This document shows, piece by piece, positions 1 to 48,271 of a stretch of 48,271 nucleotides of DNA. Below the pieces are notes generated by a model. The model was not told where the DNA came from, did not search any database, and was given only the letters and a program-made list of their open reading frames with translations. The stretch spans positions 1-48,271 of the forward strand of contig DATHCE010000220.1 of NCBI GenBank assembly GCA_035319685.1. Reading direction: 5' to 3'. Origin of the DNA: Bryobacteraceae bacterium. Its GTDB lineage: Bacteria > Acidobacteriota > Terriglobia > Bryobacterales > Bryobacteraceae. The position numbers and the translations under genes were made by a program. How positions within the stretch are numbered: position 1 is the first letter of the stretch; each line of letters starts with the position of its first letter.

Positions 1-267
1 TCCGCTCAGGTTCTTATGCTGCTCCAACCATTGCTGCGCTTCCACGATTTCCAGAGGATAGGTGGACGCAGCCAGAATCTGACCGAGCAAAGGGTCTGGA
101 TAGAGCGCAATCGGCGCCACCAGATTGTCGAGCTGATCCGCGGTCAGCATCGGCGCGGCTGGCGGCTCGGTAGGCGGAGGAGGCTCCTGCGCGCCGGCGA
201 ATCCCGCCAGTGCCAGACACAAGATCGAGGCTGTTACAACCCGCCTCCGCGGACTCAGAAGGTTCAT
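1..267 (-). CDS. DUF3300-like secreted protein, 5' part only (gene continues past the left edge)
   Basis: Absent from the ORF track because there is no stop in the window. ATG at 267-265 on the minus strand. Translation is MNLLSPRRRVVTASILCLALAGFAGAQEPPPP..LTADQLDNLVAPIALYPDPLLGQILAASTYPLEIVEAQQW. It has a signal peptide plus the LVAPIALYPD and TYP..EIV motifs I associate with DUF3300. Confidence 0.7.
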   Translation of the reverse strand, partial: MNLLSPRRRVVTASILCLALAGFAGAQEPPPPTEPPAAPMLTADQLDNLVAPIALYPDPLLGQILAASTYPLEIVEAQQWLEQHKNLSG

Positions 268-326
268 ACCATCGCCTCCATGAATTTAGATGCGCAAATT
301 TAGCGCTGCGTTGCGGTTTCTAAGGC

Positions 327-1190
327 TTACTCCACCTGAAATGGTTCGCGCGACTCCACGTTCTGGTTGCCGACCTTGTCGCGCATGATAATCACGAGCG
401 TGTACTCCCCTTTCGGCACATTGTCGTCGAGATGCAAACTGAGCACCCCGGGCACGTAGCGCTGTGGATAAAAGGATTCGCTCGCGTCCTCGGCGGCGAC
501 CAGTTGCGCGAACATGCGCTGGCCCGCCGCATTGACGATCGCCAGCCCGTAGTCGACCGAAAAATGATTCTTGTCTCCGAACCGGAACCCGGTCATGTCG
601 AAACGCGCCCACAGCATATCGCCGGGATGATAAATCGCGGGATGCATCGGAACTTTATCGTCCTCGGCGCGCACGAATTCGAAATTCCGCGCGACCAGTG
701 TGTCGCTCGGCTCCACGTCGTGCCCGCGGACGCGAAACGTCAGTTCCACGCTTGCGTCGGCGCCGGCCACTTCATCACGGACCTTCACCGGAATGTGATA
801 CGTTCCGCTGGGCGCGAACGCCGGCACCATGAAGTTCGCCGTAAACTTCGGCGTCCAGTCCTTATCCTGCGGCGAAACCCCCTCGGCGATGCTGCCGGAT
901 TGGTCCTTTTCTATGGGCACGCCCGAGGGATCGAGCGCCCGGACCGTCCACGTCAGGTGGACGCTTTGCTTTTCGTCTTTCTGGAGGATTTTATAACCGG
1001 CGACGTGGCAACTGAAATGGATGGCCTCGCCCGGGACGAATTCGTAGTTCGCGGCCAGATCCGGTCCGTCCTCGAACTGGTGCAGCGCCGCGCGCTCGAT
1101 GACCGGTATTTTCGATTGGGCCGCGGCAAAAACCGCGAGAAAAATAGCGAGGACGATGCCGGCGCCGGATCGTGCGGCTACTTTGAAGGC
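327..1190 (-). CDS. secreted hypothetical protein with two tandem beta-sandwich-like halves; start codon unresolved
   Basis: This is the C-terminal ~287 codons of track ORF 327..2354. The upstream part of that ORF is antisense to the methyltransferase gene and is not credible. The signal-peptide-like stretch KVAARSGAGIVLAIFLAVFAAAQS starts at about 1184. Two internally similar halves are visible (..ANYEFVPGEAIHF.. and ..ARNFEFVRAEDDK..). There is no in-frame ATG, GTG or TTG near the signal peptide. Confidence 0.6.
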   Translation of the reverse strand, partial: AFKVAARSGAGIVLAIFLAVFAAAQSKIPVIERAALHQFEDGPDLAANYEFVPGEAIHFSCHVAGYKILQKDEKQSVHLTWTVRALDPSGVPIEKDQSGSIAEGVSPQDKDWTPKFTANFMVPAFAPSGTYHIPVKVRDEVAGADASVELTFRVRGHDVEPSDTLVARNFEFVRAEDDKVPMHPAIYHPGDMLWARFDMTGFRFGDKNHFSVDYGLAIVNAAGQRMFAQLVAAEDASESFYPQRYVPGVLSLHLDDNVPKGEYTLVIIMRDKVGNQNVESREPFQVE

Positions 1191-1714
1191 ACAATCGGAG
1201 TCTCGGTGTTGCTGTCGGTATCCATTCGCAACGGAATCTCCACCCAGGCGTATTTCTCGCTTCCTGGCGTGCCGCCGTCGGTCAACCGCAGCCGGTACGA
1301 GGTCAGCGGAACGTCGAAGATCAGGCGCCCCAGCTGCGTCTCCGCCGGCGTGATGTTGCGCAATATCCCGAACCAGTTGTCCACTCCCTCGCCGTTGTCC
1401 AATTCCTGAAACGTCTCGTTGTTCTGATTTTCCAGTTGCAGCAGGGGCACGGAAATTTCCTTTCCGCCGCTGTTGGTGACCGAAACCGTGACCAGCAGAA
1501 AGCGCTGCTGTGGGAACCGCAGCCTGAATCCGTCGCCTAATTGACTTCGCCACGTGGTTTCGACAACATTGTATGTCAATGGACCGACGGCCACTCGCTC
1601 GCCCATCTGATAACTCAGCCGATTGTCGCGCCTGGCGCCGCAGCCGGCGAATCCAAAGCACACCGCAACCGTGAGGATGATGAAAAGCTCCGGGCGTTTT
1701 GACATGATGACCAT
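1178..1714 (-). CDS. DUF4352-like lipoprotein
   Basis: 178-aa ORF with a basic N-terminus followed by the lipobox FGFAGC. The mature part (FLLVTVSVTNSGGKEISVPLLQLEN..) resembles DUF4352 Ig-like proteins. Its TAG stop overlaps the start region of the next gene. Confidence 0.65.
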   Translation of the reverse strand: MVIMSKRPELFIILTVAVCFGFAGCGARRDNRLSYQMGERVAVGPLTYNVVETTWRSQLGDGFRLRFPQQRFLLVTVSVTNSGGKEISVPLLQLENQNNETFQELDNGEGVDNWFGILRNITPAETQLGRLIFDVPLTSYRLRLTDGGTPGSEKYAWVEIPLRMDTDSNTETPIVPSK

Positions 1715-1748
1715 CCCACAATTTAGCCGTTATTCGGTGCAAAGGCAA

Positions 1749-2417
1749 ATGCGGGCGCTGCTCGCGCTCGCTTTGATCTTCGCATTGGCGGTTCCCGGCC
1801 TGGCCTTCCAGCAAGTCCAGCCGCTCACCGGACGGCGGATCGCTCCGGTCATGGGCGCCGGCGGCGCGGATTGGCTCGAACGGCCGGAGCGCGCGATGGA
1901 AGAAAATCCGGAAGGCGCGCTCGATGCGTTGAACCTCAAGCCGGGCATGGTGGTCGGCGACGTCGGCGCCGGCACCGGATATATGTCGCTGCGGATCGCC
2001 CGGCGCGTCGGGCCGTCGGGCAAGGTTTATGCCGAGGAAGTGCAACTGGAGATGCTGCGCTTCCTGCGCCAGAATGCGGCCAATGCGAAGGTCACGAATA
2101 TCGAAACCGTGCTCGGGACGGTGACCGATCCGAAACTGCCGGCCGGACAACTGGACCTGATCCTCCTGGTGGATGTGTATCACGAATTTTCGCAGCCGCA
2201 AAAAATGCTGCGCCGGATGCGCGATGCGTTGAAGCCCGACGGCCGCCTGGTTCTGCTCGAATACCGCAAGGAAGATCCCTCTATTCCGATTCTTCCGGAG
2301 CACAAGATGAGCGTCCAGGAGGTGGAGACCGAAGTGGAAGCGGAAGGTTTTCATTTAGCCGACGTGATCGAAACGCTGCCGCGCCAGCACATCATTATCA
2401 TGACCAAAACGCCCTGA
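1749..2417 (+). CDS. class I SAM-dependent methyltransferase with N-terminal signal peptide or anchor
   Basis: Motif I VGDVGAGTGYMS, then VYAEEV and LILLVDVYHEF. The start is set at ATG 1749 (MRALLALALIFALAVPGLAFQ). ATG 1704 and 1707 are alternatives. Confidence 0.8.
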   Translation: MRALLALALIFALAVPGLAFQQVQPLTGRRIAPVMGAGGADWLERPERAMEENPEGALDALNLKPGMVVGDVGAGTGYMSLRIARRVGPSGKVYAEEVQLEMLRFLRQNAANAKVTNIETVLGTVTDPKLPAGQLDLILLVDVYHEFSQPQKMLRRMRDALKPDGRLVLLEYRKEDPSIPILPEHKMSVQEVETEVEAEGFHLADVIETLPRQHIIIMTKTP

Positions 2418-3193
2418 TGGATGCGATCCGTCTCCATCGAGTCACCAAAACGTTCGGCGATTACACCGCAGTCCGCAATATCGACCTCGCGGCGCGCGCC
2501 GGTTCGTTCGTTTCCGTCGTCGGGCCCAGCGGCTGCGGAAAATCGACGCTTTTGAACCTCGCCGCCGGATTGACCGCCTGCACCGCAGGCTCCGTTTCCG
2601 TCTTCGATGAGCCGCTCGGCGGATTAAATCGCCGCGCCGGGTACATGTTCCAGCAGGACGCGCTGCTGCCCTGGAAAACCGTGTTGGGAAACGTCGCGGC
2701 CGGTCTGCGTTTTCGCGGCGAGGATGCCAGTCGCGCGGAAAAAGAGGCGCGCGACTGGATCGCCCGCGTAGGACTCGATCGTTTCACCAACGCCTTTCCG
2801 TCTCAATTGAGCGGCGGAATGCGCAAGCGCGTTGCCCTGGCGCAAAGCTGGATCGTCAATCCCGACATTCTCCTGATGGACGAACCGTTCAGCGCGCTCG
2901 ACGTCCACACCCGGCTCCGCATGGAGACGGAGCTGCTCGCCCTGTGGACCGAATCGGGGAAAACCGTGCTGTTCGTCACCCACGATCTCGAAGAAGCGCT
3001 GGCGCTGTCCGATGACGTGGTGGTGCTCTCCGCCGGCCCGGCAAGTCACGTGGTCAATCGCTACCAGGTCGATCTCGGGCGCCCTCGCGACCTGATCGAC
3101 ATCCGCACCGAGCCTCGTTTCGGCGAGCTGTATCGCCGCATCTGGGCCGAGCTCAAACAGGAGGTGCTCGCCAGCTATGAACGCGAAGGCTAA
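2417..3193 (+). CDS. ABC transporter ATP-binding protein, NitT/TauT (nitrate/sulfonate/taurine) type
   Basis: Walker A GPSGCGKST, signature LSGGMRKR and Walker B LLMDEPFSALD. The ATG overlaps the upstream TGA (cTGATGg). Confidence 0.9.
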   Translation: MDAIRLHRVTKTFGDYTAVRNIDLAARAGSFVSVVGPSGCGKSTLLNLAAGLTACTAGSVSVFDEPLGGLNRRAGYMFQQDALLPWKTVLGNVAAGLRFRGEDASRAEKEARDWIARVGLDRFTNAFPSQLSGGMRKRVALAQSWIVNPDILLMDEPFSALDVHTRLRMETELLALWTESGKTVLFVTHDLEEALALSDDVVVLSAGPASHVVNRYQVDLGRPRDLIDIRTEPRFGELYRRIWAELKQEVLASYEREG

Positions 3194-3932
3194 AATCCTG
3201 ATCGGCCAGATCGCGCTCGGCGTGGCGCTCCTCGCCGCCTGGCAGGAGCTGGTCAACGCCGGGAAACTCGACAAATTTTTCTTCAGCCGGCCGAGCGATA
3301 TCGCCTTGCGGATCGTTCAATGGTTCCGCTCCGGCTCCATCTGGCCGCATCTGATCGTCACCATAGAGGAAGCGGCGCTCGCCTTTGTGTTGGGCGCGGC
3401 GTCCGGAGTCGTGCTCGGATTCGCGCTCGCGCGGTCGCCCAGACTGAGCTCGCTGCTCGATCCCTACATTCGCGTGGTCAACGCCTTGCCGCGCGTCGTC
3501 CTCGCGCCGATTTTTCTGCTCTGGTTCGGACTCGGCATCTGGTCGAAAATCGCGCTCGGCATCACCGTCGTGTTCTTCATCGTGTTTTTCAACACGCACC
3601 AGGGCGTGCGCGACGTCGACCGCGTCATCCTCGACAATGCGCGCATGCTCGGCGCGTCGGAATGGCAGCTCACCCGCCACGTCCTGGTCCCGAGCGCGCT
3701 CACCTGGGTCTTCTCGAGCCTGCACATCAGCATCGGATTCGCCATGATCGCGGTCGTCGTGGGTGAGTACCTCGGCGCCGCGCGCGGCGTGGGATATCTC
3801 ATCTCTCAAGCCGAGGGAACCTTCGACACTACGGGAGTCTTCGCGGGCATGGCCGTGTTGAGCGCGGTCGTCCTGTTAGTCGGCTGGGGCGTCGATCATC
3901 TCGAGCGGCGTCTTCTGCGATGGAAACAATGA
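3177..3932 (+). CDS. ABC transporter permease, NitT/TauT type
   Basis: 251-aa hydrophobic ORF with multiple TM segments and an EAA-like loop (NARMLGASEWQLTRHVLVPSAL). It overlaps the ATPase gene by 17 nt. Confidence 0.85.
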   Translation: MNAKAKILIGQIALGVALLAAWQELVNAGKLDKFFFSRPSDIALRIVQWFRSGSIWPHLIVTIEEAALAFVLGAASGVVLGFALARSPRLSSLLDPYIRVVNALPRVVLAPIFLLWFGLGIWSKIALGITVVFFIVFFNTHQGVRDVDRVILDNARMLGASEWQLTRHVLVPSALTWVFSSLHISIGFAMIAVVVGEYLGAARGVGYLISQAEGTFDTTGVFAGMAVLSAVVLLVGWGVDHLERRLLRWKQ

Positions 3933-4909
3933 AGCGCCTGTGTGCCTTCGTGTGCATTTTCCTGGCGTCGTGCGCGAAGCACCCGAGGGCTACGCAGATT
4001 CGCTTCGCCGTCCAACCGCCTTCGACCAACAATTACCCGAGCCATCTCGCCCAATGGCTCGGATTTTATAAAGACGAAGGACTCGACGTCGCCATTTCGC
4101 AGATCGCCGGAGCGTCGAAGGTGCTCGAAGCTCTGGTCGGCGCGAGTGCGGACGTCGCCGGCGGCGTGTATGAGCAGAGCGTGCAGATGGCCGCCGAGGG
4201 GCGCGACGTGGTCAGTTTCGTGTGCCTGATTCGCTCGCCGAATTTCGCGCTGCTGGCGATGCCCGGGCGCGGCGTCGAAACCGTCGCCGATCTGAAAGGC
4301 AAAATCGCCGGAGTTTCTTCGGCCGGATCGCCGTCGCAGTTTTACCTGAATCATTTGCTCGCTCGGTCCGGAATTGCTCCCGGCGATGTGGGCGCAACGG
4401 CCATCGGCATGGGAGCGACCGCGGTCGCGGCGGCCGAGCGGGGCCAGGTCGATGCGGCCATGCTGTTCGGCAGCGCGATTACCGCGCTCCAAACGCGCCA
4501 TCCCAGCGCCGTGATCCTGGCCGATACGCGGACGCCCGAGGGTTTGCGCGCCGTCTTCGGCGTGGACGATTACCCGGCGTCGTGTCTACTGGCTCGAAGA
4601 GCCTGGCTCGATGCGAATCCCGAGGCCGCCCGCAAGATGGCGCGGGCCATCCTCAGATCGCTTCAGTGGATTCGCGGGCATTCGGCGGAGGAAATTTTGG
4701 CCGCCGTGCCCCCGGAATTTCGCGTCGGCGATCCCGCCGCGGAACTCGCCGCCATTCGCCTCGCCAAGCCGATGTATTCCGTTGACGGCCGCATCCGTCC
4801 GGAAAGCGCGGAGGCCGTGAAGAAAGTTCTCGCCGGATCACTGGAAAACGTTCGCGGCGCGAACATCGATCTGTCAAAGACCTACACGAACGAATTTGTT
4901 CAGCCGTAA
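3920..4909 (+). CDS. ABC transporter substrate-binding lipoprotein (NMT1/THI5-SsuA-like)
   Basis: Lipobox FLASC and the periplasmic-binding-protein pattern of sulfonate/nitrate-type SBPs. The alternative start ATG 3929 gives an ATGA overlap with the permease stop. Confidence 0.8.
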   Translation: METMKRLCAFVCIFLASCAKHPRATQIRFAVQPPSTNNYPSHLAQWLGFYKDEGLDVAISQIAGASKVLEALVGASADVAGGVYEQSVQMAAEGRDVVSFVCLIRSPNFALLAMPGRGVETVADLKGKIAGVSSAGSPSQFYLNHLLARSGIAPGDVGATAIGMGATAVAAAERGQVDAAMLFGSAITALQTRHPSAVILADTRTPEGLRAVFGVDDYPASCLLARRAWLDANPEAARKMARAILRSLQWIRGHSAEEILAAVPPEFRVGDPAAELAAIRLAKPMYSVDGRIRPESAEAVKKVLAGSLENVRGANIDLSKTYTNEFVQP

Positions 4910-4987
4910 TTGAGGGGTCCGTGCGATCGCTTCGTGGAACCCCGCCGCGCGCAGCATGCTGCCCTTGCCGCTCAACGGAATCGTCAA

Positions 4988-5014
4988 GCCCCGCCTGTGT
5001 GAAGGCGGGGTTTC
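4988..5014 (+). terminator. GC-rich hairpin between convergent genes
   Basis: gccccgcct-gtgtga-aggcggggt followed by ttt. It lies between the SBP gene (ends 4909) and the nitrilase gene (ends 5077). The T tract is short. Confidence 0.35.
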
Positions 5015-5076
5015 CAATGGACCCGAACCCACCTTCTCGATTTCCGCTGCGAATTTGTGGACTCTAGCCCTGCGGC

Positions 5077-5985
5077 TCAGCCTTGCTCATTGACGATCAG
5101 CCGAAACACGTCGGGCCGGGCATAATGTCCCACCACATCCAGATCGTATTTCCCTTCGACGATTTCGTCGAGATTCAGATCGGCTGTCAGGATCGCCTCG
5201 CCGTCGTAATTCGGCCCGGTGAGCACCTGGCCCAGCGGACTCACGATGACGCTGCCGCCGCGGATCAGCACCGTCTTGGGATTGGCTCCCTGAATTGCCG
5301 GATAATCCGCCGGACAATCCCCGCGCTTCATATATTGGACCGCGCTCAACACGAAGCAGCGGCCTTCGAAGGCGATGTGCTGCATGGATCGCGCCCAGGT
5401 CTCGCGATCGTCCACCGTCGGCGCGCAATACAGCTCGATGCCCTTCGTATACATCGCCGTGCGCAGCAGCGGCATGTAGTTTTCCCAGCAGATCACCGCG
5501 CCGATTTTGCCGATCGGCGTATCGAAGACCGGCATGGTGGACCCGTCGCCCATGCCCCAGACGATCCGTTCCATCGCCGTCGGCATCAGCTTGCGATGCT
5601 TGCCCATCAGGTTGCCTTGCGGGTCGAAAAACAGGACGGTGCAATAGAGCGTCCCGCCCTCGCGCTCGATGACGCCGATCACCAGATAGAGCGCGTGGTC
5701 GCGCGCGATCCCGCCGAGCGCATCCACTCCGGGACCGGGTACGTCGACCGCGCTTTCGAAATATCGCCGGAACATGACGCGTCCTTCCGGCGTTCGTCCC
5801 CCGACGCGAGCCCCGAAATCGAGCCCCTTCGGATACCCGGAAATGAAAGCTTCCGGGAACACCGCAATCTGCGCGCCCTGTGCCGCAGCGTTCGCGCCTA
5901 GCGTACGAACTTTTTCAATGGTCGCGTCGGGATCAAACACCACCGGCGCAGCCTGAATCACCGCAGCTCGAACGATTTTCGCCAT
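5077..5985 (-). CDS. nitrilase / carbon-nitrogen hydrolase family protein
   Basis: Glu-Lys-Cys triad contexts are present: VFPEAF, HRKLMPT and CWENYMP. The length of 302 aa is typical of nitrilase/cyanide hydratase branch enzymes. Confidence 0.9.
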
Positions 5986-6166
5986 TCGACGCGATTATCG
6001 CATTGAGCGCTGCCACGCGACTATCCGGTAGTCGCTAAATCTGTAGCGCACTACCCGCGCGGTAGCGAGCTGCTGGGCCGAGGAGACGCCCGGTCTCCTG
6101 AGCAGCGCGTGGCTGCCGGGAGAATTAGGCCCACTACGGGCCGGGGTTCCTCCGAAAGTGGCATTT

Positions 6167-6222
6167 GGTGACAGTCACCTCAAAAACATGTATTTGACAG
6201 CATTATGGATTAAATGTCATAT
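6167..6222 (+). promoter_or_regulatory. candidate promoter/operator of the toxin-antitoxin operon
   Basis: Perfect palindrome GGTGAC-A-GTCACC at 6167-6179. TTGACA at 6194-6199, a 17-nt spacer, then TCATAT at 6217-6222. TGACA..TGTCA inverted repeats flank the spacer. This is a locally AT-rich pocket, and the GTG start at 6231 would leave almost no leader. Confidence 0.35.
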
Positions 6223-6230
6223 TTATAAGG

Positions 6231-6593
6231 GTGAGCTGGTTTGTTGAGATCGGCGATGAGTTTGAGCCGGAATTCGACGCGCTGCACGGGGACGTGCGGA
6301 CGGAAATCCTGGCTCTGGCGCGCCTGGTTCAGCAATTCGGTCCACAGCTTGGGCGGCCTCACGTTGATACGTTGAAAGCCTCGCGCCACAGGAACATGAA
6401 AGAGTTGCGGTTCGACGCGGCGGATGGAGTGTGGAGAGTGGCTTTTGCTTTCGACACAAAACGTAAAGCGATCCTGCTGGTTGCGGGCGATAAATCTGGC
6501 GGCAGCGAAAAGAAGTTCTATCGGGAGCTAATCCGCAAGGCCGATGACCGCTTCGACGCTCATGTGGCCCGGCTCAAAAAGGAAGGGAAGTAA
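6231..6593 (+). CDS. higB: type II toxin, RelE/ParE superfamily, HigB/Gp49-like (DUF891-like)
   Basis: GTG start, 120 aa. The pattern ..LKASRHRNMKELRFDAADGVWRVAFAFDTKRKAILLVAGDKSG.. is typical of Gp49-like HigB toxins. The toxin gene precedes an XRE antitoxin gene with a 3-nt gap. Confidence 0.8.
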   Translation: MSWFVEIGDEFEPEFDALHGDVRTEILALARLVQQFGPQLGRPHVDTLKASRHRNMKELRFDAADGVWRVAFAFDTKRKAILLVAGDKSGGSEKKFYRELIRKADDRFDAHVARLKKEGK

Positions 6594-6596
6594 CCA

Positions 6597-6962
6597 ATGG
6601 CTGTGAATGTAAACGAGAAAATCAAGAAGCTGAGCCCGGCTCAGCGAAAGAAAGTGGAAGCCCGTGCGGCCGAGTTGATCGCCGAGGAGATGACGCTGCG
6701 CGAGCTACGCAGGGCCCGCAAGCTCACCCAAGTCCGCATGGCGAAAGCCCTGGGGGTGACTCAGGACAGTGTTTCCCGTTTGGAAAAGCGGAGTGATCTG
6801 CTGCTGTCAACGTTGCGAAAGACCGTCGCGGCGATGGGCGGCAACTTGTCTCTGGTTGCGGAGTTTCCAGACCGTGCGCCGGTCGTGATCGCGGGTATCG
6901 CGGCTGATGATCTGGCACCCAAGCCTTCCGGGCGGCGGCACGACACGCCTGACCGGGAATGA
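6597..6962 (+). CDS. higA: XRE-family helix-turn-helix antitoxin (HigA-like)
   Basis: HTH segment LRELRRARKLTQVRMAKALGVTQDSVSRLEKR. 121 aa, immediately downstream of the toxin gene. Confidence 0.8.
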   Translation: MAVNVNEKIKKLSPAQRKKVEARAAELIAEEMTLRELRRARKLTQVRMAKALGVTQDSVSRLEKRSDLLLSTLRKTVAAMGGNLSLVAEFPDRAPVVIAGIAADDLAPKPSGRRHDTPDRE

Positions 6963-7379
6963 TCGGGCGTGCTGGCGCAGATCCCGGTCTCAAAGTGACC
7001 GCGCGAACCTCCGCGTTCGCCTTCCGCGGCAAAGGGAGGCGATCTGACAAGCGTCGCGCGCGGGCGTCACCGATCAAAAAATTTGCTAAATTTCCAGCAT
7101 CCTCAATCACATCGCGTTTTCACCGGCCGCCAATCTTCCGCGGCCCGTTTACTCTACCGTCAGAGAGGTTGGCGCGCTCATTCGGCCACCAGCCCACCGC
7201 GAGGCGATAAGTTCTCGAGACTCTGCCGCCGCAACGTAAGACGCGATGTCGTATGAACACGATTCGCAGACGAATGGGCGCTGATCAGCGAGCGTAAGAG
7301 CTGGTCCCTAGCCTCCCGGGTGACGGATGGCTAAAACGACCGGTCGTTTGAATAAAGTCGCTGGAATAAAAAGGAGCAC

Positions 7380-7853
7380 TTATCGCAGATAGCGCCGCCA
7401 CAGAGTTTCCGGGTGCGGATCGAATACCGTCGCGGCATCGCCGTGAACCATTTTCCAGAGGCCCAGCGCGATCTCATCGGTCAATTGCTGCGCCGACCAT
7501 CCCACATATCCGGCATACACGCGCGAAGCTGAGTCTTTCGGAATCTCCGATTTTTTCGAAACCAGATACACGTCGCCCAAAATGCGCTCCGCGCCGGCCG
7601 GTTTGATGCGCGATCGAATGAGAGCCCGCGTCCCCAGCGGGATCGGCCCGCCAAAGTAGATCGATTGTTCGCGCGGGCGATTGAGAATCAATCCCATCAC
7701 GCCATCGCGATCCGAATGGATCACTAAAATCACCGAGCGCGCAAGATCGGGATCGTGCGATTTTTCCGTCGCGGCCAGAATCGAGCCGATGGCCGGTAGA
7801 TTCGTCTTCCCGATCTGTTGCGCGAGCGCGAGCAGCAGAATTATTCCTGACAC
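7380..7853 (-). CDS. YqgE/AlgH family protein (UPF0301)
   Basis: GLILNRP motif, ..YFGGP.. and ..RVYAGYVGWSAQQLTDEI..LWK, typical of the YqgE/AlgH family. Confidence 0.8.
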   Translation of the reverse strand: MSGIILLLALAQQIGKTNLPAIGSILAATEKSHDPDLARSVILVIHSDRDGVMGLILNRPREQSIYFGGPIPLGTRALIRSRIKPAGAERILGDVYLVSKKSEIPKDSASRVYAGYVGWSAQQLTDEIALGLWKMVHGDAATVFDPHPETLWRRYLR

Positions 7854-8872
7854 ATCAGCACGATCTTTCCGCTGACCGAAGCCCGTTCGAGCATTTCATG
7901 CGCGCGGCCGGCTCCGCGTAGCGGCAGGCGCTCTGCGACCACCGGACGAATCGATTTCTCTTGAAGCATCGCGAGCAATCCTGAGAGATCCTCGCGAAAC
8001 CATTCGGGGTGTTTCTTTTTCTCGGTCGTGATGCTGTACCAGCGCGCGGATTTTCCGGGAATCAGACCTGCCAACGCAAGCCATGCGAAGCTCGCTCCGG
8101 CGAGCAGCGGTCGCCGCCGTCCGCCTTCGATGGCCGCCGACATTCCGTAGCCGACGAATCGTCCGTGCGGCCCGAGCGCGCGATACGACCTCAACCAATT
8201 GCGCCCGCCGATCGGATCGAACACCGCATCGACGCCCCCTGGTTGCTCACTGAGTGCTCTCTCGACGAAATCTTCCGCTCGATAATCGATCGGAATCCCG
8301 CCGAGCGACGCGACCAGATCGTGTTTGCGCTTCGACGCCGTCGCCAACATTTTCAATCCATGCATCGCGCCGAGTTGCAGCGCGGCCGTTCCCACTCCGC
8401 CGGCGCCTCCGTGGATCAGCACGTTCTCGCCCTGCCGCATTTGCGCGATGCGATAAATCAATTGATACGCGGTGGTGTAGTTGAGAACCAGACTGACGGC
8501 TTCCGCCGGATCGAGTCCTTCGGGAACGCGCACCAGCTCCGATTCGGGCAAGACGATGTACCGGGAATATCCGCCGGTTTGAGTCAGCGCGGCGACCGAA
8601 TCGCCGGGGTGGAATCGAGCGGCGCCGGGTCCGCGGGATTCAACGGGTCCGCTGGATTCGACAATGCCAACAATATCGTAGCCGGGAGAATAGGGCAGCG
8701 GAGGAACGCCGGAATACAAGCCGCGGCGCATCAGCACGTCGGCGAAGGCGACGCCGCACGCGAGAATCCGGATGCGCAGCTCGTTGGCGCCGGGATCGCG
8801 CACGTCGTCTTCGACCACCCGGAACACCTCAGGTCCGCCGAGACCAGTCAGCACGACGCGCGTGTTTCGCAT
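7841..8872 (-). CDS. zinc-type alcohol dehydrogenase / quinone oxidoreductase (MDR superfamily, VAT-1-like)
   Basis: N-terminal GroES-like region (VRILACGVAFADVLMRRGLY..PLPYSPGYDIVG) and Rossmann motif IHGGAGGVG. It overlaps the yqgE-like gene by 13 nt. Confidence 0.85.
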   Translation of the reverse strand: MRNTRVVLTGLGGPEVFRVVEDDVRDPGANELRIRILACGVAFADVLMRRGLYSGVPPLPYSPGYDIVGIVESSGPVESRGPGAARFHPGDSVAALTQTGGYSRYIVLPESELVRVPEGLDPAEAVSLVLNYTTAYQLIYRIAQMRQGENVLIHGGAGGVGTAALQLGAMHGLKMLATASKRKHDLVASLGGIPIDYRAEDFVERALSEQPGGVDAVFDPIGGRNWLRSYRALGPHGRFVGYGMSAAIEGGRRRPLLAGASFAWLALAGLIPGKSARWYSITTEKKKHPEWFREDLSGLLAMLQEKSIRPVVAERLPLRGAGRAHEMLERASVSGKIVLMCQE

Positions 8873-8884
8873 CGTTGATTATCT

Positions 8885-8907
8885 TAACTGACGTCTCAAC
8901 TGACGTC
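8885..8907 (-). promoter_or_regulatory. two direct AACTGACGTC repeats just upstream of the oxidoreductase start
   Basis: t-AACTGACGTC-tc-AACTGACGTC lies 13-35 nt upstream of the ATG at 8872 on the minus strand. Each copy contains the palindromic GACGTC core. Confidence 0.25.
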
Positions 8908-8940
8908 GGAAAGAAAAAGAAAACGGCCGGACTCGCCGTT
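8908..8940 (-). terminator. rho-independent terminator downstream of htrA/degP
   Basis: On the minus strand: aacggc-gagtccg-gccgtt followed by ttttctttttctttcc. Confidence 0.5.
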
Positions 8941-8996
8941 CCACGGAGGATCGGAACGCCCTTGTCCGGCCGCGTGCCGCGAGGGGCAACCCATGA

Positions 8997-9063
8997 ACCC
9001 GCACGGGTGGGGACGCGGCGGCTTGTCGATGCGCTTGAGGAGGCCGCCGCGACCCGTGCGGGT
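8997..9063 (-). other. long imperfect hairpin in the htrA 3' region
   Basis: Outer 11-bp stem acccgcacggg / cccgtgcgggt and inner 8-bp stem gcggcggc / gccgccgc around a 20-nt loop. It sits between the htrA stop (9094) and the terminator. Confidence 0.5.
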
Positions 9064-9093
9064 CTTAAACCGCCAGGAACCCCGTGCGATCTT

Positions 9094-10590
9094 TTAGACC
9101 GCAAGAAACAGAGTGTTGCCCTGACGATTTACAAGCAGGAGCACCGGGTTATCCTTGGTGGCCGCACTCATCGCCTGCTTGAAATCGTTCACGCTGGCGA
9201 CCGGCTTATGATTCACCTGCACGATCACATCGCCTTGCATCAATCCGGCGTCGGCTGCTTTGCTGCCAGGACTGACCTGGTCGACCACCACGCCCTTGGT
9301 TTGCGGCGAAAGATGCAACTGCTGCGCCGCGTCGGGCGTCAAGTTTTCGACCGCCACGCCTTCGAGCGCCGCATTTTCCCCGCTGCCGGGGTTGTTGCCG
9401 CTCGAAGCCCGCTCCTCATTCGCCGGAAACTCGCCGAGCACAACCGCGAGGTTCTGGGTGTTTCCATTGCGCAGCACCTTGACGTTCACGGTCGTATTCG
9501 GATTCATCATCCCGACCTTCAGGCGCAACTGATTCGCATTGCTGACCGGCTGGCCATTGATGTCGAGAATGATATCGCCCTTTTGAAGACCCGCCTTCGA
9601 GGCCGGGCTGTTGGGGGTCACATCGCCGACCAGAGCGCCGCTCGCCTGGCTCGTATGGAACGCCTTGGCCAACTGGGGCGAAACATCCTCGGGCAGGATG
9701 CCGAGGTAGCCGCGCTCCACTTTGCCGTGGGCGATAATTTCGTCCATGTCGTGGCGCGCCATGTTGATCGGGACCGCGAAACCGATGCCCTGGTTTCCGC
9801 CGCTGTTCCCTGAAAGGATCGCCGTATTGATTCCGATCAGATGACCTTCATCGTCGACCAGCGCGCCGCCCGAGTTGCCCGGATTGATCGGCGCGTCGGT
9901 CTGAATGAAGTCTTCCACCTGCTCGATGCCGAGGCCGTCGCGGCCCATCGCGCTCACGATGCCGCTGGTAACGGTCTGGCCGACGCCGAACGGATCGCCG
10001 ATGGCGAGCACGATGTCGCCGACCTCGACCTGGCTCGAATCGCCGAGCGTCAGGGACGGGAAATTCGATCCGTCGATTTTCAGCACCGCAATGTCGGTTC
10101 GCGGATCGGTGCCGATGACGCGAGCTTTCATCACGCGCTTGTCTTTCAAAGTAACTTCGATGTCCGTGGCATGATCCACCACGTGATTGTTGGTCAGAAT
10201 GTAGCCTTCCGGACTCACGATGACGCCGGAGCCGAGGCTCTTCTCACGCTGTTCCTTGGGCACGTTGAAACCCGGAAAATCGTTGCCGAAGAACTGGCGG
10301 AAGAACGGGTCCAGGCCCTGCATCCCTTGCATCCCCTGCATTCCGCTCACATCGTTCTTGACCACGCGCGAAGATGAGATGTTCACCACCGCGGGAGTCA
10401 CTCTCTTCACCACGCTCGAATAGCCGCGCCGCGCCGAAGCCTCCGAGCGCGGAGCCGTTTTTATGGAAGCCGACGGATTTTCGGGACCCGGCAGCGCCAC
10501 CGCCCTCAATCCCAGAAACCCCGCCACGGCCAAGGCCGAACCTAAAGAAACCGGCGCGATCCAGCGCCGGCTGTTCAGGAAATTTCTCAT
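9094..10590 (-). CDS. degP: Do/HtrA/DegP-family periplasmic serine endoprotease with two PDZ domains
   Basis: Signal peptide; His, Asp and Ser triad contexts (TNNHVV, DIAVLK, GNSGGAL); two PDZ-like C-terminal repeats. Confidence 0.9.
   Translation of the reverse strand: MRNFLNSRRWIAPVSLGSALAVAGFLGLRAVALPGPENPSASIKTAPRSEASARRGYSSVVKRVTPAVVNISSSRVVKNDVSGMQGMQGMQGLDPFFRQFFGNDFPGFNVPKEQREKSLGSGVIVSPEGYILTNNHVVDHATDIEVTLKDKRVMKARVIGTDPRTDIAVLKIDGSNFPSLTLGDSSQVEVGDIVLAIGDPFGVGQTVTSGIVSAMGRDGLGIEQVEDFIQTDAPINPGNSGGALVDDEGHLIGINTAILSGNSGGNQGIGFAVPINMARHDMDEIIAHGKVERGYLGILPEDVSPQLAKAFHTSQASGALVGDVTPNSPASKAGLQKGDIILDINGQPVSNANQLRLKVGMMNPNTTVNVKVLRNGNTQNLAVVLGEFPANEERASSGNNPGSGENAALEGVAVENLTPDAAQQLHLSPQTKGVVVDQVSPGSKAADAGLMQGDVIVQVNHKPVASVNDFKQAMSAATKDNPVLLLVNRQGNTLFLAV
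10318..10344 (-). repeat. in-frame 9-bp x3 tandem repeat inside htrA (MQGMQGMQG)
   Basis: Plus strand reads ctgcatccc ttgcatccc ctgcattcc. Confidence 0.9.
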
Positions 10591-10780
10591 ATCTTTGCCA
10601 CCTCGATTTTTAGCTTACGGTGCGAGCGCTGCGTTTCAAATCCGGCGCAGCCGCTATAACGGGCCACGAAAATGGGGGATGAGAAGCTTCGGGTTTTGAG
10701 GGCGCGGTCCTCGTTTGCCAACCAGGCCGGCGCGCCATAGCGCCAAGTTGGCATCAATGCATAGCGTGAACAGGGGATGA

Positions 10781-11099
10781 TCGTCTACCGCTCCAAAGCG
10801 ATGCCCGCCGGAAATCGCGGGATTGGGTTCGGAGCCAGTCTCGGCCGAGGGTCAGTCCTATTATTGCTATGTGATTCAGGCCGACCATCCGGGAGCGGTG
10901 GAAACCGGGAACGCCAAGGCGCTGCCGGTGAAGGTGGATCGACAAGAAAACGCACCTGGTGCTGCGCGAGGAGAGCGGATCGGTGGCGCATGGCGGCTCG
11001 ACCACCACCGAGAATCTGGAAACGATCACCTTCACGCGGGTGGACGTGAATCAGCCCGTGGCGGACGATTTATTTCAGTTCAGCAGGTCCAAAAAATGA
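10781..11099 (+). pseudogene. 5'-truncated, frameshifted remnant of a LolA-like outer-membrane lipoprotein-sorting-type gene
   Basis: One frame reads ..GSEPVSAEGQSYYCYVIQADHPGAVETGNAKALPVKV. After a shift at about 10934-10937, a second frame reads WIDKKTHLVLREESGSVAHGGSTTTENLETITFTRVDVNQPVADDLFQFSRSKK*. Together these look like the C-terminal ~105 residues of a LolA-fold protein. No N-terminal part or start codon is present. Confidence 0.5.
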
Positions 11100-11192
11100 T
11101 CGCCGGCAGGCGGGATCGGTTTCGCGAAAAAAAGGTTTCCCACGGGCCCGGGAAGTGTGACAAACTGTATGTGTTCCTAAACCACAACCACT

Positions 11193-13115
11193 ATGGTCGG
11201 CCGAACTGTCGGACATTATCAATTCCTGGAAAAGCTGGGCGCGGGAGGAATGGGCGACATTTATAAAGCCCAGGACACGCGTCTCGGACGTTTTGTCGCA
11301 GTTAAGGTGCTGTCGATTGCCAGTTCCGGAGAACCGGAACGCCGGCGCCGGTTCGTTCAGGAAGCGCAAGCCGCCTCCGCGCTGAATCATCCCAACATCA
11401 TCACCATTCACGACATCGTTACCGAAGGCGATTCGGAATTCATGGTGATGGAGTTCGTCAGCGGAAAAACGCTGGTGGACTTGATTCCCAAGGGCGGATT
11501 GCGCTTGCCGCTGGCGTTGAAATACGCGACGCAGATGACCGACGCGCTGACCGTGGCGCACGCCGCCGGCATCGTGCATCGCGATCTCAAGCCCGCCAAC
11601 GTAATGGTGACCGAATCGGGCCTGGTGAAGATTCTCGATTTCGGACTGGCGAAGCTGACCGATCGCGGCCCGGTGACCACCACCGACGGCGGCGCCGACG
11701 CCACGCAGACCATCGCGGAAGCGCCGCTGACGGTGGAAGGCTCCATCATCGGCACGGTGAGCTATATGTCGCCGGAACAGGCGCAGGGCAAGAAGGTGGA
11801 CACGCGCTCCGATATTTTTTCATTCGGGGTGGTGTTGTATGAGATGGTGACGGGCGCGCGGGCGTTTGCCGGCGACAACGCGCTCTCGACGCTTTCCGCG
11901 ATTCTGCGCGACGAGGCCAAACCGATCGCGGAAATCGCGCCGGATGTGCCGCCGCAGATCGAGCAGGTGGTGAAGCGTTGCCTGCGCAAGAATCCCGACG
12001 AGCGGTGGCAATCGATGCAGGATGTGCGCGCGGCGCTGATGGCCTTGAAGCACGAGTCGGATTCGGGCCAGCTCTATAAGCCCCGCATTGAAAACGGGAA
12101 GTCAAAACCGGCCGCATCGAAAGGCGCCAGGATCGCAGCCGGCGCTGGGATCGGAGCGGTGGTCCTGTTGATTGCAGCGGGCCTGGGAGTGCGAACCGTA
12201 ATCCGGCAACACCGGGCGGCCCAGGAACAAGCGGCCGCGAATGCCGCCGCGGCAGCGAGTGCGGCCGCTGCTGCCGCCGCGCAGCCGGTAACACCGCCGC
12301 CGCCCGAGCAACCCGCAGCGGCCCCTCCACCCGAGCCTGCGGCCGATGGGGCGCTGACCAACGACAGCATCATCGACCTGGTGACGAATAAGGTCCCGAC
12401 GTCAGTGATTGTGAGTCAGATTCGTTCGTCCAAGACGAATTTCAATTTATCTCCGCCCGAAATCATCCGGCTGACGAAGGCGAACGTGAATGAGAGGATC
12501 ATCGAGGCGATGCGTGATCCGAAGGGCGAGCTGGCCGCGGCCAGGCGAGCCTCAGCGCCTAAGGAATCCACGCCGAAACCGGCCGCGCCTGCTCCGGCGA
12601 CGCCGGCTCCGGTTCCTGCGCCGGTGGCAGCCGCGCCGCCGCAACCCATCACTCCTCCGCCGGCTCCGGCATCCACTCCGGCAGTCAAACCGGTGGAAAA
12701 AGTGGTGGTAGCGACGGTAACCGACGGAACGCCGATTCGCATTACGCTCGCCGCGGACATCTCTGCGGACGCGCCGGAAGGGACGCCTCTGAACTTTACC
12801 GCGACCGAGAATTTTCGCGCCGGAGACACCGTGGTGATTGCTAAGGGTGCGGCCATTACCGGGGCCATCGTGGATGCCGCCAAGAAGAAATTCATGGGCT
12901 TGGGTGGCAAGATGACGTTCCGTCTGGTCGAAGCCAACGCGGTGGATGGGAAAAAATTGAAAGTTCGCGCCATGGCGGGAAGACGGGCGGATGGTCCGAC
13001 GACGCGCCCGGTGGAAGGCCCGAATCAGAAGCACACCAAGGAGATCGCCGCCGAAGCGGGCGCCGAGTACATCGCCTATATCGACGGCGACCAGACGGTT
13101 TCGGTCAAGAAGTAG
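11193..13115 (+). CDS. Ser/Thr protein kinase with one TM helix and an extracytoplasmic Pro/Ala-rich region plus C-terminal beta domain
   Basis: Hanks motifs GAGGMGDIY, VAVK, HRDLKPAN, DFGLA and SPEQ. TM segment AAGAGIGAVVLLIAAGLGV. This is followed by PA-rich linkers and two small domains. Confidence 0.9.
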   Translation: MVGRTVGHYQFLEKLGAGGMGDIYKAQDTRLGRFVAVKVLSIASSGEPERRRRFVQEAQAASALNHPNIITIHDIVTEGDSEFMVMEFVSGKTLVDLIPKGGLRLPLALKYATQMTDALTVAHAAGIVHRDLKPANVMVTESGLVKILDFGLAKLTDRGPVTTTDGGADATQTIAEAPLTVEGSIIGTVSYMSPEQAQGKKVDTRSDIFSFGVVLYEMVTGARAFAGDNALSTLSAILRDEAKPIAEIAPDVPPQIEQVVKRCLRKNPDERWQSMQDVRAALMALKHESDSGQLYKPRIENGKSKPAASKGARIAAGAGIGAVVLLIAAGLGVRTVIRQHRAAQEQAAANAAAAASAAAAAAAQPVTPPPPEQPAAAPPPEPAADGALTNDSIIDLVTNKVPTSVIVSQIRSSKTNFNLSPPEIIRLTKANVNERIIEAMRDPKGELAAARRASAPKESTPKPAAPAPATPAPVPAPVAAAPPQPITPPPAPASTPAVKPVEKVVVATVTDGTPIRITLAADISADAPEGTPLNFTATENFRAGDTVVIAKGAAITGAIVDAAKKKFMGLGGKMTFRLVEANAVDGKKLKVRAMAGRRADGPTTRPVEGPNQKHTKEIAAEAGAEYIAYIDGDQTVSVKK

Positions 13116-13192
13116 CGACCGCGCTCGTAGCGTTCGTTCTCTTAAGCGGGCGTGCTCGCGCCGCGATTCCGGCGGAGTGCGATCATGAAGGT

Positions 13193-13807
13193 ATGAAACT
13201 GGCCGCCGCGCTCGTGCCTCTTCTGTCGATGCCTTTCGCAGGCTCGGCCGCGGAAATTCCGAAAGGCACGCATGTGCTGCTGCGCATGATGAACTCCATC
13301 AACACGCGCACCGCCGCGGAAGGCGATCAGGTGTATCTCCAAACGGCCGTCCCGATCGCAGCCGGCGGCGAAATCGTGATTCCCGCCGGCAGCTACGTGC
13401 AGGGCGTCGTGTTGCTCGCCCGGCGCGGCGGCAAAGTCTCGGGCCGCGCCCAGTTGGGCATTCGTCTGGAAACGCTGACGCTCGCGAGCGGCAAGATGCT
13501 CAAGATCGCGCCGCGGCTGAACTCGGTCGATTCCAATGAAACCGGCCAAAAGGTCGAACGCGACGAGAATATCGTGAAGCAGGGCCCCGATTATGGAACC
13601 GATGCCCGCCGGATTGCGATTCTCGCGGGCACCGGAGGCGCCATCGGCGGCATGACGGATCGAAGTTGGACCGGCGCCGGCATCGGAGCGGGAGCGGGAA
13701 CCGCGGTCGGCTTCGCCACCACGCTTCTCACTCGCGGCAAAGACGTCGAACTGCGCCAGGGCTCGACCCTCGACATCGTATTCGACCGGCCGGTTACGGT
13801 CGAGTAA
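13193..13807 (+). CDS. secreted hypothetical protein: beta domain plus glycine-zipper segment
   Basis: Signal peptide MKLAAALVPLLSMPFAGSAAE. The pattern IPKGTHVLLRMMNSINTRTAAEGDQVYL..IVIPAGSYVQGVV resembles the kinase C-terminal domain. Gly-zipper segment ILAGTGGAIGGM..GAGIGAGAGTAVG. Confidence 0.6.
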   Translation: MKLAAALVPLLSMPFAGSAAEIPKGTHVLLRMMNSINTRTAAEGDQVYLQTAVPIAAGGEIVIPAGSYVQGVVLLARRGGKVSGRAQLGIRLETLTLASGKMLKIAPRLNSVDSNETGQKVERDENIVKQGPDYGTDARRIAILAGTGGAIGGMTDRSWTGAGIGAGAGTAVGFATTLLTRGKDVELRQGSTLDIVFDRPVTVE

Positions 13808-13867
13808 AGCGGGTCAGCAAATCCTCCGGCCAAAGTTGTGTATCCTACAAGCAACTCATTTCGTGCG

Positions 13868-14545
13868 ATGCGCATTCTGGTTGTGGCTGATCGGGGACTT
13901 GCCGACGTTGTTCCCCAGGCTCTGGAGCGGGAAGGTCATTGTGCGGCGCTCGCTCATTCGGAAAATGGCGCCGTTGAGATGGCGAAGGCACTGCCCTTCG
14001 ATGCCGTCGTGCTGGAGTATGCTCCTCCGGCACTCGATGGATTCAAAATCGCCCGATCCCTTTCTCAGGCCGGGATTCGCGCGCCGATCCTGATGCTGAT
14101 CTCCAAGGATGCGGTGCGCGACGCCGGCCGCAGGGTGACCGAGGCCGGCGCCGACGATTTTCTGGTCAAGCCGTTTTCGCTGGCGGAATTAACCGCGCGG
14201 CTGCGGACGATGGCCGGGCGCGGACAGCCTCGGGAATCCTCGCGCCTTCAGGTCGCCGATCTGACACTGGACCCGGCGAGGCACGAAGTTTTCCGCGGCG
14301 GCGTGCCGGTCGCGCTGACGCGCAAGGAGTTTCAGTTGCTCGAAATTCTGCTGCGCGACGCTGGCCGCGTGGTCCACCGCCAGGACCTGATGGAAGAGCT
14401 GTGGCCCGAGAGGGAGCAGGTCGAAAACAACATGCTCGATGCCTTCATCCGTCTTCTTCGGAGGAAGATCGATCGAGGACACGAGCCGAAGCTGATCCAT
14501 ACGGTCCGCGGCTTCGGGTATCGCCTGTCGGATGAATCTAAATAA
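13868..14545 (+). CDS. OmpR-family winged-helix response regulator with atypical (Asp-less) receiver
   Basis: Receiver plus Trans_reg_C layout (LTRKEFQLLEILL..VHTVRGFGYRL). By eye, the phosphoacceptor position reads VVLEYAPP where DLVLLDLxLP is expected, and the acidic pair reads VVADR. There is no adjacent histidine kinase. Confidence 0.85.
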   Translation: MRILVVADRGLADVVPQALEREGHCAALAHSENGAVEMAKALPFDAVVLEYAPPALDGFKIARSLSQAGIRAPILMLISKDAVRDAGRRVTEAGADDFLVKPFSLAELTARLRTMAGRGQPRESSRLQVADLTLDPARHEVFRGGVPVALTRKEFQLLEILLRDAGRVVHRQDLMEELWPEREQVENNMLDAFIRLLRRKIDRGHEPKLIHTVRGFGYRLSDESK

Positions 14546-14596
14546 CCGGTGGTCGCGGATCGCCTCCGGCCCCGCATCGGTCTTCACGATGTCCGG

Positions 14597-14620
14597 AGCC
14601 CCGCCGTCGCTGGCGGGGCT
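14597..14620 (+). terminator. GC hairpin downstream of the response regulator gene
   Basis: agccccgcc-gtcgct-ggcggggct. The following T tract is interrupted (ttgacactgtttt). Confidence 0.35.
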
Positions 14621-14761
14621 TGACACTGTTTTCACAGACTCGTGGGGTGACCCCTCCGCTGAGACAAACTATTTCACACACCTCGCCTGGTAACGGCGGG
14701 CTGCGCGTTTAACATCGTTACGAGCCGCATGAGACCGAGCGTCGCGAACATCAAGCAATGG

Positions 14762-15877
14762 TCAGCGCAAGGAGTACGTCAAGCCGAGCGTGAACTGGAA
14801 CGAGTTCTTCTTGAATCCCGGAGGCGGGTCGTTGAGGAACGCGTCGGTCGCGTTCAGGCTCACGCCCAGGCGCTTGTAGGTCGGCAACGTCAACCCCGCG
14901 CTGGCGATCGCCGAATACGCATTCGTATTGTTCCACGCCGGCGTCACCGACAGCTTCTGGTTGAACGCGATGCCGTGCACCAGCTTGCGCAGATAGGCTT
15001 CGGCGAACGTCGAGCCGATCAGGCTCTTATTGGCGCTCGATTTTGCGAACTGCTGATCGATGTAACTCATGCTGGCCTTCAGATCGAGGGTCTGATTGGC
15101 GTCTTTGATCGCCGTCCAGCCGATTCCGCCGCCGTAGCGCTGCTGCAAATCCAGGCCTTGCGAAAAATTATGATCGAAATCGGCCTGTCCGAAGCCGTAA
15201 ACGCGAGGAGAGAAATATTCATCGCGCTCGGCGGCGGCGTGATAGATCGAGGTCTTGAGCGTCGGGCTGCCGGGTTGCGAGACGGTGCCGTAGGATTCGG
15301 TGAAATCCACCAGGGTGCGGTTGCGCGCATCCAGCCAGTTTTCCGTAGGGATCGCGCGGACCAGACTGATGCCGGCGGTGAACGTCTCGCTATCCTGCGT
15401 GGCCTCCACCAGGCTCGCGCCGGCGGTAACCGTGCCGGACCAATCCTCAAAGAAACCCGGACTATGCATCACCGCCTTCTGGAACGCATCCGCGCTTACG
15501 ATGTTGCTCACATTCGCGACCGGGATCGATTGCGGCGGCGTGGCGCCCACTTCAATTTTCTGATCCGCCACGGTAATGGTTCCCTGCGGAACCGGCGCTT
15601 CATTTTTATGAACGATTTTGACGCCCTTCGGAATGACGGCGAATTTCTGGGAGGCGTGAAGTTCCCTGATATTTTTCCAATCGACTTTAATTTCGCCGAT
15701 CATGTCGCTCTTGAAGGTGATCTGGCCGCCGGCCGCGCTCACCAGATGGCCCACCAGCTTGTCGCCATTGGTGAAGATCAAAACATCCGGATCGGGTTTC
15801 GGCGCCTGCGCGTACATCACGCCCGCCGCGAAAAAAATTGCGAGACAGCCACTGGAAGATCTCTGAAACATGTTCAT
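14762..15877 (-). CDS. DUF481-family outer-membrane protein
   Basis: Signal peptide followed by an N-terminal soluble domain. The segment ..EDWSGTVTAGASLVEATQDSETFTAG.. and alternating beta-strand pattern ending ..FTLGLTYSLR are typical of the DUF481 (YdiY-like) family. Confidence 0.7.
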   Translation of the reverse strand: MNMFQRSSSGCLAIFFAAGVMYAQAPKPDPDVLIFTNGDKLVGHLVSAAGGQITFKSDMIGEIKVDWKNIRELHASQKFAVIPKGVKIVHKNEAPVPQGTITVADQKIEVGATPPQSIPVANVSNIVSADAFQKAVMHSPGFFEDWSGTVTAGASLVEATQDSETFTAGISLVRAIPTENWLDARNRTLVDFTESYGTVSQPGSPTLKTSIYHAAAERDEYFSPRVYGFGQADFDHNFSQGLDLQQRYGGGIGWTAIKDANQTLDLKASMSYIDQQFAKSSANKSLIGSTFAEAYLRKLVHGIAFNQKLSVTPAWNNTNAYSAIASAGLTLPTYKRLGVSLNATDAFLNDPPPGFKKNSFQFTLGLTYSLR

Positions 15878-15883
15878 TTCATT

Positions 15884-17011
15884 CTAACGAAGCAACCGGC
15901 AGCACTCGCGCGCGATTTCCCATTCTTCCTCGGCGTGGATCACCAGAATGCGCGGGTGCAGAAACTCGAACCTGGCTGCGACGATATCGCGCAAGGGCGC
16001 GCAATTTTCCCCGATACCCCCGGTGAACACGATTGCGTCCAGAGCACTCTCATGCGCGTCCGCGAGCGATCCAAGCATCGCGCCAATCTCGCGGCACAAA
16101 CGATGCGCGTAAATCTCGAAGGCGAGGCGCGCGCGTTGGTTTCCCTGTTCCATCGCTTCGAGAACGCGGCGCATATCGCCCGAAACGCCGGAGATCCCCA
16201 GCAGGCCCGATTCGCGGTTGAGAATTTCGTCAAGCTGCTCCGCGGTATACCCGCGATGCCGCAGCAGATAAATGATGATCGCCGGATCGATCGATCCGCT
16301 GCGGGCGCCCATCATGAGACCTTCGAGCGGCGTGAATCCCATGGTGGTGTCGACGCTTTTTCCATCGCGCACCGCGGCGAGCGACGCGCCGTTGCCGAGA
16401 TGGCAGGTGATGAGACGCAGATGCTTGCCCGGAATTTGCGCGCCCGGAATTTGCGCGGCCGGAATTTGGGCGCCCAGAATTTCCGCGGCGCGGCGCGAGG
16501 CGTATTGATGGCTGATGCCGTGAAACCCGTAGCGCCGGATACCGTGATCGAGCCATTCATAAGGACCGGGATAAACGTAGGCGGCGGGCGCGAGCGTCGC
16601 ATGAAAAGCCGAATCGAACACCGCGACTTGCGTGGCGTTGAAAATGCGCCCGGCGGTTTCAATCGCGGCCAGCTCGAATCGATTGTGCGCGGGGGCGACC
16701 TCCGCTGCCGCCGCGATCGCCGCGCGAACTTCGTCCGTCAGAATCGTGCTCTGGCGATATTTCGCGCCGCCGTGGACGATGCGATGGCCCACGGCGTCCA
16801 CCTTTCCGGGAACCGATCGGAGCAGCGGCGAAAGAATTTCGGGAATCGGGCGGCTATCGGTATCGACCTGCGCTTCCCACAACGGCTTCGGCGGATCAGA
16901 GGGCGGATCATTGGCCATCTCGGGGGCCATCTCGGGGGCCATCTCGGGGGAAATTTCATCGAGCCGGCATTTGAAAGTGCTGGAGCCTCCGTTCAGAACC
17001 AGAATTCTCAT
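15884..17011 (-). CDS. ackA: acetate kinase
   Basis: [40 protein letters not shown] and [11 protein letters not shown] 17011 forms an ATGA overlap with the phosphoketolase stop. The track ORF starts 9 nt further upstream, at 17020. Confidence 0.9.
16428..16487 (-). repeat. in-frame 15-bp x4 tandem repeat inside ackA ([20 protein letters not shown])
   Basis: Plus strand reads cccggaatttgcgcg cccggaatttgcgcg gccggaatttgggcg cccagaatttccgcg. Confidence 0.9.
16913..16948 (-). repeat. perfect in-frame 12-bp x3 tandem repeat inside ackA ([12 protein letters not shown])
   Basis: Plus strand reads ggccatctcggg three times. Confidence 0.95.
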
Positions 17012-19380
17012 GACGGCCATTTCCAGTCGCGGATTTCGGGCAGGTCGTCGCCATGCTCGGCGATGTACAGCTTGTGCTCGATCAGCTTATCGCGCAGCAG
17101 TTGCTTGAAATGTGCGCCGATGGGCTGCAAGCGCGGAACGCGGTCGATCACGTCGATGGCAAGATGGAAGCGATCGAGATCGTTGCGCACGGTCATATCG
17201 AACGGAGTGGTGGTCGTTCCTTCTTCCTTGTATCCGCGGACGTGCAGATTGTCGTGATTGGTGCGGCGATAGGTGAGCCGGTGAATCAGCCACGGGTAGC
17301 CGTGGAACGCGAACACGATCGGCTTGTTGGTGGTGAAAATCGAATCGAAATCATGATCGGCGAGGCCGTGCGGATGCTCGCTCGGCGGCTGAAGCGTCAT
17401 CAGATCGACGACGTTGACCGCTCGAATCCGGATGCCCGGCACATGCCGGCGCAGCAGATCGATTGCGCCCAGCGTTTCGAGCGTCGGAATGTCGCCGCAG
17501 CACGCCATAACGACGTCCGGCTCGCCCGCGTCATCGTTGCTCGCCCACTCCCAGATGCCGATTCCGGCGGTGCAGTGCTTGATCGCCGAATCCATGTCGA
17601 GATATTGCAGCGCGGGCTGCTTTCCCGCGACGATCACGTTCACATAATTGCGGCTGCGCAGGCAGTGGTCCGCGACCGAGAGCAGAGAGTTCGCATCCGG
17701 CGGCAGATAGACGCGCACGATCCCGGCTTTCTTGTTGACCACGATGTCGAGAAATCCCGGGTCCTGGTGGCTGAATCCGTTGTGATCCTGCCGCCACACG
17801 TGCGAGCTGAGCAGATAATTGAGCGACGCGATGGGCCTGCGCCAACCCACCGTAAGCGATTCCTTCAACCACTTGGCGTGTTGATTGAACATCGAATCGA
17901 CGATGTGAATAAAGGCCTCATAGCAGTTGAACAGGCCGTGCCGTCCGGTCAGCAGATAGCCTTCGAGCCAACCTTCGCAAAGATGTTCGCTCAACACTTC
18001 CATGACGCGGCCGTCGGGCGAGAGATGATCGTCGCCGGGAATGATCTGCGCCATCCAGTCGCGATCGGTCGCCTCGAACAGCGCGTTCAGCCGATTCGAG
18101 TTGGTCTCGTCCGGTCCCATCACGCGGAAATTTCGCGATTCCAGGTTCTCTTTCATGACGTCGCGCAGAAACTCGCCGAGCACGCGCGTGGCTTCGCCCA
18201 CGGTGGTTCCAGGCTTCGCCACGCCGACCGCGTATTTGCGGAAATCCGGCAGATGAAGGTCCTTGAGCAGCAGGCCGCCGTTGGCGTGCGGATTCGCGCC
18301 CATGCGCCGTGCGCCCTTGGGAGCCAGCTCGCGCAACTCCGGAATCAGGCTCCCGCCATCGTCAAACAATTCGTCGGCGCGATAGCTTTTCATCCATTCT
18401 TCGAGCAGTCTCAGGTGCTCCGGATTCGTGCGAACCTGATCGAGCGGAACCTGGTGAGCGCGCCATGTGCCTTCCACTGGTACGCCGTCGACGGTCTTCG
18501 GGCCGGTCCATCCCTTCGGCGAGACGAGCGCGATCATGGGCCAATGGGGCCGTTTCTCAACGCCGTGTTCGCGCGCGTCCTTTTGAATCGCGCGAATTTC
18601 GTTGACGACGTTTTCAAGCGTCTCTGCCATCGCCTGATGCATCGGCGCCGGGTCGCGGCCTTCGACGAAATGCGGCTCGTAGCCGACGCCGCGCAGAAAA
18701 TCGATCAATTCGTCCCGCCCGATCCGCGCGAGAATGGTGGGATTCGCGATCTTGTAGCCGTTTAGATGCAGAATCGGAATCACGGCGCCGTCGTGAACCG
18801 GATTGAGAAATTTGTTGGAATGCCAGCTCGCCGCCAACGGTCCGGTTTCGGCTTCGCCATCGCCGATCACGCAAATCGCCAGCAGATCGGGGTTGTCGAA
18901 CACCGCGCCGTGCGCGTGCAGCAGCGAATAACCGAGTTCGCCGCCTTCATGAATCGAGCCCGGAGTTTGCGCCGCCGCGTGGCTCGGGATGCCGCCGGGG
19001 AAGGAAAACTGCTTGAACAGGCGCTTCATCCCCTCGGCGTCTTCGGTGATGTTCGGGAACAGCTCGGAATACGAACCTTCCAGATACGTGTTGGCGACCA
19101 TCCCCGGGCCGCCGTGCCCCGGTCCGCAGATGTAAATCATGTCGAGGTCGTATTTCTTGATCAGCCGGTTCGCATGCGCGTAGATAAAATTCAAACCCGG
19201 CGTCGTTCCCCAATGGCCCAGCAAACGCGGCTTGATATCGTCGACCCGCAGCGGCCGTATCAGCAGAGGATTGTCATAAAGGTAAATCTGCCCGACCGAG
19301 AGATAATTCGCGGCGCGCCAATACGCGTCGATTTTACGAAGTTCGTCGTCAGCAAGTGGCACAGTCCCTTGGTACCACAC
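17008..19380 (-). CDS. xfp: xylulose-5-phosphate/fructose-6-phosphate phosphoketolase
   Basis: 790 aa. N-terminus ..[18 protein letters not shown].., [10 protein letters not shown] and GPGHGGP. The overall length and motifs match the XFP family. GTG start at 19380. Confidence 0.95.
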
Positions 19381-19418
19381 TCGTATGGCAGCGAGATTAA
19401 CCGATGCATACTAGAGAA

Positions 19419-19874
19419 ATGCGCATCGTGCTCGGTTCTGATCATGCCGGATTCGAAATGAAGCAGGATCTGGTTTCCTTCGTCCGGAAACTGGGTCATG
19501 AGGTTTTGGATGTGGGCACGGACAGCACCGCGCCGGTGGACTACCCGGATTACGCCGAAGCGGTGGGCCAGGCGATGCGGTCGCAGCAAGCCGAGCGCGG
19601 CATTCTGATCTGCGGCAGCGGCGTCGGCGCGTCCATCGCCGCGAACAAGCTCCCCGGAGTGCGCGCCGGGTTGTGCCACGACTGCTACTCGGCGCATCAA
19701 GGCGTGGAGCACGACGCGATGAATGTTCTGGTGCTGGGATCGCGCATTATCGCCGCGGAACTGGCGCACGATCTGGTGCAGCGTTTTCTGAGCGCGCAAT
19801 TCACGCACGAAGAGCGACATGTCCGGCGTCTCGCCAAAGTCGACAAACTGGAACAGCGCTTCCAGTGCAAGTAG
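19419..19874 (+). CDS. rpiB: ribose-5-phosphate isomerase B (RpiB/LacA/LacB family)
   Basis: [15 protein letters not shown].., [16 protein letters not shown] and NVLVLGSR. Divergent from xfp. Confidence 0.9.
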
Positions 19875-20126
19875 CGACGCAAAGTAGCGACGCTGCGCGG
19901 TTTCGCGCAAAGCCATCTCCCGTGGCCCCCGGGGAAATTTCTCTCTGTAACGCACACAAAAGATGACCTTTAGGATACCCACGCCCTTGCGCTCCAGCCC
20001 GGGGTTGGAACAGGAGCTTCCAGTCAAAACGGCCGAGCTCGCTGCTGGGTTATAACACCCAGGGCCTGTGATTTGGCGCATAGTTTTTCCCTTATCCTAG
20101 GGGAATTTCTTTTCTTAACACATACA

Positions 20127-20139
20127 AAACGTTACGTTT
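20127..20139 (+). promoter_or_regulatory. palindrome AAACGT-T-ACGTTT upstream of the mtrC-like gene
   Basis: Perfect 6+1+6 inverted repeat in an AT-rich stretch, about 60 nt upstream of ATG 20200. It matches no regulator consensus that I recognise. Confidence 0.25.
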
Positions 20140-20199
20140 GGGTGACGCGCGCCTTTGGATTGCAGCGTGCGCTGGGGGTCCCGGGGAGTTGACTCTAAC

Positions 20200-22332
20200 A
20201 TGCGGATCCCATTTTTACATTCGGCAGGACTTCGGCGTTTTGCGATGCTCAGTGTGGTCGCGGGCGCCGCCATCTTGAGCAGTGCGCCTCGTGCGACGTT
20301 TCCCAAAACAGACAAGGCGCATTATAAGGACCAAGCGACGCTTGATTTCGTGCTTCCAGGCTTAGTGGTCACCATTAATTCTGCTTCTATTGCCAGTAAC
20401 GGTACCATCCAAACTAACTTCACACTCACAGACCCTTCAGGACTCGTGCTGGATCGGCTAGGGGTCAATACACCCGGAGCGGTTTCCGTCAGCTTTGTGA
20501 TTGGCGCGATTCCACAAGGCGCGGCGAAGGTTGGTTCCGGCCAATACATCAGCTATATCACCCATCAGGTGACGGCAACCGCCGGAGCGGCTTGCCCCGC
20601 CTCGATTTGCGTGGGAGGTACTGCTACGCAGCCGACCAGCGATTCCGGCGGAACCTATGTGGCGAACGCCGATGGCAGCTACACGTACACCTTCGGCAAT
20701 AAGGCACCGACGGGATTCGATCCGACGATCACAACGACCATCGGCATTTATGCGTCCCGCAACCTTTCCGCCTTTGGTCTGGCGACCTATTATGGAGATG
20801 CCCTCTTCAACTTCGTGCCGAACGGATCCAAGGTGACCGTGGTGCGCGATGTGGTGGACACCACCGCCTGCAATCAGTGCCACGATCCTCTGGCCCTGCA
20901 CGGCGGATCGCGCCAGCTCACCGGGCTGTGCATCATCTGTCACCAGCCGCAGAATACGGACCCGAATACCGGCAACCTGCTGGACTTTAAGGTCATGATC
21001 CACAAGCTCCACGACGGAGCGTATCTGCCCAGTGTAGTGGCCGGCGGGAAGTATGAGATTATCGGCTACATGAATTCGATCAGCGATTTTTCGACGATCG
21101 TTTTCCCGGACGATGTTACCAACCAGACCACGACTCCGAACGGCGTCCGCGATTGCGCCAAGTGCCACACTTCGGCCGCTTCGCAGTCCGGGCAGTACAT
21201 GACGAACCCCACGCGCGTGGCGTGCGGCTCCTGTCACGACGACGTAAATTTCGCCACCGGCGTGAATCACCCGGGCGGCCCGCAGTTTGACGACAACGAG
21301 TGCTCCACCTGCCACATTCCGAAAGGCGAGATGGAGTTCGACGCGTCGATCGCGGGCGCGCACACCATTCCGACGCTTTCGACACAGTTGCCCGGCACGA
21401 CGTTCGCGCTGCAGAAGGTGACCAATGGCGTGGCGGGTAAATCGCCGACGGTGACCTTCCTGTTGACCAACAAAGCCGGTGCCGCGATACCCCCGAGCTC
21501 AATGGCCAGCCTGTCGCTGGTGATCACAGGCCCGACGACGGACTATCCTTCGTCCACAAGCGAAAGCGCAACCGGCGCGACCTGCTCAGCGTCCGGCGTC
21601 TGCACGTACACGTTCAAGTACGTGATCCCGTCGACGGCGACCGGCACGTACACCATCGGTATCGAGGGCTACGCGAACATCACTCTCGATGCGGGCACGA
21701 CCATCGCGCAAACGGTTCGCGATGACGGCCTGAACCAGGTCATCAATTTCTCGGTGGATGGTTCGCCGGTGACGCCGCGGCGCACCGTGGTCGAGCTGGC
21801 AAATTGCAACGTGTGCCACAACAATCTGGCGCTGCATGGCGGCCTTCGCAACAACGTGACCTACTGCCCGGTGTGCCACAATCCGAACGGGACCGACTCC
21901 TCGGAGCGGCCGGTAACGGCGGGACCGGCGCAGGGAATCAACTTCGCGCTGCTGGTCCATAAGATCCACACCGGAACCAATCTGACCCAGAACTTTACCG
22001 TATATGGGTACATGGGCTCGGTCAACAATTTCAACGGCGTCCTGTTCCCCGGCAACCTGGCGAATTGCGACAAGTGCCATGCGACCGGCTCGAACGAGCT
22101 GCCGATCGCCGCTGTGTTGCCGGTAGTGAATCCGCAGGGATTCATCAGTCCGGCCGGACCGACCACGTCGGCATGCACGGCGTGTCATGATCCGGAGGCG
22201 ACTTCTTCTCACGCTCTGGCCAACACCACAATTCTCGGCGAATCGTGCGTGGTTTGCCATGGGCCGGACGCGCAGTTCTCAGTAGATTCGGTGCATACGA
22301 TCGAGATTCCGGCAGCCAGTCCGAACCAGTAA
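20200..22332 (+). CDS. mtrC: outer decaheme c-type cytochrome, MtrC/OmcA-like
   Basis: Ten CXXCH motifs fall in two blocks of five. Block one is CNQCH, CIICH, CAKCH, CGSCH, CSTCH. Block two is CNVCH, CPVCH, CDKCH, CTACH, CVVCH. Each block is preceded by a heme-free ~200-aa segment. A signal peptide is present, but there is no lipobox Cys. Confidence 0.8.
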   Translation: MRIPFLHSAGLRRFAMLSVVAGAAILSSAPRATFPKTDKAHYKDQATLDFVLPGLVVTINSASIASNGTIQTNFTLTDPSGLVLDRLGVNTPGAVSVSFVIGAIPQGAAKVGSGQYISYITHQVTATAGAACPASICVGGTATQPTSDSGGTYVANADGSYTYTFGNKAPTGFDPTITTTIGIYASRNLSAFGLATYYGDALFNFVPNGSKVTVVRDVVDTTACNQCHDPLALHGGSRQLTGLCIICHQPQNTDPNTGNLLDFKVMIHKLHDGAYLPSVVAGGKYEIIGYMNSISDFSTIVFPDDVTNQTTTPNGVRDCAKCHTSAASQSGQYMTNPTRVACGSCHDDVNFATGVNHPGGPQFDDNECSTCHIPKGEMEFDASIAGAHTIPTLSTQLPGTTFALQKVTNGVAGKSPTVTFLLTNKAGAAIPPSSMASLSLVITGPTTDYPSSTSESATGATCSASGVCTYTFKYVIPSTATGTYTIGIEGYANITLDAGTTIAQTVRDDGLNQVINFSVDGSPVTPRRTVVELANCNVCHNNLALHGGLRNNVTYCPVCHNPNGTDSSERPVTAGPAQGINFALLVHKIHTGTNLTQNFTVYGYMGSVNNFNGVLFPGNLANCDKCHATGSNELPIAAVLPVVNPQGFISPAGPTTSACTACHDPEATSSHALANTTILGESCVVCHGPDAQFSVDSVHTIEIPAASPNQ

Positions 22333-22361
22333 TGGCGAGTGACCGACCACGGAGGAAAACA

Positions 22362-23318
22362 ATGGAACGGCCGCTATGTTCGTTCACGATCCGATACGGC
22401 GTAGCGGCCGTATTTTTCGCCCTGCGGCTCGCGGGACAAGCGCCGGCAACCGAGCCGGCCAAGCAGGAAGCCGCGAAAGCCGAAACGAGACCCCCGGCGA
22501 CCTACGCAGGAACAGAAGCCTGTCTGGTGTGCCACGAAGAGGTGGGCGGGAAGTTCGCAACCAATCCGCACCACGTTCTTGAAACGCAGAAGGGCGGACC
22601 CTGGGCGGGAAAAACCTGTGAGGCGTGCCATGGGCCGGGCAGCCGGCACGCAGAGTCGGTTGATCCCAAGGATATTCGCGATCCCGTGAGGCTTGCGTCC
22701 GCGGAATCCGAGCGCGTTTGTCTCACATGTCATCTCAATACCCGCGTGCATGGAGGGCATATCGAGAGCAGCCACACCAAGAATCAGGTAGTGTGCGTGA
22801 GCTGCCACACGATGCACGAGACGCCGGAACAACTGGTGCCGCGAACGGCCGACGGGATCAACGCCAAGTGCGCGGGCTGTCACGTGTCGGTGTGGGCCAG
22901 TTTTCAAAGGCCGTATCGTCATAAGCTGCCCGAAGGCGCGATGAGCTGCGTCGACTGTCACGACCCGCACGGGCGTCCCGTGACCACGCAGGCCCGCTCG
23001 GTGATCGGCAATCAGGCCGGTTGCTATGAGTGCCATGGCGATAAGCGCGGACCGTTCATCTTCGAGCACGAACCGCTGCGCACCGACGGGTGCACGGCGT
23101 GCCACATGCCGCATGGATCGGCAAATCCGCGAATGCTGACGCGCGCGAACATCGAGACGGTGTGTCTTGAATGTCACGCCAACATCAGCAGCCCGAAACC
23201 GGCGCTGGGTGGAGTGCCTCCGGCGTTTCACGATCTGCGCAGTCCGGTGTATCAGAACTGCTCGGTGTGCCACGTGAAGGTCCACGGATCGAACGTAGAC
23301 AGGACGTTTCTACGATGA
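22362..23318 (+). CDS. mtrA: periplasmic decaheme c-type cytochrome, MtrA/DmsE family-like
   Basis: 318 aa with a signal peptide and ten CXXCH motifs (CLVCH, CEACH, CLTCH, CVSCH, CAGCH, CVDCH, CYECH, CTACH, CLECH, CSVCH). GGAGGA lies 5 nt upstream of ATG 22362. The alternative ATG 22332 overlaps the mtrC-like stop (TAATG). Confidence 0.85.
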   Translation: MERPLCSFTIRYGVAAVFFALRLAGQAPATEPAKQEAAKAETRPPATYAGTEACLVCHEEVGGKFATNPHHVLETQKGGPWAGKTCEACHGPGSRHAESVDPKDIRDPVRLASAESERVCLTCHLNTRVHGGHIESSHTKNQVVCVSCHTMHETPEQLVPRTADGINAKCAGCHVSVWASFQRPYRHKLPEGAMSCVDCHDPHGRPVTTQARSVIGNQAGCYECHGDKRGPFIFEHEPLRTDGCTACHMPHGSANPRMLTRANIETVCLECHANISSPKPALGGVPPAFHDLRSPVYQNCSVCHVKVHGSNVDRTFLR

Positions 23319-25399
23319 GACGCCTCACATTTTTAGCGCTCTGTTTGAGCCTCGCGGGATGGGCGGCTGACGATCTGCAGCAGACCGCGGCATCGGCGGA
23401 TCCATCGGCGAATCAGGCCGCTTCATCCACTGCGCCTCCGGCCCAGGCGCCCGCGCAAAGCACAACTCAGGCTGCGCCTCCCGCGCAAGCTCCGCCGCAA
23501 AGTCCAACCCAGGCCGCGCCTCCGCCCCCGCAAGCGCCCGCGGGATCCGAATCGATCACCGGCAGCATCGACCTGGGTTATCGATTCGTGACCGGTATCG
23601 GCGGCAGCAATCTGGCGTATCGCAGCATTGTCGATCTCGGCGAGGGTCCGCGATTGCTGGGTTTGAACGCGACCATCCAGGATCCCACCAAGCGCTTCTT
23701 CGACCGGCTGACTGTCAGCGGAATCGGCTGGGGCGGCGACCCCTATACCACGGCGCACGTGGATGCGTCCAAGCAGCGCTGGTACCGTTTCACGTTCGAT
23801 TACCGCAGCATCGCGTATTTCGACGCGCTGCCGTCCTTCGCGAATCCCTTCGCGGGAAACGGAATCCTGCTCGATCAACAATCCTTCGACATCCGGAAAC
23901 GAATGGCGAATTTCGCGCTGGAGCTGCGGCCCGCGTCGCACGTGATTCCCTATCTTCAGTACTCGCGGGATTCCGATCACGGAACCGGCGTCACCGATTT
24001 TGTTTCGAGCGAGATCGCGACGTTTCCGGTCGCGAATCTCACTAGCGAGCACACCGACAATTATCGCGGCGGCGTCCGCTTCGAGTTTCCGAAGTTCCAC
24101 GCGACGCTCGAAGAGGGCGCGACGGTCTTCCAGGACAACGAACAGGTTACCTATAGCGGCCAGAACCCCGGAAACTTTCCCGCGCCGTTCTTCGGCGAGA
24201 CGCTCGATTTGACCAAACTGCTGGAAGCCTACGGGATTCGGGGGACCAATCCTTACTCGCGCGTGATGCTGACGGCGACGCCCTGGAGCTGGCTCGATCT
24301 GTACGGCCAATTTTCCTACAGCATGGGCCAGACCAACGTGAATTACACGCAGGCGAACAACGGCGAGTTCGTCGATCTGAGCTCGCTGCTGTTCTATATG
24401 AGCGAACAGGATCTTTTGACGGGTGCGGCGAAGCAGCCGCATACTTCGGGCACGGTCGGACTCGAGATGCGCCCGCTCAAACACATCCGGCTGGTCGAGA
24501 GCTGGACCACGGATCGCCTGCACACAGCATCATCCTCCGACCTGGCGCAGGCGCTTGTGGCGGCTTCGGGCGCCATCACGGAGCCGCCCTCGCTTTCCAC
24601 ATTCCGGCTGGTGGACAACTACAGCCAGCAGTCCTTCGACATTTTCTACGACGTGACGTCGAAGCTCACGCTCCACGGCGGTGAGCGCTACACCTACGGC
24701 GACACCACGGTGCCTCCGTTTTATGGAACGGGGTTTGAAACGGGCTCGCTCAGCCGGCAAGCCGGCGTGGCCGGCGCGAACCTGCATCTGAACCAGAAAA
24801 TCAGCGCGAATTTCGATTTTGAAGGCGGCAATTCGAATTCGGTGTATTATCTAACCAGCCTTCAGGATTACCGGAAATATCGCGCGCGGGTGCGCTATCA
24901 GCCCATCCAATCGCTCTCGATCACCTGGAACCTGAATTTCCTCAACAACGATAATCCGATTCCGGGCGTGAATTACCGTTTCTCGAGCAAAGACGACGGA
25001 GTCTCGCTGCTGTGGACCGCCGGCAAGCGCTTCAGCATTCTGGGAGACTACGCGCGGACGACCATCTACTCGGATATTCTGTACGTCGCTCCGCCGCTCA
25101 ACACCAGCACCCAATCGATTTATTGGGAGGACGCGCATCAAGCCAGCGCGCTGCTGGATTTCAATCTGCTGCAGATCGGCAAGCGGACGCTGCACCTTTC
25201 GGCCGGGGGTTCGCTGTTTACAGGACACGGAACCCGTCCGACGCGTTTTTATCAACCGATGGCGAAGCTGGTTTTCCCACTCGCCAATCATATCGACTGG
25301 ACGACGCAGTGGAGCTGGTACGGATTCAATGAGCCGATCTACCAGTTCGAAGGCTTTCGAACCACGGTCGTCACCACCGGCCTGCGCTTTACGCGATAG
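23315..25399 (+). CDS. mtrB: decaheme-associated outer-membrane beta-barrel, MtrB/PioB family-like
   Basis: 694 aa with signal peptide MRRLTFLALCLSLAGWA and no heme motif. It shows abundant alternating aromatic beta-strand patterns (YRFTFDYRSIAYF, YRGGVRFEF, RARVRYQP..). ATGA overlap with the mtrA-like stop. Size and position match MtrB. Confidence 0.7.
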   Translation: MRRLTFLALCLSLAGWAADDLQQTAASADPSANQAASSTAPPAQAPAQSTTQAAPPAQAPPQSPTQAAPPPPQAPAGSESITGSIDLGYRFVTGIGGSNLAYRSIVDLGEGPRLLGLNATIQDPTKRFFDRLTVSGIGWGGDPYTTAHVDASKQRWYRFTFDYRSIAYFDALPSFANPFAGNGILLDQQSFDIRKRMANFALELRPASHVIPYLQYSRDSDHGTGVTDFVSSEIATFPVANLTSEHTDNYRGGVRFEFPKFHATLEEGATVFQDNEQVTYSGQNPGNFPAPFFGETLDLTKLLEAYGIRGTNPYSRVMLTATPWSWLDLYGQFSYSMGQTNVNYTQANNGEFVDLSSLLFYMSEQDLLTGAAKQPHTSGTVGLEMRPLKHIRLVESWTTDRLHTASSSDLAQALVAASGAITEPPSLSTFRLVDNYSQQSFDIFYDVTSKLTLHGGERYTYGDTTVPPFYGTGFETGSLSRQAGVAGANLHLNQKISANFDFEGGNSNSVYYLTSLQDYRKYRARVRYQPIQSLSITWNLNFLNNDNPIPGVNYRFSSKDDGVSLLWTAGKRFSILGDYARTTIYSDILYVAPPLNTSTQSIYWEDAHQASALLDFNLLQIGKRTLHLSAGGSLFTGHGTRPTRFYQPMAKLVFPLANHIDWTTQWSWYGFNEPIYQFEGFRTTVVTTGLRFTR
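23432..23545 (+). repeat. in-frame ~42-bp repeats encoding a Pro/Ala/Gln-rich linker at the mtrB-like N-terminus
   Basis: APPAQAPAQSTTQA / APPAQAPPQSPTQA / APPPPQAPAGS, directly after the signal peptide. Confidence 0.7.
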
Positions 25400-25408
25400 C
25401 CCAACTAT

Positions 25409-26437
25409 ATGAACTTCGAAAACAGCCCTCTATTGGTGATTTGGGAAGTAACTCAAGCCTGCGATCAGCGGTGCGCCAACTGCCGGTCGACGGTCCATTC
25501 CGAGCGCGACCCGCTCGAACTGACGACGGAGGAAGGATTCCACCTGCTCGAGCAGGTGCGCTCCTTCGGCAACCCGCTCATGGTTTTTACGGGCGGAGAT
25601 TTGCTGAAGCGTCCCGACATTTATGAACTGATCGGGAAGAGCGTGGGCGTCGGCTTGCGCACTAACGTGACGCCCAGCGCCACCCAAAGGATGACCGACA
25701 GTGCGATCGACCGGTTCCAGGAGTGCGGCGTCTCCCGGATGGCCATCGGCCTGGACGGGCCGGACGCGGAAACGCACGACGGAATCCGCGAATGGCCCGG
25801 AGGCTATGATCGCGCCATGGCTGCGCTCCGGCGCGCGCAGAGGATCGGCCTGGAGACCCAGGTCCAGACCGTCGTCACCCAGCGCAATCGCCAGATGCTT
25901 CCCCAAATCGCGGAGCGCGTGTTCGAGGTCGGGGCGAAGCTGTGGAGCGCCTTTTTTTCGGTCTCGGGCGGCCATGACGAGGATCTCACCGGGGAGGAGT
26001 ACGAGAGGGTCTTCGAGACCCTGTTCGCTTTGTCGCGCCTGGCGCCCTTCGATATCCGCACCACCGAAGGCACGCATTACCGGCGCTACGTCGCCCAGCG
26101 CCTGAAAGCCGAACACATGCGGCGCGCGCACTGGCGGACCGCGCCGGTCGGCGACGGCAAGGGATTCGTGTTCGTCTCTCATACCGGCGAGATTTTCCCG
26201 AGCGGTTTTTTGCCCGTTTCCGGCGGCAACGTGCGCGAGCAGTCCATTGTCGAGGTGTATCGCAACCACGAGCTGTTCAAGCTGCTTCGGGATCCGCACA
26301 GGCACGAAGGCAAGTGCGGGCGGTGCGAATATCACCGCATCTGCGGAGGCTCGCGAGCGCGGGCTTACGCGCTCACCGGGAATTACCTGGCGGAAGATCC
26401 GCGCTGCATTTATCAGCCTGTGGCGAAAACCTCCTGA
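25409..26437 (+). CDS. radical SAM/SPASM domain protein (TIGR04053-like, function unknown)
   Basis: The CX3CX2C motif lies in VIWEVTQACDQRCANCRS, followed by FTGGDLLKRPD. The C-terminal Cys-rich segment GKCGRCEYHRICGGSRARAY..DPRCIY is SPASM-like. The gene starts 9 nt after the mtrB-like stop. Confidence 0.85.
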   Translation: MNFENSPLLVIWEVTQACDQRCANCRSTVHSERDPLELTTEEGFHLLEQVRSFGNPLMVFTGGDLLKRPDIYELIGKSVGVGLRTNVTPSATQRMTDSAIDRFQECGVSRMAIGLDGPDAETHDGIREWPGGYDRAMAALRRAQRIGLETQVQTVVTQRNRQMLPQIAERVFEVGAKLWSAFFSVSGGHDEDLTGEEYERVFETLFALSRLAPFDIRTTEGTHYRRYVAQRLKAEHMRRAHWRTAPVGDGKGFVFVSHTGEIFPSGFLPVSGGNVREQSIVEVYRNHELFKLLRDPHRHEGKCGRCEYHRICGGSRARAYALTGNYLAEDPRCIYQPVAKTS

Positions 26438-26509
26438 GCCGGAAATGAGGGGTTAAAGGGCGAGCTTTCACACAGACTCTGGACCGGCCGGCATCGCCGT
26501 CGCGTCCTC

Positions 26510-26560
26510 GTTTACTGTAAATCCGTGTTTGCTGTAAATCTTTGTTTACTGTAAATCTTT
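26510..26560. repeat. 17-bp x3 tandem repeat spanning the stop codon of the S10 peptidase gene
   Basis: gtttactgtaaatccgt gtttgctgtaaatcttt gtttactgtaaatcttt. The third unit encodes the last four codons plus the stop (KDLQ*) on the minus strand. Confidence 0.9.
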
Positions 26561-28144
26561 CGGAATGGCGCCGGACATGAATTCGCCCACGTCGTGCTTC
26601 AGCTTTGTGTGCGAATCGCTGTCGATGTACAGCATGTGGCCGGCCTGGTAGAAATCCCAGGTGATCTGCTTGTGCATCTCGGGACCCAGGCCCATGTGCT
26701 TGAAAGTGTACTCGACGGCATAATACGGCGTCGCGAGATCGAAGTACCCGGCGGCGATCATCAGCTTCATATAAGGATTCTTGGTGAATGCGTTGCGGAG
26801 CAGGGCGGTGGTGTCGCCGAAACCGTTCTGCGCCTGATAATCCCAGGGCTGAATCCCGCCGGAGGGATAGTAAAACATGTCGGTTTTGTATCCCAGCTCG
26901 TCGCGAATGTAGCTCAGGAACATCGCGGTGAACGGCGGCGTGATCTGGGTGCTCGACGGATCATAGCCGCCGGCTTCGGTAAGTGGCGCGGGACCCGCCA
27001 GGCGCCCGTCATACCGGCCGATGACTTCATGCTCGTTGTGCATCAGCTCGCGCGTAAAATGCTGCACGTCCCAGCGCAGGTTGTTTTCGTCGAGATATTT
27101 GGCGTCGAGGCCGGTGTATCGCACCAGCTTGTCGATCACGGCCTTGCGCTGCGCGGGGGAAAGATCATCGCCCTGATTCAGCGCGGCGGCGTAATCCCCG
27201 AGCGCGAAGCCTTGCACTTCGTTGAGGAACGATTTCAGATCCTTCTTCTGCAAATCCGCCGCGACCTTTTTGTGATACCAGGCGTCGGCCGCATAGGTGG
27301 GCATCTCCAGCTCGTAGACCAGATCGTCGCTGCGGCTCCAGATGGTTTCGAGATTGAGGGTCGTGCCGATCAGGATCACGCCGTTGAAGGCCATGCCGCG
27401 ATCGATCAGGTAACCGGCGAGTCCGGCGGCGCGGAACGTCCCGTAGCTTTCGCCGGCGATGAACAGCGGCGATTTTTCGCGGTCGCTGCGCGTCACGTAC
27501 ATGCGCATGAACTCGCCGACGGATTGAATATCTCCGGAAACGCTATTCATGCGGCGCGCGATCGCCACGGTTCTCGCGCGGCTGTAGCCGGTGCCCACCG
27601 GATCGATGAACACGAGATCGGTCAGGTCGAGCCAGGTGTCCTGATTGTCTTTCAATCGATACGGCGGAGGCGGCATGCCGCCGTTCGGCATCAACATGGG
27701 ACTCCGCGGACCCATGCCTCCGATGTGCACCCACATCGACGCCGAACCGGGACCGCCGTTGAAGCAGAATGTGAGGGGCCGTTTCGACGGATCGGCGCCG
27801 TCGAGCGTGTAGGCCATGTAAAAGATGTGCGCCTCGGTCTGGCCGGAGGAATCCCGGAGCGGCATCTGCGCGAGGGTCGCGGTGTAGTTGAGGGTCTTGC
27901 CGTTGACGGTGATGGAGTGATGCGTCACCACCGGGGTTTCGTCGATGTCGCCGCCGATCGCGGGGCCGGGACCGGGAATGCCGCCGCGTCCGCCGCGTCC
28001 TCCGGGAGCCTCGGGTTCGGGCGCGGGCGCGGGCGCGGGAGGCTGCTGCGCTGCGGGAGCCTGGGCCGCCGCGCCTCGACCCTGCGTCGGAGCCTGTTGG
28101 GCCAGCATGAAAGCAGGGATCGCAAGCCAGAGAAATGCCCTCAT
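26546..28144 (-). CDS. S10-family serine carboxypeptidase-like peptidase
   Basis: Signal peptide, FNGGPGSAS, and the nucleophile context AGESYGTF. Confidence 0.8.
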   Translation of the reverse strand: MRAFLWLAIPAFMLAQQAPTQGRGAAAQAPAAQQPPAPAPAPEPEAPGGRGGRGGIPGPGPAIGGDIDETPVVTHHSITVNGKTLNYTATLAQMPLRDSSGQTEAHIFYMAYTLDGADPSKRPLTFCFNGGPGSASMWVHIGGMGPRSPMLMPNGGMPPPPYRLKDNQDTWLDLTDLVFIDPVGTGYSRARTVAIARRMNSVSGDIQSVGEFMRMYVTRSDREKSPLFIAGESYGTFRAAGLAGYLIDRGMAFNGVILIGTTLNLETIWSRSDDLVYELEMPTYAADAWYHKKVAADLQKKDLKSFLNEVQGFALGDYAAALNQGDDLSPAQRKAVIDKLVRYTGLDAKYLDENNLRWDVQHFTRELMHNEHEVIGRYDGRLAGPAPLTEAGGYDPSSTQITPPFTAMFLSYIRDELGYKTDMFYYPSGGIQPWDYQAQNGFGDTTALLRNAFTKNPYMKLMIAAGYFDLATPYYAVEYTFKHMGLGPEMHKQITWDFYQAGHMLYIDSDSHTKLKHDVGEFMSGAIPKDLQ

Positions 28145-28224
28145 TCTGTTTCACCTCGAAAAAAAGAGTCCATTCCGGTCATGATATTCCAATTCGCCGT
28201 GTACCTGCACCCGTCGCGGATGGA

Positions 28225-28309
28225 AAAGGCCCGCCGCAGGCTCAAAAGGTCCGCCGCAGGCTCGAAAGGCCCGCCGCAGGCTCAAAAGGCCCGCCGCAGG
28301 CTCGAAAGG
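28225..28309. repeat. 20-bp x4.25 tandem array in a divergent intergenic region
   Basis: aaaggcccgccgcaggctca / aaaggtccgccgcaggctcg / aaaggcccgccgcaggctca / aaaggcccgccgcaggctcg / aaagg. It lies between the S10 peptidase start (28144) and the esterase-like gene start (28327). Confidence 0.95.
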
Positions 28310-28326
28310 ATTGATAGGCTCTATAC

Positions 28327-29919
28327 ATGCGTTATGTTTCCTTCGCGCTGATGGTCGCGTCCTGCGCTTGGGCCGGGGCGCGCTTCGAGATTTCGTTCGC
28401 GCCCGCGGCGCATTCGCAGCCGATCACGGGACGCGTGTTCGTGGTGCTGTCGAAGACCGAAACGCCGGAGCCTCGCCTGCAAGCCGGCGTCTGGCGAACC
28501 TATGAGGCTCCGTTTTTCGGACTCGACGTCGACCAATGGCAGGCCGGACGATCCGTCGCGATCGACGGATCGACGCCCGGCTATCCGCTGGCGAGCCTTC
28601 AGCAAATTCCGGCCGGCGATTACTACGTGCAGGCGCTGGTGAACGTCTACACGCAGTTTCACCGCTCCGACGGCCACACGATTTGGGCGCACATGGATCA
28701 ATGGGAGGGGCAGAAATTCAATCGCTCGCCGGGGAATCTGTTCAGCGCGGTCAAGAAAGTTCATCTGGATGCGAACGCCGGCTACGACGTGAAGCTCGAA
28801 TTGACGAACGTGATTCCGCCCGTCGAGGTTCCCGCAGACACGGCATGGGTGAAGCGCGTCAAGATTCAGAGCAAGCTGCTGACGGCGTTCTGGGGCCATC
28901 CGTTCTACATCGGCGCGACGGTTCTGTTGCCCAAAGATTACGACCGGCATCCCGGCGAGCGTTATCCGGTGATCTACATTCAGGGACATTTCAGTCTTGG
29001 CGCGCCGTTCGGATTCACCGAGTCCGCACCCGGCGGAGGCCGCGGGCAGGCGGGCGCGGCGTTTGCCAAAGAATGGATGTCGGACAATTTTCCGCGCATG
29101 ATCGCGGTGACGTTCCAGCATCCGACGCCGTATTTCGACGATTCCTATGCGATGAATTCGGCCAACGACGGTCCGTTCGGCGACGCGCTGTTCGGGGAGC
29201 TGATTCCGTACCTGGAGGAGCATTTTCGCCTGAGCCGGAATCCGCCGGAGCGATTCCTGACAGGAGGGTCGACGGGCGGATGGGAATCGCTGGCACTCGA
29301 GGTCCATCATCCCGATTTTTTCGGCGGAACGTGGACGTTCTATCCAGATCCGGTCGATTTCCGGCGCTGGGAAGCGGTCAATATTTATGAAGATCCGAAC
29401 GCGTTCGAAGTGCCCGGGGAGCGGTTGGTGCCGTTCGAGCGTCCCATGATGCGATTGCCGGACGGCCAGATGGTGCAGACGGTGCGGCAGAAGAGCCAAC
29501 TGGAAGCGGTGCTCGGGAGTAACGGCCGGTCCGGCGAGCAGTATAACGCTTGGGAGGCGGTGTACGGTCCGGTGGGCGAAGACGGATACGTGCGCCAGTT
29601 GTGGGACAAATCGACAGGAAAGATCGATCGCGAGGTGGCGATGTATATGCGCGATCACGGCTACGACCTCTCCTATTACGTGCGGACGAACTGGGCGGCG
29701 CTCGACGCGAAGTTGAAAGGCAAACTGCACCTGTATGTCGGCGATGCGGACAACTATTTTCTGAACCTCGCGGTTTACCTGTTCGAGGATTTCATGAAGA
29801 CCACGGACGCGCAGGCGACGTTCGAGTATGGCCGTCCGCTGAAGGGCCACGGCTGGCAGCCCATGAGCAACGCCGAACTGGTGCGGATGATGGCTGCGCA
29901 GGTGCCGCACAAGCCATGA
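28327..29919 (+). CDS. secreted alpha/beta-hydrolase, putative esterase family (enterochelin-esterase-like)
   Basis: Signal peptide. ..ELIPYLEEHFRLSRNPPERFLTGGSTGGWESLAL..HPDFFGG.. is a GXSXG context typical of PF00756-like esterases, and it follows a beta-sandwich N-domain. Confidence 0.65.
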   Translation: MRYVSFALMVASCAWAGARFEISFAPAAHSQPITGRVFVVLSKTETPEPRLQAGVWRTYEAPFFGLDVDQWQAGRSVAIDGSTPGYPLASLQQIPAGDYYVQALVNVYTQFHRSDGHTIWAHMDQWEGQKFNRSPGNLFSAVKKVHLDANAGYDVKLELTNVIPPVEVPADTAWVKRVKIQSKLLTAFWGHPFYIGATVLLPKDYDRHPGERYPVIYIQGHFSLGAPFGFTESAPGGGRGQAGAAFAKEWMSDNFPRMIAVTFQHPTPYFDDSYAMNSANDGPFGDALFGELIPYLEEHFRLSRNPPERFLTGGSTGGWESLALEVHHPDFFGGTWTFYPDPVDFRRWEAVNIYEDPNAFEVPGERLVPFERPMMRLPDGQMVQTVRQKSQLEAVLGSNGRSGEQYNAWEAVYGPVGEDGYVRQLWDKSTGKIDREVAMYMRDHGYDLSYYVRTNWAALDAKLKGKLHLYVGDADNYFLNLAVYLFEDFMKTTDAQATFEYGRPLKGHGWQPMSNAELVRMMAAQVPHKP

Positions 29920-29938
29920 GCGCTATGCTGAATTCTTT

Positions 29939-30604
29939 ATGATCCAATTGCGCAATATCGAAAAATACTTTGAACATGGACCGACGAAAACGTTTGTGCT
30001 TCGCCGAATCAACGTCGAGATCAGGGAAGGGGAATTCGTTTCCATCATGGGCCCTTCGGGCGCGGGCAAATCGACGCTGCTGCACCTGATCGGCATGCAC
30101 GACTCGGCCTGGACCGGCGAATACCACTTCCTGGATCACCCGATTCACAAGCTCAAGAAGAAAGATCGCGACGAGGTTTACAAGAAATATTTCGGCTTCG
30201 TGTTTCAGAGCTACCATCTGCTGGATTCGCTGACGGTGTATGAGAACCTCGACATTCCGTTGTCGTACCGCAACGTCAAGAAGGCTCAACGGGACAGCAT
30301 GGTGTGCGACACGCTCGACCGATTTCAGATTGTCGGCAAGAAGGATCTGTTCCCCAATCAGCTTTCGGGCGGCCAGCAGCAGCTGGTCGCGATAGCACGG
30401 GCGATCATCGCGAATCCCAAAGTGATTCTCGCAGACGAGCCCACCGGCAACCTGCATTCCAGTCAGGCGAAGGAAATCATGGAGGTGTTCAAGAAGCTGA
30501 ACGAATCCGGCACCACGATCGTTCAGGTGACGCATTCGGAATCGAACGCGGCGTATGGCCACCGGATCATCAAAATCGTCGACGGGTGGATCGCGAACGA
30601 TTGA
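29939..30604 (+). CDS. ABC transporter ATP-binding protein, MacB/LolD/FtsE-like; no cognate permease adjacent
   Basis: Walker [10 protein letters not shown], signature LSGGQQQ and Walker [11 protein letters not shown]. Confidence 0.9.
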
Positions 30605-31378
30605 TTATTTATTGGGAGCCGCGTCGGCGGGTTTGGCGAGCAGAGCCTTGATATCCGGCGGCGGCTCGAAGCGCCCGGCGGGGATCTCCTGGTTCACTTT
30701 GACGGTCTGAATGGTCATGACAATGTCCTGACCGGCGGCGCGCTGCACCATTTTGGAGGGCATCAGAATACCGTCGAAATTCTTGTAGTCGGAGACCATC
30801 AATTCCGCTGAAATATCGCCCATCTGGCTGGCCGCAACCACGGAGCTCTTCACCGCGAGACCGGATTTTTTCTGATAATAGGTCGTTTCCGCGTGGCCAT
30901 CGGCGGGGGTGAGCACCACTTTGTAGCATTCCTCGCCATCGATGGTTTCGACACCAACGGTCTCGGCTTTGTCGTAGAGCTTTTTCCAGTTCAGCTCATG
31001 ATTGAAAACCGACTCGCGAATGGCTTGCGACTTTTCGACGCCGGACTTTACCCGCGGGCCTAACATGGCGCTCTTCTCCCAAGCGATTCCATCCGCCGAT
31101 CCCTGTTCAAATTTACCCACGCCCTCAAATTCGATGACGGTGTACATCTTGTCGGGCGCGGCGGCGTACCGGTTGAGCGTGCCCTTCAATCCCTGCGCGG
31201 TGTACTCGACGGAGCCACTGGCGATTTCGCTGGTCCGTTTCTCGTAGGCCGCTCGTCCGCCGGTGACTTCGACGTACCGGTTCAGGATGGCTTCGGGCGT
31301 CGGAAGGGCGTCATCGGCGGCAAACGCCGGCGCCATGATGGAAGCGAGCAAGGCGAACAGCGCGATCCTTCTCGTCAT
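30605..31378 (-). CDS. periplasmic LolA-like (lipoprotein-sorting-fold) hypothetical protein
   Basis: Signal peptide MTRRIALFALLASIMAPAFA. ..VETIDGEECYKVVLTPADG.. and the C-terminal ..IPAGRFEPP pattern are common in LolA-fold DUFs. The TAA stop abuts the convergent ABC gene's stop with 0 nt between them. Confidence 0.55.
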   Translation of the reverse strand: MTRRIALFALLASIMAPAFAADDALPTPEAILNRYVEVTGGRAAYEKRTSEIASGSVEYTAQGLKGTLNRYAAAPDKMYTVIEFEGVGKFEQGSADGIAWEKSAMLGPRVKSGVEKSQAIRESVFNHELNWKKLYDKAETVGVETIDGEECYKVVLTPADGHAETTYYQKKSGLAVKSSVVAASQMGDISAELMVSDYKNFDGILMPSKMVQRAAGQDIVMTIQTVKVNQEIPAGRFEPPPDIKALLAKPADAAPNK

Positions 31379-32676
31379 TGCTTTGTCCTCTGGGTTTGCG
31401 TCCTCTGCTTACTTATCCACTGTAGCGCAGCGTCGATGACCGGATCGTGGCCGGCGAGCAGAGCCGCGCGCGTCAGATGCACTTCCTCATCGGGAACCAC
31501 GCCGTTGCCTTCGAGCGCCTTGCCGCCTGCCGAAATATAATTCGCCATCGCGTATTGGAATCCGTCGCCGTTGGGGAGCTTTTCGATGATGCTCGGCAGC
31601 GCGGCCGCGGCCGACCGGGTGCCGAAGATGCGCGCGCGGCCCAGATCCTTCAGCCCTCCCGCGAAAATCTCCGAGGTCGAAGCGGAGCTTCCATCCATCA
31701 GGATCGCCACCGGTCCGCCGAACACTTCGGACCGCCGGTTGATGAAGAAATTCAGCGTGTTGTCGCGCATTACCATGGTGCCGAGGCGCTGATTGGGTTT
31801 GTCCACCAGCCAGCCGGCCATGCCCATCGCCATGCCGCCGATTCCGCCGGGATTGCCGCGCAGATCGATGATCAGGCCGTCGCATTTCAGGCAATCGCTG
31901 ACCGCGCTCGAAAATTTCGGCATCACGCGAACCACGTCCAAAAACATATTGAAGCGAATATAGCCGGTGTTGCCGATTTTTTTCGTTTCGAGCCAAACGA
32001 ATTCGGGCGGGAGATTGCCGAAGTGCGTCACCTCGCCTCGCGGCAAGGCCAGATCGAGGTTGAGCGCGACGCGCTTATTGGCACCGTCGAGAAATACGAG
32101 GGGCATTTTCGAGTCCGCCGGCCCGCTCACGCGGGAGTCGACCGCGCGCTCGAGTTGAAGCTCGTGAATGATGGAGGTTGACTGCAATTTTTCGATGACG
32201 GGAGCGAGATCTTTGCCGCGCGCGCTGAGCACGACCCATCCCGTTTTCACGCCGGCTTTCTCCGCGGGAGACCCCGGATCGATGCGCGTCACCACAGCCT
32301 GATGGTCCAGGACCCGCAGCTCGATTCCGGTCGAGCCGTCGCCGCTATCGTCGTCGCCATTCACTTCGCTGTAAGTCGCCGCAGGCAGGATTCCGAAATG
32401 AGTTTGGTTCAACCGGTCGAGCATCTCGCGCATGACGTTGCGCGCGCCTTCCATGCTGTCGGCTTGGTCGATTTTGGGGCGATATTCGTCGTGAATCGCC
32501 TGCCAGTCGAGCCCGCCGGGATTTTTTTCCCAATGCTTGTCGCGAATGGTGGTCCAGATTTTTTCGAAAGACTCGATATTGAGTTGCTTCTGATCGGGCG
32601 TGAGCTGAGCGTGCAGCGCGAGGGCAAACAGAATCAGCCAGGAATGAACCCGAAGGAGCACGCGTTGGCGGCGCAT
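31375..32676 (-). CDS. S41-family C-terminal processing (tail-specific) peptidase with PDZ domain
   Basis: ..IIDLRGNPGG.., ..DGSSASTSEIFA.. and a PDZ-like segment (RIDPGSPAEKAGVKTGWVVL). ATGA-type overlap with the downstream gene. Confidence 0.85.
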   Translation of the reverse strand: MRRQRVLLRVHSWLILFALALHAQLTPDQKQLNIESFEKIWTTIRDKHWEKNPGGLDWQAIHDEYRPKIDQADSMEGARNVMREMLDRLNQTHFGILPAATYSEVNGDDDSGDGSTGIELRVLDHQAVVTRIDPGSPAEKAGVKTGWVVLSARGKDLAPVIEKLQSTSIIHELQLERAVDSRVSGPADSKMPLVFLDGANKRVALNLDLALPRGEVTHFGNLPPEFVWLETKKIGNTGYIRFNMFLDVVRVMPKFSSAVSDCLKCDGLIIDLRGNPGGIGGMAMGMAGWLVDKPNQRLGTMVMRDNTLNFFINRRSEVFGGPVAILMDGSSASTSEIFAGGLKDLGRARIFGTRSAAAALPSIIEKLPNGDGFQYAMANYISAGGKALEGNGVVPDEEVHLTRAALLAGHDPVIDAALQWISKQRTQTQRTKQ

Positions 32677-32681
32677 GAGGC

Positions 32682-33689
32682 TTACGGCACCAATCTCGCG
32701 AGCGATTCTTCATAGGGCGCGCGGGCCACGCCACGCTCGGTTATGATCGCAGTCACGTAGCGGGCCGGGGTCACGTCGAAGGCGGGATTCTCCACTTCGA
32801 TGTTTTCGGGCGCAACGGCGACGCCGAACACGTGGGTTACTTCCGATGCGGCGCGCTGCTCGATGGGGATGTCACCACCCGACTGGATCTTCAGGTCGAG
32901 TGTGGAGAGCGGCGCGGCGACATAGAACGGCACGTCGTTTTCCTTGGCCAGCACGGCCAGCGAATAGGTGCCGATTTTGTTGGCCACATCGCCATTGGCG
33001 GCGATGCGGTCCGCGCCCACCACCACGCATCCGATGCGTCCGGAGTGCAGAAAATGACCGGCCATATTATCGGTGATCAGCTTGACCGGTATGCCGTCCT
33101 GTTGCAATTCCCACGCGGTGAGGCGCGCGCCCTGCAGAAACGGCCGCGTCTCATCGGCGAACACGTCGATTTTCTTGCCCGCGCTCACCGCCGCTCGAAT
33201 CACGCCCAGAGCGGTACCATAGCCGGCCGTCGCCAGGGCGCCGGCGTTGCAGTGTGTAAGAACCGTCTTGCCGTCCGGAACCAGACTGGCGCCATTGCGG
33301 CCGATGGTCTGGCAGATGGCGATGTCCTCCAGGCGAATCTGCTGCGCTTCGCGGGTCATGTGGCGGACACGGTCGTCGTGCGGCGCGCCGTTGAGGCTCG
33401 CGTGGAGCCGGCGCATCCGCTCGATCGCCCAGAACAGGTTGACCGCGGTGGGCCGGGTAGCGGCGAGCGTGCGGCACACGGTCTCGAAATCAGCCTTTTC
33501 GGCGACGCCCAGGGCGACGCCCATCGCCGCCGCGACCCCGATCGCCGGCGCTCCGCGAATCACCATGTCGCGAATGGCGTCGGCCACCTGGGTATAGCTG
33601 CGGCACGTTACGAAGACTTCTTCGCGCGGAAGACGGCGCTGGTCGATCATCACGACGCCGGCATCCGTCCATTGAATCGTATCGACCAT
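32682..33689 (-). CDS. mtnA: S-methyl-5-thioribose-1-phosphate isomerase
   Basis: ..MIDQRRLP.., [18 protein letters not shown] and [10 protein letters not shown]. Confidence 0.9.
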
Positions 33690-33769
33690 GAATCTCTATT
33701 GTGACGTACCAGCCAGACTGGTTTCATCAACGGTCTGACCTGAAAACATTGCTAACCTGAAAACACCGG

Positions 33770-34621
33770 ATGCATCGAAAGCGGTTCGAATGGAAGCTTC
33801 GCGACAAGACTCTGAATCTCGGCGAGCGAACGCTGCTGCTGGGGGTGTTGAACGTCACGCCAGATTCGTTCAGCAACGGAGGAAAATACACCGATCCTGA
33901 CCGCGCCTTCGCCCGCGCTGTGGAACTGGAAGAGCAAGGCGCGGACCTGATCGACATCGGCGCCGAATCCACGCGGCCCGGATCGGCGCGCATTTCCGAA
34001 GCCGAGGAACTGCGCCGCCTGGTGCCGGTGCTGAAGCGTTTGCGAAATAAGCTGACCGTGCCGATTTCGGTGGATACGTACAAAGCCGGGGTCGCCGAGA
34101 AGGCGCTGGAGTTGGGCGCGGACGTGATCAACGATCCGAGCGGCCTGACGTTCGATGCGGACCTGGCGCGCAAAGCCTCCAACGTGAACGCCGGGCTGAT
34201 TCTGAATCATATGCGCGGAACGCCGGAAACATGGGCGAAGCTGCCGCCGTTAAAGCATGTAATGCGCACCATCGCCGCGGAACTGGACGCCTCGGTTCAT
34301 CGCGCGGTGCGCGCGGGGGTCGACCGGAAGCGGATTCTGATCGATCCGGGCATCGGCTTCGGAAAGCGGAAGGAGCAGAACGCGGAAATTCTGGCGCAGC
34401 TCGGCGAGCTGGGAAGGCTGGATCTTCCGATCCTGGTAGGGCCTTCGCGAAAATCGTTTCTAACCAAAGACTCGCCCGGTGAAACCGAGTTTGCAACCGC
34501 CGCCGCGGTCACGGCTGCGATTCTGAACGGCGCGCACCTGGTGCGCGTGCATGACGTGACGGCGATGCGGGCGGTCGCCGAAGTCGCCGACGAGATTTTG
34601 CGCAACGGGGTTGAAGAATGA
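33770..34621 (+). CDS. folP: dihydropteroate synthase
   Basis: GVLNVTPDSFSNGG, DIGAESTRPG, SVDTYK, INDPSGL and GPSRKSF. Confidence 0.9.
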   Translation: MHRKRFEWKLRDKTLNLGERTLLLGVLNVTPDSFSNGGKYTDPDRAFARAVELEEQGADLIDIGAESTRPGSARISEAEELRRLVPVLKRLRNKLTVPISVDTYKAGVAEKALELGADVINDPSGLTFDADLARKASNVNAGLILNHMRGTPETWAKLPPLKHVMRTIAAELDASVHRAVRAGVDRKRILIDPGIGFGKRKEQNAEILAQLGELGRLDLPILVGPSRKSFLTKDSPGETEFATAAAVTAAILNGAHLVRVHDVTAMRAVAEVADEILRNGVEE

Positions 34622-35376
34622 GCCGAGGACTGAAGTACGTTTTCGTGTGGCTGGCTTGTACGGTGGCGTGGGCAGCTGCGCCCGAGTACGGTTACCAGGT
34701 GGTGCACGTATATCCGCACGATCCGGCGGCGTTCACGCAGGGTCTGGAGTTTCGCGCCGGATTTTTATACGAAGGAACCGGTCTCGAAGGCCGATCGACG
34801 CTGCGCAAGGTGAAGCTCGAAACCGGGCAGGTATTGCAGGAGATCCGCATCGCGCCGCAGCTTTTCGGCGAAGGCATCACGGTGATCAATCAGCAGATCC
34901 TGGAACTGACGTGGAAGGCCGAATCCGGCTTCGTCTACGACCAGAATTCGTTTCGCGTGTTGCGGACCTTTCACTATCCGGGCGAAGGCTGGGGCTTGAC
35001 CAACGACGGCTCGCAGATTTACATGAGCGACGGCTCGGCGCAGATCCGCGTGTGGGATGCGGTAACGCTCGCAGAGAAGCGCCGCATCACGGTTCATGAC
35101 GGCGCCAAGCCGATCGAAGATGTGAACGAGCTCGAATGGGTGCGCGGCGAGATCTACGCCAACGTCTGGAAGACCGATAAGATCGCGCGCATTTCGCCCG
35201 TGGATGGAAAAGTCCTCGGCTGGATCGATTTGAAGGGCATTTTACCGGCGGCCGATCGCGACGGCGCGGACGTGCTGAACGGGATCGCGTATGACTCGCT
35301 GGGCGATCGGTTGTTCGTGACCGGGAAACTGTGGCCGAAGCTGTTCGAGATCCGGCTGGTGCCGAAGAGGAAGTGA
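34618..35376 (+). CDS. glutaminyl-peptide cyclotransferase (beta-propeller, plant/bacterial type)
   Basis: ..YPHDPAAFTQGLEF..LYEGTGLEGRSTLRKV.., ..GEGWGLTNDG.. and ..NELEWVRGEIYANVW... ATGA overlap with folP. Confidence 0.85.
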   Translation: MSRGLKYVFVWLACTVAWAAAPEYGYQVVHVYPHDPAAFTQGLEFRAGFLYEGTGLEGRSTLRKVKLETGQVLQEIRIAPQLFGEGITVINQQILELTWKAESGFVYDQNSFRVLRTFHYPGEGWGLTNDGSQIYMSDGSAQIRVWDAVTLAEKRRITVHDGAKPIEDVNELEWVRGEIYANVWKTDKIARISPVDGKVLGWIDLKGILPAADRDGADVLNGIAYDSLGDRLFVTGKLWPKLFEIRLVPKRK

Positions 35377-35377
35377 G

Positions 35378-36160
35378 TCATCTCTTCTGGCATTGGGGAC
35401 AGAAGTGCGTGCCGCGCTGCGCGACCAGGATTTTTCGGATCGGCGCGCCGCAATTCACGCACGGCTGGCCTTCCCTGCCGTAGGCTTTGTGCAGGATTTG
35501 AAAATTTCCGCGCCGGCCGCCGGCGTCGACATAATCGGAAATCGAGGATCCGCGATGCTCGATCGCCAGGGTCAATATTTCACGAATCGCCTGATGCAGG
35601 CGCGCCGCGCGGGCGGCGTTGAGGCGCGAGGCGATCGCCAGCGGATGAATCCCGGCCTGGAACAGCGCTTCATCGACGTAAATATTTCCGAGGCCGGCCA
35701 GAAAAGTTTGATTCAGCAGCAGCGGCTTCACCCGGGATTTTCTCGCTTTGAGGCGCTTTGAAAATTCCTCGAGCCCGATCTCGAGCGGTTCCGGCCCCAG
35801 CTTACCGACGCGGCGCGAATCGAGCTCAATGCGCCCGAACTGGCGTGGATCGTCGTAGAGCAGGACTCCGTCGTCGAGCGTAAAGACGCCGTGAGTGTGG
35901 CCGGTTGCGGTGGCGTCGATGAGCAGCTTCCCGGTCATCCCGAGATGCACCGCCAGCGTTCCTTCATCGAGCGTCATTACGATAAACTTGCCGCGGCGCG
36001 CGAGCGAACGGATGGTCCGGCCCGCCAGGCGGGATGCGAGCCTCTTGCGATTGCCCGGCGTGACGAAGCGCGAAGAAAATGATGCCGCCACGATGCGGCG
36101 ACTCTGCAATCGGTCCGCGAGCGAGCGCACCACCGTTTCGACTTCAGGGAGTTCGGGCAC
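35378..36160 (-). CDS. mutM: formamidopyrimidine-DNA glycosylase
   Basis: N-terminal MPELPEVETV and C-terminal zinc finger CVNCG..HFCPQCQ. Confidence 0.95.
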   Translation of the reverse strand: MPELPEVETVVRSLADRLQSRRIVAASFSSRFVTPGNRKRLASRLAGRTIRSLARRGKFIVMTLDEGTLAVHLGMTGKLLIDATATGHTHGVFTLDDGVLLYDDPRQFGRIELDSRRVGKLGPEPLEIGLEEFSKRLKARKSRVKPLLLNQTFLAGLGNIYVDEALFQAGIHPLAIASRLNAARAARLHQAIREILTLAIEHRGSSISDYVDAGGRRGNFQILHKAYGREGQPCVNCGAPIRKILVAQRGTHFCPQCQKR

Positions 36161-36163
36161 CAG

Positions 36164-36469
36164 TTATGGGACGTCGATGAGCACGTCGTCGCCTTCGGCC
36201 TTCACGGGAAATTTCGCCAGCCTGACGTTCTCGTCGTAGTCGTTGACGCCGGTGCGGCAATCGTATTCCCAGGCGTGCCAGGGGCAAATGAGACGGTCGC
36301 CGTCGATGATTCCTTCACCGAGCGGGCCGCCGGCATGCGGACAGACTCCGTAGTAGGCGTGCAGCTCGCCCGCGACGTTGCAAATCGCGTAGGTGTTCTC
36401 GCCCACCGCGGCTTCCATCACTGATCCGGGCGGAAGCGCCGCGAGCGAACCGACTTTCACAAAGGCCAT
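36164..36469 (-). CDS. Rieske [2Fe-2S] domain protein (small ferredoxin-type subunit)
   Basis: CPH..G and CPWH motifs (VCPHAGGPL, ICPWHAWEY). 101 aa. Confidence 0.85.
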   Translation of the reverse strand: MAFVKVGSLAALPPGSVMEAAVGENTYAICNVAGELHAYYGVCPHAGGPLGEGIIDGDRLICPWHAWEYDCRTGVNDYDENVRLAKFPVKAEGDDVLIDVP

Positions 36470-36524
36470 AACCCTTTTCTACCATGCGCGTCTTCAACCA
36501 CGCTATTTTTTTCACGTTGTGCTT

Positions 36525-36677
36525 TTATGCTTCAGTCTCCGGAGGCCGCTTGTGCTTTGGCTTCTTGCGCGCAGTTTTGGGAAGGATGGGACGCGCCGGT
36601 TTTACCGTGCCGATGCGCTCCCGGGCGATCGCCTTCACTTCCTTTTTCTGATCGAATTTGCGAACCCGTTTCTTCAT
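36525..36677 (-). CDS. small basic hypothetical protein (50 aa), not in the ORF track
   Basis: ATG at 36677. Translation is MKKRVRKFDQKKEVKAIARERIGTVKPARPILPKTARKKPKHKRPPETEA*. It is on the same strand and directly upstream of the Rieske-mutM genes. Confidence 0.4.
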   Translation of the reverse strand: MKKRVRKFDQKKEVKAIARERIGTVKPARPILPKTARKKPKHKRPPETEA

Positions 36678-36717
36678 GAGAGCGGTAAGGTGCTAAACTA
36701 ACCAACGAGGAGGCCCT

Positions 36718-36888
36718 ATGTTCCGTTCCATCGGGTTACCCGAGCTTTTGGTGATCCTCCTGGTCTTTATGGTGTTGTTCGGCGGCAAGAAACTGGCCGA
36801 CGTGGGCAAAGGACTGGGGGAAGGCATCCGCAACTTCAAGACTTCTTTGAAGGGCGATGAACATCCCGACGACAAGAAGCAGGGTTGA
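36718..36888 (+). CDS. tatA: twin-arginine translocase subunit TatA/TatE (56 aa; below the ORF-track cutoff)
   Basis: MFRSIGLPELLVILLVFMVLFGGKKLADVGKGLGEGIRNFKTSLKGDEHPDDKKQG*. It has the canonical TatA TM-hinge-amphipathic helix layout. GAGGAGG lies about 7 nt upstream. Confidence 0.85.
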   Translation: MFRSIGLPELLVILLVFMVLFGGKKLADVGKGLGEGIRNFKTSLKGDEHPDDKKQG

Positions 36889-36956
36889 GGCTTCCCGGCG
36901 CGCTCGAAGCGGAGAGCGGCGCCTAAATCGGCATCCCAAAATTTCAACACGCAAAT

Positions 36957-36995
36957 GAAAACCCCGCGCCGGCCGACGCCCACGCGGGGTTTTTC
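36957..36995. terminator. bidirectional rho-independent terminator between tatA and the HU gene
   Basis: gaaaa-ccccgcg-(ccggccgacgccca)-cgcgggg-ttttt. An A tract on one side and a T tract on the other serve both convergent genes. Confidence 0.7.
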
Positions 36996-37031
36996 ATTCT
37001 GCCCGGGCCCTGCCCGGTTAAATTGTGATCG

Positions 37032-37331
37032 CTACTTTTTCTTCGGTGGGACGATCGCGTCCTTCACCGCCTTGGCTACGCGGAATTTCACGACCTTCTT
37101 GGCCGGAATCTTGATGGCTTCGCCGGTCGCCGGGTTGCGGCCCATGCGCGCCTTGCGGTCCACGCGCACCAGCCGGCCAATGCCGGGAAGCACGCTTACT
37201 CCGTTCTTCTTCGTTTCGCGCACCGCCAGTTCTGCATAGGCGATCGTGAAGGATTTCGCCACTTTGTTCGGCACCCCTACGGCGCTGGCGAGTTCCTTCA
37301 CTAGCTGCGATTGCGTCATCTTTGCTGCCAT
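37032..37331 (-). CDS. hup: HU/IHF-family nucleoid DNA-binding protein
   Basis: ..MTQSQLVKELA.., ..GRNPATGEAIKIPAKKVVKFR.. and a Lys-rich tail. AAGGAG RBS upstream. Confidence 0.9.
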   Translation of the reverse strand: MAAKMTQSQLVKELASAVGVPNKVAKSFTIAYAELAVRETKKNGVSVLPGIGRLVRVDRKARMGRNPATGEAIKIPAKKVVKFRVAKAVKDAIVPPKKK

Positions 37332-37399
37332 ATTGCTCCTTTTGTCTGATTCTCCCGAAATGTACGTTTTTCGCGGCTTTTGGCCGCATTTGCTAGTTC

Positions 37400-37428
37400 A
37401 TCATAAGGGATCAGGAAACCCGCTGTAA
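37400..37428 (-). promoter_or_regulatory. candidate sigma70-type promoter of the HU gene
   Basis: Minus strand reads TTACAG, a 17-nt spacer, then TATGAT. It lies about 70 nt upstream of the ATG. Confidence 0.45.
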
Positions 37429-37510
37429 AGAGAAATGTGTGAAAAACATCGATATTTCGCGGGTTTCGCGCAGGTGGCACGGCGCGCGTTTGCCATGCGG
37501 CATGTTCGTT

Positions 37511-37539
37511 TTGCACTCGCATCCGGTCTTTGTTATTCT
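37511..37539 (+). promoter_or_regulatory. candidate sigma70-type promoter of the RNase H-like gene
   Basis: TTGCAC, a 17-nt spacer, then TATTCT. The -10 element ends 16 nt before ATG 37556. Confidence 0.35.
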
Positions 37540-37555
37540 GGCGAAGAACAGGCGA

Positions 37556-38818
37556 ATGAGCGATTTACAAGAACAGCTCGCCGAATTGAGACAGCGCGTC
37601 GCGCGGATTAACTCGAAGTATGACGCTCCCGCGCCGGCGTGCGAGAGCCCGGATTCTCCTGCGCTTGCGCGCCCGGCGTTTCATTACGTCGAGGAGTGGC
37701 TGACCGGCTCCGAGATCGAAACCGAATACGGAAAACATTTCGAGACGGAAAAGGTTTACGAGCATTATCGCCGCCACGGCAGCGCCGAAATCGGCGCGCT
37801 CATCGATCTTCCGCACGACCTGCTCGACCCGCTTTCGAGCGGCCAGATGCCCCACGCATCTCCCGAACAATGGGCATTCCTGGATACGGAAACCACCGGG
37901 CTTGCGGGCGGCACCGGCACGTGCGCATTCCTGGTGGGCGTCGGCCGGATCACCCGCGAAGGCTTCCATGTCCGCCAATTTTTCATGCGCGATTACGGCG
38001 AGGAAGCGAGCCTGCTCGATGCGCTGACGCGTCACCTGGCGCCGTTCCGGGTGCTGATTACCTACAACGGCCGCGCCTTCGATCAGCCGCTGCTCGAGAC
38101 GCGCTATCGCCTGAATCGCGCTCGCCCGCCGTTTTCGAATCTGGATCATCTGGATCTGCTGTACGGCGCGCGGCGCCTCTGGAAGCTGCGCTTCGATAGT
38201 TGCCGGCTGGTGGATTTAGAAAACCAGGTGCTGGGCGTGGAAAGGCACGGAGACATGCCCGGCGCGCTGATCCCGTACGTCTACTTCGAATATCTCCGTA
38301 CGCGCCAGGCCGCGCGTATCCTGCCCGTGTTCGAGCACAATGCGACGGACATTCTCACGCTCGCCTGCCTGACCGGAATTGTCCCTTACGCGTTCCAGGA
38401 TGCGGCGAGCGCGTCGTTAAAGCACGGAGCGGAAATGGCGGGCATTGCACGCTGGCTGCGCGAGGCCGGCGAAATGGAGCAGTCGCTCGCCCTGTTCCGC
38501 CGCGCCATCGACGCCGGCCTCGCCGACGATCTGTTGTTCCGCACGATGTGGGACGTCGCGATGCTCGAGCGCAGGCATGGATCGATGGACCGGGCGCTCG
38601 AGACATGGAACGATCTCGGGTCGGCGAAAAATCCGTTTCGCGTTCGTGCGCTCGAAGAGCTGGCCAAGCATCACGAGCATGCGGAGAAGAATTACGAACG
38701 GGCGATGGAGTTCACTCGCGCAGCGCTGGAGCTCGAAGAATCGCCGGAGCTGCGGAAGCGCGAAGCAAGAATTAGCCGCAGATTAACGCGGACGCACGCG
38801 CATCGGAAAAAAGCATAG
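37556..38818 (+). CDS. RNase H-like (YprB/PolB-exonuclease-like) domain protein with helical C-terminal repeat region
   Basis: ..AFLDTETTGLAGGTG.. and ..ITYNGRAFDQPLL.. are exonuclease motifs, followed by a TPR-like tail. The start is set at MSDLQEQL (ATG 37556). The track ORF starts at 37439. Confidence 0.7.
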   Translation: MSDLQEQLAELRQRVARINSKYDAPAPACESPDSPALARPAFHYVEEWLTGSEIETEYGKHFETEKVYEHYRRHGSAEIGALIDLPHDLLDPLSSGQMPHASPEQWAFLDTETTGLAGGTGTCAFLVGVGRITREGFHVRQFFMRDYGEEASLLDALTRHLAPFRVLITYNGRAFDQPLLETRYRLNRARPPFSNLDHLDLLYGARRLWKLRFDSCRLVDLENQVLGVERHGDMPGALIPYVYFEYLRTRQAARILPVFEHNATDILTLACLTGIVPYAFQDAASASLKHGAEMAGIARWLREAGEMEQSLALFRRAIDAGLADDLLFRTMWDVAMLERRHGSMDRALETWNDLGSAKNPFRVRALEELAKHHEHAEKNYERAMEFTRAALELEESPELRKREARISRRLTRTHAHRKKA

Positions 38819-38845
38819 ATTGTCGCCTATCGGCCGCCAAGCGCT

Positions 38846-40651
38846 CTACGCCCCCGCCGCGGATTCTTTCTCTTTGTCCCAGCTCTCGAACGTCTTGCCC
38901 GCCGCGGCGAGTTTCTGGAGCAGCGGCGCGGGCGCCCATAGATCCGATCCGTGGCGCTTTTCGAACTCCTCGATCTTCGCGAGCACTTTATCGAGGCCGA
39001 TGGTGTCGGCGTAAAACATCGGGCCGCCGCGCCAGGCCGGGAAGCCGTAGCCGTTCAGATACACGATGTCGATATCGACGGCGCGCAGCGCGATGCCTTC
39101 CTCTAAAATCCGCGCGCCTTCGTTTACCAGCGCATAAATGGTCCGCTCGATAATTTCTTCATTCGAGATGCTGCGGCGCTCGATGCCATATTGTTTGGCG
39201 ACCTTTTCGATCACCGCGGTCACTTCCGGATCGGGAGACGGCTTGCGATTCTCGTCGTATTTGTACCAGCCTTTGCCGGTCTTTTGTCCGTAGCGGCCGA
39301 GCTCGCACAGCTCGTCGGCGACGTGCGGAACACGCACGCCGGGTTTTTCGAGATGCTTGAATTCCTTGCGAATGCGCCAGCCGACGTCGAGCCCGGCCAG
39401 ATCGCCCATGGCGAGCGGTCCCATGGCCAGGCCGAACTCATAAATCGCGTGATCCACTGCTTCCGGCGCCGCGCCTTCCTCCACCAGGAACTGCGCTTCT
39501 CGCCCGTAACAATGAATCATGCGGTTGCCGATGAAGCCGCGGCAATTGCCCGCGAGCACGCCCACCTTGTTCAGCTTCTTGGCGAGCGCCATGGAAGTCG
39601 CGATCACTTCTTTGCTGGTTTGGGCGCCGCGAACGATTTCGAGCAGCCGCATCACGTTGGCCGGACTAAAAAAATGATGACCGATCACCATTTGCGGCCG
39701 CGAGGTCGCCGAGGCAATCTCGTCGATGCTCAGCGTCGAAGTATTGGAGGCGAGAATGCAATCCGGCTTGGCGATTTTGTCCATTTCGCCGAAGATCTGC
39801 TTCTTGAGCGCCATGCCTTCAAAGACCGCTTCGACGATGATATCGGCCTGCTCGAAGCCCGAGTAGGTCAATTGCGGAGTGATCAGCGCCATCCGCTGAT
39901 CCATCAGATCTTGCGAAAATCGACCCTTTTTCACCGAATTTTCGTAATTCTTTCGAATGATCGCCAGGCCGCGGTCGAGTGCGTCCTGAGCCGCTTCCTT
40001 GACGATCACGGGAATGCCGGCGTTGGCGTAGTTCATGGCGATGCCGCCGCCCATCGTGCCCGCGCCGATGATCGCCGCGCGGCGGATGTCGTAAATCTTC
40101 GTGTCTTTCGGGATATCCGGGATTTTCGAAACGGCGCGCTCGCCGAAAAACCCGTGGATCAGAGCTTTCGATTGCGTCGAGAACAGGCACACGCGGAAAA
40201 TTTCCGCTTCGCGATCGCAGCCGTCGGAAAAATTCAGTCGCGTAGCCGCTTCCACCGCGTCGATCGCCGCCAAGGGAGCCTTCTGACCGCGCCGCGTCTT
40301 GCGCGCCTGCTCGCGGGCGAGCGCGAAAATCGCGGTATTGCCCGAGGCGTCCTGCAATTTTTCATTGCGCTCGCGGGTTTTGAGCGCCAGGTTTCCGGCG
40401 ACGCCTCTGGCGAATTCGGCGGCCCCGGTCAGCAGATCGCCCTCGATAATCTTGTCGACGATGCCCGCCGCGAGGGCCGACTTCGCGTCAATGGGCTCGC
40501 CGAACGCGCACATCTCCACCGCTTTGGCGACACCCGCCAGACGCGGCAGCCTCTGCGTGCCCGCCGCGCCGGGAATAATACCAAGCTTTACTTCCGGCTG
40601 GCCGACCTGCGCCGTCGGCGCCGCCACGCGATAGTGACCGGACATCGCCAC
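38846..40651 (-). CDS. 3-hydroxyacyl-CoA dehydrogenase / C-terminal part of enoyl-CoA hydratase (FadB/FadJ-like); downstream piece of a gene interrupted by an in-frame TGA
   Basis: ..GIIPGAAGTQRLPR.. is the end of the crotonase fold. The NAD-binding motif is IGAGTMGGGIA and 3HCDH domains follow. The reading frame is continuous with 40658..40978 apart from the TGA at 40660-40658. Confidence 0.85.
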   Translation of the reverse strand: MAMSGHYRVAAPTAQVGQPEVKLGIIPGAAGTQRLPRLAGVAKAVEMCAFGEPIDAKSALAAGIVDKIIEGDLLTGAAEFARGVAGNLALKTRERNEKLQDASGNTAIFALAREQARKTRRGQKAPLAAIDAVEAATRLNFSDGCDREAEIFRVCLFSTQSKALIHGFFGERAVSKIPDIPKDTKIYDIRRAAIIGAGTMGGGIAMNYANAGIPVIVKEAAQDALDRGLAIIRKNYENSVKKGRFSQDLMDQRMALITPQLTYSGFEQADIIVEAVFEGMALKKQIFGEMDKIAKPDCILASNTSTLSIDEIASATSRPQMVIGHHFFSPANVMRLLEIVRGAQTSKEVIATSMALAKKLNKVGVLAGNCRGFIGNRMIHCYGREAQFLVEEGAAPEAVDHAIYEFGLAMGPLAMGDLAGLDVGWRIRKEFKHLEKPGVRVPHVADELCELGRYGQKTGKGWYKYDENRKPSPDPEVTAVIEKVAKQYGIERRSISNEEIIERTIYALVNEGARILEEGIALRAVDIDIVYLNGYGFPAWRGGPMFYADTIGLDKVLAKIEEFEKRHGSDLWAPAPLLQKLAAAGKTFESWDKEKESAAGA

Positions 40652-40657
40652 TTCCAG

Positions 40658-40978
40658 TCACCCGCCGAAGGCGGTTCCGTGGATCGCCATCACCACCGGT
40701 TTTTTCGAATCCTCAATGTGATTCAGCGCCGCATACAAGGAAAGCCGCGGCCGCTCGCCGGAGGTGATCTTTCCGAACTCCTTAATATCCGCGCCGGCGA
40801 TGAACGTACGGCCGCCGCCGATGACGACGATAGCGCGCACCTCCGGATCGGCCTCGGCCGCCTCGATTGCGGCCACGATTCCTTCGGGGACTCCCGGGCT
40901 CAACGCGTTCACCGGCGGATTATTGATCGTGACGACGCCAATCTCGCCGTGACGTGTAAAATCGACTAGTTCGCTCAT
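40658..40978 (-). pseudogene. N-terminal enoyl-CoA hydratase (crotonase) fragment of the same interrupted fadB-like gene
   Basis: MSELVDFTRHGEIGVVTINNPPVNALS..FIAGADIKEF..VMAIHGTAFGG then TGA then LEVAMSGHYRVA. The stop replaces the third Gly of the conserved GGG(L/C)E motif. Confidence 0.8.
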
Positions 40979-41007
40979 AGTGGCACTTCTATCGTATAAA
41001 AATACAT

Positions 41008-41532
41008 ATGAGATTGTTTTTCACGGCAGCGCTTGCTTGCGCCGCCCTTTCCTTATCCGCGCAAGGTCTTTCCGCGCAGACTTTATCCGGAAGACGCGCC
41101 CCGAGCTTTTCGCTTCCCGATTCGAGCTTCACCCAGCACGACATCCTCGACTATCGCGGCCGCTGGCTGATCATCGATTTCATGAAGACCGATTGCCCGC
41201 ATTGCAAGGCGCTCACCAAGACGCTCGAAACAGTGAAGGCAAAGTACGGCGAGAAGATCGCGATTCTCTCGGTGGTGGTTCCGCCCGATAACATGGCGAC
41301 CGTGGCGCGATACATCGCCGACAATCACGTCACGGCGCCCATCGTGTTCGATGGGAGCCAGGTCGCGGCGTCCTACTTCAAGATTACGCCGACCAACGGA
41401 GGCCACTTCGATACGCCGCACTGGTTCGCCATCGACCCGAGCGGCATGATCGCGCATGACTGGGGCCAGCCGAGCGCCGACAGTGCGGAATGGACCAAAC
41501 AGCTTGACACCCTGATCGCGGCCCGCAAATAG
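41008..41532 (+). CDS. TlpA/ResA-like periplasmic thiol-disulfide oxidoreductase (redoxin family)
   Basis: Signal peptide, CXXC active site (TDCPHCK) and thioredoxin-fold length. Confidence 0.85.
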   Translation: MRLFFTAALACAALSLSAQGLSAQTLSGRRAPSFSLPDSSFTQHDILDYRGRWLIIDFMKTDCPHCKALTKTLETVKAKYGEKIAILSVVVPPDNMATVARYIADNHVTAPIVFDGSQVAASYFKITPTNGGHFDTPHWFAIDPSGMIAHDWGQPSADSAEWTKQLDTLIAARK

Positions 41533-41584
41533 AGTACTAAAGAGGAACCCCTAGACTGCCGATGATCGAAGCAGCGCGCAATTT

Positions 41585-43198
41585 GTGCGCCTTCACGCCG
41601 TGCAGAATGCCCAGCAGATTTCACCCGAACTGGCCGATGCCGCCGATGTATTGAGCGATCAGCTGCGCGAGCATTTGCAGCGTCTGGCCGTGCTGCTGGA
41701 GCCGCACACGGATAAAATCGACCGCCGCTTTCTGCGCCGGCTGCGCGAGCTGGAATTTCAGCCGACCCAACGCAGCGCGCTGGCGGCGATCACGCCGGGC
41801 GCGGCGGCGCGCATCCTGGCCGACGGACGTCCGCCGCTGGAATTCATCGAACAGGTGGAGTACAACGGGCGCCGGCTGGCAAAGCTGAATCTTCCGCCGA
41901 GTTCGATTCTGGAGGCGCTGGAGGAGTACGACCGGCTGCTCACGCCGATGCTTCAGTCCCTGGTTGACGACGAGCACGCCAACTTTCAGTGGGTGCGCGA
42001 ACAGCTTCATTTCTGCGTCATCCTGACGCTGAACAACGCCTACTACCAGGTTCGCGAGGCCGAGACGCAGGCGTTCTACGAATTGTTCCGGGTGGAGCTG
42101 GAGTCGCGCAATCTGGACGAACTGTTGCGGCGGTTCCTCGAATCGCTCGTGCATGTGTGCCGCGCCGACGCAGGCCGGCTCTACCTGCTGAATGAGGACG
42201 CGACGGAGTGGGTGCTGCAGGCCGGCGCGCCGAACCCGGCGGCGTTTTCGGTTCCGAATCGTCCCGGCCTCAGAAAAAAATTATCGAAACCGCGTCATCT
42301 GAACGGCGACGGGCATTCCTCCGGCGTGCTGCTCGATCCCAACTGGCAGGATCGTTACGCGTCGTGCTGGTCGATTCCGCTGGCGACCGACGGGCGGACG
42401 GCGGGCGTGATGCAGTTCGGATTCGTCAAGGCCTACGAGTGGCTTCCGCGCGAGCAGGAACTGCTGGCCGCCGCCGCCGAGCGCTGCCTGATGGCCGCGC
42501 AAAAGCAGCGGCTCATGGAAAACCTTGCACAGCGCGAGGAGCAGGTCAGAAGGCTCGCCGAACACATGCTGCACGTCGAGGAAATGGAGCGCCGCCGCAT
42601 CAGCCGCGAGCTTCACGACGAAGCCGGCCAGAGCCTGCTGTGCATCCGCCTGCAAATGGAATTGATCGAGCAGGCGCTGCCGGAGAGCGAAGGCGAATGG
42701 CGCCTGAAACTGCGCGAAGCGCGCGACCTTACGGAACGGACCATCCTGGAGATGCGCCGCCTGATTGCCGCACTGAGTCCCGCCGTGCTCGAACAACTCG
42801 GCCTGGGCGCGGCGCTGCGCCAGCTGGTGAACCGGTTTCAGCGGCTGCATCCGTGCCGCGTAAAGCTCCAGCTGTCGAAGATGGGGGCGCTGCCGCAACA
42901 GATCGAGATCATCGCCTATCGTCTGGTGCAGGAATGCTTTAACAACATCGGGAAGCACTCCGGCGCCACACATGTAAACATTTACCTGGCTTCCGCCGAT
43001 GGACTGCTCAAGCTGACAGTCGAGGATAACGGCGTGGGCTTCAATGTGGAGGAGGCCATGGCGAAGCGGGAATCCTTCGGCATGTCGGGCATGCGCGAGC
43101 GTGTCGCGCTGTTGGGCGGCGATTTCCAGGTGGAGAGCCGGATGGAAGGTAATAAGAGGGGTACAAAGATTTCCATAGAATTGCCGATAGCTAAGTAG
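41585..43198 (+). CDS. cytoplasmic sensor histidine kinase, GAF + HisKA_3 + HATPase_c
   Basis: H-box ERRRISRELHDEAGQSL, N-box QECFNNIGKHS and G-boxes DNGVGF and GMSGMRER. No TM segment is seen. Confidence 0.85.
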   Translation: MRLHAVQNAQQISPELADAADVLSDQLREHLQRLAVLLEPHTDKIDRRFLRRLRELEFQPTQRSALAAITPGAAARILADGRPPLEFIEQVEYNGRRLAKLNLPPSSILEALEEYDRLLTPMLQSLVDDEHANFQWVREQLHFCVILTLNNAYYQVREAETQAFYELFRVELESRNLDELLRRFLESLVHVCRADAGRLYLLNEDATEWVLQAGAPNPAAFSVPNRPGLRKKLSKPRHLNGDGHSSGVLLDPNWQDRYASCWSIPLATDGRTAGVMQFGFVKAYEWLPREQELLAAAAERCLMAAQKQRLMENLAQREEQVRRLAEHMLHVEEMERRRISRELHDEAGQSLLCIRLQMELIEQALPESEGEWRLKLREARDLTERTILEMRRLIAALSPAVLEQLGLGAALRQLVNRFQRLHPCRVKLQLSKMGALPQQIEIIAYRLVQECFNNIGKHSGATHVNIYLASADGLLKLTVEDNGVGFNVEEAMAKRESFGMSGMRERVALLGGDFQVESRMEGNKRGTKISIELPIAK

Positions 43199-43271
43199 GT
43201 AGGGTCGCGTAATACCGCATCGGGCGCGCTACCCAGTAGGACCGAATTCGAGAAAGTCGGGCACAAACGTT

Positions 43272-43937
43272 ATGGCGAAGATTCGAATCATGCTGGCGGA
43301 CGATCACACTCTGTTCCGTCAAGGCATCCGAACCCTGATTTCGGCCGAGCCGGACATGGAAGTTGTCGGCGAGGCCTCCAACGGCGGCGATGCCGTTGAA
43401 AAAGCAAACGAAGCGCGTCCGGACGTGGTGCTCATGGACATCGGCATGCCAGGCCTGTCCAGCTTCGAAGCCACGCGGCAGATCAAAAAGAACCGGCCCG
43501 AGACCAAGGTCCTGTTTCTGACCATGTACGACGACGAAGATTATCTGGTCGAGGGCATGGAGGTCGGCGCCAGCGGATACGTCCTCAAGGACAGCCCGAG
43601 CCAGCAACTGGTGGCTGCGGTTCGCGACGTATGCCGCGGCGGCAGCTATCTTTCGCCGCGCATGCTGTCGCAACTGGTGGACGACTTCCGCAGCCGCATC
43701 AAGTCGGCCAACCGGCTTCCCCGATTCGCGACGCTGACCACTCGCGAACGGGAGGTGCTGAAGATGCTCGCCGAAGGAAATTCCGTCAAAGAGATCGCCT
43801 GCGATTTGAATCTCAGCGTGAAAACTGTGGAGGCGCACAAGTTCAACCTGATGCGCAAGCTCGATATCCACAATAAAGCGCAACTGGTGCAGTACGCGAT
43901 TCAGAAAAAGATCATTAAGATTCCGAACCTCGTTTAA
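43272..43937 (+). CDS. NarL/FixJ-family response regulator (receiver + LuxR-type HTH)
   Basis: MLADDH..VVLMDIGMPG..LTMYDD.. and LTTREREVLKMLAEGNSVKEIA. Confidence 0.9.
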   Translation: MAKIRIMLADDHTLFRQGIRTLISAEPDMEVVGEASNGGDAVEKANEARPDVVLMDIGMPGLSSFEATRQIKKNRPETKVLFLTMYDDEDYLVEGMEVGASGYVLKDSPSQQLVAAVRDVCRGGSYLSPRMLSQLVDDFRSRIKSANRLPRFATLTTREREVLKMLAEGNSVKEIACDLNLSVKTVEAHKFNLMRKLDIHNKAQLVQYAIQKKIIKIPNLV

Positions 43938-44605
43938 GAGGATTCCGGCGTCGTCCTTTTCTGAAAACGTGAAACGTCGAACCGGCCGATCCCTTCTTTC
44001 AGGCGCGGATCGTCGACGGGCTCGCCGGCCTGCATTCGCACCGGAACCACTCCCGCCCACACCGGCAGCGAATAATCCTCTTCATCGTCCATCGGCGGAC
44101 CGCTGCGCATTTTCGCGGAGACCTCGTTCAGCGGGATCGCGAGCACCGTGGTTGCCTTCAACTCCTGCTCGGTCGGAGGACGAATCTCGTCCCATCGTTC
44201 CGGCACGATGTGGTTGGTGATGGCGCGCAGCGCCGCCAGCTTTTCCTCCGCGCCCGAAACCACGCGGGCCTTCCCCAGCGCCACCACCGAACGGTAATTC
44301 ATCGAATGATGAAATCCGGATCTGGCGAGCACCAATCCGTCGAGCAGTGTCACGGTCACGCAAACATCCACGCCCGCACCGAGCGTGCGCACCATCCGGC
44401 TTACGGCCGAGCCGTGGATGTAAAGCTGGTCGCCCGATCTCGCGTATCCGGTCGGAATCACGAATGGCTGGCCGTCGACGACGAATCCGATGTGGCACAG
44501 GAACGCTTCATCGAGGATCGAATAAATGGTCGCGGCATCGAAGGTGCCGCGCGTGGGATAACGGCGCAGTTGAGTCCGCTGGGTGGGCGTGAACGCTTGC
44601 ATCAT
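43934..44605 (-). CDS. pyridoxamine 5'-phosphate oxidase-family (FMN-binding split barrel) protein
   Basis: ..RRYPTRGTFDAATIYSILDEAFLCHIGFVVDGQPFVIPT..IHGS.. is typical of the Pyridox_ox_2/NimA-like family. Confidence 0.75.
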   Translation of the reverse strand: MMQAFTPTQRTQLRRYPTRGTFDAATIYSILDEAFLCHIGFVVDGQPFVIPTGYARSGDQLYIHGSAVSRMVRTLGAGVDVCVTVTLLDGLVLARSGFHHSMNYRSVVALGKARVVSGAEEKLAALRAITNHIVPERWDEIRPPTEQELKATTVLAIPLNEVSAKMRSGPPMDDEEDYSLPVWAGVVPVRMQAGEPVDDPRLKEGIGRFDVSRFQKRTTPESS

Positions 44606-44632
44606 TCCACTGTAGCGAAACGCCCGCGCGGA

Positions 44633-44926
44633 TTACCGCCAGTAGCCTTGGTGGAAGCGGTAGCGCCCGCCTGCGCGCTCCCATCGCGGCGCCACCCAAA
44701 TGGCATGCCGGTGCGGCGGCACGACCCAGCGCCCTGGCACCCAGACGTGTGCTCCGCCGCCCCATCCCCAATAACCTCCGACCCAAACGTATCCAGGCCC
44801 AGGCGCGTAACCCATCACCTCGGCTCGCACCGGCGGCGGAGGGACGTTCGCATAATAAACCGCGCCGCCTCCGCAGGCGACCATCGCAACCGCGGAGAAA
44901 ACTAGAACCAGCATTGTACGCTTCAT
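44633..44926 (-). CDS. YXWGXW-repeat lipoprotein
   Basis: Start at MKRTMLVLVFSAVAMVACGG (lipobox). Repeats GYVWVGGYWGW, WVPGRWV and HQGYW. Confidence 0.7.
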   Translation of the reverse strand: MKRTMLVLVFSAVAMVACGGGAVYYANVPPPPVRAEVMGYAPGPGYVWVGGYWGWGGGAHVWVPGRWVVPPHRHAIWVAPRWERAGGRYRFHQGYWR

Positions 44927-45066
44927 CGCAACTTGCCTCCTGTCTATCAAACGCAGTGCGATTCCGCGGTGTTGCTCCCTTTCATGGAGCATTAATGTAG
45001 ACCAATTTTCATGTAACGGTTTACGGAGCCGGCTTCCTCGCGAGCCCCGTCCGCCAGTCAAGTCCG

Positions 45067-46071
45067 TCAGGAGGCGATGGGCGCAAGCACGGCAGCCGCC
45101 ATGGCGCGTTTTAAATCGTCGATGCCTTCGCCGGTCACGCTCGAAATCTGGTAAAACGGGAGTCCATGCGCGGCGGCATGATCCCTCAAGCGCGCTACGC
45201 GATCAGGATCCTGCGCCGCGTCAAGCTTGGTCGCCACCACGATCATGGGTTTTTCCACCAGCGCTTCGGAGAAGCTGGCCAATTCCTTCATGACGACGTC
45301 GAAGTCGTGCACCGGATCGCGGCCGCTGAATTCGGAAACGTCGACCAGGCACGCGAGCAATCGCGTGCGCTCGATGTGCCGCAGAAACTGAATGCCTAGG
45401 CCATGTCCTTCGTGCGCGCCTTCGATCAATCCCGGAATATCCGCGACCACGAACGTTCGATCGTCGACGGTCGCGACGCCCAGGTTCGGCTCGAGCGTCG
45501 TGAACGGATAATCGGCGATCTTGGGCCGCGCCCCGGAGATGCGCGAGATCAACGTCGATTTTCCGGCATTCGGAAATCCCACCAGGCCCACGTCGGCGAG
45601 CAGTTTTAATTCGAGGCGCAGACGGCGCTCTTCGCCCGGCTTGCCGGCTTCATGTTCCGTCGGCGCCTGATGAGTCGAGGTTGCAAAGCGCGCGTTGCCG
45701 CGTCCCCCGCGCCCGCCGTGCGCGATGATGAAGCGATCGCCCGCGGTAGTGAAATCGTGGAGCAGGTCTCCCGTGTCCGCATCGTAAACGACCGTGCCGA
45801 CCGGAGTGGGGACTTCCATCGATGCGCCGTCGCGTCCGGTGCGATTGCTGCCTTCGCCGTGGCGCCCGCGCTCGGCTTTGTATTCGGGATTAAAACGGAA
45901 ATGGAGCAGCGTGTTGTAATGCTGGCTGGCGACCAGAATCACATTGCCGCCGTTGCCGCCGTCGCCGCCGCTAGGGCCGCCGCGCGGAACGTATTTCTCG
46001 CGGCGAAACGCAAGACACCCGTTGCCGCCGTCGCCGGCTTTAACGTAAATTTTTACTTCGTCAATAAACAT
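45067..46071 (-). CDS. obg: GTPase Obg/CgtA
   Basis: [39 protein letters not shown] plus G1-G4 motifs ([22 protein letters not shown]). Confidence 0.95.
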
Positions 46072-46076
46072 CGGGC

Positions 46077-46128
46077 CAGCGGTCAGGGGCCAGGGGTTAT
46101 TGCGGATCCGGCTGGCCCCTGGCCGCTG
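46077..46128 (-). other. 17-bp-stem hairpin in the rpmA-obg spacer
   Basis: cagcggtcaggggccag / ctggcccctggccgctg with one mismatch, around an 18-nt loop. No U tract follows on the minus strand. Confidence 0.5.
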
Positions 46129-46143
46129 AACCCCGGCTGCCCG

Positions 46144-46401
46144 TTATTCGGCGGGCCGGATGCTGACGAATTTCCCGAGCCTTCCGCGGTCGCGGAACTC
46201 GATCACGCCGGGGACTTTCGCGAACAGAGTATCGTCCTTGCCCAGACCGACGTTGACGCCGGGCTTGATGCGCGTGCCGCGCTGGCGCACGATGATGGAT
46301 CCGCCGGTGACGAGCTGGCCGCCGAAGGCCTTTACGCCCAACCGCTGCGAATTGGAATCGCGCCCATTTTTGGAACTGCCTAAACCTTTTTTATGTGCCA
46401 T
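46144..46401 (-). CDS. rpmA: 50S ribosomal protein L27
   Basis: [24 protein letters not shown].. Confidence 0.95.
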
Positions 46402-46410
46402 GACTGCATC

Positions 46411-46719
46411 CTATGCGACGATCTCGTTGACCGTAATTCGCGTGTAATTCTGGCGATGCCCGATCGTCCGCTTATATTGCTTCTTGCGCTTGAATTTGAA
46501 CACCAGCGTCTTCTGACTGCGTCCTTGTTCGGTGATGGTGGCCTTGACCAGCGCTCCCGCGGCATCCGCACCGGTTTTCACAGCGTCGTCATCGACCACG
46601 GCGAGCACGCGGTTGAACTCGACCTCCGCGCCCACCTCGCCCGCGAGCGTTTCCACTTCGATAGAAGCGCCAGGCGCCACGCGATACTGCTTCCCGCCTG
46701 TTTCGATGACTGCGTACAT
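46411..46719 (-). CDS. rplU: 50S ribosomal protein L21
   Basis: MYAVIETGGKQYRV.. ..RKKQYKRTIGHRQ.. Confidence 0.95.
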   Translation of the reverse strand: MYAVIETGGKQYRVAPGASIEVETLAGEVGAEVEFNRVLAVVDDDAVKTGADAAGALVKATITEQGRSQKTLVFKFKRKKQYKRTIGHRQNYTRITVNEIVA

Positions 46720-46740
46720 AAGGATTCCCTCGGTTGGATT

Positions 46741-46760
46741 CTTCTGAGGAACCTCAGAAG
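46741..46760 (-). other. 9-bp inverted repeat upstream of rplU
   Basis: cttctgagg-aa-cctcagaag, 22-41 nt upstream of the rplU ATG. This could be a leader or processing hairpin. Confidence 0.3.
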
Positions 46761-46827
46761 TTTCAGCATACTACAGTCGGATCACGCTTGGCAAAGACGC
46801 GAAACGCGATTGCCGCGGCCGAAGGAA

Positions 46828-47457
46828 CTAATTCGCCTTCGACACCGCCTTGGCCGGACGAAGTTGCGCATCTTCCAGGCGCTTGGTTTCCTGCCAGGTG
46901 AAAATCATGCGATGGATCACCGTCAGATTCCCCAGCACCGCGATCACCCACAGCACCGGCGCCATCCGGTCGAATAACGCGCCGATGATCAGCAGCACCA
47001 CTCGTTCCGGACGCTCCATGAAACCGACCTTGCACATCGGGATCGTGTTCTCGGCGCGCGCGCGAACATAGCTTACCATCACCGAGGCCGTCATCGCGAT
47101 CGCCGTCAGCACGACGTAGCCGAACCGGTTGATCGATCCGTACCACACCAGCAGACCGACCAACAGCGCGAGATCGGAATAACGGTCGAGCACCGAATCG
47201 AAAAATCCGCCGAAGCGCGTGACCTGATTGGTTTCTCGCGCCACACGGCCATCCACCATATCGAACAGCCCGGCCCCGATGATCACCGCGCCGGCCCATC
47301 GGAACATCCCCACCGCCAGCAGCGCGGCTGCGGCGATGTTGATCACCAGCCCTAGAAACGTCAGGACGTTGGGAGAAATTTTCGACAGCGCGAGCCCGCG
47401 CACGATCAAACGAATTACTTTATTGCAGGCTATGCCGATCGCACGCGTGTAGGTCAT
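46828..47457 (-). CDS. CDP-alcohol phosphatidyltransferase family protein
   Basis: Signature D-x2-DG-x2-AR-x8-G-x3-D-x3-D lies within FDMVDGRVARETNQVTRFGGFFDSVLDRYSD. The protein has multiple TM helices. Confidence 0.85.
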   Translation of the reverse strand: MTYTRAIGIACNKVIRLIVRGLALSKISPNVLTFLGLVINIAAAALLAVGMFRWAGAVIIGAGLFDMVDGRVARETNQVTRFGGFFDSVLDRYSDLALLVGLLVWYGSINRFGYVVLTAIAMTASVMVSYVRARAENTIPMCKVGFMERPERVVLLIIGALFDRMAPVLWVIAVLGNLTVIHRMIFTWQETKRLEDAQLRPAKAVSKAN

Positions 47458-47462
47458 CTCTA

Positions 47463-47936
47463 TCAGGACTCCGTCGCTTGGTGAATCGTGCTCATCTCTA
47501 TGATTTCCATCTCACGAACGCCGCCCGGGATCTGGATGCGGACCGTATCGCCCACCTGCTTGCCGAGCAATCCGCGCCCAATCGGCGAGCTGGTCGAAAT
47601 CAATCCTTTGGATACATCCACGTCTTCGCTCGTCACGAGCTTGTAGCGGATTTTTTCGTCCTTGGCGGTATCGAACACTACCACCGTTGAGCCCAGACCG
47701 ACGCGGTCATGCGGAATCTTAGACATGTCGATCATCGAAAGATCGCGAAGCCGCGTGGCCAACTGGGTGAGGCGCGCCTGAACGTAGCGCTGGCGCTCCT
47801 TGGCCGCATGATACTCGGCGTTTTCGCTCAAATCGCCATGCGCGCGTGCTTTGAGGATCTCCCTGGGAAGCTCAATCCGCAACTCCATTTCGAGGGCGGC
47901 AATTTCCTCCTTGAGCTTTCTGATCAGATCTTCCAT
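47463..47936 (-). CDS. greA: transcription elongation factor GreA
   Basis: ..ARAHGDLSENAEYHAAKERQ.. and C-terminal ..VSTSSPIGRGLLGKQVGDTV.. Confidence 0.95.
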   Translation of the reverse strand: MEDLIRKLKEEIAALEMELRIELPREILKARAHGDLSENAEYHAAKERQRYVQARLTQLATRLRDLSMIDMSKIPHDRVGLGSTVVVFDTAKDEKIRYKLVTSEDVDVSKGLISTSSPIGRGLLGKQVGDTVRIQIPGGVREMEIIEMSTIHQATES

Positions 47937-48271
47937 GCGGCGGTTCCGATTGGATTATACCGCGCGTCCGGTGCCTGCGACATCAGCGCTGCGATTCGGG
48001 TTCGCACTTGTGCAGGACACGGCAGCGCATATCCGGCCAGAACTCCTTGAGGACGTTTGAATCCGGCGTCGCTCGCCACGTTGATCTCGAAATGCTCCAG
48101 CGTATTGTCGAACCTGCGGTTCAACGGCGAATAGTAACAAGCGGATAGTAACAATTGGAGATGCTGGCCGACCGCGATCACTGCAAACAAACAGGCCGCC
48201 GGGAGCTTGCCCGTGGTTGAACAGACCGCTTCTCCGAGGCGAAAGTGTCCAACAACTACTTCGAAAGTTCG

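Follow-up and report, generated by a model that had tools for sequence, protein, structure and literature searches.

Gene content and junctions of the locus

Within the window (the whole 48,271-nucleotide stretch of Bryobacteraceae DNA that was analyzed), positions 20200-25399 hold three consecutive open reading frames, all on the + strand. The mtrC-like gene (20200..22332) encodes a 710-aa decaheme cytochrome with a signal peptide and a predicted surface location; the mtrA-like gene (22362..23318) encodes a 318-aa decaheme cytochrome with a signal peptide and a predicted periplasmic location; and the divergent mtrB-like gene (23315..25399) encodes a 694-aa precursor comprising a signal peptide, a linker of ~60 aa rich in Pro, Ala and Gln, and a predicted 26-strand outer-membrane beta-barrel. 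For the mtrC-like gene, the N termini of homologues (“MRIP...”) favor the start at 20200 over the start at 20245 assigned by the gene caller.

The mtrA stop and mtrB start, as read from the sequence, overlap in an ATGA at 23315..23318 (+ strand). The overlap is ATGA in 70 of 72 related loci and GTGA in the other 2, and judging from this arrangement mtrA and mtrB are translationally coupled. A preliminary description of this DNA had extended the coupling to all three genes through a TAATG junction at 22330-22334; the mtrA/mtrB part of that proposal holds, whereas the TAATG probably does not contain the mtrA start. It is also incompatible with the 318-aa product given in the same description, as translation from ATG 22332 would yield 328 aa and translation from ATG 22362 yields 318 aa. 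A GGAGG ribosome-binding site (22351..22355, + strand) lies 6 nt upstream of ATG 22362. In the closest relative, locus L006, GGAGG occurs at the equivalent place, and mtrA begins at the homologous Met, with no in-frame ATG upstream. The real mtrA start is thus probably ATG 22362, and mtrC and mtrA are therefore most likely separated by a 29-nt gap rather than overlapping.

Immediately upstream of the mtrC-like gene lies rpiB (19404-19874), and a radical-SAM/SPASM gene (25409..26437, + strand) begins 9 nt past the mtrB-like stop. These two genes intervene between the operon and the phosphoketolase and S10 peptidase genes, which had been described as flanking it but are each one gene beyond the immediate neighbors. 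Acetate kinase is also encoded nearby and, with phosphoketolase, constitutes a fermentative pathway. The radical-SAM/SPASM protein scores 407 bits against TIGR04053 (cut-off 395) and 300 bits against the model for AhbD, a heme b synthase (below the cut-off of 500). Its gene occupies the same position in loci L001, L002, L006 and L007 and lies 3.5 kb off in L035, but it is missing from the other ~75 related loci; this AhbD-related gene is possibly an accessory to the operon, of which its membership is uncertain. A scan of the 48-kb window for CXXCH found at least two motifs only in the mtrC-like and mtrA-like open reading frames, and no inner-membrane or periplasmic electron donor, including a CymA-type quinol dehydrogenase, is encoded within it. 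The nearest relatives of the locus are Terriglobia/Bryobacterales MAGs, in agreement with the Acidobacteriota-like context recognized earlier, and the host lineage of the operon is a soil or peat acidobacterium.

Two decaheme cytochromes of the OmcA/MtrC and MtrA/DmsE families

The mtrC-like product contains exactly 10 CXXCH motifs, five within residues 224-368 and five within 536-683, and a heme-free segment precedes each block. Its domains alternate between heme-free beta (~56-205 and ~400-518) and pentaheme (~221-387 and ~533-698). The NCBI OmcA/MtrC model TIGR03507 matches the full-length protein at 501 bits (cut-off 209), PF22113 (MtrC/MtrF domains II/IV) also matches, and sequence matches in the PDB are to MtrF, UndA, OmcA and MtrC. 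An AF2 model shows four domains (pLDDT 80.5), and the top 16 PDB matches identified by Foldseek are all OmcA, UndA, MtrC or MtrF (E 1.9e-27 to 1.3e-10), with no grouping among unrelated multiheme families. In an alignment with Photobacterium MtrC, all 20 heme Cys and a domain-III Cys pair (residues 462/468) are matched; the pair is kept in 88% of homologues. The first gene product is thus a four-domain decaheme cytochrome of the OmcA/MtrC family, as had been proposed from its motif layout. The protein has no lipobox, as previously noted, and this absence is clade-wide; no Cys occurs before residue 132, and N-terminal lipidation is therefore impossible.

The MtrA-like protein contains 10 CXXCH motifs in 318 aa and scores 235.9 bits against TIGR03508 (DmsE family; cut-off 192.2). 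Its residues 48-311 match the MtrA chain of the Shewanella Mtr complex (6r2q_A) with an E-value of 6.6e-37, and it has 31% aa identity to MtrA of the canonical Photobacterium mtrCAB cluster. Against the GSU2203 decaheme family model it scores 190.6 bits, below the cut-off of 325. The second gene encodes an MtrA/DmsE-family decaheme cytochrome, which bears out its earlier assignment.

A divergent MtrB-like barrel

Translated from ATG 23315, the mtrB-like product contains no CXXCH, and its sole Cys is residue 10, within the signal peptide. Mature MtrB-like proteins lack the N-terminal CXXC across the clade and usually lack any cysteine. Residues 20-80 are 90% P/A/Q/S/T, and part of this linker is encoded by an imperfect 42-nt tandem repeat identified by TRF (23430..23527, + strand; 2.4 copies). 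The linker, which varies in length, is present in essentially all 76 MtrB-like homologues inspected and lies on the periplasmic side. Both the missing cysteines and the repeat linker had been reported in the preliminary description.

Neither TIGR03509 nor PF11854, the models for MtrB/PioB, matched the MtrB-like protein, and its closest relatives likewise did not reach the curated thresholds. An HMM search of the PDB with the MtrB-like family profile found no MtrB, and hhalign against one single MtrB sequence was not significant. Against 33 canonical MtrB/PioB sequences, hhalign of the family gave a colinear match over 552 columns with 97.7% probability (E 1.8e-12). Four relatives (P0024, P0048, P0089 and P0028; ~50% identical) pass the Pfam PF11854 threshold with colinear coordinates.

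The AF2 model of the MtrB-like protein has 26 strands, within the 26-28 anticipated. As in the MtrB crystal structure (PMC7198977), strands 1 and 2 flank a short helix, strands 2-4 are short, the periplasmic turns are tight and alternate loops are long. The best PDB match of the model by Foldseek is 6r2q_B of the Shewanella Mtr complex (E 3.5e-16, TM 0.62-0.66). The next matches, 22-strand TonB-dependent receptors (E 2e-8 or weaker, TM ~0.4), trail it by eight orders of magnitude in E-value. In the structure-based alignment, the protein is ~13% identical to MtrB.

That the barrel is instead a large porin of unrelated origin that joined the MtrC/MtrA pair independently is very improbable: the failed curated models, the PDB search and the 13% identity would fit such an origin, as would the description of peat EET systems as sequence-divergent and convergently evolved in a 2026 preprint (bioRxiv 10.64898/2026.05.27.727921), but the full-length colinear profile match, the four relatives above the Pfam threshold, the shared strand number and strand-1/2 helix, the wide margin of the structural match, the clear homology of the partner cytochromes to MtrA and MtrC, and the placement of the Group 5 barrel in the MtrB tree by Baker et al. 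(PMC8805035) all argue against it. Based on sequence profiles and the predicted fold, we regard the third gene product as a remote but genuine MtrB/PioB homologue with a 26-strand barrel. The failure of the MtrB/PioB models, which the preliminary description had named as a refuting outcome, does not refute the reading of the locus as an MtrCAB-type conduit, because remote-homology and fold evidence supports MtrB; the OmcA/MtrC and DmsE models gave the expected matches.

Conservation, known systems and direction of electron flow

MtrB-like relatives are encoded by 318 GTDB species representatives. In all 72 informative loci from Bryobacterales/Terriglobia genomes, mtrC is present with the cluster and the order is C-A-B, as in the window. 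The mtrCAB unit is also kept in unrelated surroundings (locus L003 compared with the window), and mtrC, mtrA and mtrB are inherited as a unit.

Based on host clade, organization and annotation, the locus matches the Group 5 type of MtrCAB described for Acidobacteriia/Bryobacterales (Baker et al. 2022, mBio, PMC8805035). Shared features are the mtrC-mtrA-mtrB order, a single mtrC, the absence of a nearby CymA-type gene, and the 4-nt mtrA/mtrB overlap, which is identical in the published coordinates of Bryobacteraceae Spst337 (PMC8805035). In Group 5, MtrB is annotated “hypothetical protein” and CymA is not nearby (PMC8805035); here too, NCBI models recognize MtrC and MtrA, and the barrel is a “hypothetical protein.” Whereas a tetraheme cytochrome lies directly downstream of mtrB in 5 of 5 Group 5 genomes (Baker et al., PMC8805035), the window has the radical-SAM/SPASM gene there instead, and some 31-33 of the 77 related loci, the closest relatives among them, also lack the tetraheme cytochrome. 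Given the taxonomy and the shared SPRUCE and Stordalen MAG sources, the Group 5-type locus is very probably the same as the Bryobacterales Mtr-like conduit named “EET2” (Fiorito et al. 2026, bioRxiv 10.64898/2026.05.27.727921).

Like Shewanella MtrCAB (S. baltica 6R2Q; S. oneidensis MR-1), the locus has three components in the same gene order and 10 + 10 hemes. Its MtrC shares the four-domain fold and has a Cys pair in domain III, its MtrA agrees in size and heme spacing, and its barrel has 26 strands, with short N-terminal ones and the strand-1/2 helix. Unlike the Shewanella system, it lacks the MtrC lipobox, the N-terminal CXXC of MtrB (and any cysteine in the mature barrel), omcA/mtrDEF paralogues and cymA; its domain-III pair is a CX5C, the P/A/Q-rich linker precedes the barrel, and barrel identity is low. 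In the gammaproteobacterial Photobacterium cluster, mtrA and mtrB are separated by 10 nt rather than overlapping by 4 nt. The Fe(II)-oxidizing PioAB/MtoAB systems share an MtrA-family decaheme cytochrome and an MtrB/PioB-family barrel, and they too are not known to carry the CXXC of gammaproteobacterial MtrB; however, they occur in lithotrophs or phototrophs without an MtrC-type surface cytochrome, which is always present in this cluster. The Geobacter Pcc (OmbB-OmaB-OmcB, GSU2203-type) follows the same logic of porin, periplasmic multiheme and outer multiheme cytochrome, but all three proteins fall short of every Geobacter family threshold, and the surface cytochrome is of OmcA/MtrC type rather than an OmcB-type lipoprotein.

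By analogy with the solved Shewanella complex, the MtrA-like protein would sit inside the MtrB-like barrel, and electrons would leave the periplasm through a series of 20 bis-His hemes and reach the surface MtrC-like protein, which may reduce an insoluble or extracellular acceptor such as Fe(III)/Mn(IV) minerals or redox-active organic matter. The presence of a surface MtrC makes outward, reductive flow the more probable direction on this analogy. We put at roughly 85% the probability that positions 20200-25399 hold an mtrC-mtrA-mtrB operon of a lineage-specific Bryobacterales/Terriglobia (Acidobacteriota) type encoding an outer-membrane electron conduit that would operate reductively.

A reductive conduit whose natural acceptor is particulate or dissolved redox-active organic matter (humic quinones) or a soluble shuttle, rather than a metal oxide, is a possible variant that we hold tentatively. 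The domain-III Cys pair, so widely kept among the homologues, is linked to flavin binding in Shewanella MtrC/OmcA. By their record titles, the relatives are mostly peat, bog, fen and soil MAGs, and the Bryobacterales Mtr-like conduit is transcribed in ombrotrophic peat, a setting almost free of dissolved Fe(III)/Mn(IV) for which peat organic matter has been proposed as acceptor (bioRxiv 10.64898/2026.05.27.727921). Against an exclusively organic acceptor, the cultured Bryobacterales member Paludibaculum fermentans is reported, as an organism, to reduce Fe(III) (PMC8407742). Metal and organic acceptor classes need not exclude each other, since Shewanella MtrC is promiscuous.

Inward flow, in which extracellular Fe(II), reduced humics or a partner cell would supply electrons to the periplasm as in PioAB/MtoAB, is unlikely. 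The multiheme chain of Mtr systems is reversible in principle, and the missing CymA-type dehydrogenase would fit this direction. To our knowledge, however, oxidative MtrAB-type systems lack an MtrC partner, which accompanies this cluster in every informative locus. MtrA/MtrB homologues are oxidative in Rhodopseudomonas and Sideroxydans and do not form a clade separate from reductive MtrAB (PMC8805035), but the host clade is heterotrophic, fermentative genes lie near the operon here, a cultured Bryobacterales member reduces Fe(III) (PMC8407742), and transcription occurs in anoxic deep peat, which offers few oxidants to lithotrophs (bioRxiv 10.64898/2026.05.27.727921).

The preliminary description overstated the novelty of an acidobacterial Mtr conduit, since Bryobacterales MtrCAB had already been published as Group 5 (2022) and EET2 (2026 preprint). 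The locus is a further example of this already described, lineage-specific MtrCAB and not a novel type of conduit.

The MtrC-like and MtrA-like cytochromes

Gene 1 (20200-22332, + strand; mtrC-like) encodes a 710-aa protein, and the ORF listing and motif count agree with the preliminary description in assigning it exactly 10 CXXCH motifs in two blocks of five (residues 224, 244, 319, 342, and 368; residues 536, 556, 623, 659, and 683), with a heme-free stretch before each block. A public gene caller places the start at 20245 (695 aa); we favor the start at 20200 because the N termini of homologues read MRIP.... Against the NCBIfam model of the OmcA/MtrC family (TIGR03507), the protein scores 501.4 bits (cut-off 209.3) across profile positions 3-672 of 672, and PF22113 (MtrC/MtrF domain II/IV) from Pfam matches it twice. 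AlphaFold2, given 42 database homologues as input and no hemes, predicted a four-domain layout of beta, helical-heme, beta, and helical-heme domains (pLDDT 80.5, pTM 0.76). When we used Foldseek to compare this model with PDB structures, the best 16 matches were exclusively OmcA, UndA, MtrC, and MtrF (E 1.9e-27 to 1.3e-10), with TM scores of 0.53-0.66 over 15 full-length chains; beyond these 16, E falls off to ~6e-4. The four-domain MtrC/OmcA layout that had been read from the sequence is thus reproduced in the model, and the cytochrome does not group with unrelated multiheme families. All 20 of the 20 heme cysteines align with the canonical MtrC of a Photobacterium mtrCAB cluster, as does a cysteine pair in domain III (C462/C468) that 88% of clade homologues retain. 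These results show that gene 1 encodes an OmcA/MtrC-family decaheme cytochrome.

Shewanella-type MtrC is a lipoprotein with a lipobox cysteine, whereas the earliest cysteine of the gene 1 product is residue 132; among clade homologues, a simple pattern search identified a lipobox-like motif in just 6 of 65. No PEP-CTERM or other C-terminal anchor is visible at the C terminus, which ends ...HTIEIPAASPNQ. Domain I carries an additional CX4C pair (CPASIC, residues 132-137; window 20593-20610) that is missing from all 65 aligned relatives.

Gene 2 (22362-23318, + strand; mtrA-like) encodes a 318-aa protein with 10 CXXCH motifs. Its match to MtrA/DmsE, initially proposed from size and motif density, is borne out by the DmsE/MtrA family model TIGR03508 (235.9 bits, cut-off 192.2, profile positions 1-257 of 258) and by MtrA of the solved Shewanella baltica Mtr complex (6r2q_A, E 6.6e-37).

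Both gene junctions had been described as translationally coupled, through a TAATG between genes 1 and 2 and an ATGA between genes 2 and 3. The first does not fit a 318-aa gene 2 product. The start codon for a product of that length is the ATG at 22362 (+ strand), 6 nt 3' of a GGAGG, and in the closest relative gene 2 starts at the homologous methionine, with no in-frame ATG upstream; on this evidence, a 29-nt gap most likely lies between genes 1 and 2. The ATGA overlap of genes 2 and 3 is confirmed, and the corresponding overlap in related loci is ATGA in 70 of 72 and GTGA in the other 2 of 72; mtrA and mtrB are coupled.

A divergent MtrB-like barrel

In the ORF listing, gene 3 (23315-25399, + strand) encodes a 694-aa protein with zero heme motifs, and its sole cysteine lies inside the signal peptide, so the mature protein is cysteine-free. 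The OmcA/MtrC and DmsE models matched genes 1 and 2; in contrast, the corresponding MtrB/PioB models (TIGR03509 and PF11854) matched neither gene 3 nor its closest relatives. An HMM profile of the gene 3 family searched against PDB sequences returned noise and did not find MtrB, phmmer with gene 3 against the PDB returned nothing, and hhalign of the gene 3 family against one Photobacterium MtrB sequence gave a probability of 2.5%. We also scanned more distant full-length representatives from a search of 1.84 billion proteins (family proteins P0184-P0247) with Pfam; PF11854 signal was essentially absent, so this route did not reveal a gradual transition in sequence toward canonical MtrB.

Taken alone, the failure of the curated models and of the PDB profile search would refute an MtrB reading. 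It is overturned by three independent lines of evidence: PF11854 matches in relatives, alignment-to-alignment comparison, and fold. Within the gene 3 family, PF11854 matches at E ≤ 1 in just 10 of 42 members; when scanned individually, four of these 10, with ~50% identity to gene 3 (P0024, P0048, P0089, and P0028), score above the Pfam threshold, at 25-33 bits and with colinear coordinates.

For the second line, canonical MtrB came from a 2.1-Mb Photobacterium replicon, the sole record found by TBLASTN of gene 2 against plasmids, whose MtrB scores 551 bits on TIGR03509. A canonical alignment was built from 33 of the 69 MtrB/PioB proteins that we gathered from genera including Vibrio, Aeromonas, and Shewanella. 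When hhalign compared the gene 3 family alignment with it, the two matched along 552 colinear columns, essentially the whole barrel, with a probability of 97.7% and an E value of 1.8e-12; significance appeared only with the 33-sequence alignment.

For the third, AlphaFold2 modeled gene 3 with moderate confidence (pLDDT 70.7) as a barrel with 26 DSSP strands, in keeping with the large beta-barrel anticipated for it. The model places a short helix (residues 100-103) between strands 1 and 2, strands 2-4 are 7-10 residues long, and one face has tight turns and the opposite face long loops. The same features, including the capping helix and the short early strands, are described for the MtrB crystal structure (PMC7198977). 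With Foldseek, the top match of the model in the PDB is MtrB itself (6r2q_B, E 3.5e-16, TM 0.62/0.66), ahead of 22-strand TonB-dependent receptors (E 2e-8 or weaker, TM ~0.4). Based on sequence profiles and the predicted fold, gene 3 is assigned as a divergent MtrB, a remote homologue of MtrB/PioB.

The preliminary description had pointed out that the barrel carries a Pro/Ala/Gln-rich linker and lacks the N-terminal CXXC. The linker is real and is encoded in part by a 42-nt repeat (23430-23527); a low-complexity P/A/Q-rich linker of variable length occurs in essentially all of the 76 clade MtrB homologues inspected. An N-terminal CXXC is found within the first 150 residues in 0 of these 76, most of which are without any cysteine, whereas Shewanella-type MtrB has this motif and the consensus of the canonical MtrB/PioB alignment includes CxxC. 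The missing MtrC lipobox, the missing MtrB CXXC, and the P/A/Q linker, all confirmed here, are properties of the clade and are not peculiar to the window locus.

The C terminus of gene 3 (window 25355-25399) reads ...GLRFTR and the family consensus ...GLRxxR; the canonical MtrB alignment, unlike gene 3, has an aromatic residue at or beside the C terminus. An aromatic residue in this position is common in proteobacterial outer-membrane proteins.

Conservation and surroundings of the operon

Clustered at 90%, the gene 3 family has >765 members; at 50%, it has 1,706 representatives. Relatives are encoded by 318 GTDB species genomes, of which the best 80 belong without exception to Bryobacteraceae, Solibacteraceae, Bryobacterales, or unclassified Terriglobia MAGs; peat and soil are the source of many of them. 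All 72 of the 72 related loci holding the three genes have them in the order C-A-B on a single strand. The closest genome, a Terriglobia MAG (78% identity), shares synteny through DUF481, ackA, xfp, rpiB, mtrCAB, and the radical-SAM gene, and a further locus (L003) has the same three genes in an entirely different neighborhood, which argues that mtrC, mtrA, and mtrB act as one unit. In four loci, tandem mtrC pairs with 9-10 hemes each lie 5' of mtrA (L040:1149-5934, L065:854-5864, L071:1297-5834, and L076:1196-5834).

The phosphoketolase and S10 peptidase genes had been named as the neighbors of the operon; this is corrected here, as rpiB adjoins it upstream and a radical-SAM/SPASM gene downstream. 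The latter (25409-26437, + strand) starts 9 nt past the mtrB stop and belongs to the TIGR04053 family (407 bits, cut-off 395); its second-best model is that of the heme b synthase AhbD, at 300 bits, under that model's cut-off. The gene also follows mtrB in loci L001, L002, L006, and L007, lies 3.5 kb downstream in L035, and does not occur in the remaining related loci. The gap from mtrB is 9-24 nt for the window and its nearest relatives. The gene may simply be a neighbor; any role in supplying heme under anaerobic conditions is speculative.

In about 44-46 of 77 related loci, the position directly after mtrB is occupied by an ORF for a ~375-aa tetraheme cytochrome (e.g., L035:8918-10036 and L053:8914-10083); none was found there in the window, its closest relatives, or the remainder of the 77. 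Besides genes 1 and 2, no ORF in the 48-kb window has ≥2 CXXCH motifs. Shewanella-type MtrCAB is linked to a CymA/NapC-type quinol dehydrogenase and periplasmic carriers, whereas no such linked genes were found in the 48-kb window; they could lie elsewhere in the genome. Two of the closest relatives of the window have, ~5 kb downstream of mtrCAB, a three-gene cluster absent from the window (L001:16933-20413 and L002:16923-20403, - strand), encoding a cytochrome b (Ni_hydr_CYTB-like), a 370-aa multiheme protein with a weak MtrC/MtrF domain match, and a 485-aa NapC/NirT-like multiheme protein. This cluster is a candidate inner-membrane electron-input module.

On either side of the operon lie housekeeping genes; mobile elements, RNAs, and respiratory partners are absent from these flanks, and neither Rfam families nor tRNAs were found in scans covering the full window. 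A promoter/terminator scan of 19300-26800 gave fewer matches than shuffles did. GC content is 57-62% for the cluster and averages ~61% for the window; the composition profile shows no clear island signature.

Directly upstream of mtrC, the block 14762-19874 is syntenic with L001 and L002 and consists of DUF481, ackA, and xfp (- strand), followed by rpiB (+ strand). DUF481 is an outer-membrane barrel family, and xfp encodes phosphoketolase; judging from these gene assignments, a phosphoketolase-to-acetate fermentative route (ackA, xfp) appears to adjoin the putative electron-export system. The ackA gene (15884-17020, - strand) contains in-frame tandem repeats at 16427-16487 (15 nt x 4.1) and 16913-16950 (12 nt x 3.2, 100% identity) that encode AQIP(A/G) and PEMA peptide repeats, and its NCBIfam match starts only at residue ~72. 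Tandem repeats also lie at both ends of the S10 peptidase gene (26546-28144, - strand): one at 26510-26560 (17 nt x 3.0) overlaps its 3' end by ~15 nt, and one at 28224-28309 (20 nt x 4.3, 92% matches) lies between it and an esterase-like gene. Farther out, 5-9 kb upstream of the operon, 11193-14545 (+ strand) encodes a Ser/Thr protein kinase (640 aa), a 204-aa protein with no family match, and an OmpR-type response regulator; no evidence links these three genes to the operon.

Relationship to known systems and proposed function

The reading of the three genes as an MtrCAB-type conduit is supported by the cytochrome family models, by the remote homology and fold of the barrel, and by conservation of the unit. 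Mtr-type conduits had been described as barely characterized in Acidobacteriota; this clade has, however, already been reported, in 2022 and again in 2026. Baker et al. 2022 (PMC8805035) described MtrCAB of their Group 5 in Acidobacteriia/Bryobacterales only, with MtrB listed as an NCBI "hypothetical protein," a 4-nt MtrA/MtrB overlap, no CymA nearby, no duplication of mtrC, and a tetraheme cytochrome directly after mtrB in 5 of 5 genomes. A 2026 preprint (bioRxiv 10.64898/2026.05.27.727921) reported that MAGs from SPRUCE and Stordalen share the Bryobacterales system and that it is transcribed through deep peat. Judged from its Bryobacterales host, unannotated barrel, single mtrC, and lack of a nearby CymA, the window system resembles Group 5; it is a further member of this clade, which is known bioinformatically, and the locus adds little new in principle.

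The window differs from Group 5 in having a radical-SAM/SPASM gene, and no tetraheme cytochrome, after mtrB; four related loci, not including the window, differ in their tandem mtrC. Across the larger genome set, the published Group 5 gene content fails on both counts: the tetraheme cytochrome is not always downstream, and mtrC is duplicated in some loci. The branch of the window may have lost the tetraheme cytochrome, and the AhbD-like gene that follows mtrB there could signal that its conduit is fed differently, for example by another periplasmic donor and with a co-expressed oxygen-independent heme maturation step supplying 20 hemes under anoxia; the non-lipidatable MtrC and the cysteine-free, P/A/Q-tethered MtrB that it shares with the rest of the clade would imply assembly and anchoring unlike those of Shewanella. 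We consider this scenario improbable.

Three other systems were considered. A Geobacter Pcc or GSU2203-type conduit was rejected because scores were below threshold (190.6 bits for gene 2 on the GSU2203 family model, cut-off 325). A PioAB/MtoAB reading was rejected because MtrC is present, and a DmsEFAB-type reading because no DmsAB-like genes lie nearby.

By analogy with the Shewanella structure, the MtrA-like protein would sit inside the MtrB-like barrel, and a 20-heme path would run to MtrC at the surface, carrying electrons outward to insoluble acceptors such as metal oxides or organic matter. The conduit is predicted to mediate extracellular electron transfer (reduction of Fe(III), Mn(IV), or an electrode), for which the indirect support is from published work: the transcription in deep peat noted above, and the reduction of Fe(III) by Paludibaculum fermentans, a cultured member of the Bryobacterales (PMC8407742).

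Neither a lipid anchor on MtrC nor a CXXC in MtrB is required for the architecture, as their absence throughout the clade shows, and this bears on how the complex is assembled. Because the curated MtrB/PioB models miss the barrel of this clade, iron-cycling screens that demand an MtrB match will undercount such systems, a consideration relevant to the 318 species-level genomes with barrel relatives. In soils and peat, where Bryobacterales and related Terriglobia are abundant, an Mtr-type conduit would allow these bacteria to respire iron minerals or redox-active organic matter, and respiration of this kind affects carbon turnover and methane suppression in wetlands.

Follow-up and report, generated by a model that had tools for sequence, protein, structure and literature searches.

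An AhbD-like radical SAM gene directly behind mtrCAB in one acidobacterial lineage: a possible link between anaerobic heme b supply and an electron conduit

Introduction

In a stretch of 48,271 nt from a Bryobacteraceae bacterium (contig DATHCE010000220.1; in the following referred to as the window, meaning this stretch at its full length) a gene encoding a radical SAM enzyme follows directly behind an mtrCAB gene set, which raises the question of what an enzyme of this class does at the end of an operon for an extracellular electron conduit. An earlier note on this DNA had put it forward as a candidate for a fourth component of the conduit module. Our literature searches found neither a radical SAM gene nor a gene of heme biosynthesis reported within an extracellular-electron-transfer operon and no paper combining MtrCAB with radical SAM enzymes, the latter being without mention in the survey of Mtr systems (PMC8805035). 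Judged by its sequence, the gene belongs as an ordinary member to a radical SAM family that is widespread and uncharacterised. Closest to this family is AhbD, the heme b synthase of the siroheme-dependent pathway, itself a radical SAM enzyme, which decarboxylates Fe-coproporphyrin III.

The mtrCAB genes and the junction behind mtrB

The gene set upstream of the radical SAM gene comprises three genes on the forward strand. The first, mtrC (20200–22332; the ATG at 20200 is the likely start, the mechanical ORF start being 20155), encodes a decaheme cytochrome of the OmcA/MtrC family, which reaches 501 bits against TIGR03507 (cut-off 209), matches the Pfam family Mtrc-MtrF_II-IV_dom and carries ten CXXCH motifs and a signal-like N-terminal sequence, MRIPFLHSAGLRRFAMLSVVAGAAILSS. 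It is followed by mtrA (22332–23318, with its start ATG at 22332 or 22362), encoding a periplasmic decaheme cytochrome of the DmsE/MtrA family with 235 bits against TIGR03508 (cut-off 192) and ten CXXCH motifs. The ATG of the third gene (23315–25399) overlaps the mtrA stop by 4 nt, and from this start at 23315 the gene encodes an outer-membrane beta-barrel porin of 694 aa with the signal peptide MRRLTFLALCLSLAGWAADD; its TAG stop lies at 25397–25399. The protein itself has no match in Pfam or NCBIfam, and 10 of 41 of its homologs match the Pfam family MtrB_PioB (PF11854). The top PDB match of its AF2 model is 6r2q_B, the MtrB of the solved Mtr complex (E 1.7e-14, TM 0.62/0.66), seven orders of magnitude ahead of the next structural match. 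The gene upstream of the radical SAM ORF is MtrB-like, as the earlier note had said.

The radical SAM ORF (25409–26437, forward strand, ATG start, 342 aa) shows the third-position GC content typical of coding sequence (GC1/2/3 = 0.64/0.46/0.80) and evolves under purifying selection with dN/dS values of 0.10–0.25 against its orthologs. As had been noted before, it starts 9 nt past the mtrB-like stop on the same strand without a terminator-like hairpin in between. The junction (cccaactat, 25400–25408) is too short for a hairpin or terminator to fit, and a terminator scan found no such site between the two genes; moreover, no obvious Shine-Dalgarno sequence is present in these 9 nt. The corresponding junction measures 23 nt in relative L001, 10 nt in L003 and L087 and 103 nt in L008. 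The downstream neighbour of the radical SAM gene is convergent. Judged by the spacing alone, the radical SAM gene is probably co-transcribed with mtrCAB in its lineage; an internal promoter inside the 3' end of mtrB may drive it.

Scans of the window for regulatory signals returned little. Sigma-70 promoters and intrinsic terminators were counted at chance level with nothing at the mtrB-radical SAM junction, FNR-type and sigma-54-type sites occurred at or below chance with none upstream of mtrC, and the fold of the region after the stop codon had a z-score of -0.13 and is no terminator. Neither an Rfam family nor a tRNA was detected in the window.

Family, cluster ligands and fold of the radical SAM protein

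The earlier note had likened the N-terminal pattern to TIGR04053 and to AhbD and NirJ, and profile searches bear this out. The protein passes the curated NCBIfam cut-off of TIGR04053 (407.2 bits vs 395), residues 1–337 aligning with positions 1–366 of the 366 positions of the model. The second-best model is that of AhbD (TIGR04545), matched over its full length (residues 9–337 vs model positions 1–339 of 339) with 299.8 bits, which is below the equivalog cut-off of 500. NirJ2 (192 bits), NirJ (137 bits) and AhbC (128 bits) follow, all below their equivalog cut-offs of 500–650 bits. The tested relatives behave likewise, passing TIGR04053 with AhbD as next best, and homologs are often named 'AdoMet-dependent heme synthase' by JGI. 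The protein is 61–85% identical to the acidobacterial members listed and 96% to P0001, the closest listed match; identity to P0275, which has mainly Bacillaceae among its relatives, is 39%. No paper using the term TIGR04053 was found.

All motifs quoted in the earlier note (VIWEVTQACDQRCANC, ELTTEEGF, FTGGDLLKRPD, CGRCEYHRICGG and DPRCIY) are present in the ORF, including the radical SAM CX3CX2C motif and the C-terminal cysteines. The ligands of the radical SAM [4Fe-4S] cluster, C18-X3-C22-X2-C25 (CDQRCANC), are encoded at 25460–25483, and those of the auxiliary cluster AuxII, C303-X2-C306-X5-C312-X20-C333, which were assigned by sequence and homolog alignment, at 26315–26407. Among 60 homologs seven cysteines are conserved: C22, C25, C303, C306, C312 and C333 are invariant and C18 is present in at least 90%. 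Furthermore, E220, S257 and S315 are invariant and S265 nearly so, S315 occupying the position of the CX2C cysteine in AhbDs with a full SPASM domain. A full SPASM domain has seven or eight cysteines in the arrangement CX9-15GX4C ... CX2CX5CX3C ... C and two auxiliary clusters, which the window's protein does not have. The C-terminus, described before as SPASM-like, is indeed Cys-rich and holds the AuxII ligands; it constitutes, however, only half a SPASM domain, with four conserved AuxII cysteines and residues other than Cys at the AuxI positions. In line with this, the Pfam scan of the protein returned Radical_SAM as its sole family and no SPASM family.

The AF2 model of the protein (pLDDT 84) shows a SPASM/twitch-class fold, and its best Foldseek matches are SuiB, PqqE, SkfB, CteB and anSME, which confirms the class and does not tell the substrates apart. 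A sequence search of the PDB returned no AhbD structure; the best match was BlsE, covering the radical SAM core only. The structural matches could speak for a maturase of RiPPs or peptide cofactors of the PqqE, MftC, SuiB or sactisynthase kind, and the corresponding profile models do match weakly. These matches of 95–106 bits stay far below cut-offs of 265–625 bits, however (PqqE 106 vs 381, MftC 99 vs 265, StsB 95 vs 625), and all of these models failed. The radical SAM motif begins at residue 18 and thereby leaves no N-terminal RRE domain, the AuxI site used by many such enzymes is absent, and neither a PqqD-like protein nor a peptidase or transporter partner was found among the annotated neighbours (ORFs of at least 70 aa in the recurrent neighbour clusters of the acidobacterial loci and at the four Bacillaceae loci). 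The suggestion of the earlier note that the enzyme matures a peptide or protein cofactor thus appears unlikely, since it has no RRE domain and no precursor gene among the ORFs of at least 70 aa and its neighbours vary; we regard a RiPP maturase as highly improbable.

A role as a Gms-like enzyme, i.e., a GMGT synthase cross-linking lipids, might be considered since Gms shares 36% identity with AhbD, and Acidobacteria contribute the dominant share of the bacterial Gms homologs found in metagenomes from peat (PMC11214058). Three features define Gms enzymes: an N-terminal COG4001 domain of ~100 aa, a total of at least 400 aa, and a gene located in a cluster with tes or mss (PMC11214058). The window's enzyme, with 342 aa, lacks the domain and has no tes or mss gene nearby, and this explanation has equally little to recommend it.

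Distribution of the gene with respect to mtrCAB

Two surveys addressed the association with the conduit. The forward survey covered 80 species genomes with a homolog, each of them having one copy at this identity level. The homolog lies directly 3' of mtrCAB in two of them and at a distance of 3.6 kb in a third, the remaining 77 orthologs being located away from mtrCAB. In the reverse survey an AhbD-like gene lies downstream at none of the 58 other mtrCAB loci from Acidobacteria, and four of four intermediate MtrB relatives (55–62% identity) likewise lack it; one close relative (L087) has the gene. In 41 of the 58 loci the gene 3' of mtrB encodes a tetraheme cytochrome c, an arrangement described by Baker et al. 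(2022, PMC8805035) for the MtrCAB of Group 5. Neither the window nor L001, L003 or L008 has this cytochrome. The earlier statement that canonical mtrCAB clusters have no such radical SAM gene is right.

Recurrent co-occurrence with mtrCAB, by which accessory components of Group 5 are recognised, was thus found in neither survey. The adjacency occurs in only one narrow acidobacterial lineage (the window, L001/L007, L003, L087 and L008), a single clade of the radical SAM gene tree, and therefore the gene cannot count as a fourth part of the conduit in general; its role as a general or structural part of MtrCAB is not supported. With two adjacent genes among 80, none at the 58 other loci and none at the four intermediates, the designation as fourth component finds no support, and this is essentially the outcome that the earlier note itself had named as speaking against it, namely homologs without enrichment next to multiheme cytochrome genes in other genomes.

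Outside this lineage the gene is normally a solitary housekeeping gene in varied contexts, in Bryobacterales as well as in Bacillaceae. Its recurrent neighbours vary (tmk, holB, aroA, aceE and a gene for a Fer4_5 membrane protein), and no heme- or peptide-related genes are among the recurrent annotated neighbour clusters at the 80 acidobacterial loci. TIGR04053 is widespread in Bacillaceae; in the four genomes of this family that were inspected the gene stands alone, and no heme-biosynthesis gene, riboswitch or conserved upstream motif was found at these loci. L017/L025, L039 and L069, which represent a few further, independent lineages, have c-type cytochrome genes in the vicinity of the gene. 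An apparent link of L039 to L008 via a sigma-54 activator was rejected, as the two share a domain and are not orthologous in this respect.

Within the family the mtrB-linked clade has the lowest TIGR04053 scores (398–400 bits for the relatives, 398–407 for the clade as a whole, compared to 425–474 for the other tested members). Of 159 columns that are conserved elsewhere, 10 differ in this clade, which also has two small deletions. These scores and column differences suggest that some functional drift is possible. Together with the operon-like placement, the position of these sequences as the most divergent among the tested family members could be read as the mark of a conduit-specific maturase modifying heme or the apoproteins of MtrA and MtrC, which is what a fourth component would amount to. 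Against such a maturase stand the scarcity of the gene at mtrCAB loci, the 77 orthologs elsewhere and the nature of the clade-specific changes, which are conservative and leave the catalytic motifs intact. Moreover, the enzyme has no signal peptide, while heme attachment is periplasmic, and we consider this explanation very improbable. For the broader claim of a role in heme or cytochrome modification, a heme-related role is still the best guess; the part concerning cytochromes is not upheld, because without a signal peptide the enzyme cannot act on periplasmic holo-cytochromes.

A possible role in anaerobic heme b supply

The reading that we favour, tentatively and with slightly less than even confidence, is that the gene encodes an AhbD-like, oxygen-independent coproheme decarboxylase, probably co-transcribed with mtrCAB, which would link the anaerobic supply of heme b to the 20-heme complex. 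Family membership, motifs, purifying selection, distribution and gene order are shown here, and we infer the substrate, the co-transcription and the benefit of the linkage.

The cytoplasmic enzyme would use the SAM-binding CX3CX2C cluster and the one auxiliary cluster site, AuxII (CX2CX5CX20C). Reductive cleavage of SAM would generate a 5'-deoxyadenosyl radical taking a hydrogen from the propionates of rings A and B of Fe-coproporphyrin III; the electron would exit via AuxII, and with the release of CO2 the vinyl groups of heme b would be formed. The motifs CX3CX2C at the N-terminus and CX2CX5CX20-38C at the C-terminus are conserved across all AhbDs, and AhbDs with AuxII only have Glu, Ser and Ser at the AuxI positions (PMC10452713). 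The protein of the window has both AhbD-wide cysteine motifs.

Acidobacteria would provide the metabolic setting, as ChdC and the coproporphyrin-dependent pathway were reported for most of them (PMC10991733, PMC5095920). The usual last enzyme of this pathway, ChdC, requires peroxide or oxygen, so that the radical SAM enzyme would provide heme b under anoxia. AhbD-type genes also occur in facultative Gram-positive bacteria without other Ahb enzymes, where they were proposed as an anaerobic alternative to ChdC (PMC13564367). In the one narrow lineage described here the gene would sit on the mtrCAB transcript, coupling the anaerobic heme b supply to the 20-heme complex. No heme-biosynthesis or ccm genes and no ahbA, ahbB or ahbC were found in the 48-kb window. 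A stronger version, in which the heme b synthase has taken the slot of the tetraheme cytochrome in the mtrCAB operon and heme synthesis is co-induced with the conduit, is possible and on balance doubtful.

The same enzyme could have come to its position by accident, through a local rearrangement or an insertion of mtrCAB that left a housekeeping gene behind mtrB, without functional benefit. The restriction of the adjacency to one gene-tree clade fits this explanation, as do the absence of the gene from four of five intermediate MtrB relatives and from L168, which is syntenic with L003 further downstream. Moreover, mtrCAB was reported to be mobile (PMC8805035), and the radical SAM gene generally occurs in very different contexts. 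However, the tight same-strand junction of 9–23 nt is kept in four close relatives at dS values of 0.75–0.95, and the adjacency to mtrB is retained although the flank 3' of the radical SAM gene differs between the window and L001/L003. The adjacency also persists in L008, whose MtrB is 55% identical, and the cytochrome genes near the gene in the other independent lineages point in the same direction. We judge an accidental position to be rather unlikely.

As the AhbD equivalog cut-off is failed (300 vs 500 bits), a different substrate is possible, i.e., the TIGR04053 member might perform radical chemistry on another tetrapyrrole or small molecule, comparable to AhbC, NirJ or BlsE, and not act as heme b synthase. 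Curation treats TIGR04053 as a family of its own without a name, two of its paralogs lie within a few kb of each other in some genomes, and homologs of AhbD have been shown to accept quite different substrates, as exemplified by Gms (PMC11214058). On the other hand, no other named family comes nearly as close as AhbD (300 bits vs 192 for NirJ2 and 137 for NirJ), the AhbD-wide C-terminal motif is retained, and the carriers, Bacillaceae and Acidobacteria, make coproheme without having a known anaerobic decarboxylase. Another substrate therefore seems unlikely to us, a little more so than an accidental position.

If the linkage of the gene to mtrCAB is functional, an electron conduit can be bundled with the supply of its cofactor and not with its cytochromes only. 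This would be of relevance for moving Mtr systems to other hosts and for inferring the potential for iron cycling from metagenomes of peat and soil. Moreover, it would offer a handle for testing the proposal that TIGR04053 proteins are the anaerobic coproheme decarboxylase missing so far from the coproporphyrin-dependent pathway, the operon context being circumstantial support and a test system for this heme role. As it stands, the enzyme is an ordinary family member and a role as conduit component does not generalise.

Comparison with known systems

The enzyme shares with Gms its affiliation to an AhbD-related radical SAM group and the occurrence in peat Acidobacteria; it differs from Gms in being shorter than 400 aa, in lacking the COG4001 domain and in having no tes or mss neighbour. 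Compared to AhbD, the score of 300 vs 500 bits, the absence of ahbA, ahbB and ahbC nearby and the bacterial host with its presumably coproporphyrin-dependent pathway set it apart. Specifically, it resembles the AuxII-only AhbDs, a subgroup described for non-methanogenic archaea (PMC10452713), with which it has in common the cluster complement, a length of ~340 aa and the full-length AhbD match. In both, the AuxI cysteines are absent, and in the window's enzyme S315 stands at the CX2C position and E220 and S265 lie near the other AuxI positions.

The TIGR04053 proteins of Bacillaceae and Bryobacterales pass the same curated model and are what heme reviews call the 'AhbD' of organisms with the coproporphyrin pathway; whereas the gene is solitary elsewhere, in the window it is attached to the 3' end of the mtrCAB operon. 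Finally, the locus resembles Group 5 mtrCAB (PMC8805035) in the order mtrC-mtrA-mtrB, in the homologous proteins with MtrB being 41–50% identical, and in a fourth same-strand gene ~10–16 nt past mtrB. In Group 5 this fourth slot holds a periplasmic tetraheme cytochrome, whereas here it is occupied by a cytoplasmic radical SAM enzyme.

The radical SAM gene at the end of the mtrCAB block

The window is a chromosomal stretch of 61% GC, which is judged from its closest relatives to derive from an Acidobacteriota (Terriglobia/Bryobacterales). Its plus strand carries mtrC (20200-22332; OmcA/MtrC decaheme model, 501 bits), mtrA (about 22332-23318; DmsE-family decaheme model) and a gene for a 694-aa secreted protein (23315-25399), whose start codon overlaps the mtrA stop. 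This protein itself has no Pfam or NCBIfam match. MtrB_PioB is matched by 10 of 41 homologs, and the AlphaFold model (pLDDT 72) has as its best match 6r2q_B, MtrB in the solved Shewanella Mtr complex (E 1.7e-14, TM 0.62/0.66), with TonB-dependent receptors far behind at about 1e-7; the label mtrB-like is therefore justified. Between signal peptide and barrel of the porin lies an Ala/Pro/Gln-rich low-complexity linker of ~55 residues (23375-23560), which differs in length between relatives and is modelled with a pLDDT below 50. Directly 5' of mtrC (14762-19874), genes for a DUF481 protein, acetate kinase, phosphoketolase (XFP) and RpiB form a block syntenic in the related loci L001 and L003.

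The radical SAM ORF (25409-26437, plus strand; ATG start, 342 aa, coding-type GC3 0.80) exists as the earlier note described it, with all quoted motifs and the 9-nt gap to the preceding gene, which stops with TAG. The plus-strand block ends with this ORF, as the next gene (26546-28144), encoding an S10 peptidase, runs towards it on the minus strand; the predicted co-transcription of the ORF with mtrCAB is likely. Between both genes, at the 3' end of the peptidase ORF (26510-26560), there are three tandem 17-nt units (GTTTACTGTAAATC plus 3 nt) with the palindromic core TTTAC.GTAAA, giving 3 matches versus 0.22 expected by chance. This region shows no stable fold (z-score -0.13) and may be a protein-binding array.

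Family assignment, motifs and fold

With 407.2 bits the ORF clears the cut-off (395) of the curated model for TIGR04053, the family which the earlier note had named. The second-best model is AhbD heme b synthase, a full-length match with 299.8 bits, under its 500-bit cut-off; NirJ2, NirJ, AhbC, PqqE, MftC and sactisynthase models score far lower, and Pfam recovers the radical SAM core only. TIGR04053 comprises 718 clusters at 50% identity (E <= 1e-30) and is widespread in Bacillaceae, and many members are labelled "AdoMet-dependent heme synthase" by JGI. Some Bryobacterales encode a second paralog 2-9 kb 5' of the main copy (L034:6901-8043, L037:4086-5198, L056:3010-4122, L067:1210-2106), of 370-380 aa with a ~25-aa N-terminal extension (L034 copy, 463 bits); two or more subtypes of the family must therefore exist within this order.

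Among 60 homologs, six cysteines of the set C18/C22/C25 and C303/C306/C312/C333 are invariant and the seventh, C18, is nearly so. Of the SPASM-like C-terminus claimed earlier, the protein has the four-Cys cluster and lacks the four additional cysteines that would make the SPASM domain complete. The invariant S315 occupies the place of the CX2C cysteine in full-SPASM AhbDs, and E220 (invariant) and S265 (nearly invariant) are placed by spacing arithmetic near the other positions of AuxI, one of the two auxiliary cluster sites. AhbDs with only the second site, AuxII, carry a Glu/Ser/Ser signature (Fix et al., PMC10452713), to which E220 and S265 might correspond, judged by spacing and not by alignment to the sequences of Fix et al. 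The AlphaFold model (pLDDT 84) matches the SPASM/twitch enzymes SuiB, PqqE, BlsE, SkfB, CteB and anSME (TM 0.61-0.75); this confirms the class, not the substrate, and no AhbD structure is in the PDB. A RiPP maturase is extremely improbable, since the protein falls below every family cut-off and neither an RRE domain nor a precursor or partner gene among annotated neighbours (ORFs of 70 aa or more) was found. The enzyme is also hardly to be regarded as a Gms-type lipid cross-linker, which is defined by a COG4001 domain and a minimum length of 400 aa (PMC11214058), because it lacks the former and does not reach the latter.

Genomic context of homologs

One scan of species-representative genomes (forward survey) gave 80 loci from 80 different assemblies, nearly all Bryobacterales, with homologs of 61-84% identity. 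mtrCAB lies directly 5' in only two, L007 (a close relative) and L008; in L017 it is 3.6 kb away, with a tetraheme cytochrome, a Crp/Fnr regulator and MurJ between. A neighbour-joining tree unites the window, L007, L003 and L008 in one clade and places L017 elsewhere. The single-strand order mtrCAB, tetraheme cytochrome, Crp/Fnr-family regulator, MurJ and TIGR04053 gene is found in one other lineage (L017:6422-11071 and L025:1-6329, the latter with one extra ORF between regulator and MurJ) and is a second, looser tie of the gene to an mtr cluster.

The remaining loci have no conserved partner gene. The genes found most often nearby encode thymidylate kinase and DNA polymerase III delta' (17-19 of 79 loci), as well as EPSP synthase, pyruvate dehydrogenase E1 and a polytopic membrane protein whose Pfam domains are Fer4_5 and 4Fe-4S dicluster. 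The latter occurs in 13/79 loci of several clades (L010:11118-12164, L024:9425-10441 and 11 others), convergent directly behind the TIGR04053 gene in 11 of them, and could be an electron acceptor partner. c-type cytochrome genes within 3 kb are found in a few independent lineages (L017/L025, L039, L069), which leaves a weak residue of possible association in the raw counts. At four Bacillaceae loci the gene is solitary in varied contexts, with no precursor peptides, transporters or riboswitches.

The reverse survey covered 80 metagenome loci with MtrB-like proteins (41-76% identity), all in the order mtrC-mtrA-mtrB; as these were not dereplicated, its fractions are rough. The radical SAM gene follows mtrB in L087 only (close relative, 76%), and no AhbD-like sequence was found down to E 1e-3 in the 58 loci whose downstream flank extends for 1.2 kb or more. 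Of these, 41 have a same-strand ORF of ~368 aa with four CXXCH, starting within about 16 nt of the mtrB end, a cytochrome c by Pfam (Cytochrom_C and Cytochrome_CBB3; examples among L088-L166, e.g., L096:5332-6438, L106 and L115, and L017:6422-7531). It matches the tetraheme cytochrome already known behind mtrB in Group 5 Acidobacteriia MtrCAB (Baker et al., 2022; PMC8805035) and is absent in the window, L001, L003 and L008. Four intermediate MtrB relatives (55-62% identity; L167, L168, L169 and the contig of P0141) have bare mtrCAB with neither gene. Further downstream the gene order of L168 agrees with that of L003, and both have a multiheme/PAS-kinase/sigma-54-activator block.

Where the gene is kept behind mtrB, the junction measures 9 nt in the window, 23 in L001, 10 in L003 and L087 and 103 in L008. 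Its dN/dS is 0.10-0.12 versus close relatives and 0.25 versus L008, and purifying selection is at least as strong as on mtrB at the same dS. It stays with mtrB while the downstream flank changes from the S10 peptidase in the window to ScdA/hemerythrin in L001 and L003. There (L001:11040-18325, L003:11219-18532) the minus strand continues with a CoA-ligase/GNAT fusion, cytochrome b, an 11-CXXCH cytochrome and a NapC/NirT-type cytochrome, beyond which genes for a PAS kinase and a sigma-54 activator lie on the plus strand; the window lacks this entire set and has peptidases and an ABC/LolA-like set in its place. Proteins of the clade carry two short deletions, score lowest with TIGR04053 among members tested and differ at 10 of 159 otherwise conserved columns, mostly by conservative changes, with all catalytic residues intact.

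Both surveys show that the adjacency is lineage-specific. The proposal of a fourth conduit component thus finds no support beyond one narrow clade (2/80 adjacent forward, 0/58 reverse), and the enrichment of homologs next to multiheme genes, on which the earlier note had staked it, is essentially lacking. A conduit-specific maturase is very unlikely, as both surveys and the cytoplasmic location count against it; the protein has neither signal peptide nor N-terminal extension, its radical SAM motif beginning at residue 18. Within its known, uncharacterised family the gene is ordinary; what is unusual is the gene order.

Proposed function and comparison with known systems

For most Acidobacteria the coproporphyrin-dependent pathway was reported (PMC10991733, PMC5095920), which ends with ChdC, an enzyme that requires peroxide or oxygen. 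According to heme reviews, AhbD-type genes are known from facultative Gram-positive bacteria that otherwise lack the Ahb pathway, and were proposed to encode an oxygen-independent coproheme decarboxylase (PMC13564367). Together with the Bacillaceae spread and JGI labels, the solitary contexts and the family size, we infer an AuxII-only AhbD-like enzyme, which would make heme b out of coproheme in the cytoplasm. Coproheme is the presumed substrate; no heme gene adjoins in the window, among the annotated recurrent neighbours or at the four Bacillaceae loci; a TIGR04053 enzyme with a different substrate is unlikely. At the mtrCAB end, the AhbD-like gene might tie the induction of anaerobic heme supply to that of a complex binding 20 hemes, and this possible coupling of heme synthesis to an electron conduit is its main appeal. 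That the same enzyme came to stand behind mtrB by neutral accident is conceivable, although somewhat doubtful.

MtrC of Shewanella is a lipoprotein, whereas the signal-like N-terminus of its homolog in the window (20200-20300) has no lipobox cysteine close by. The C-terminal CX2CX5CX20C-type motif, present in every AhbD (Fix et al., PMC10452713), is common to AhbDs and the radical SAM protein of the window.
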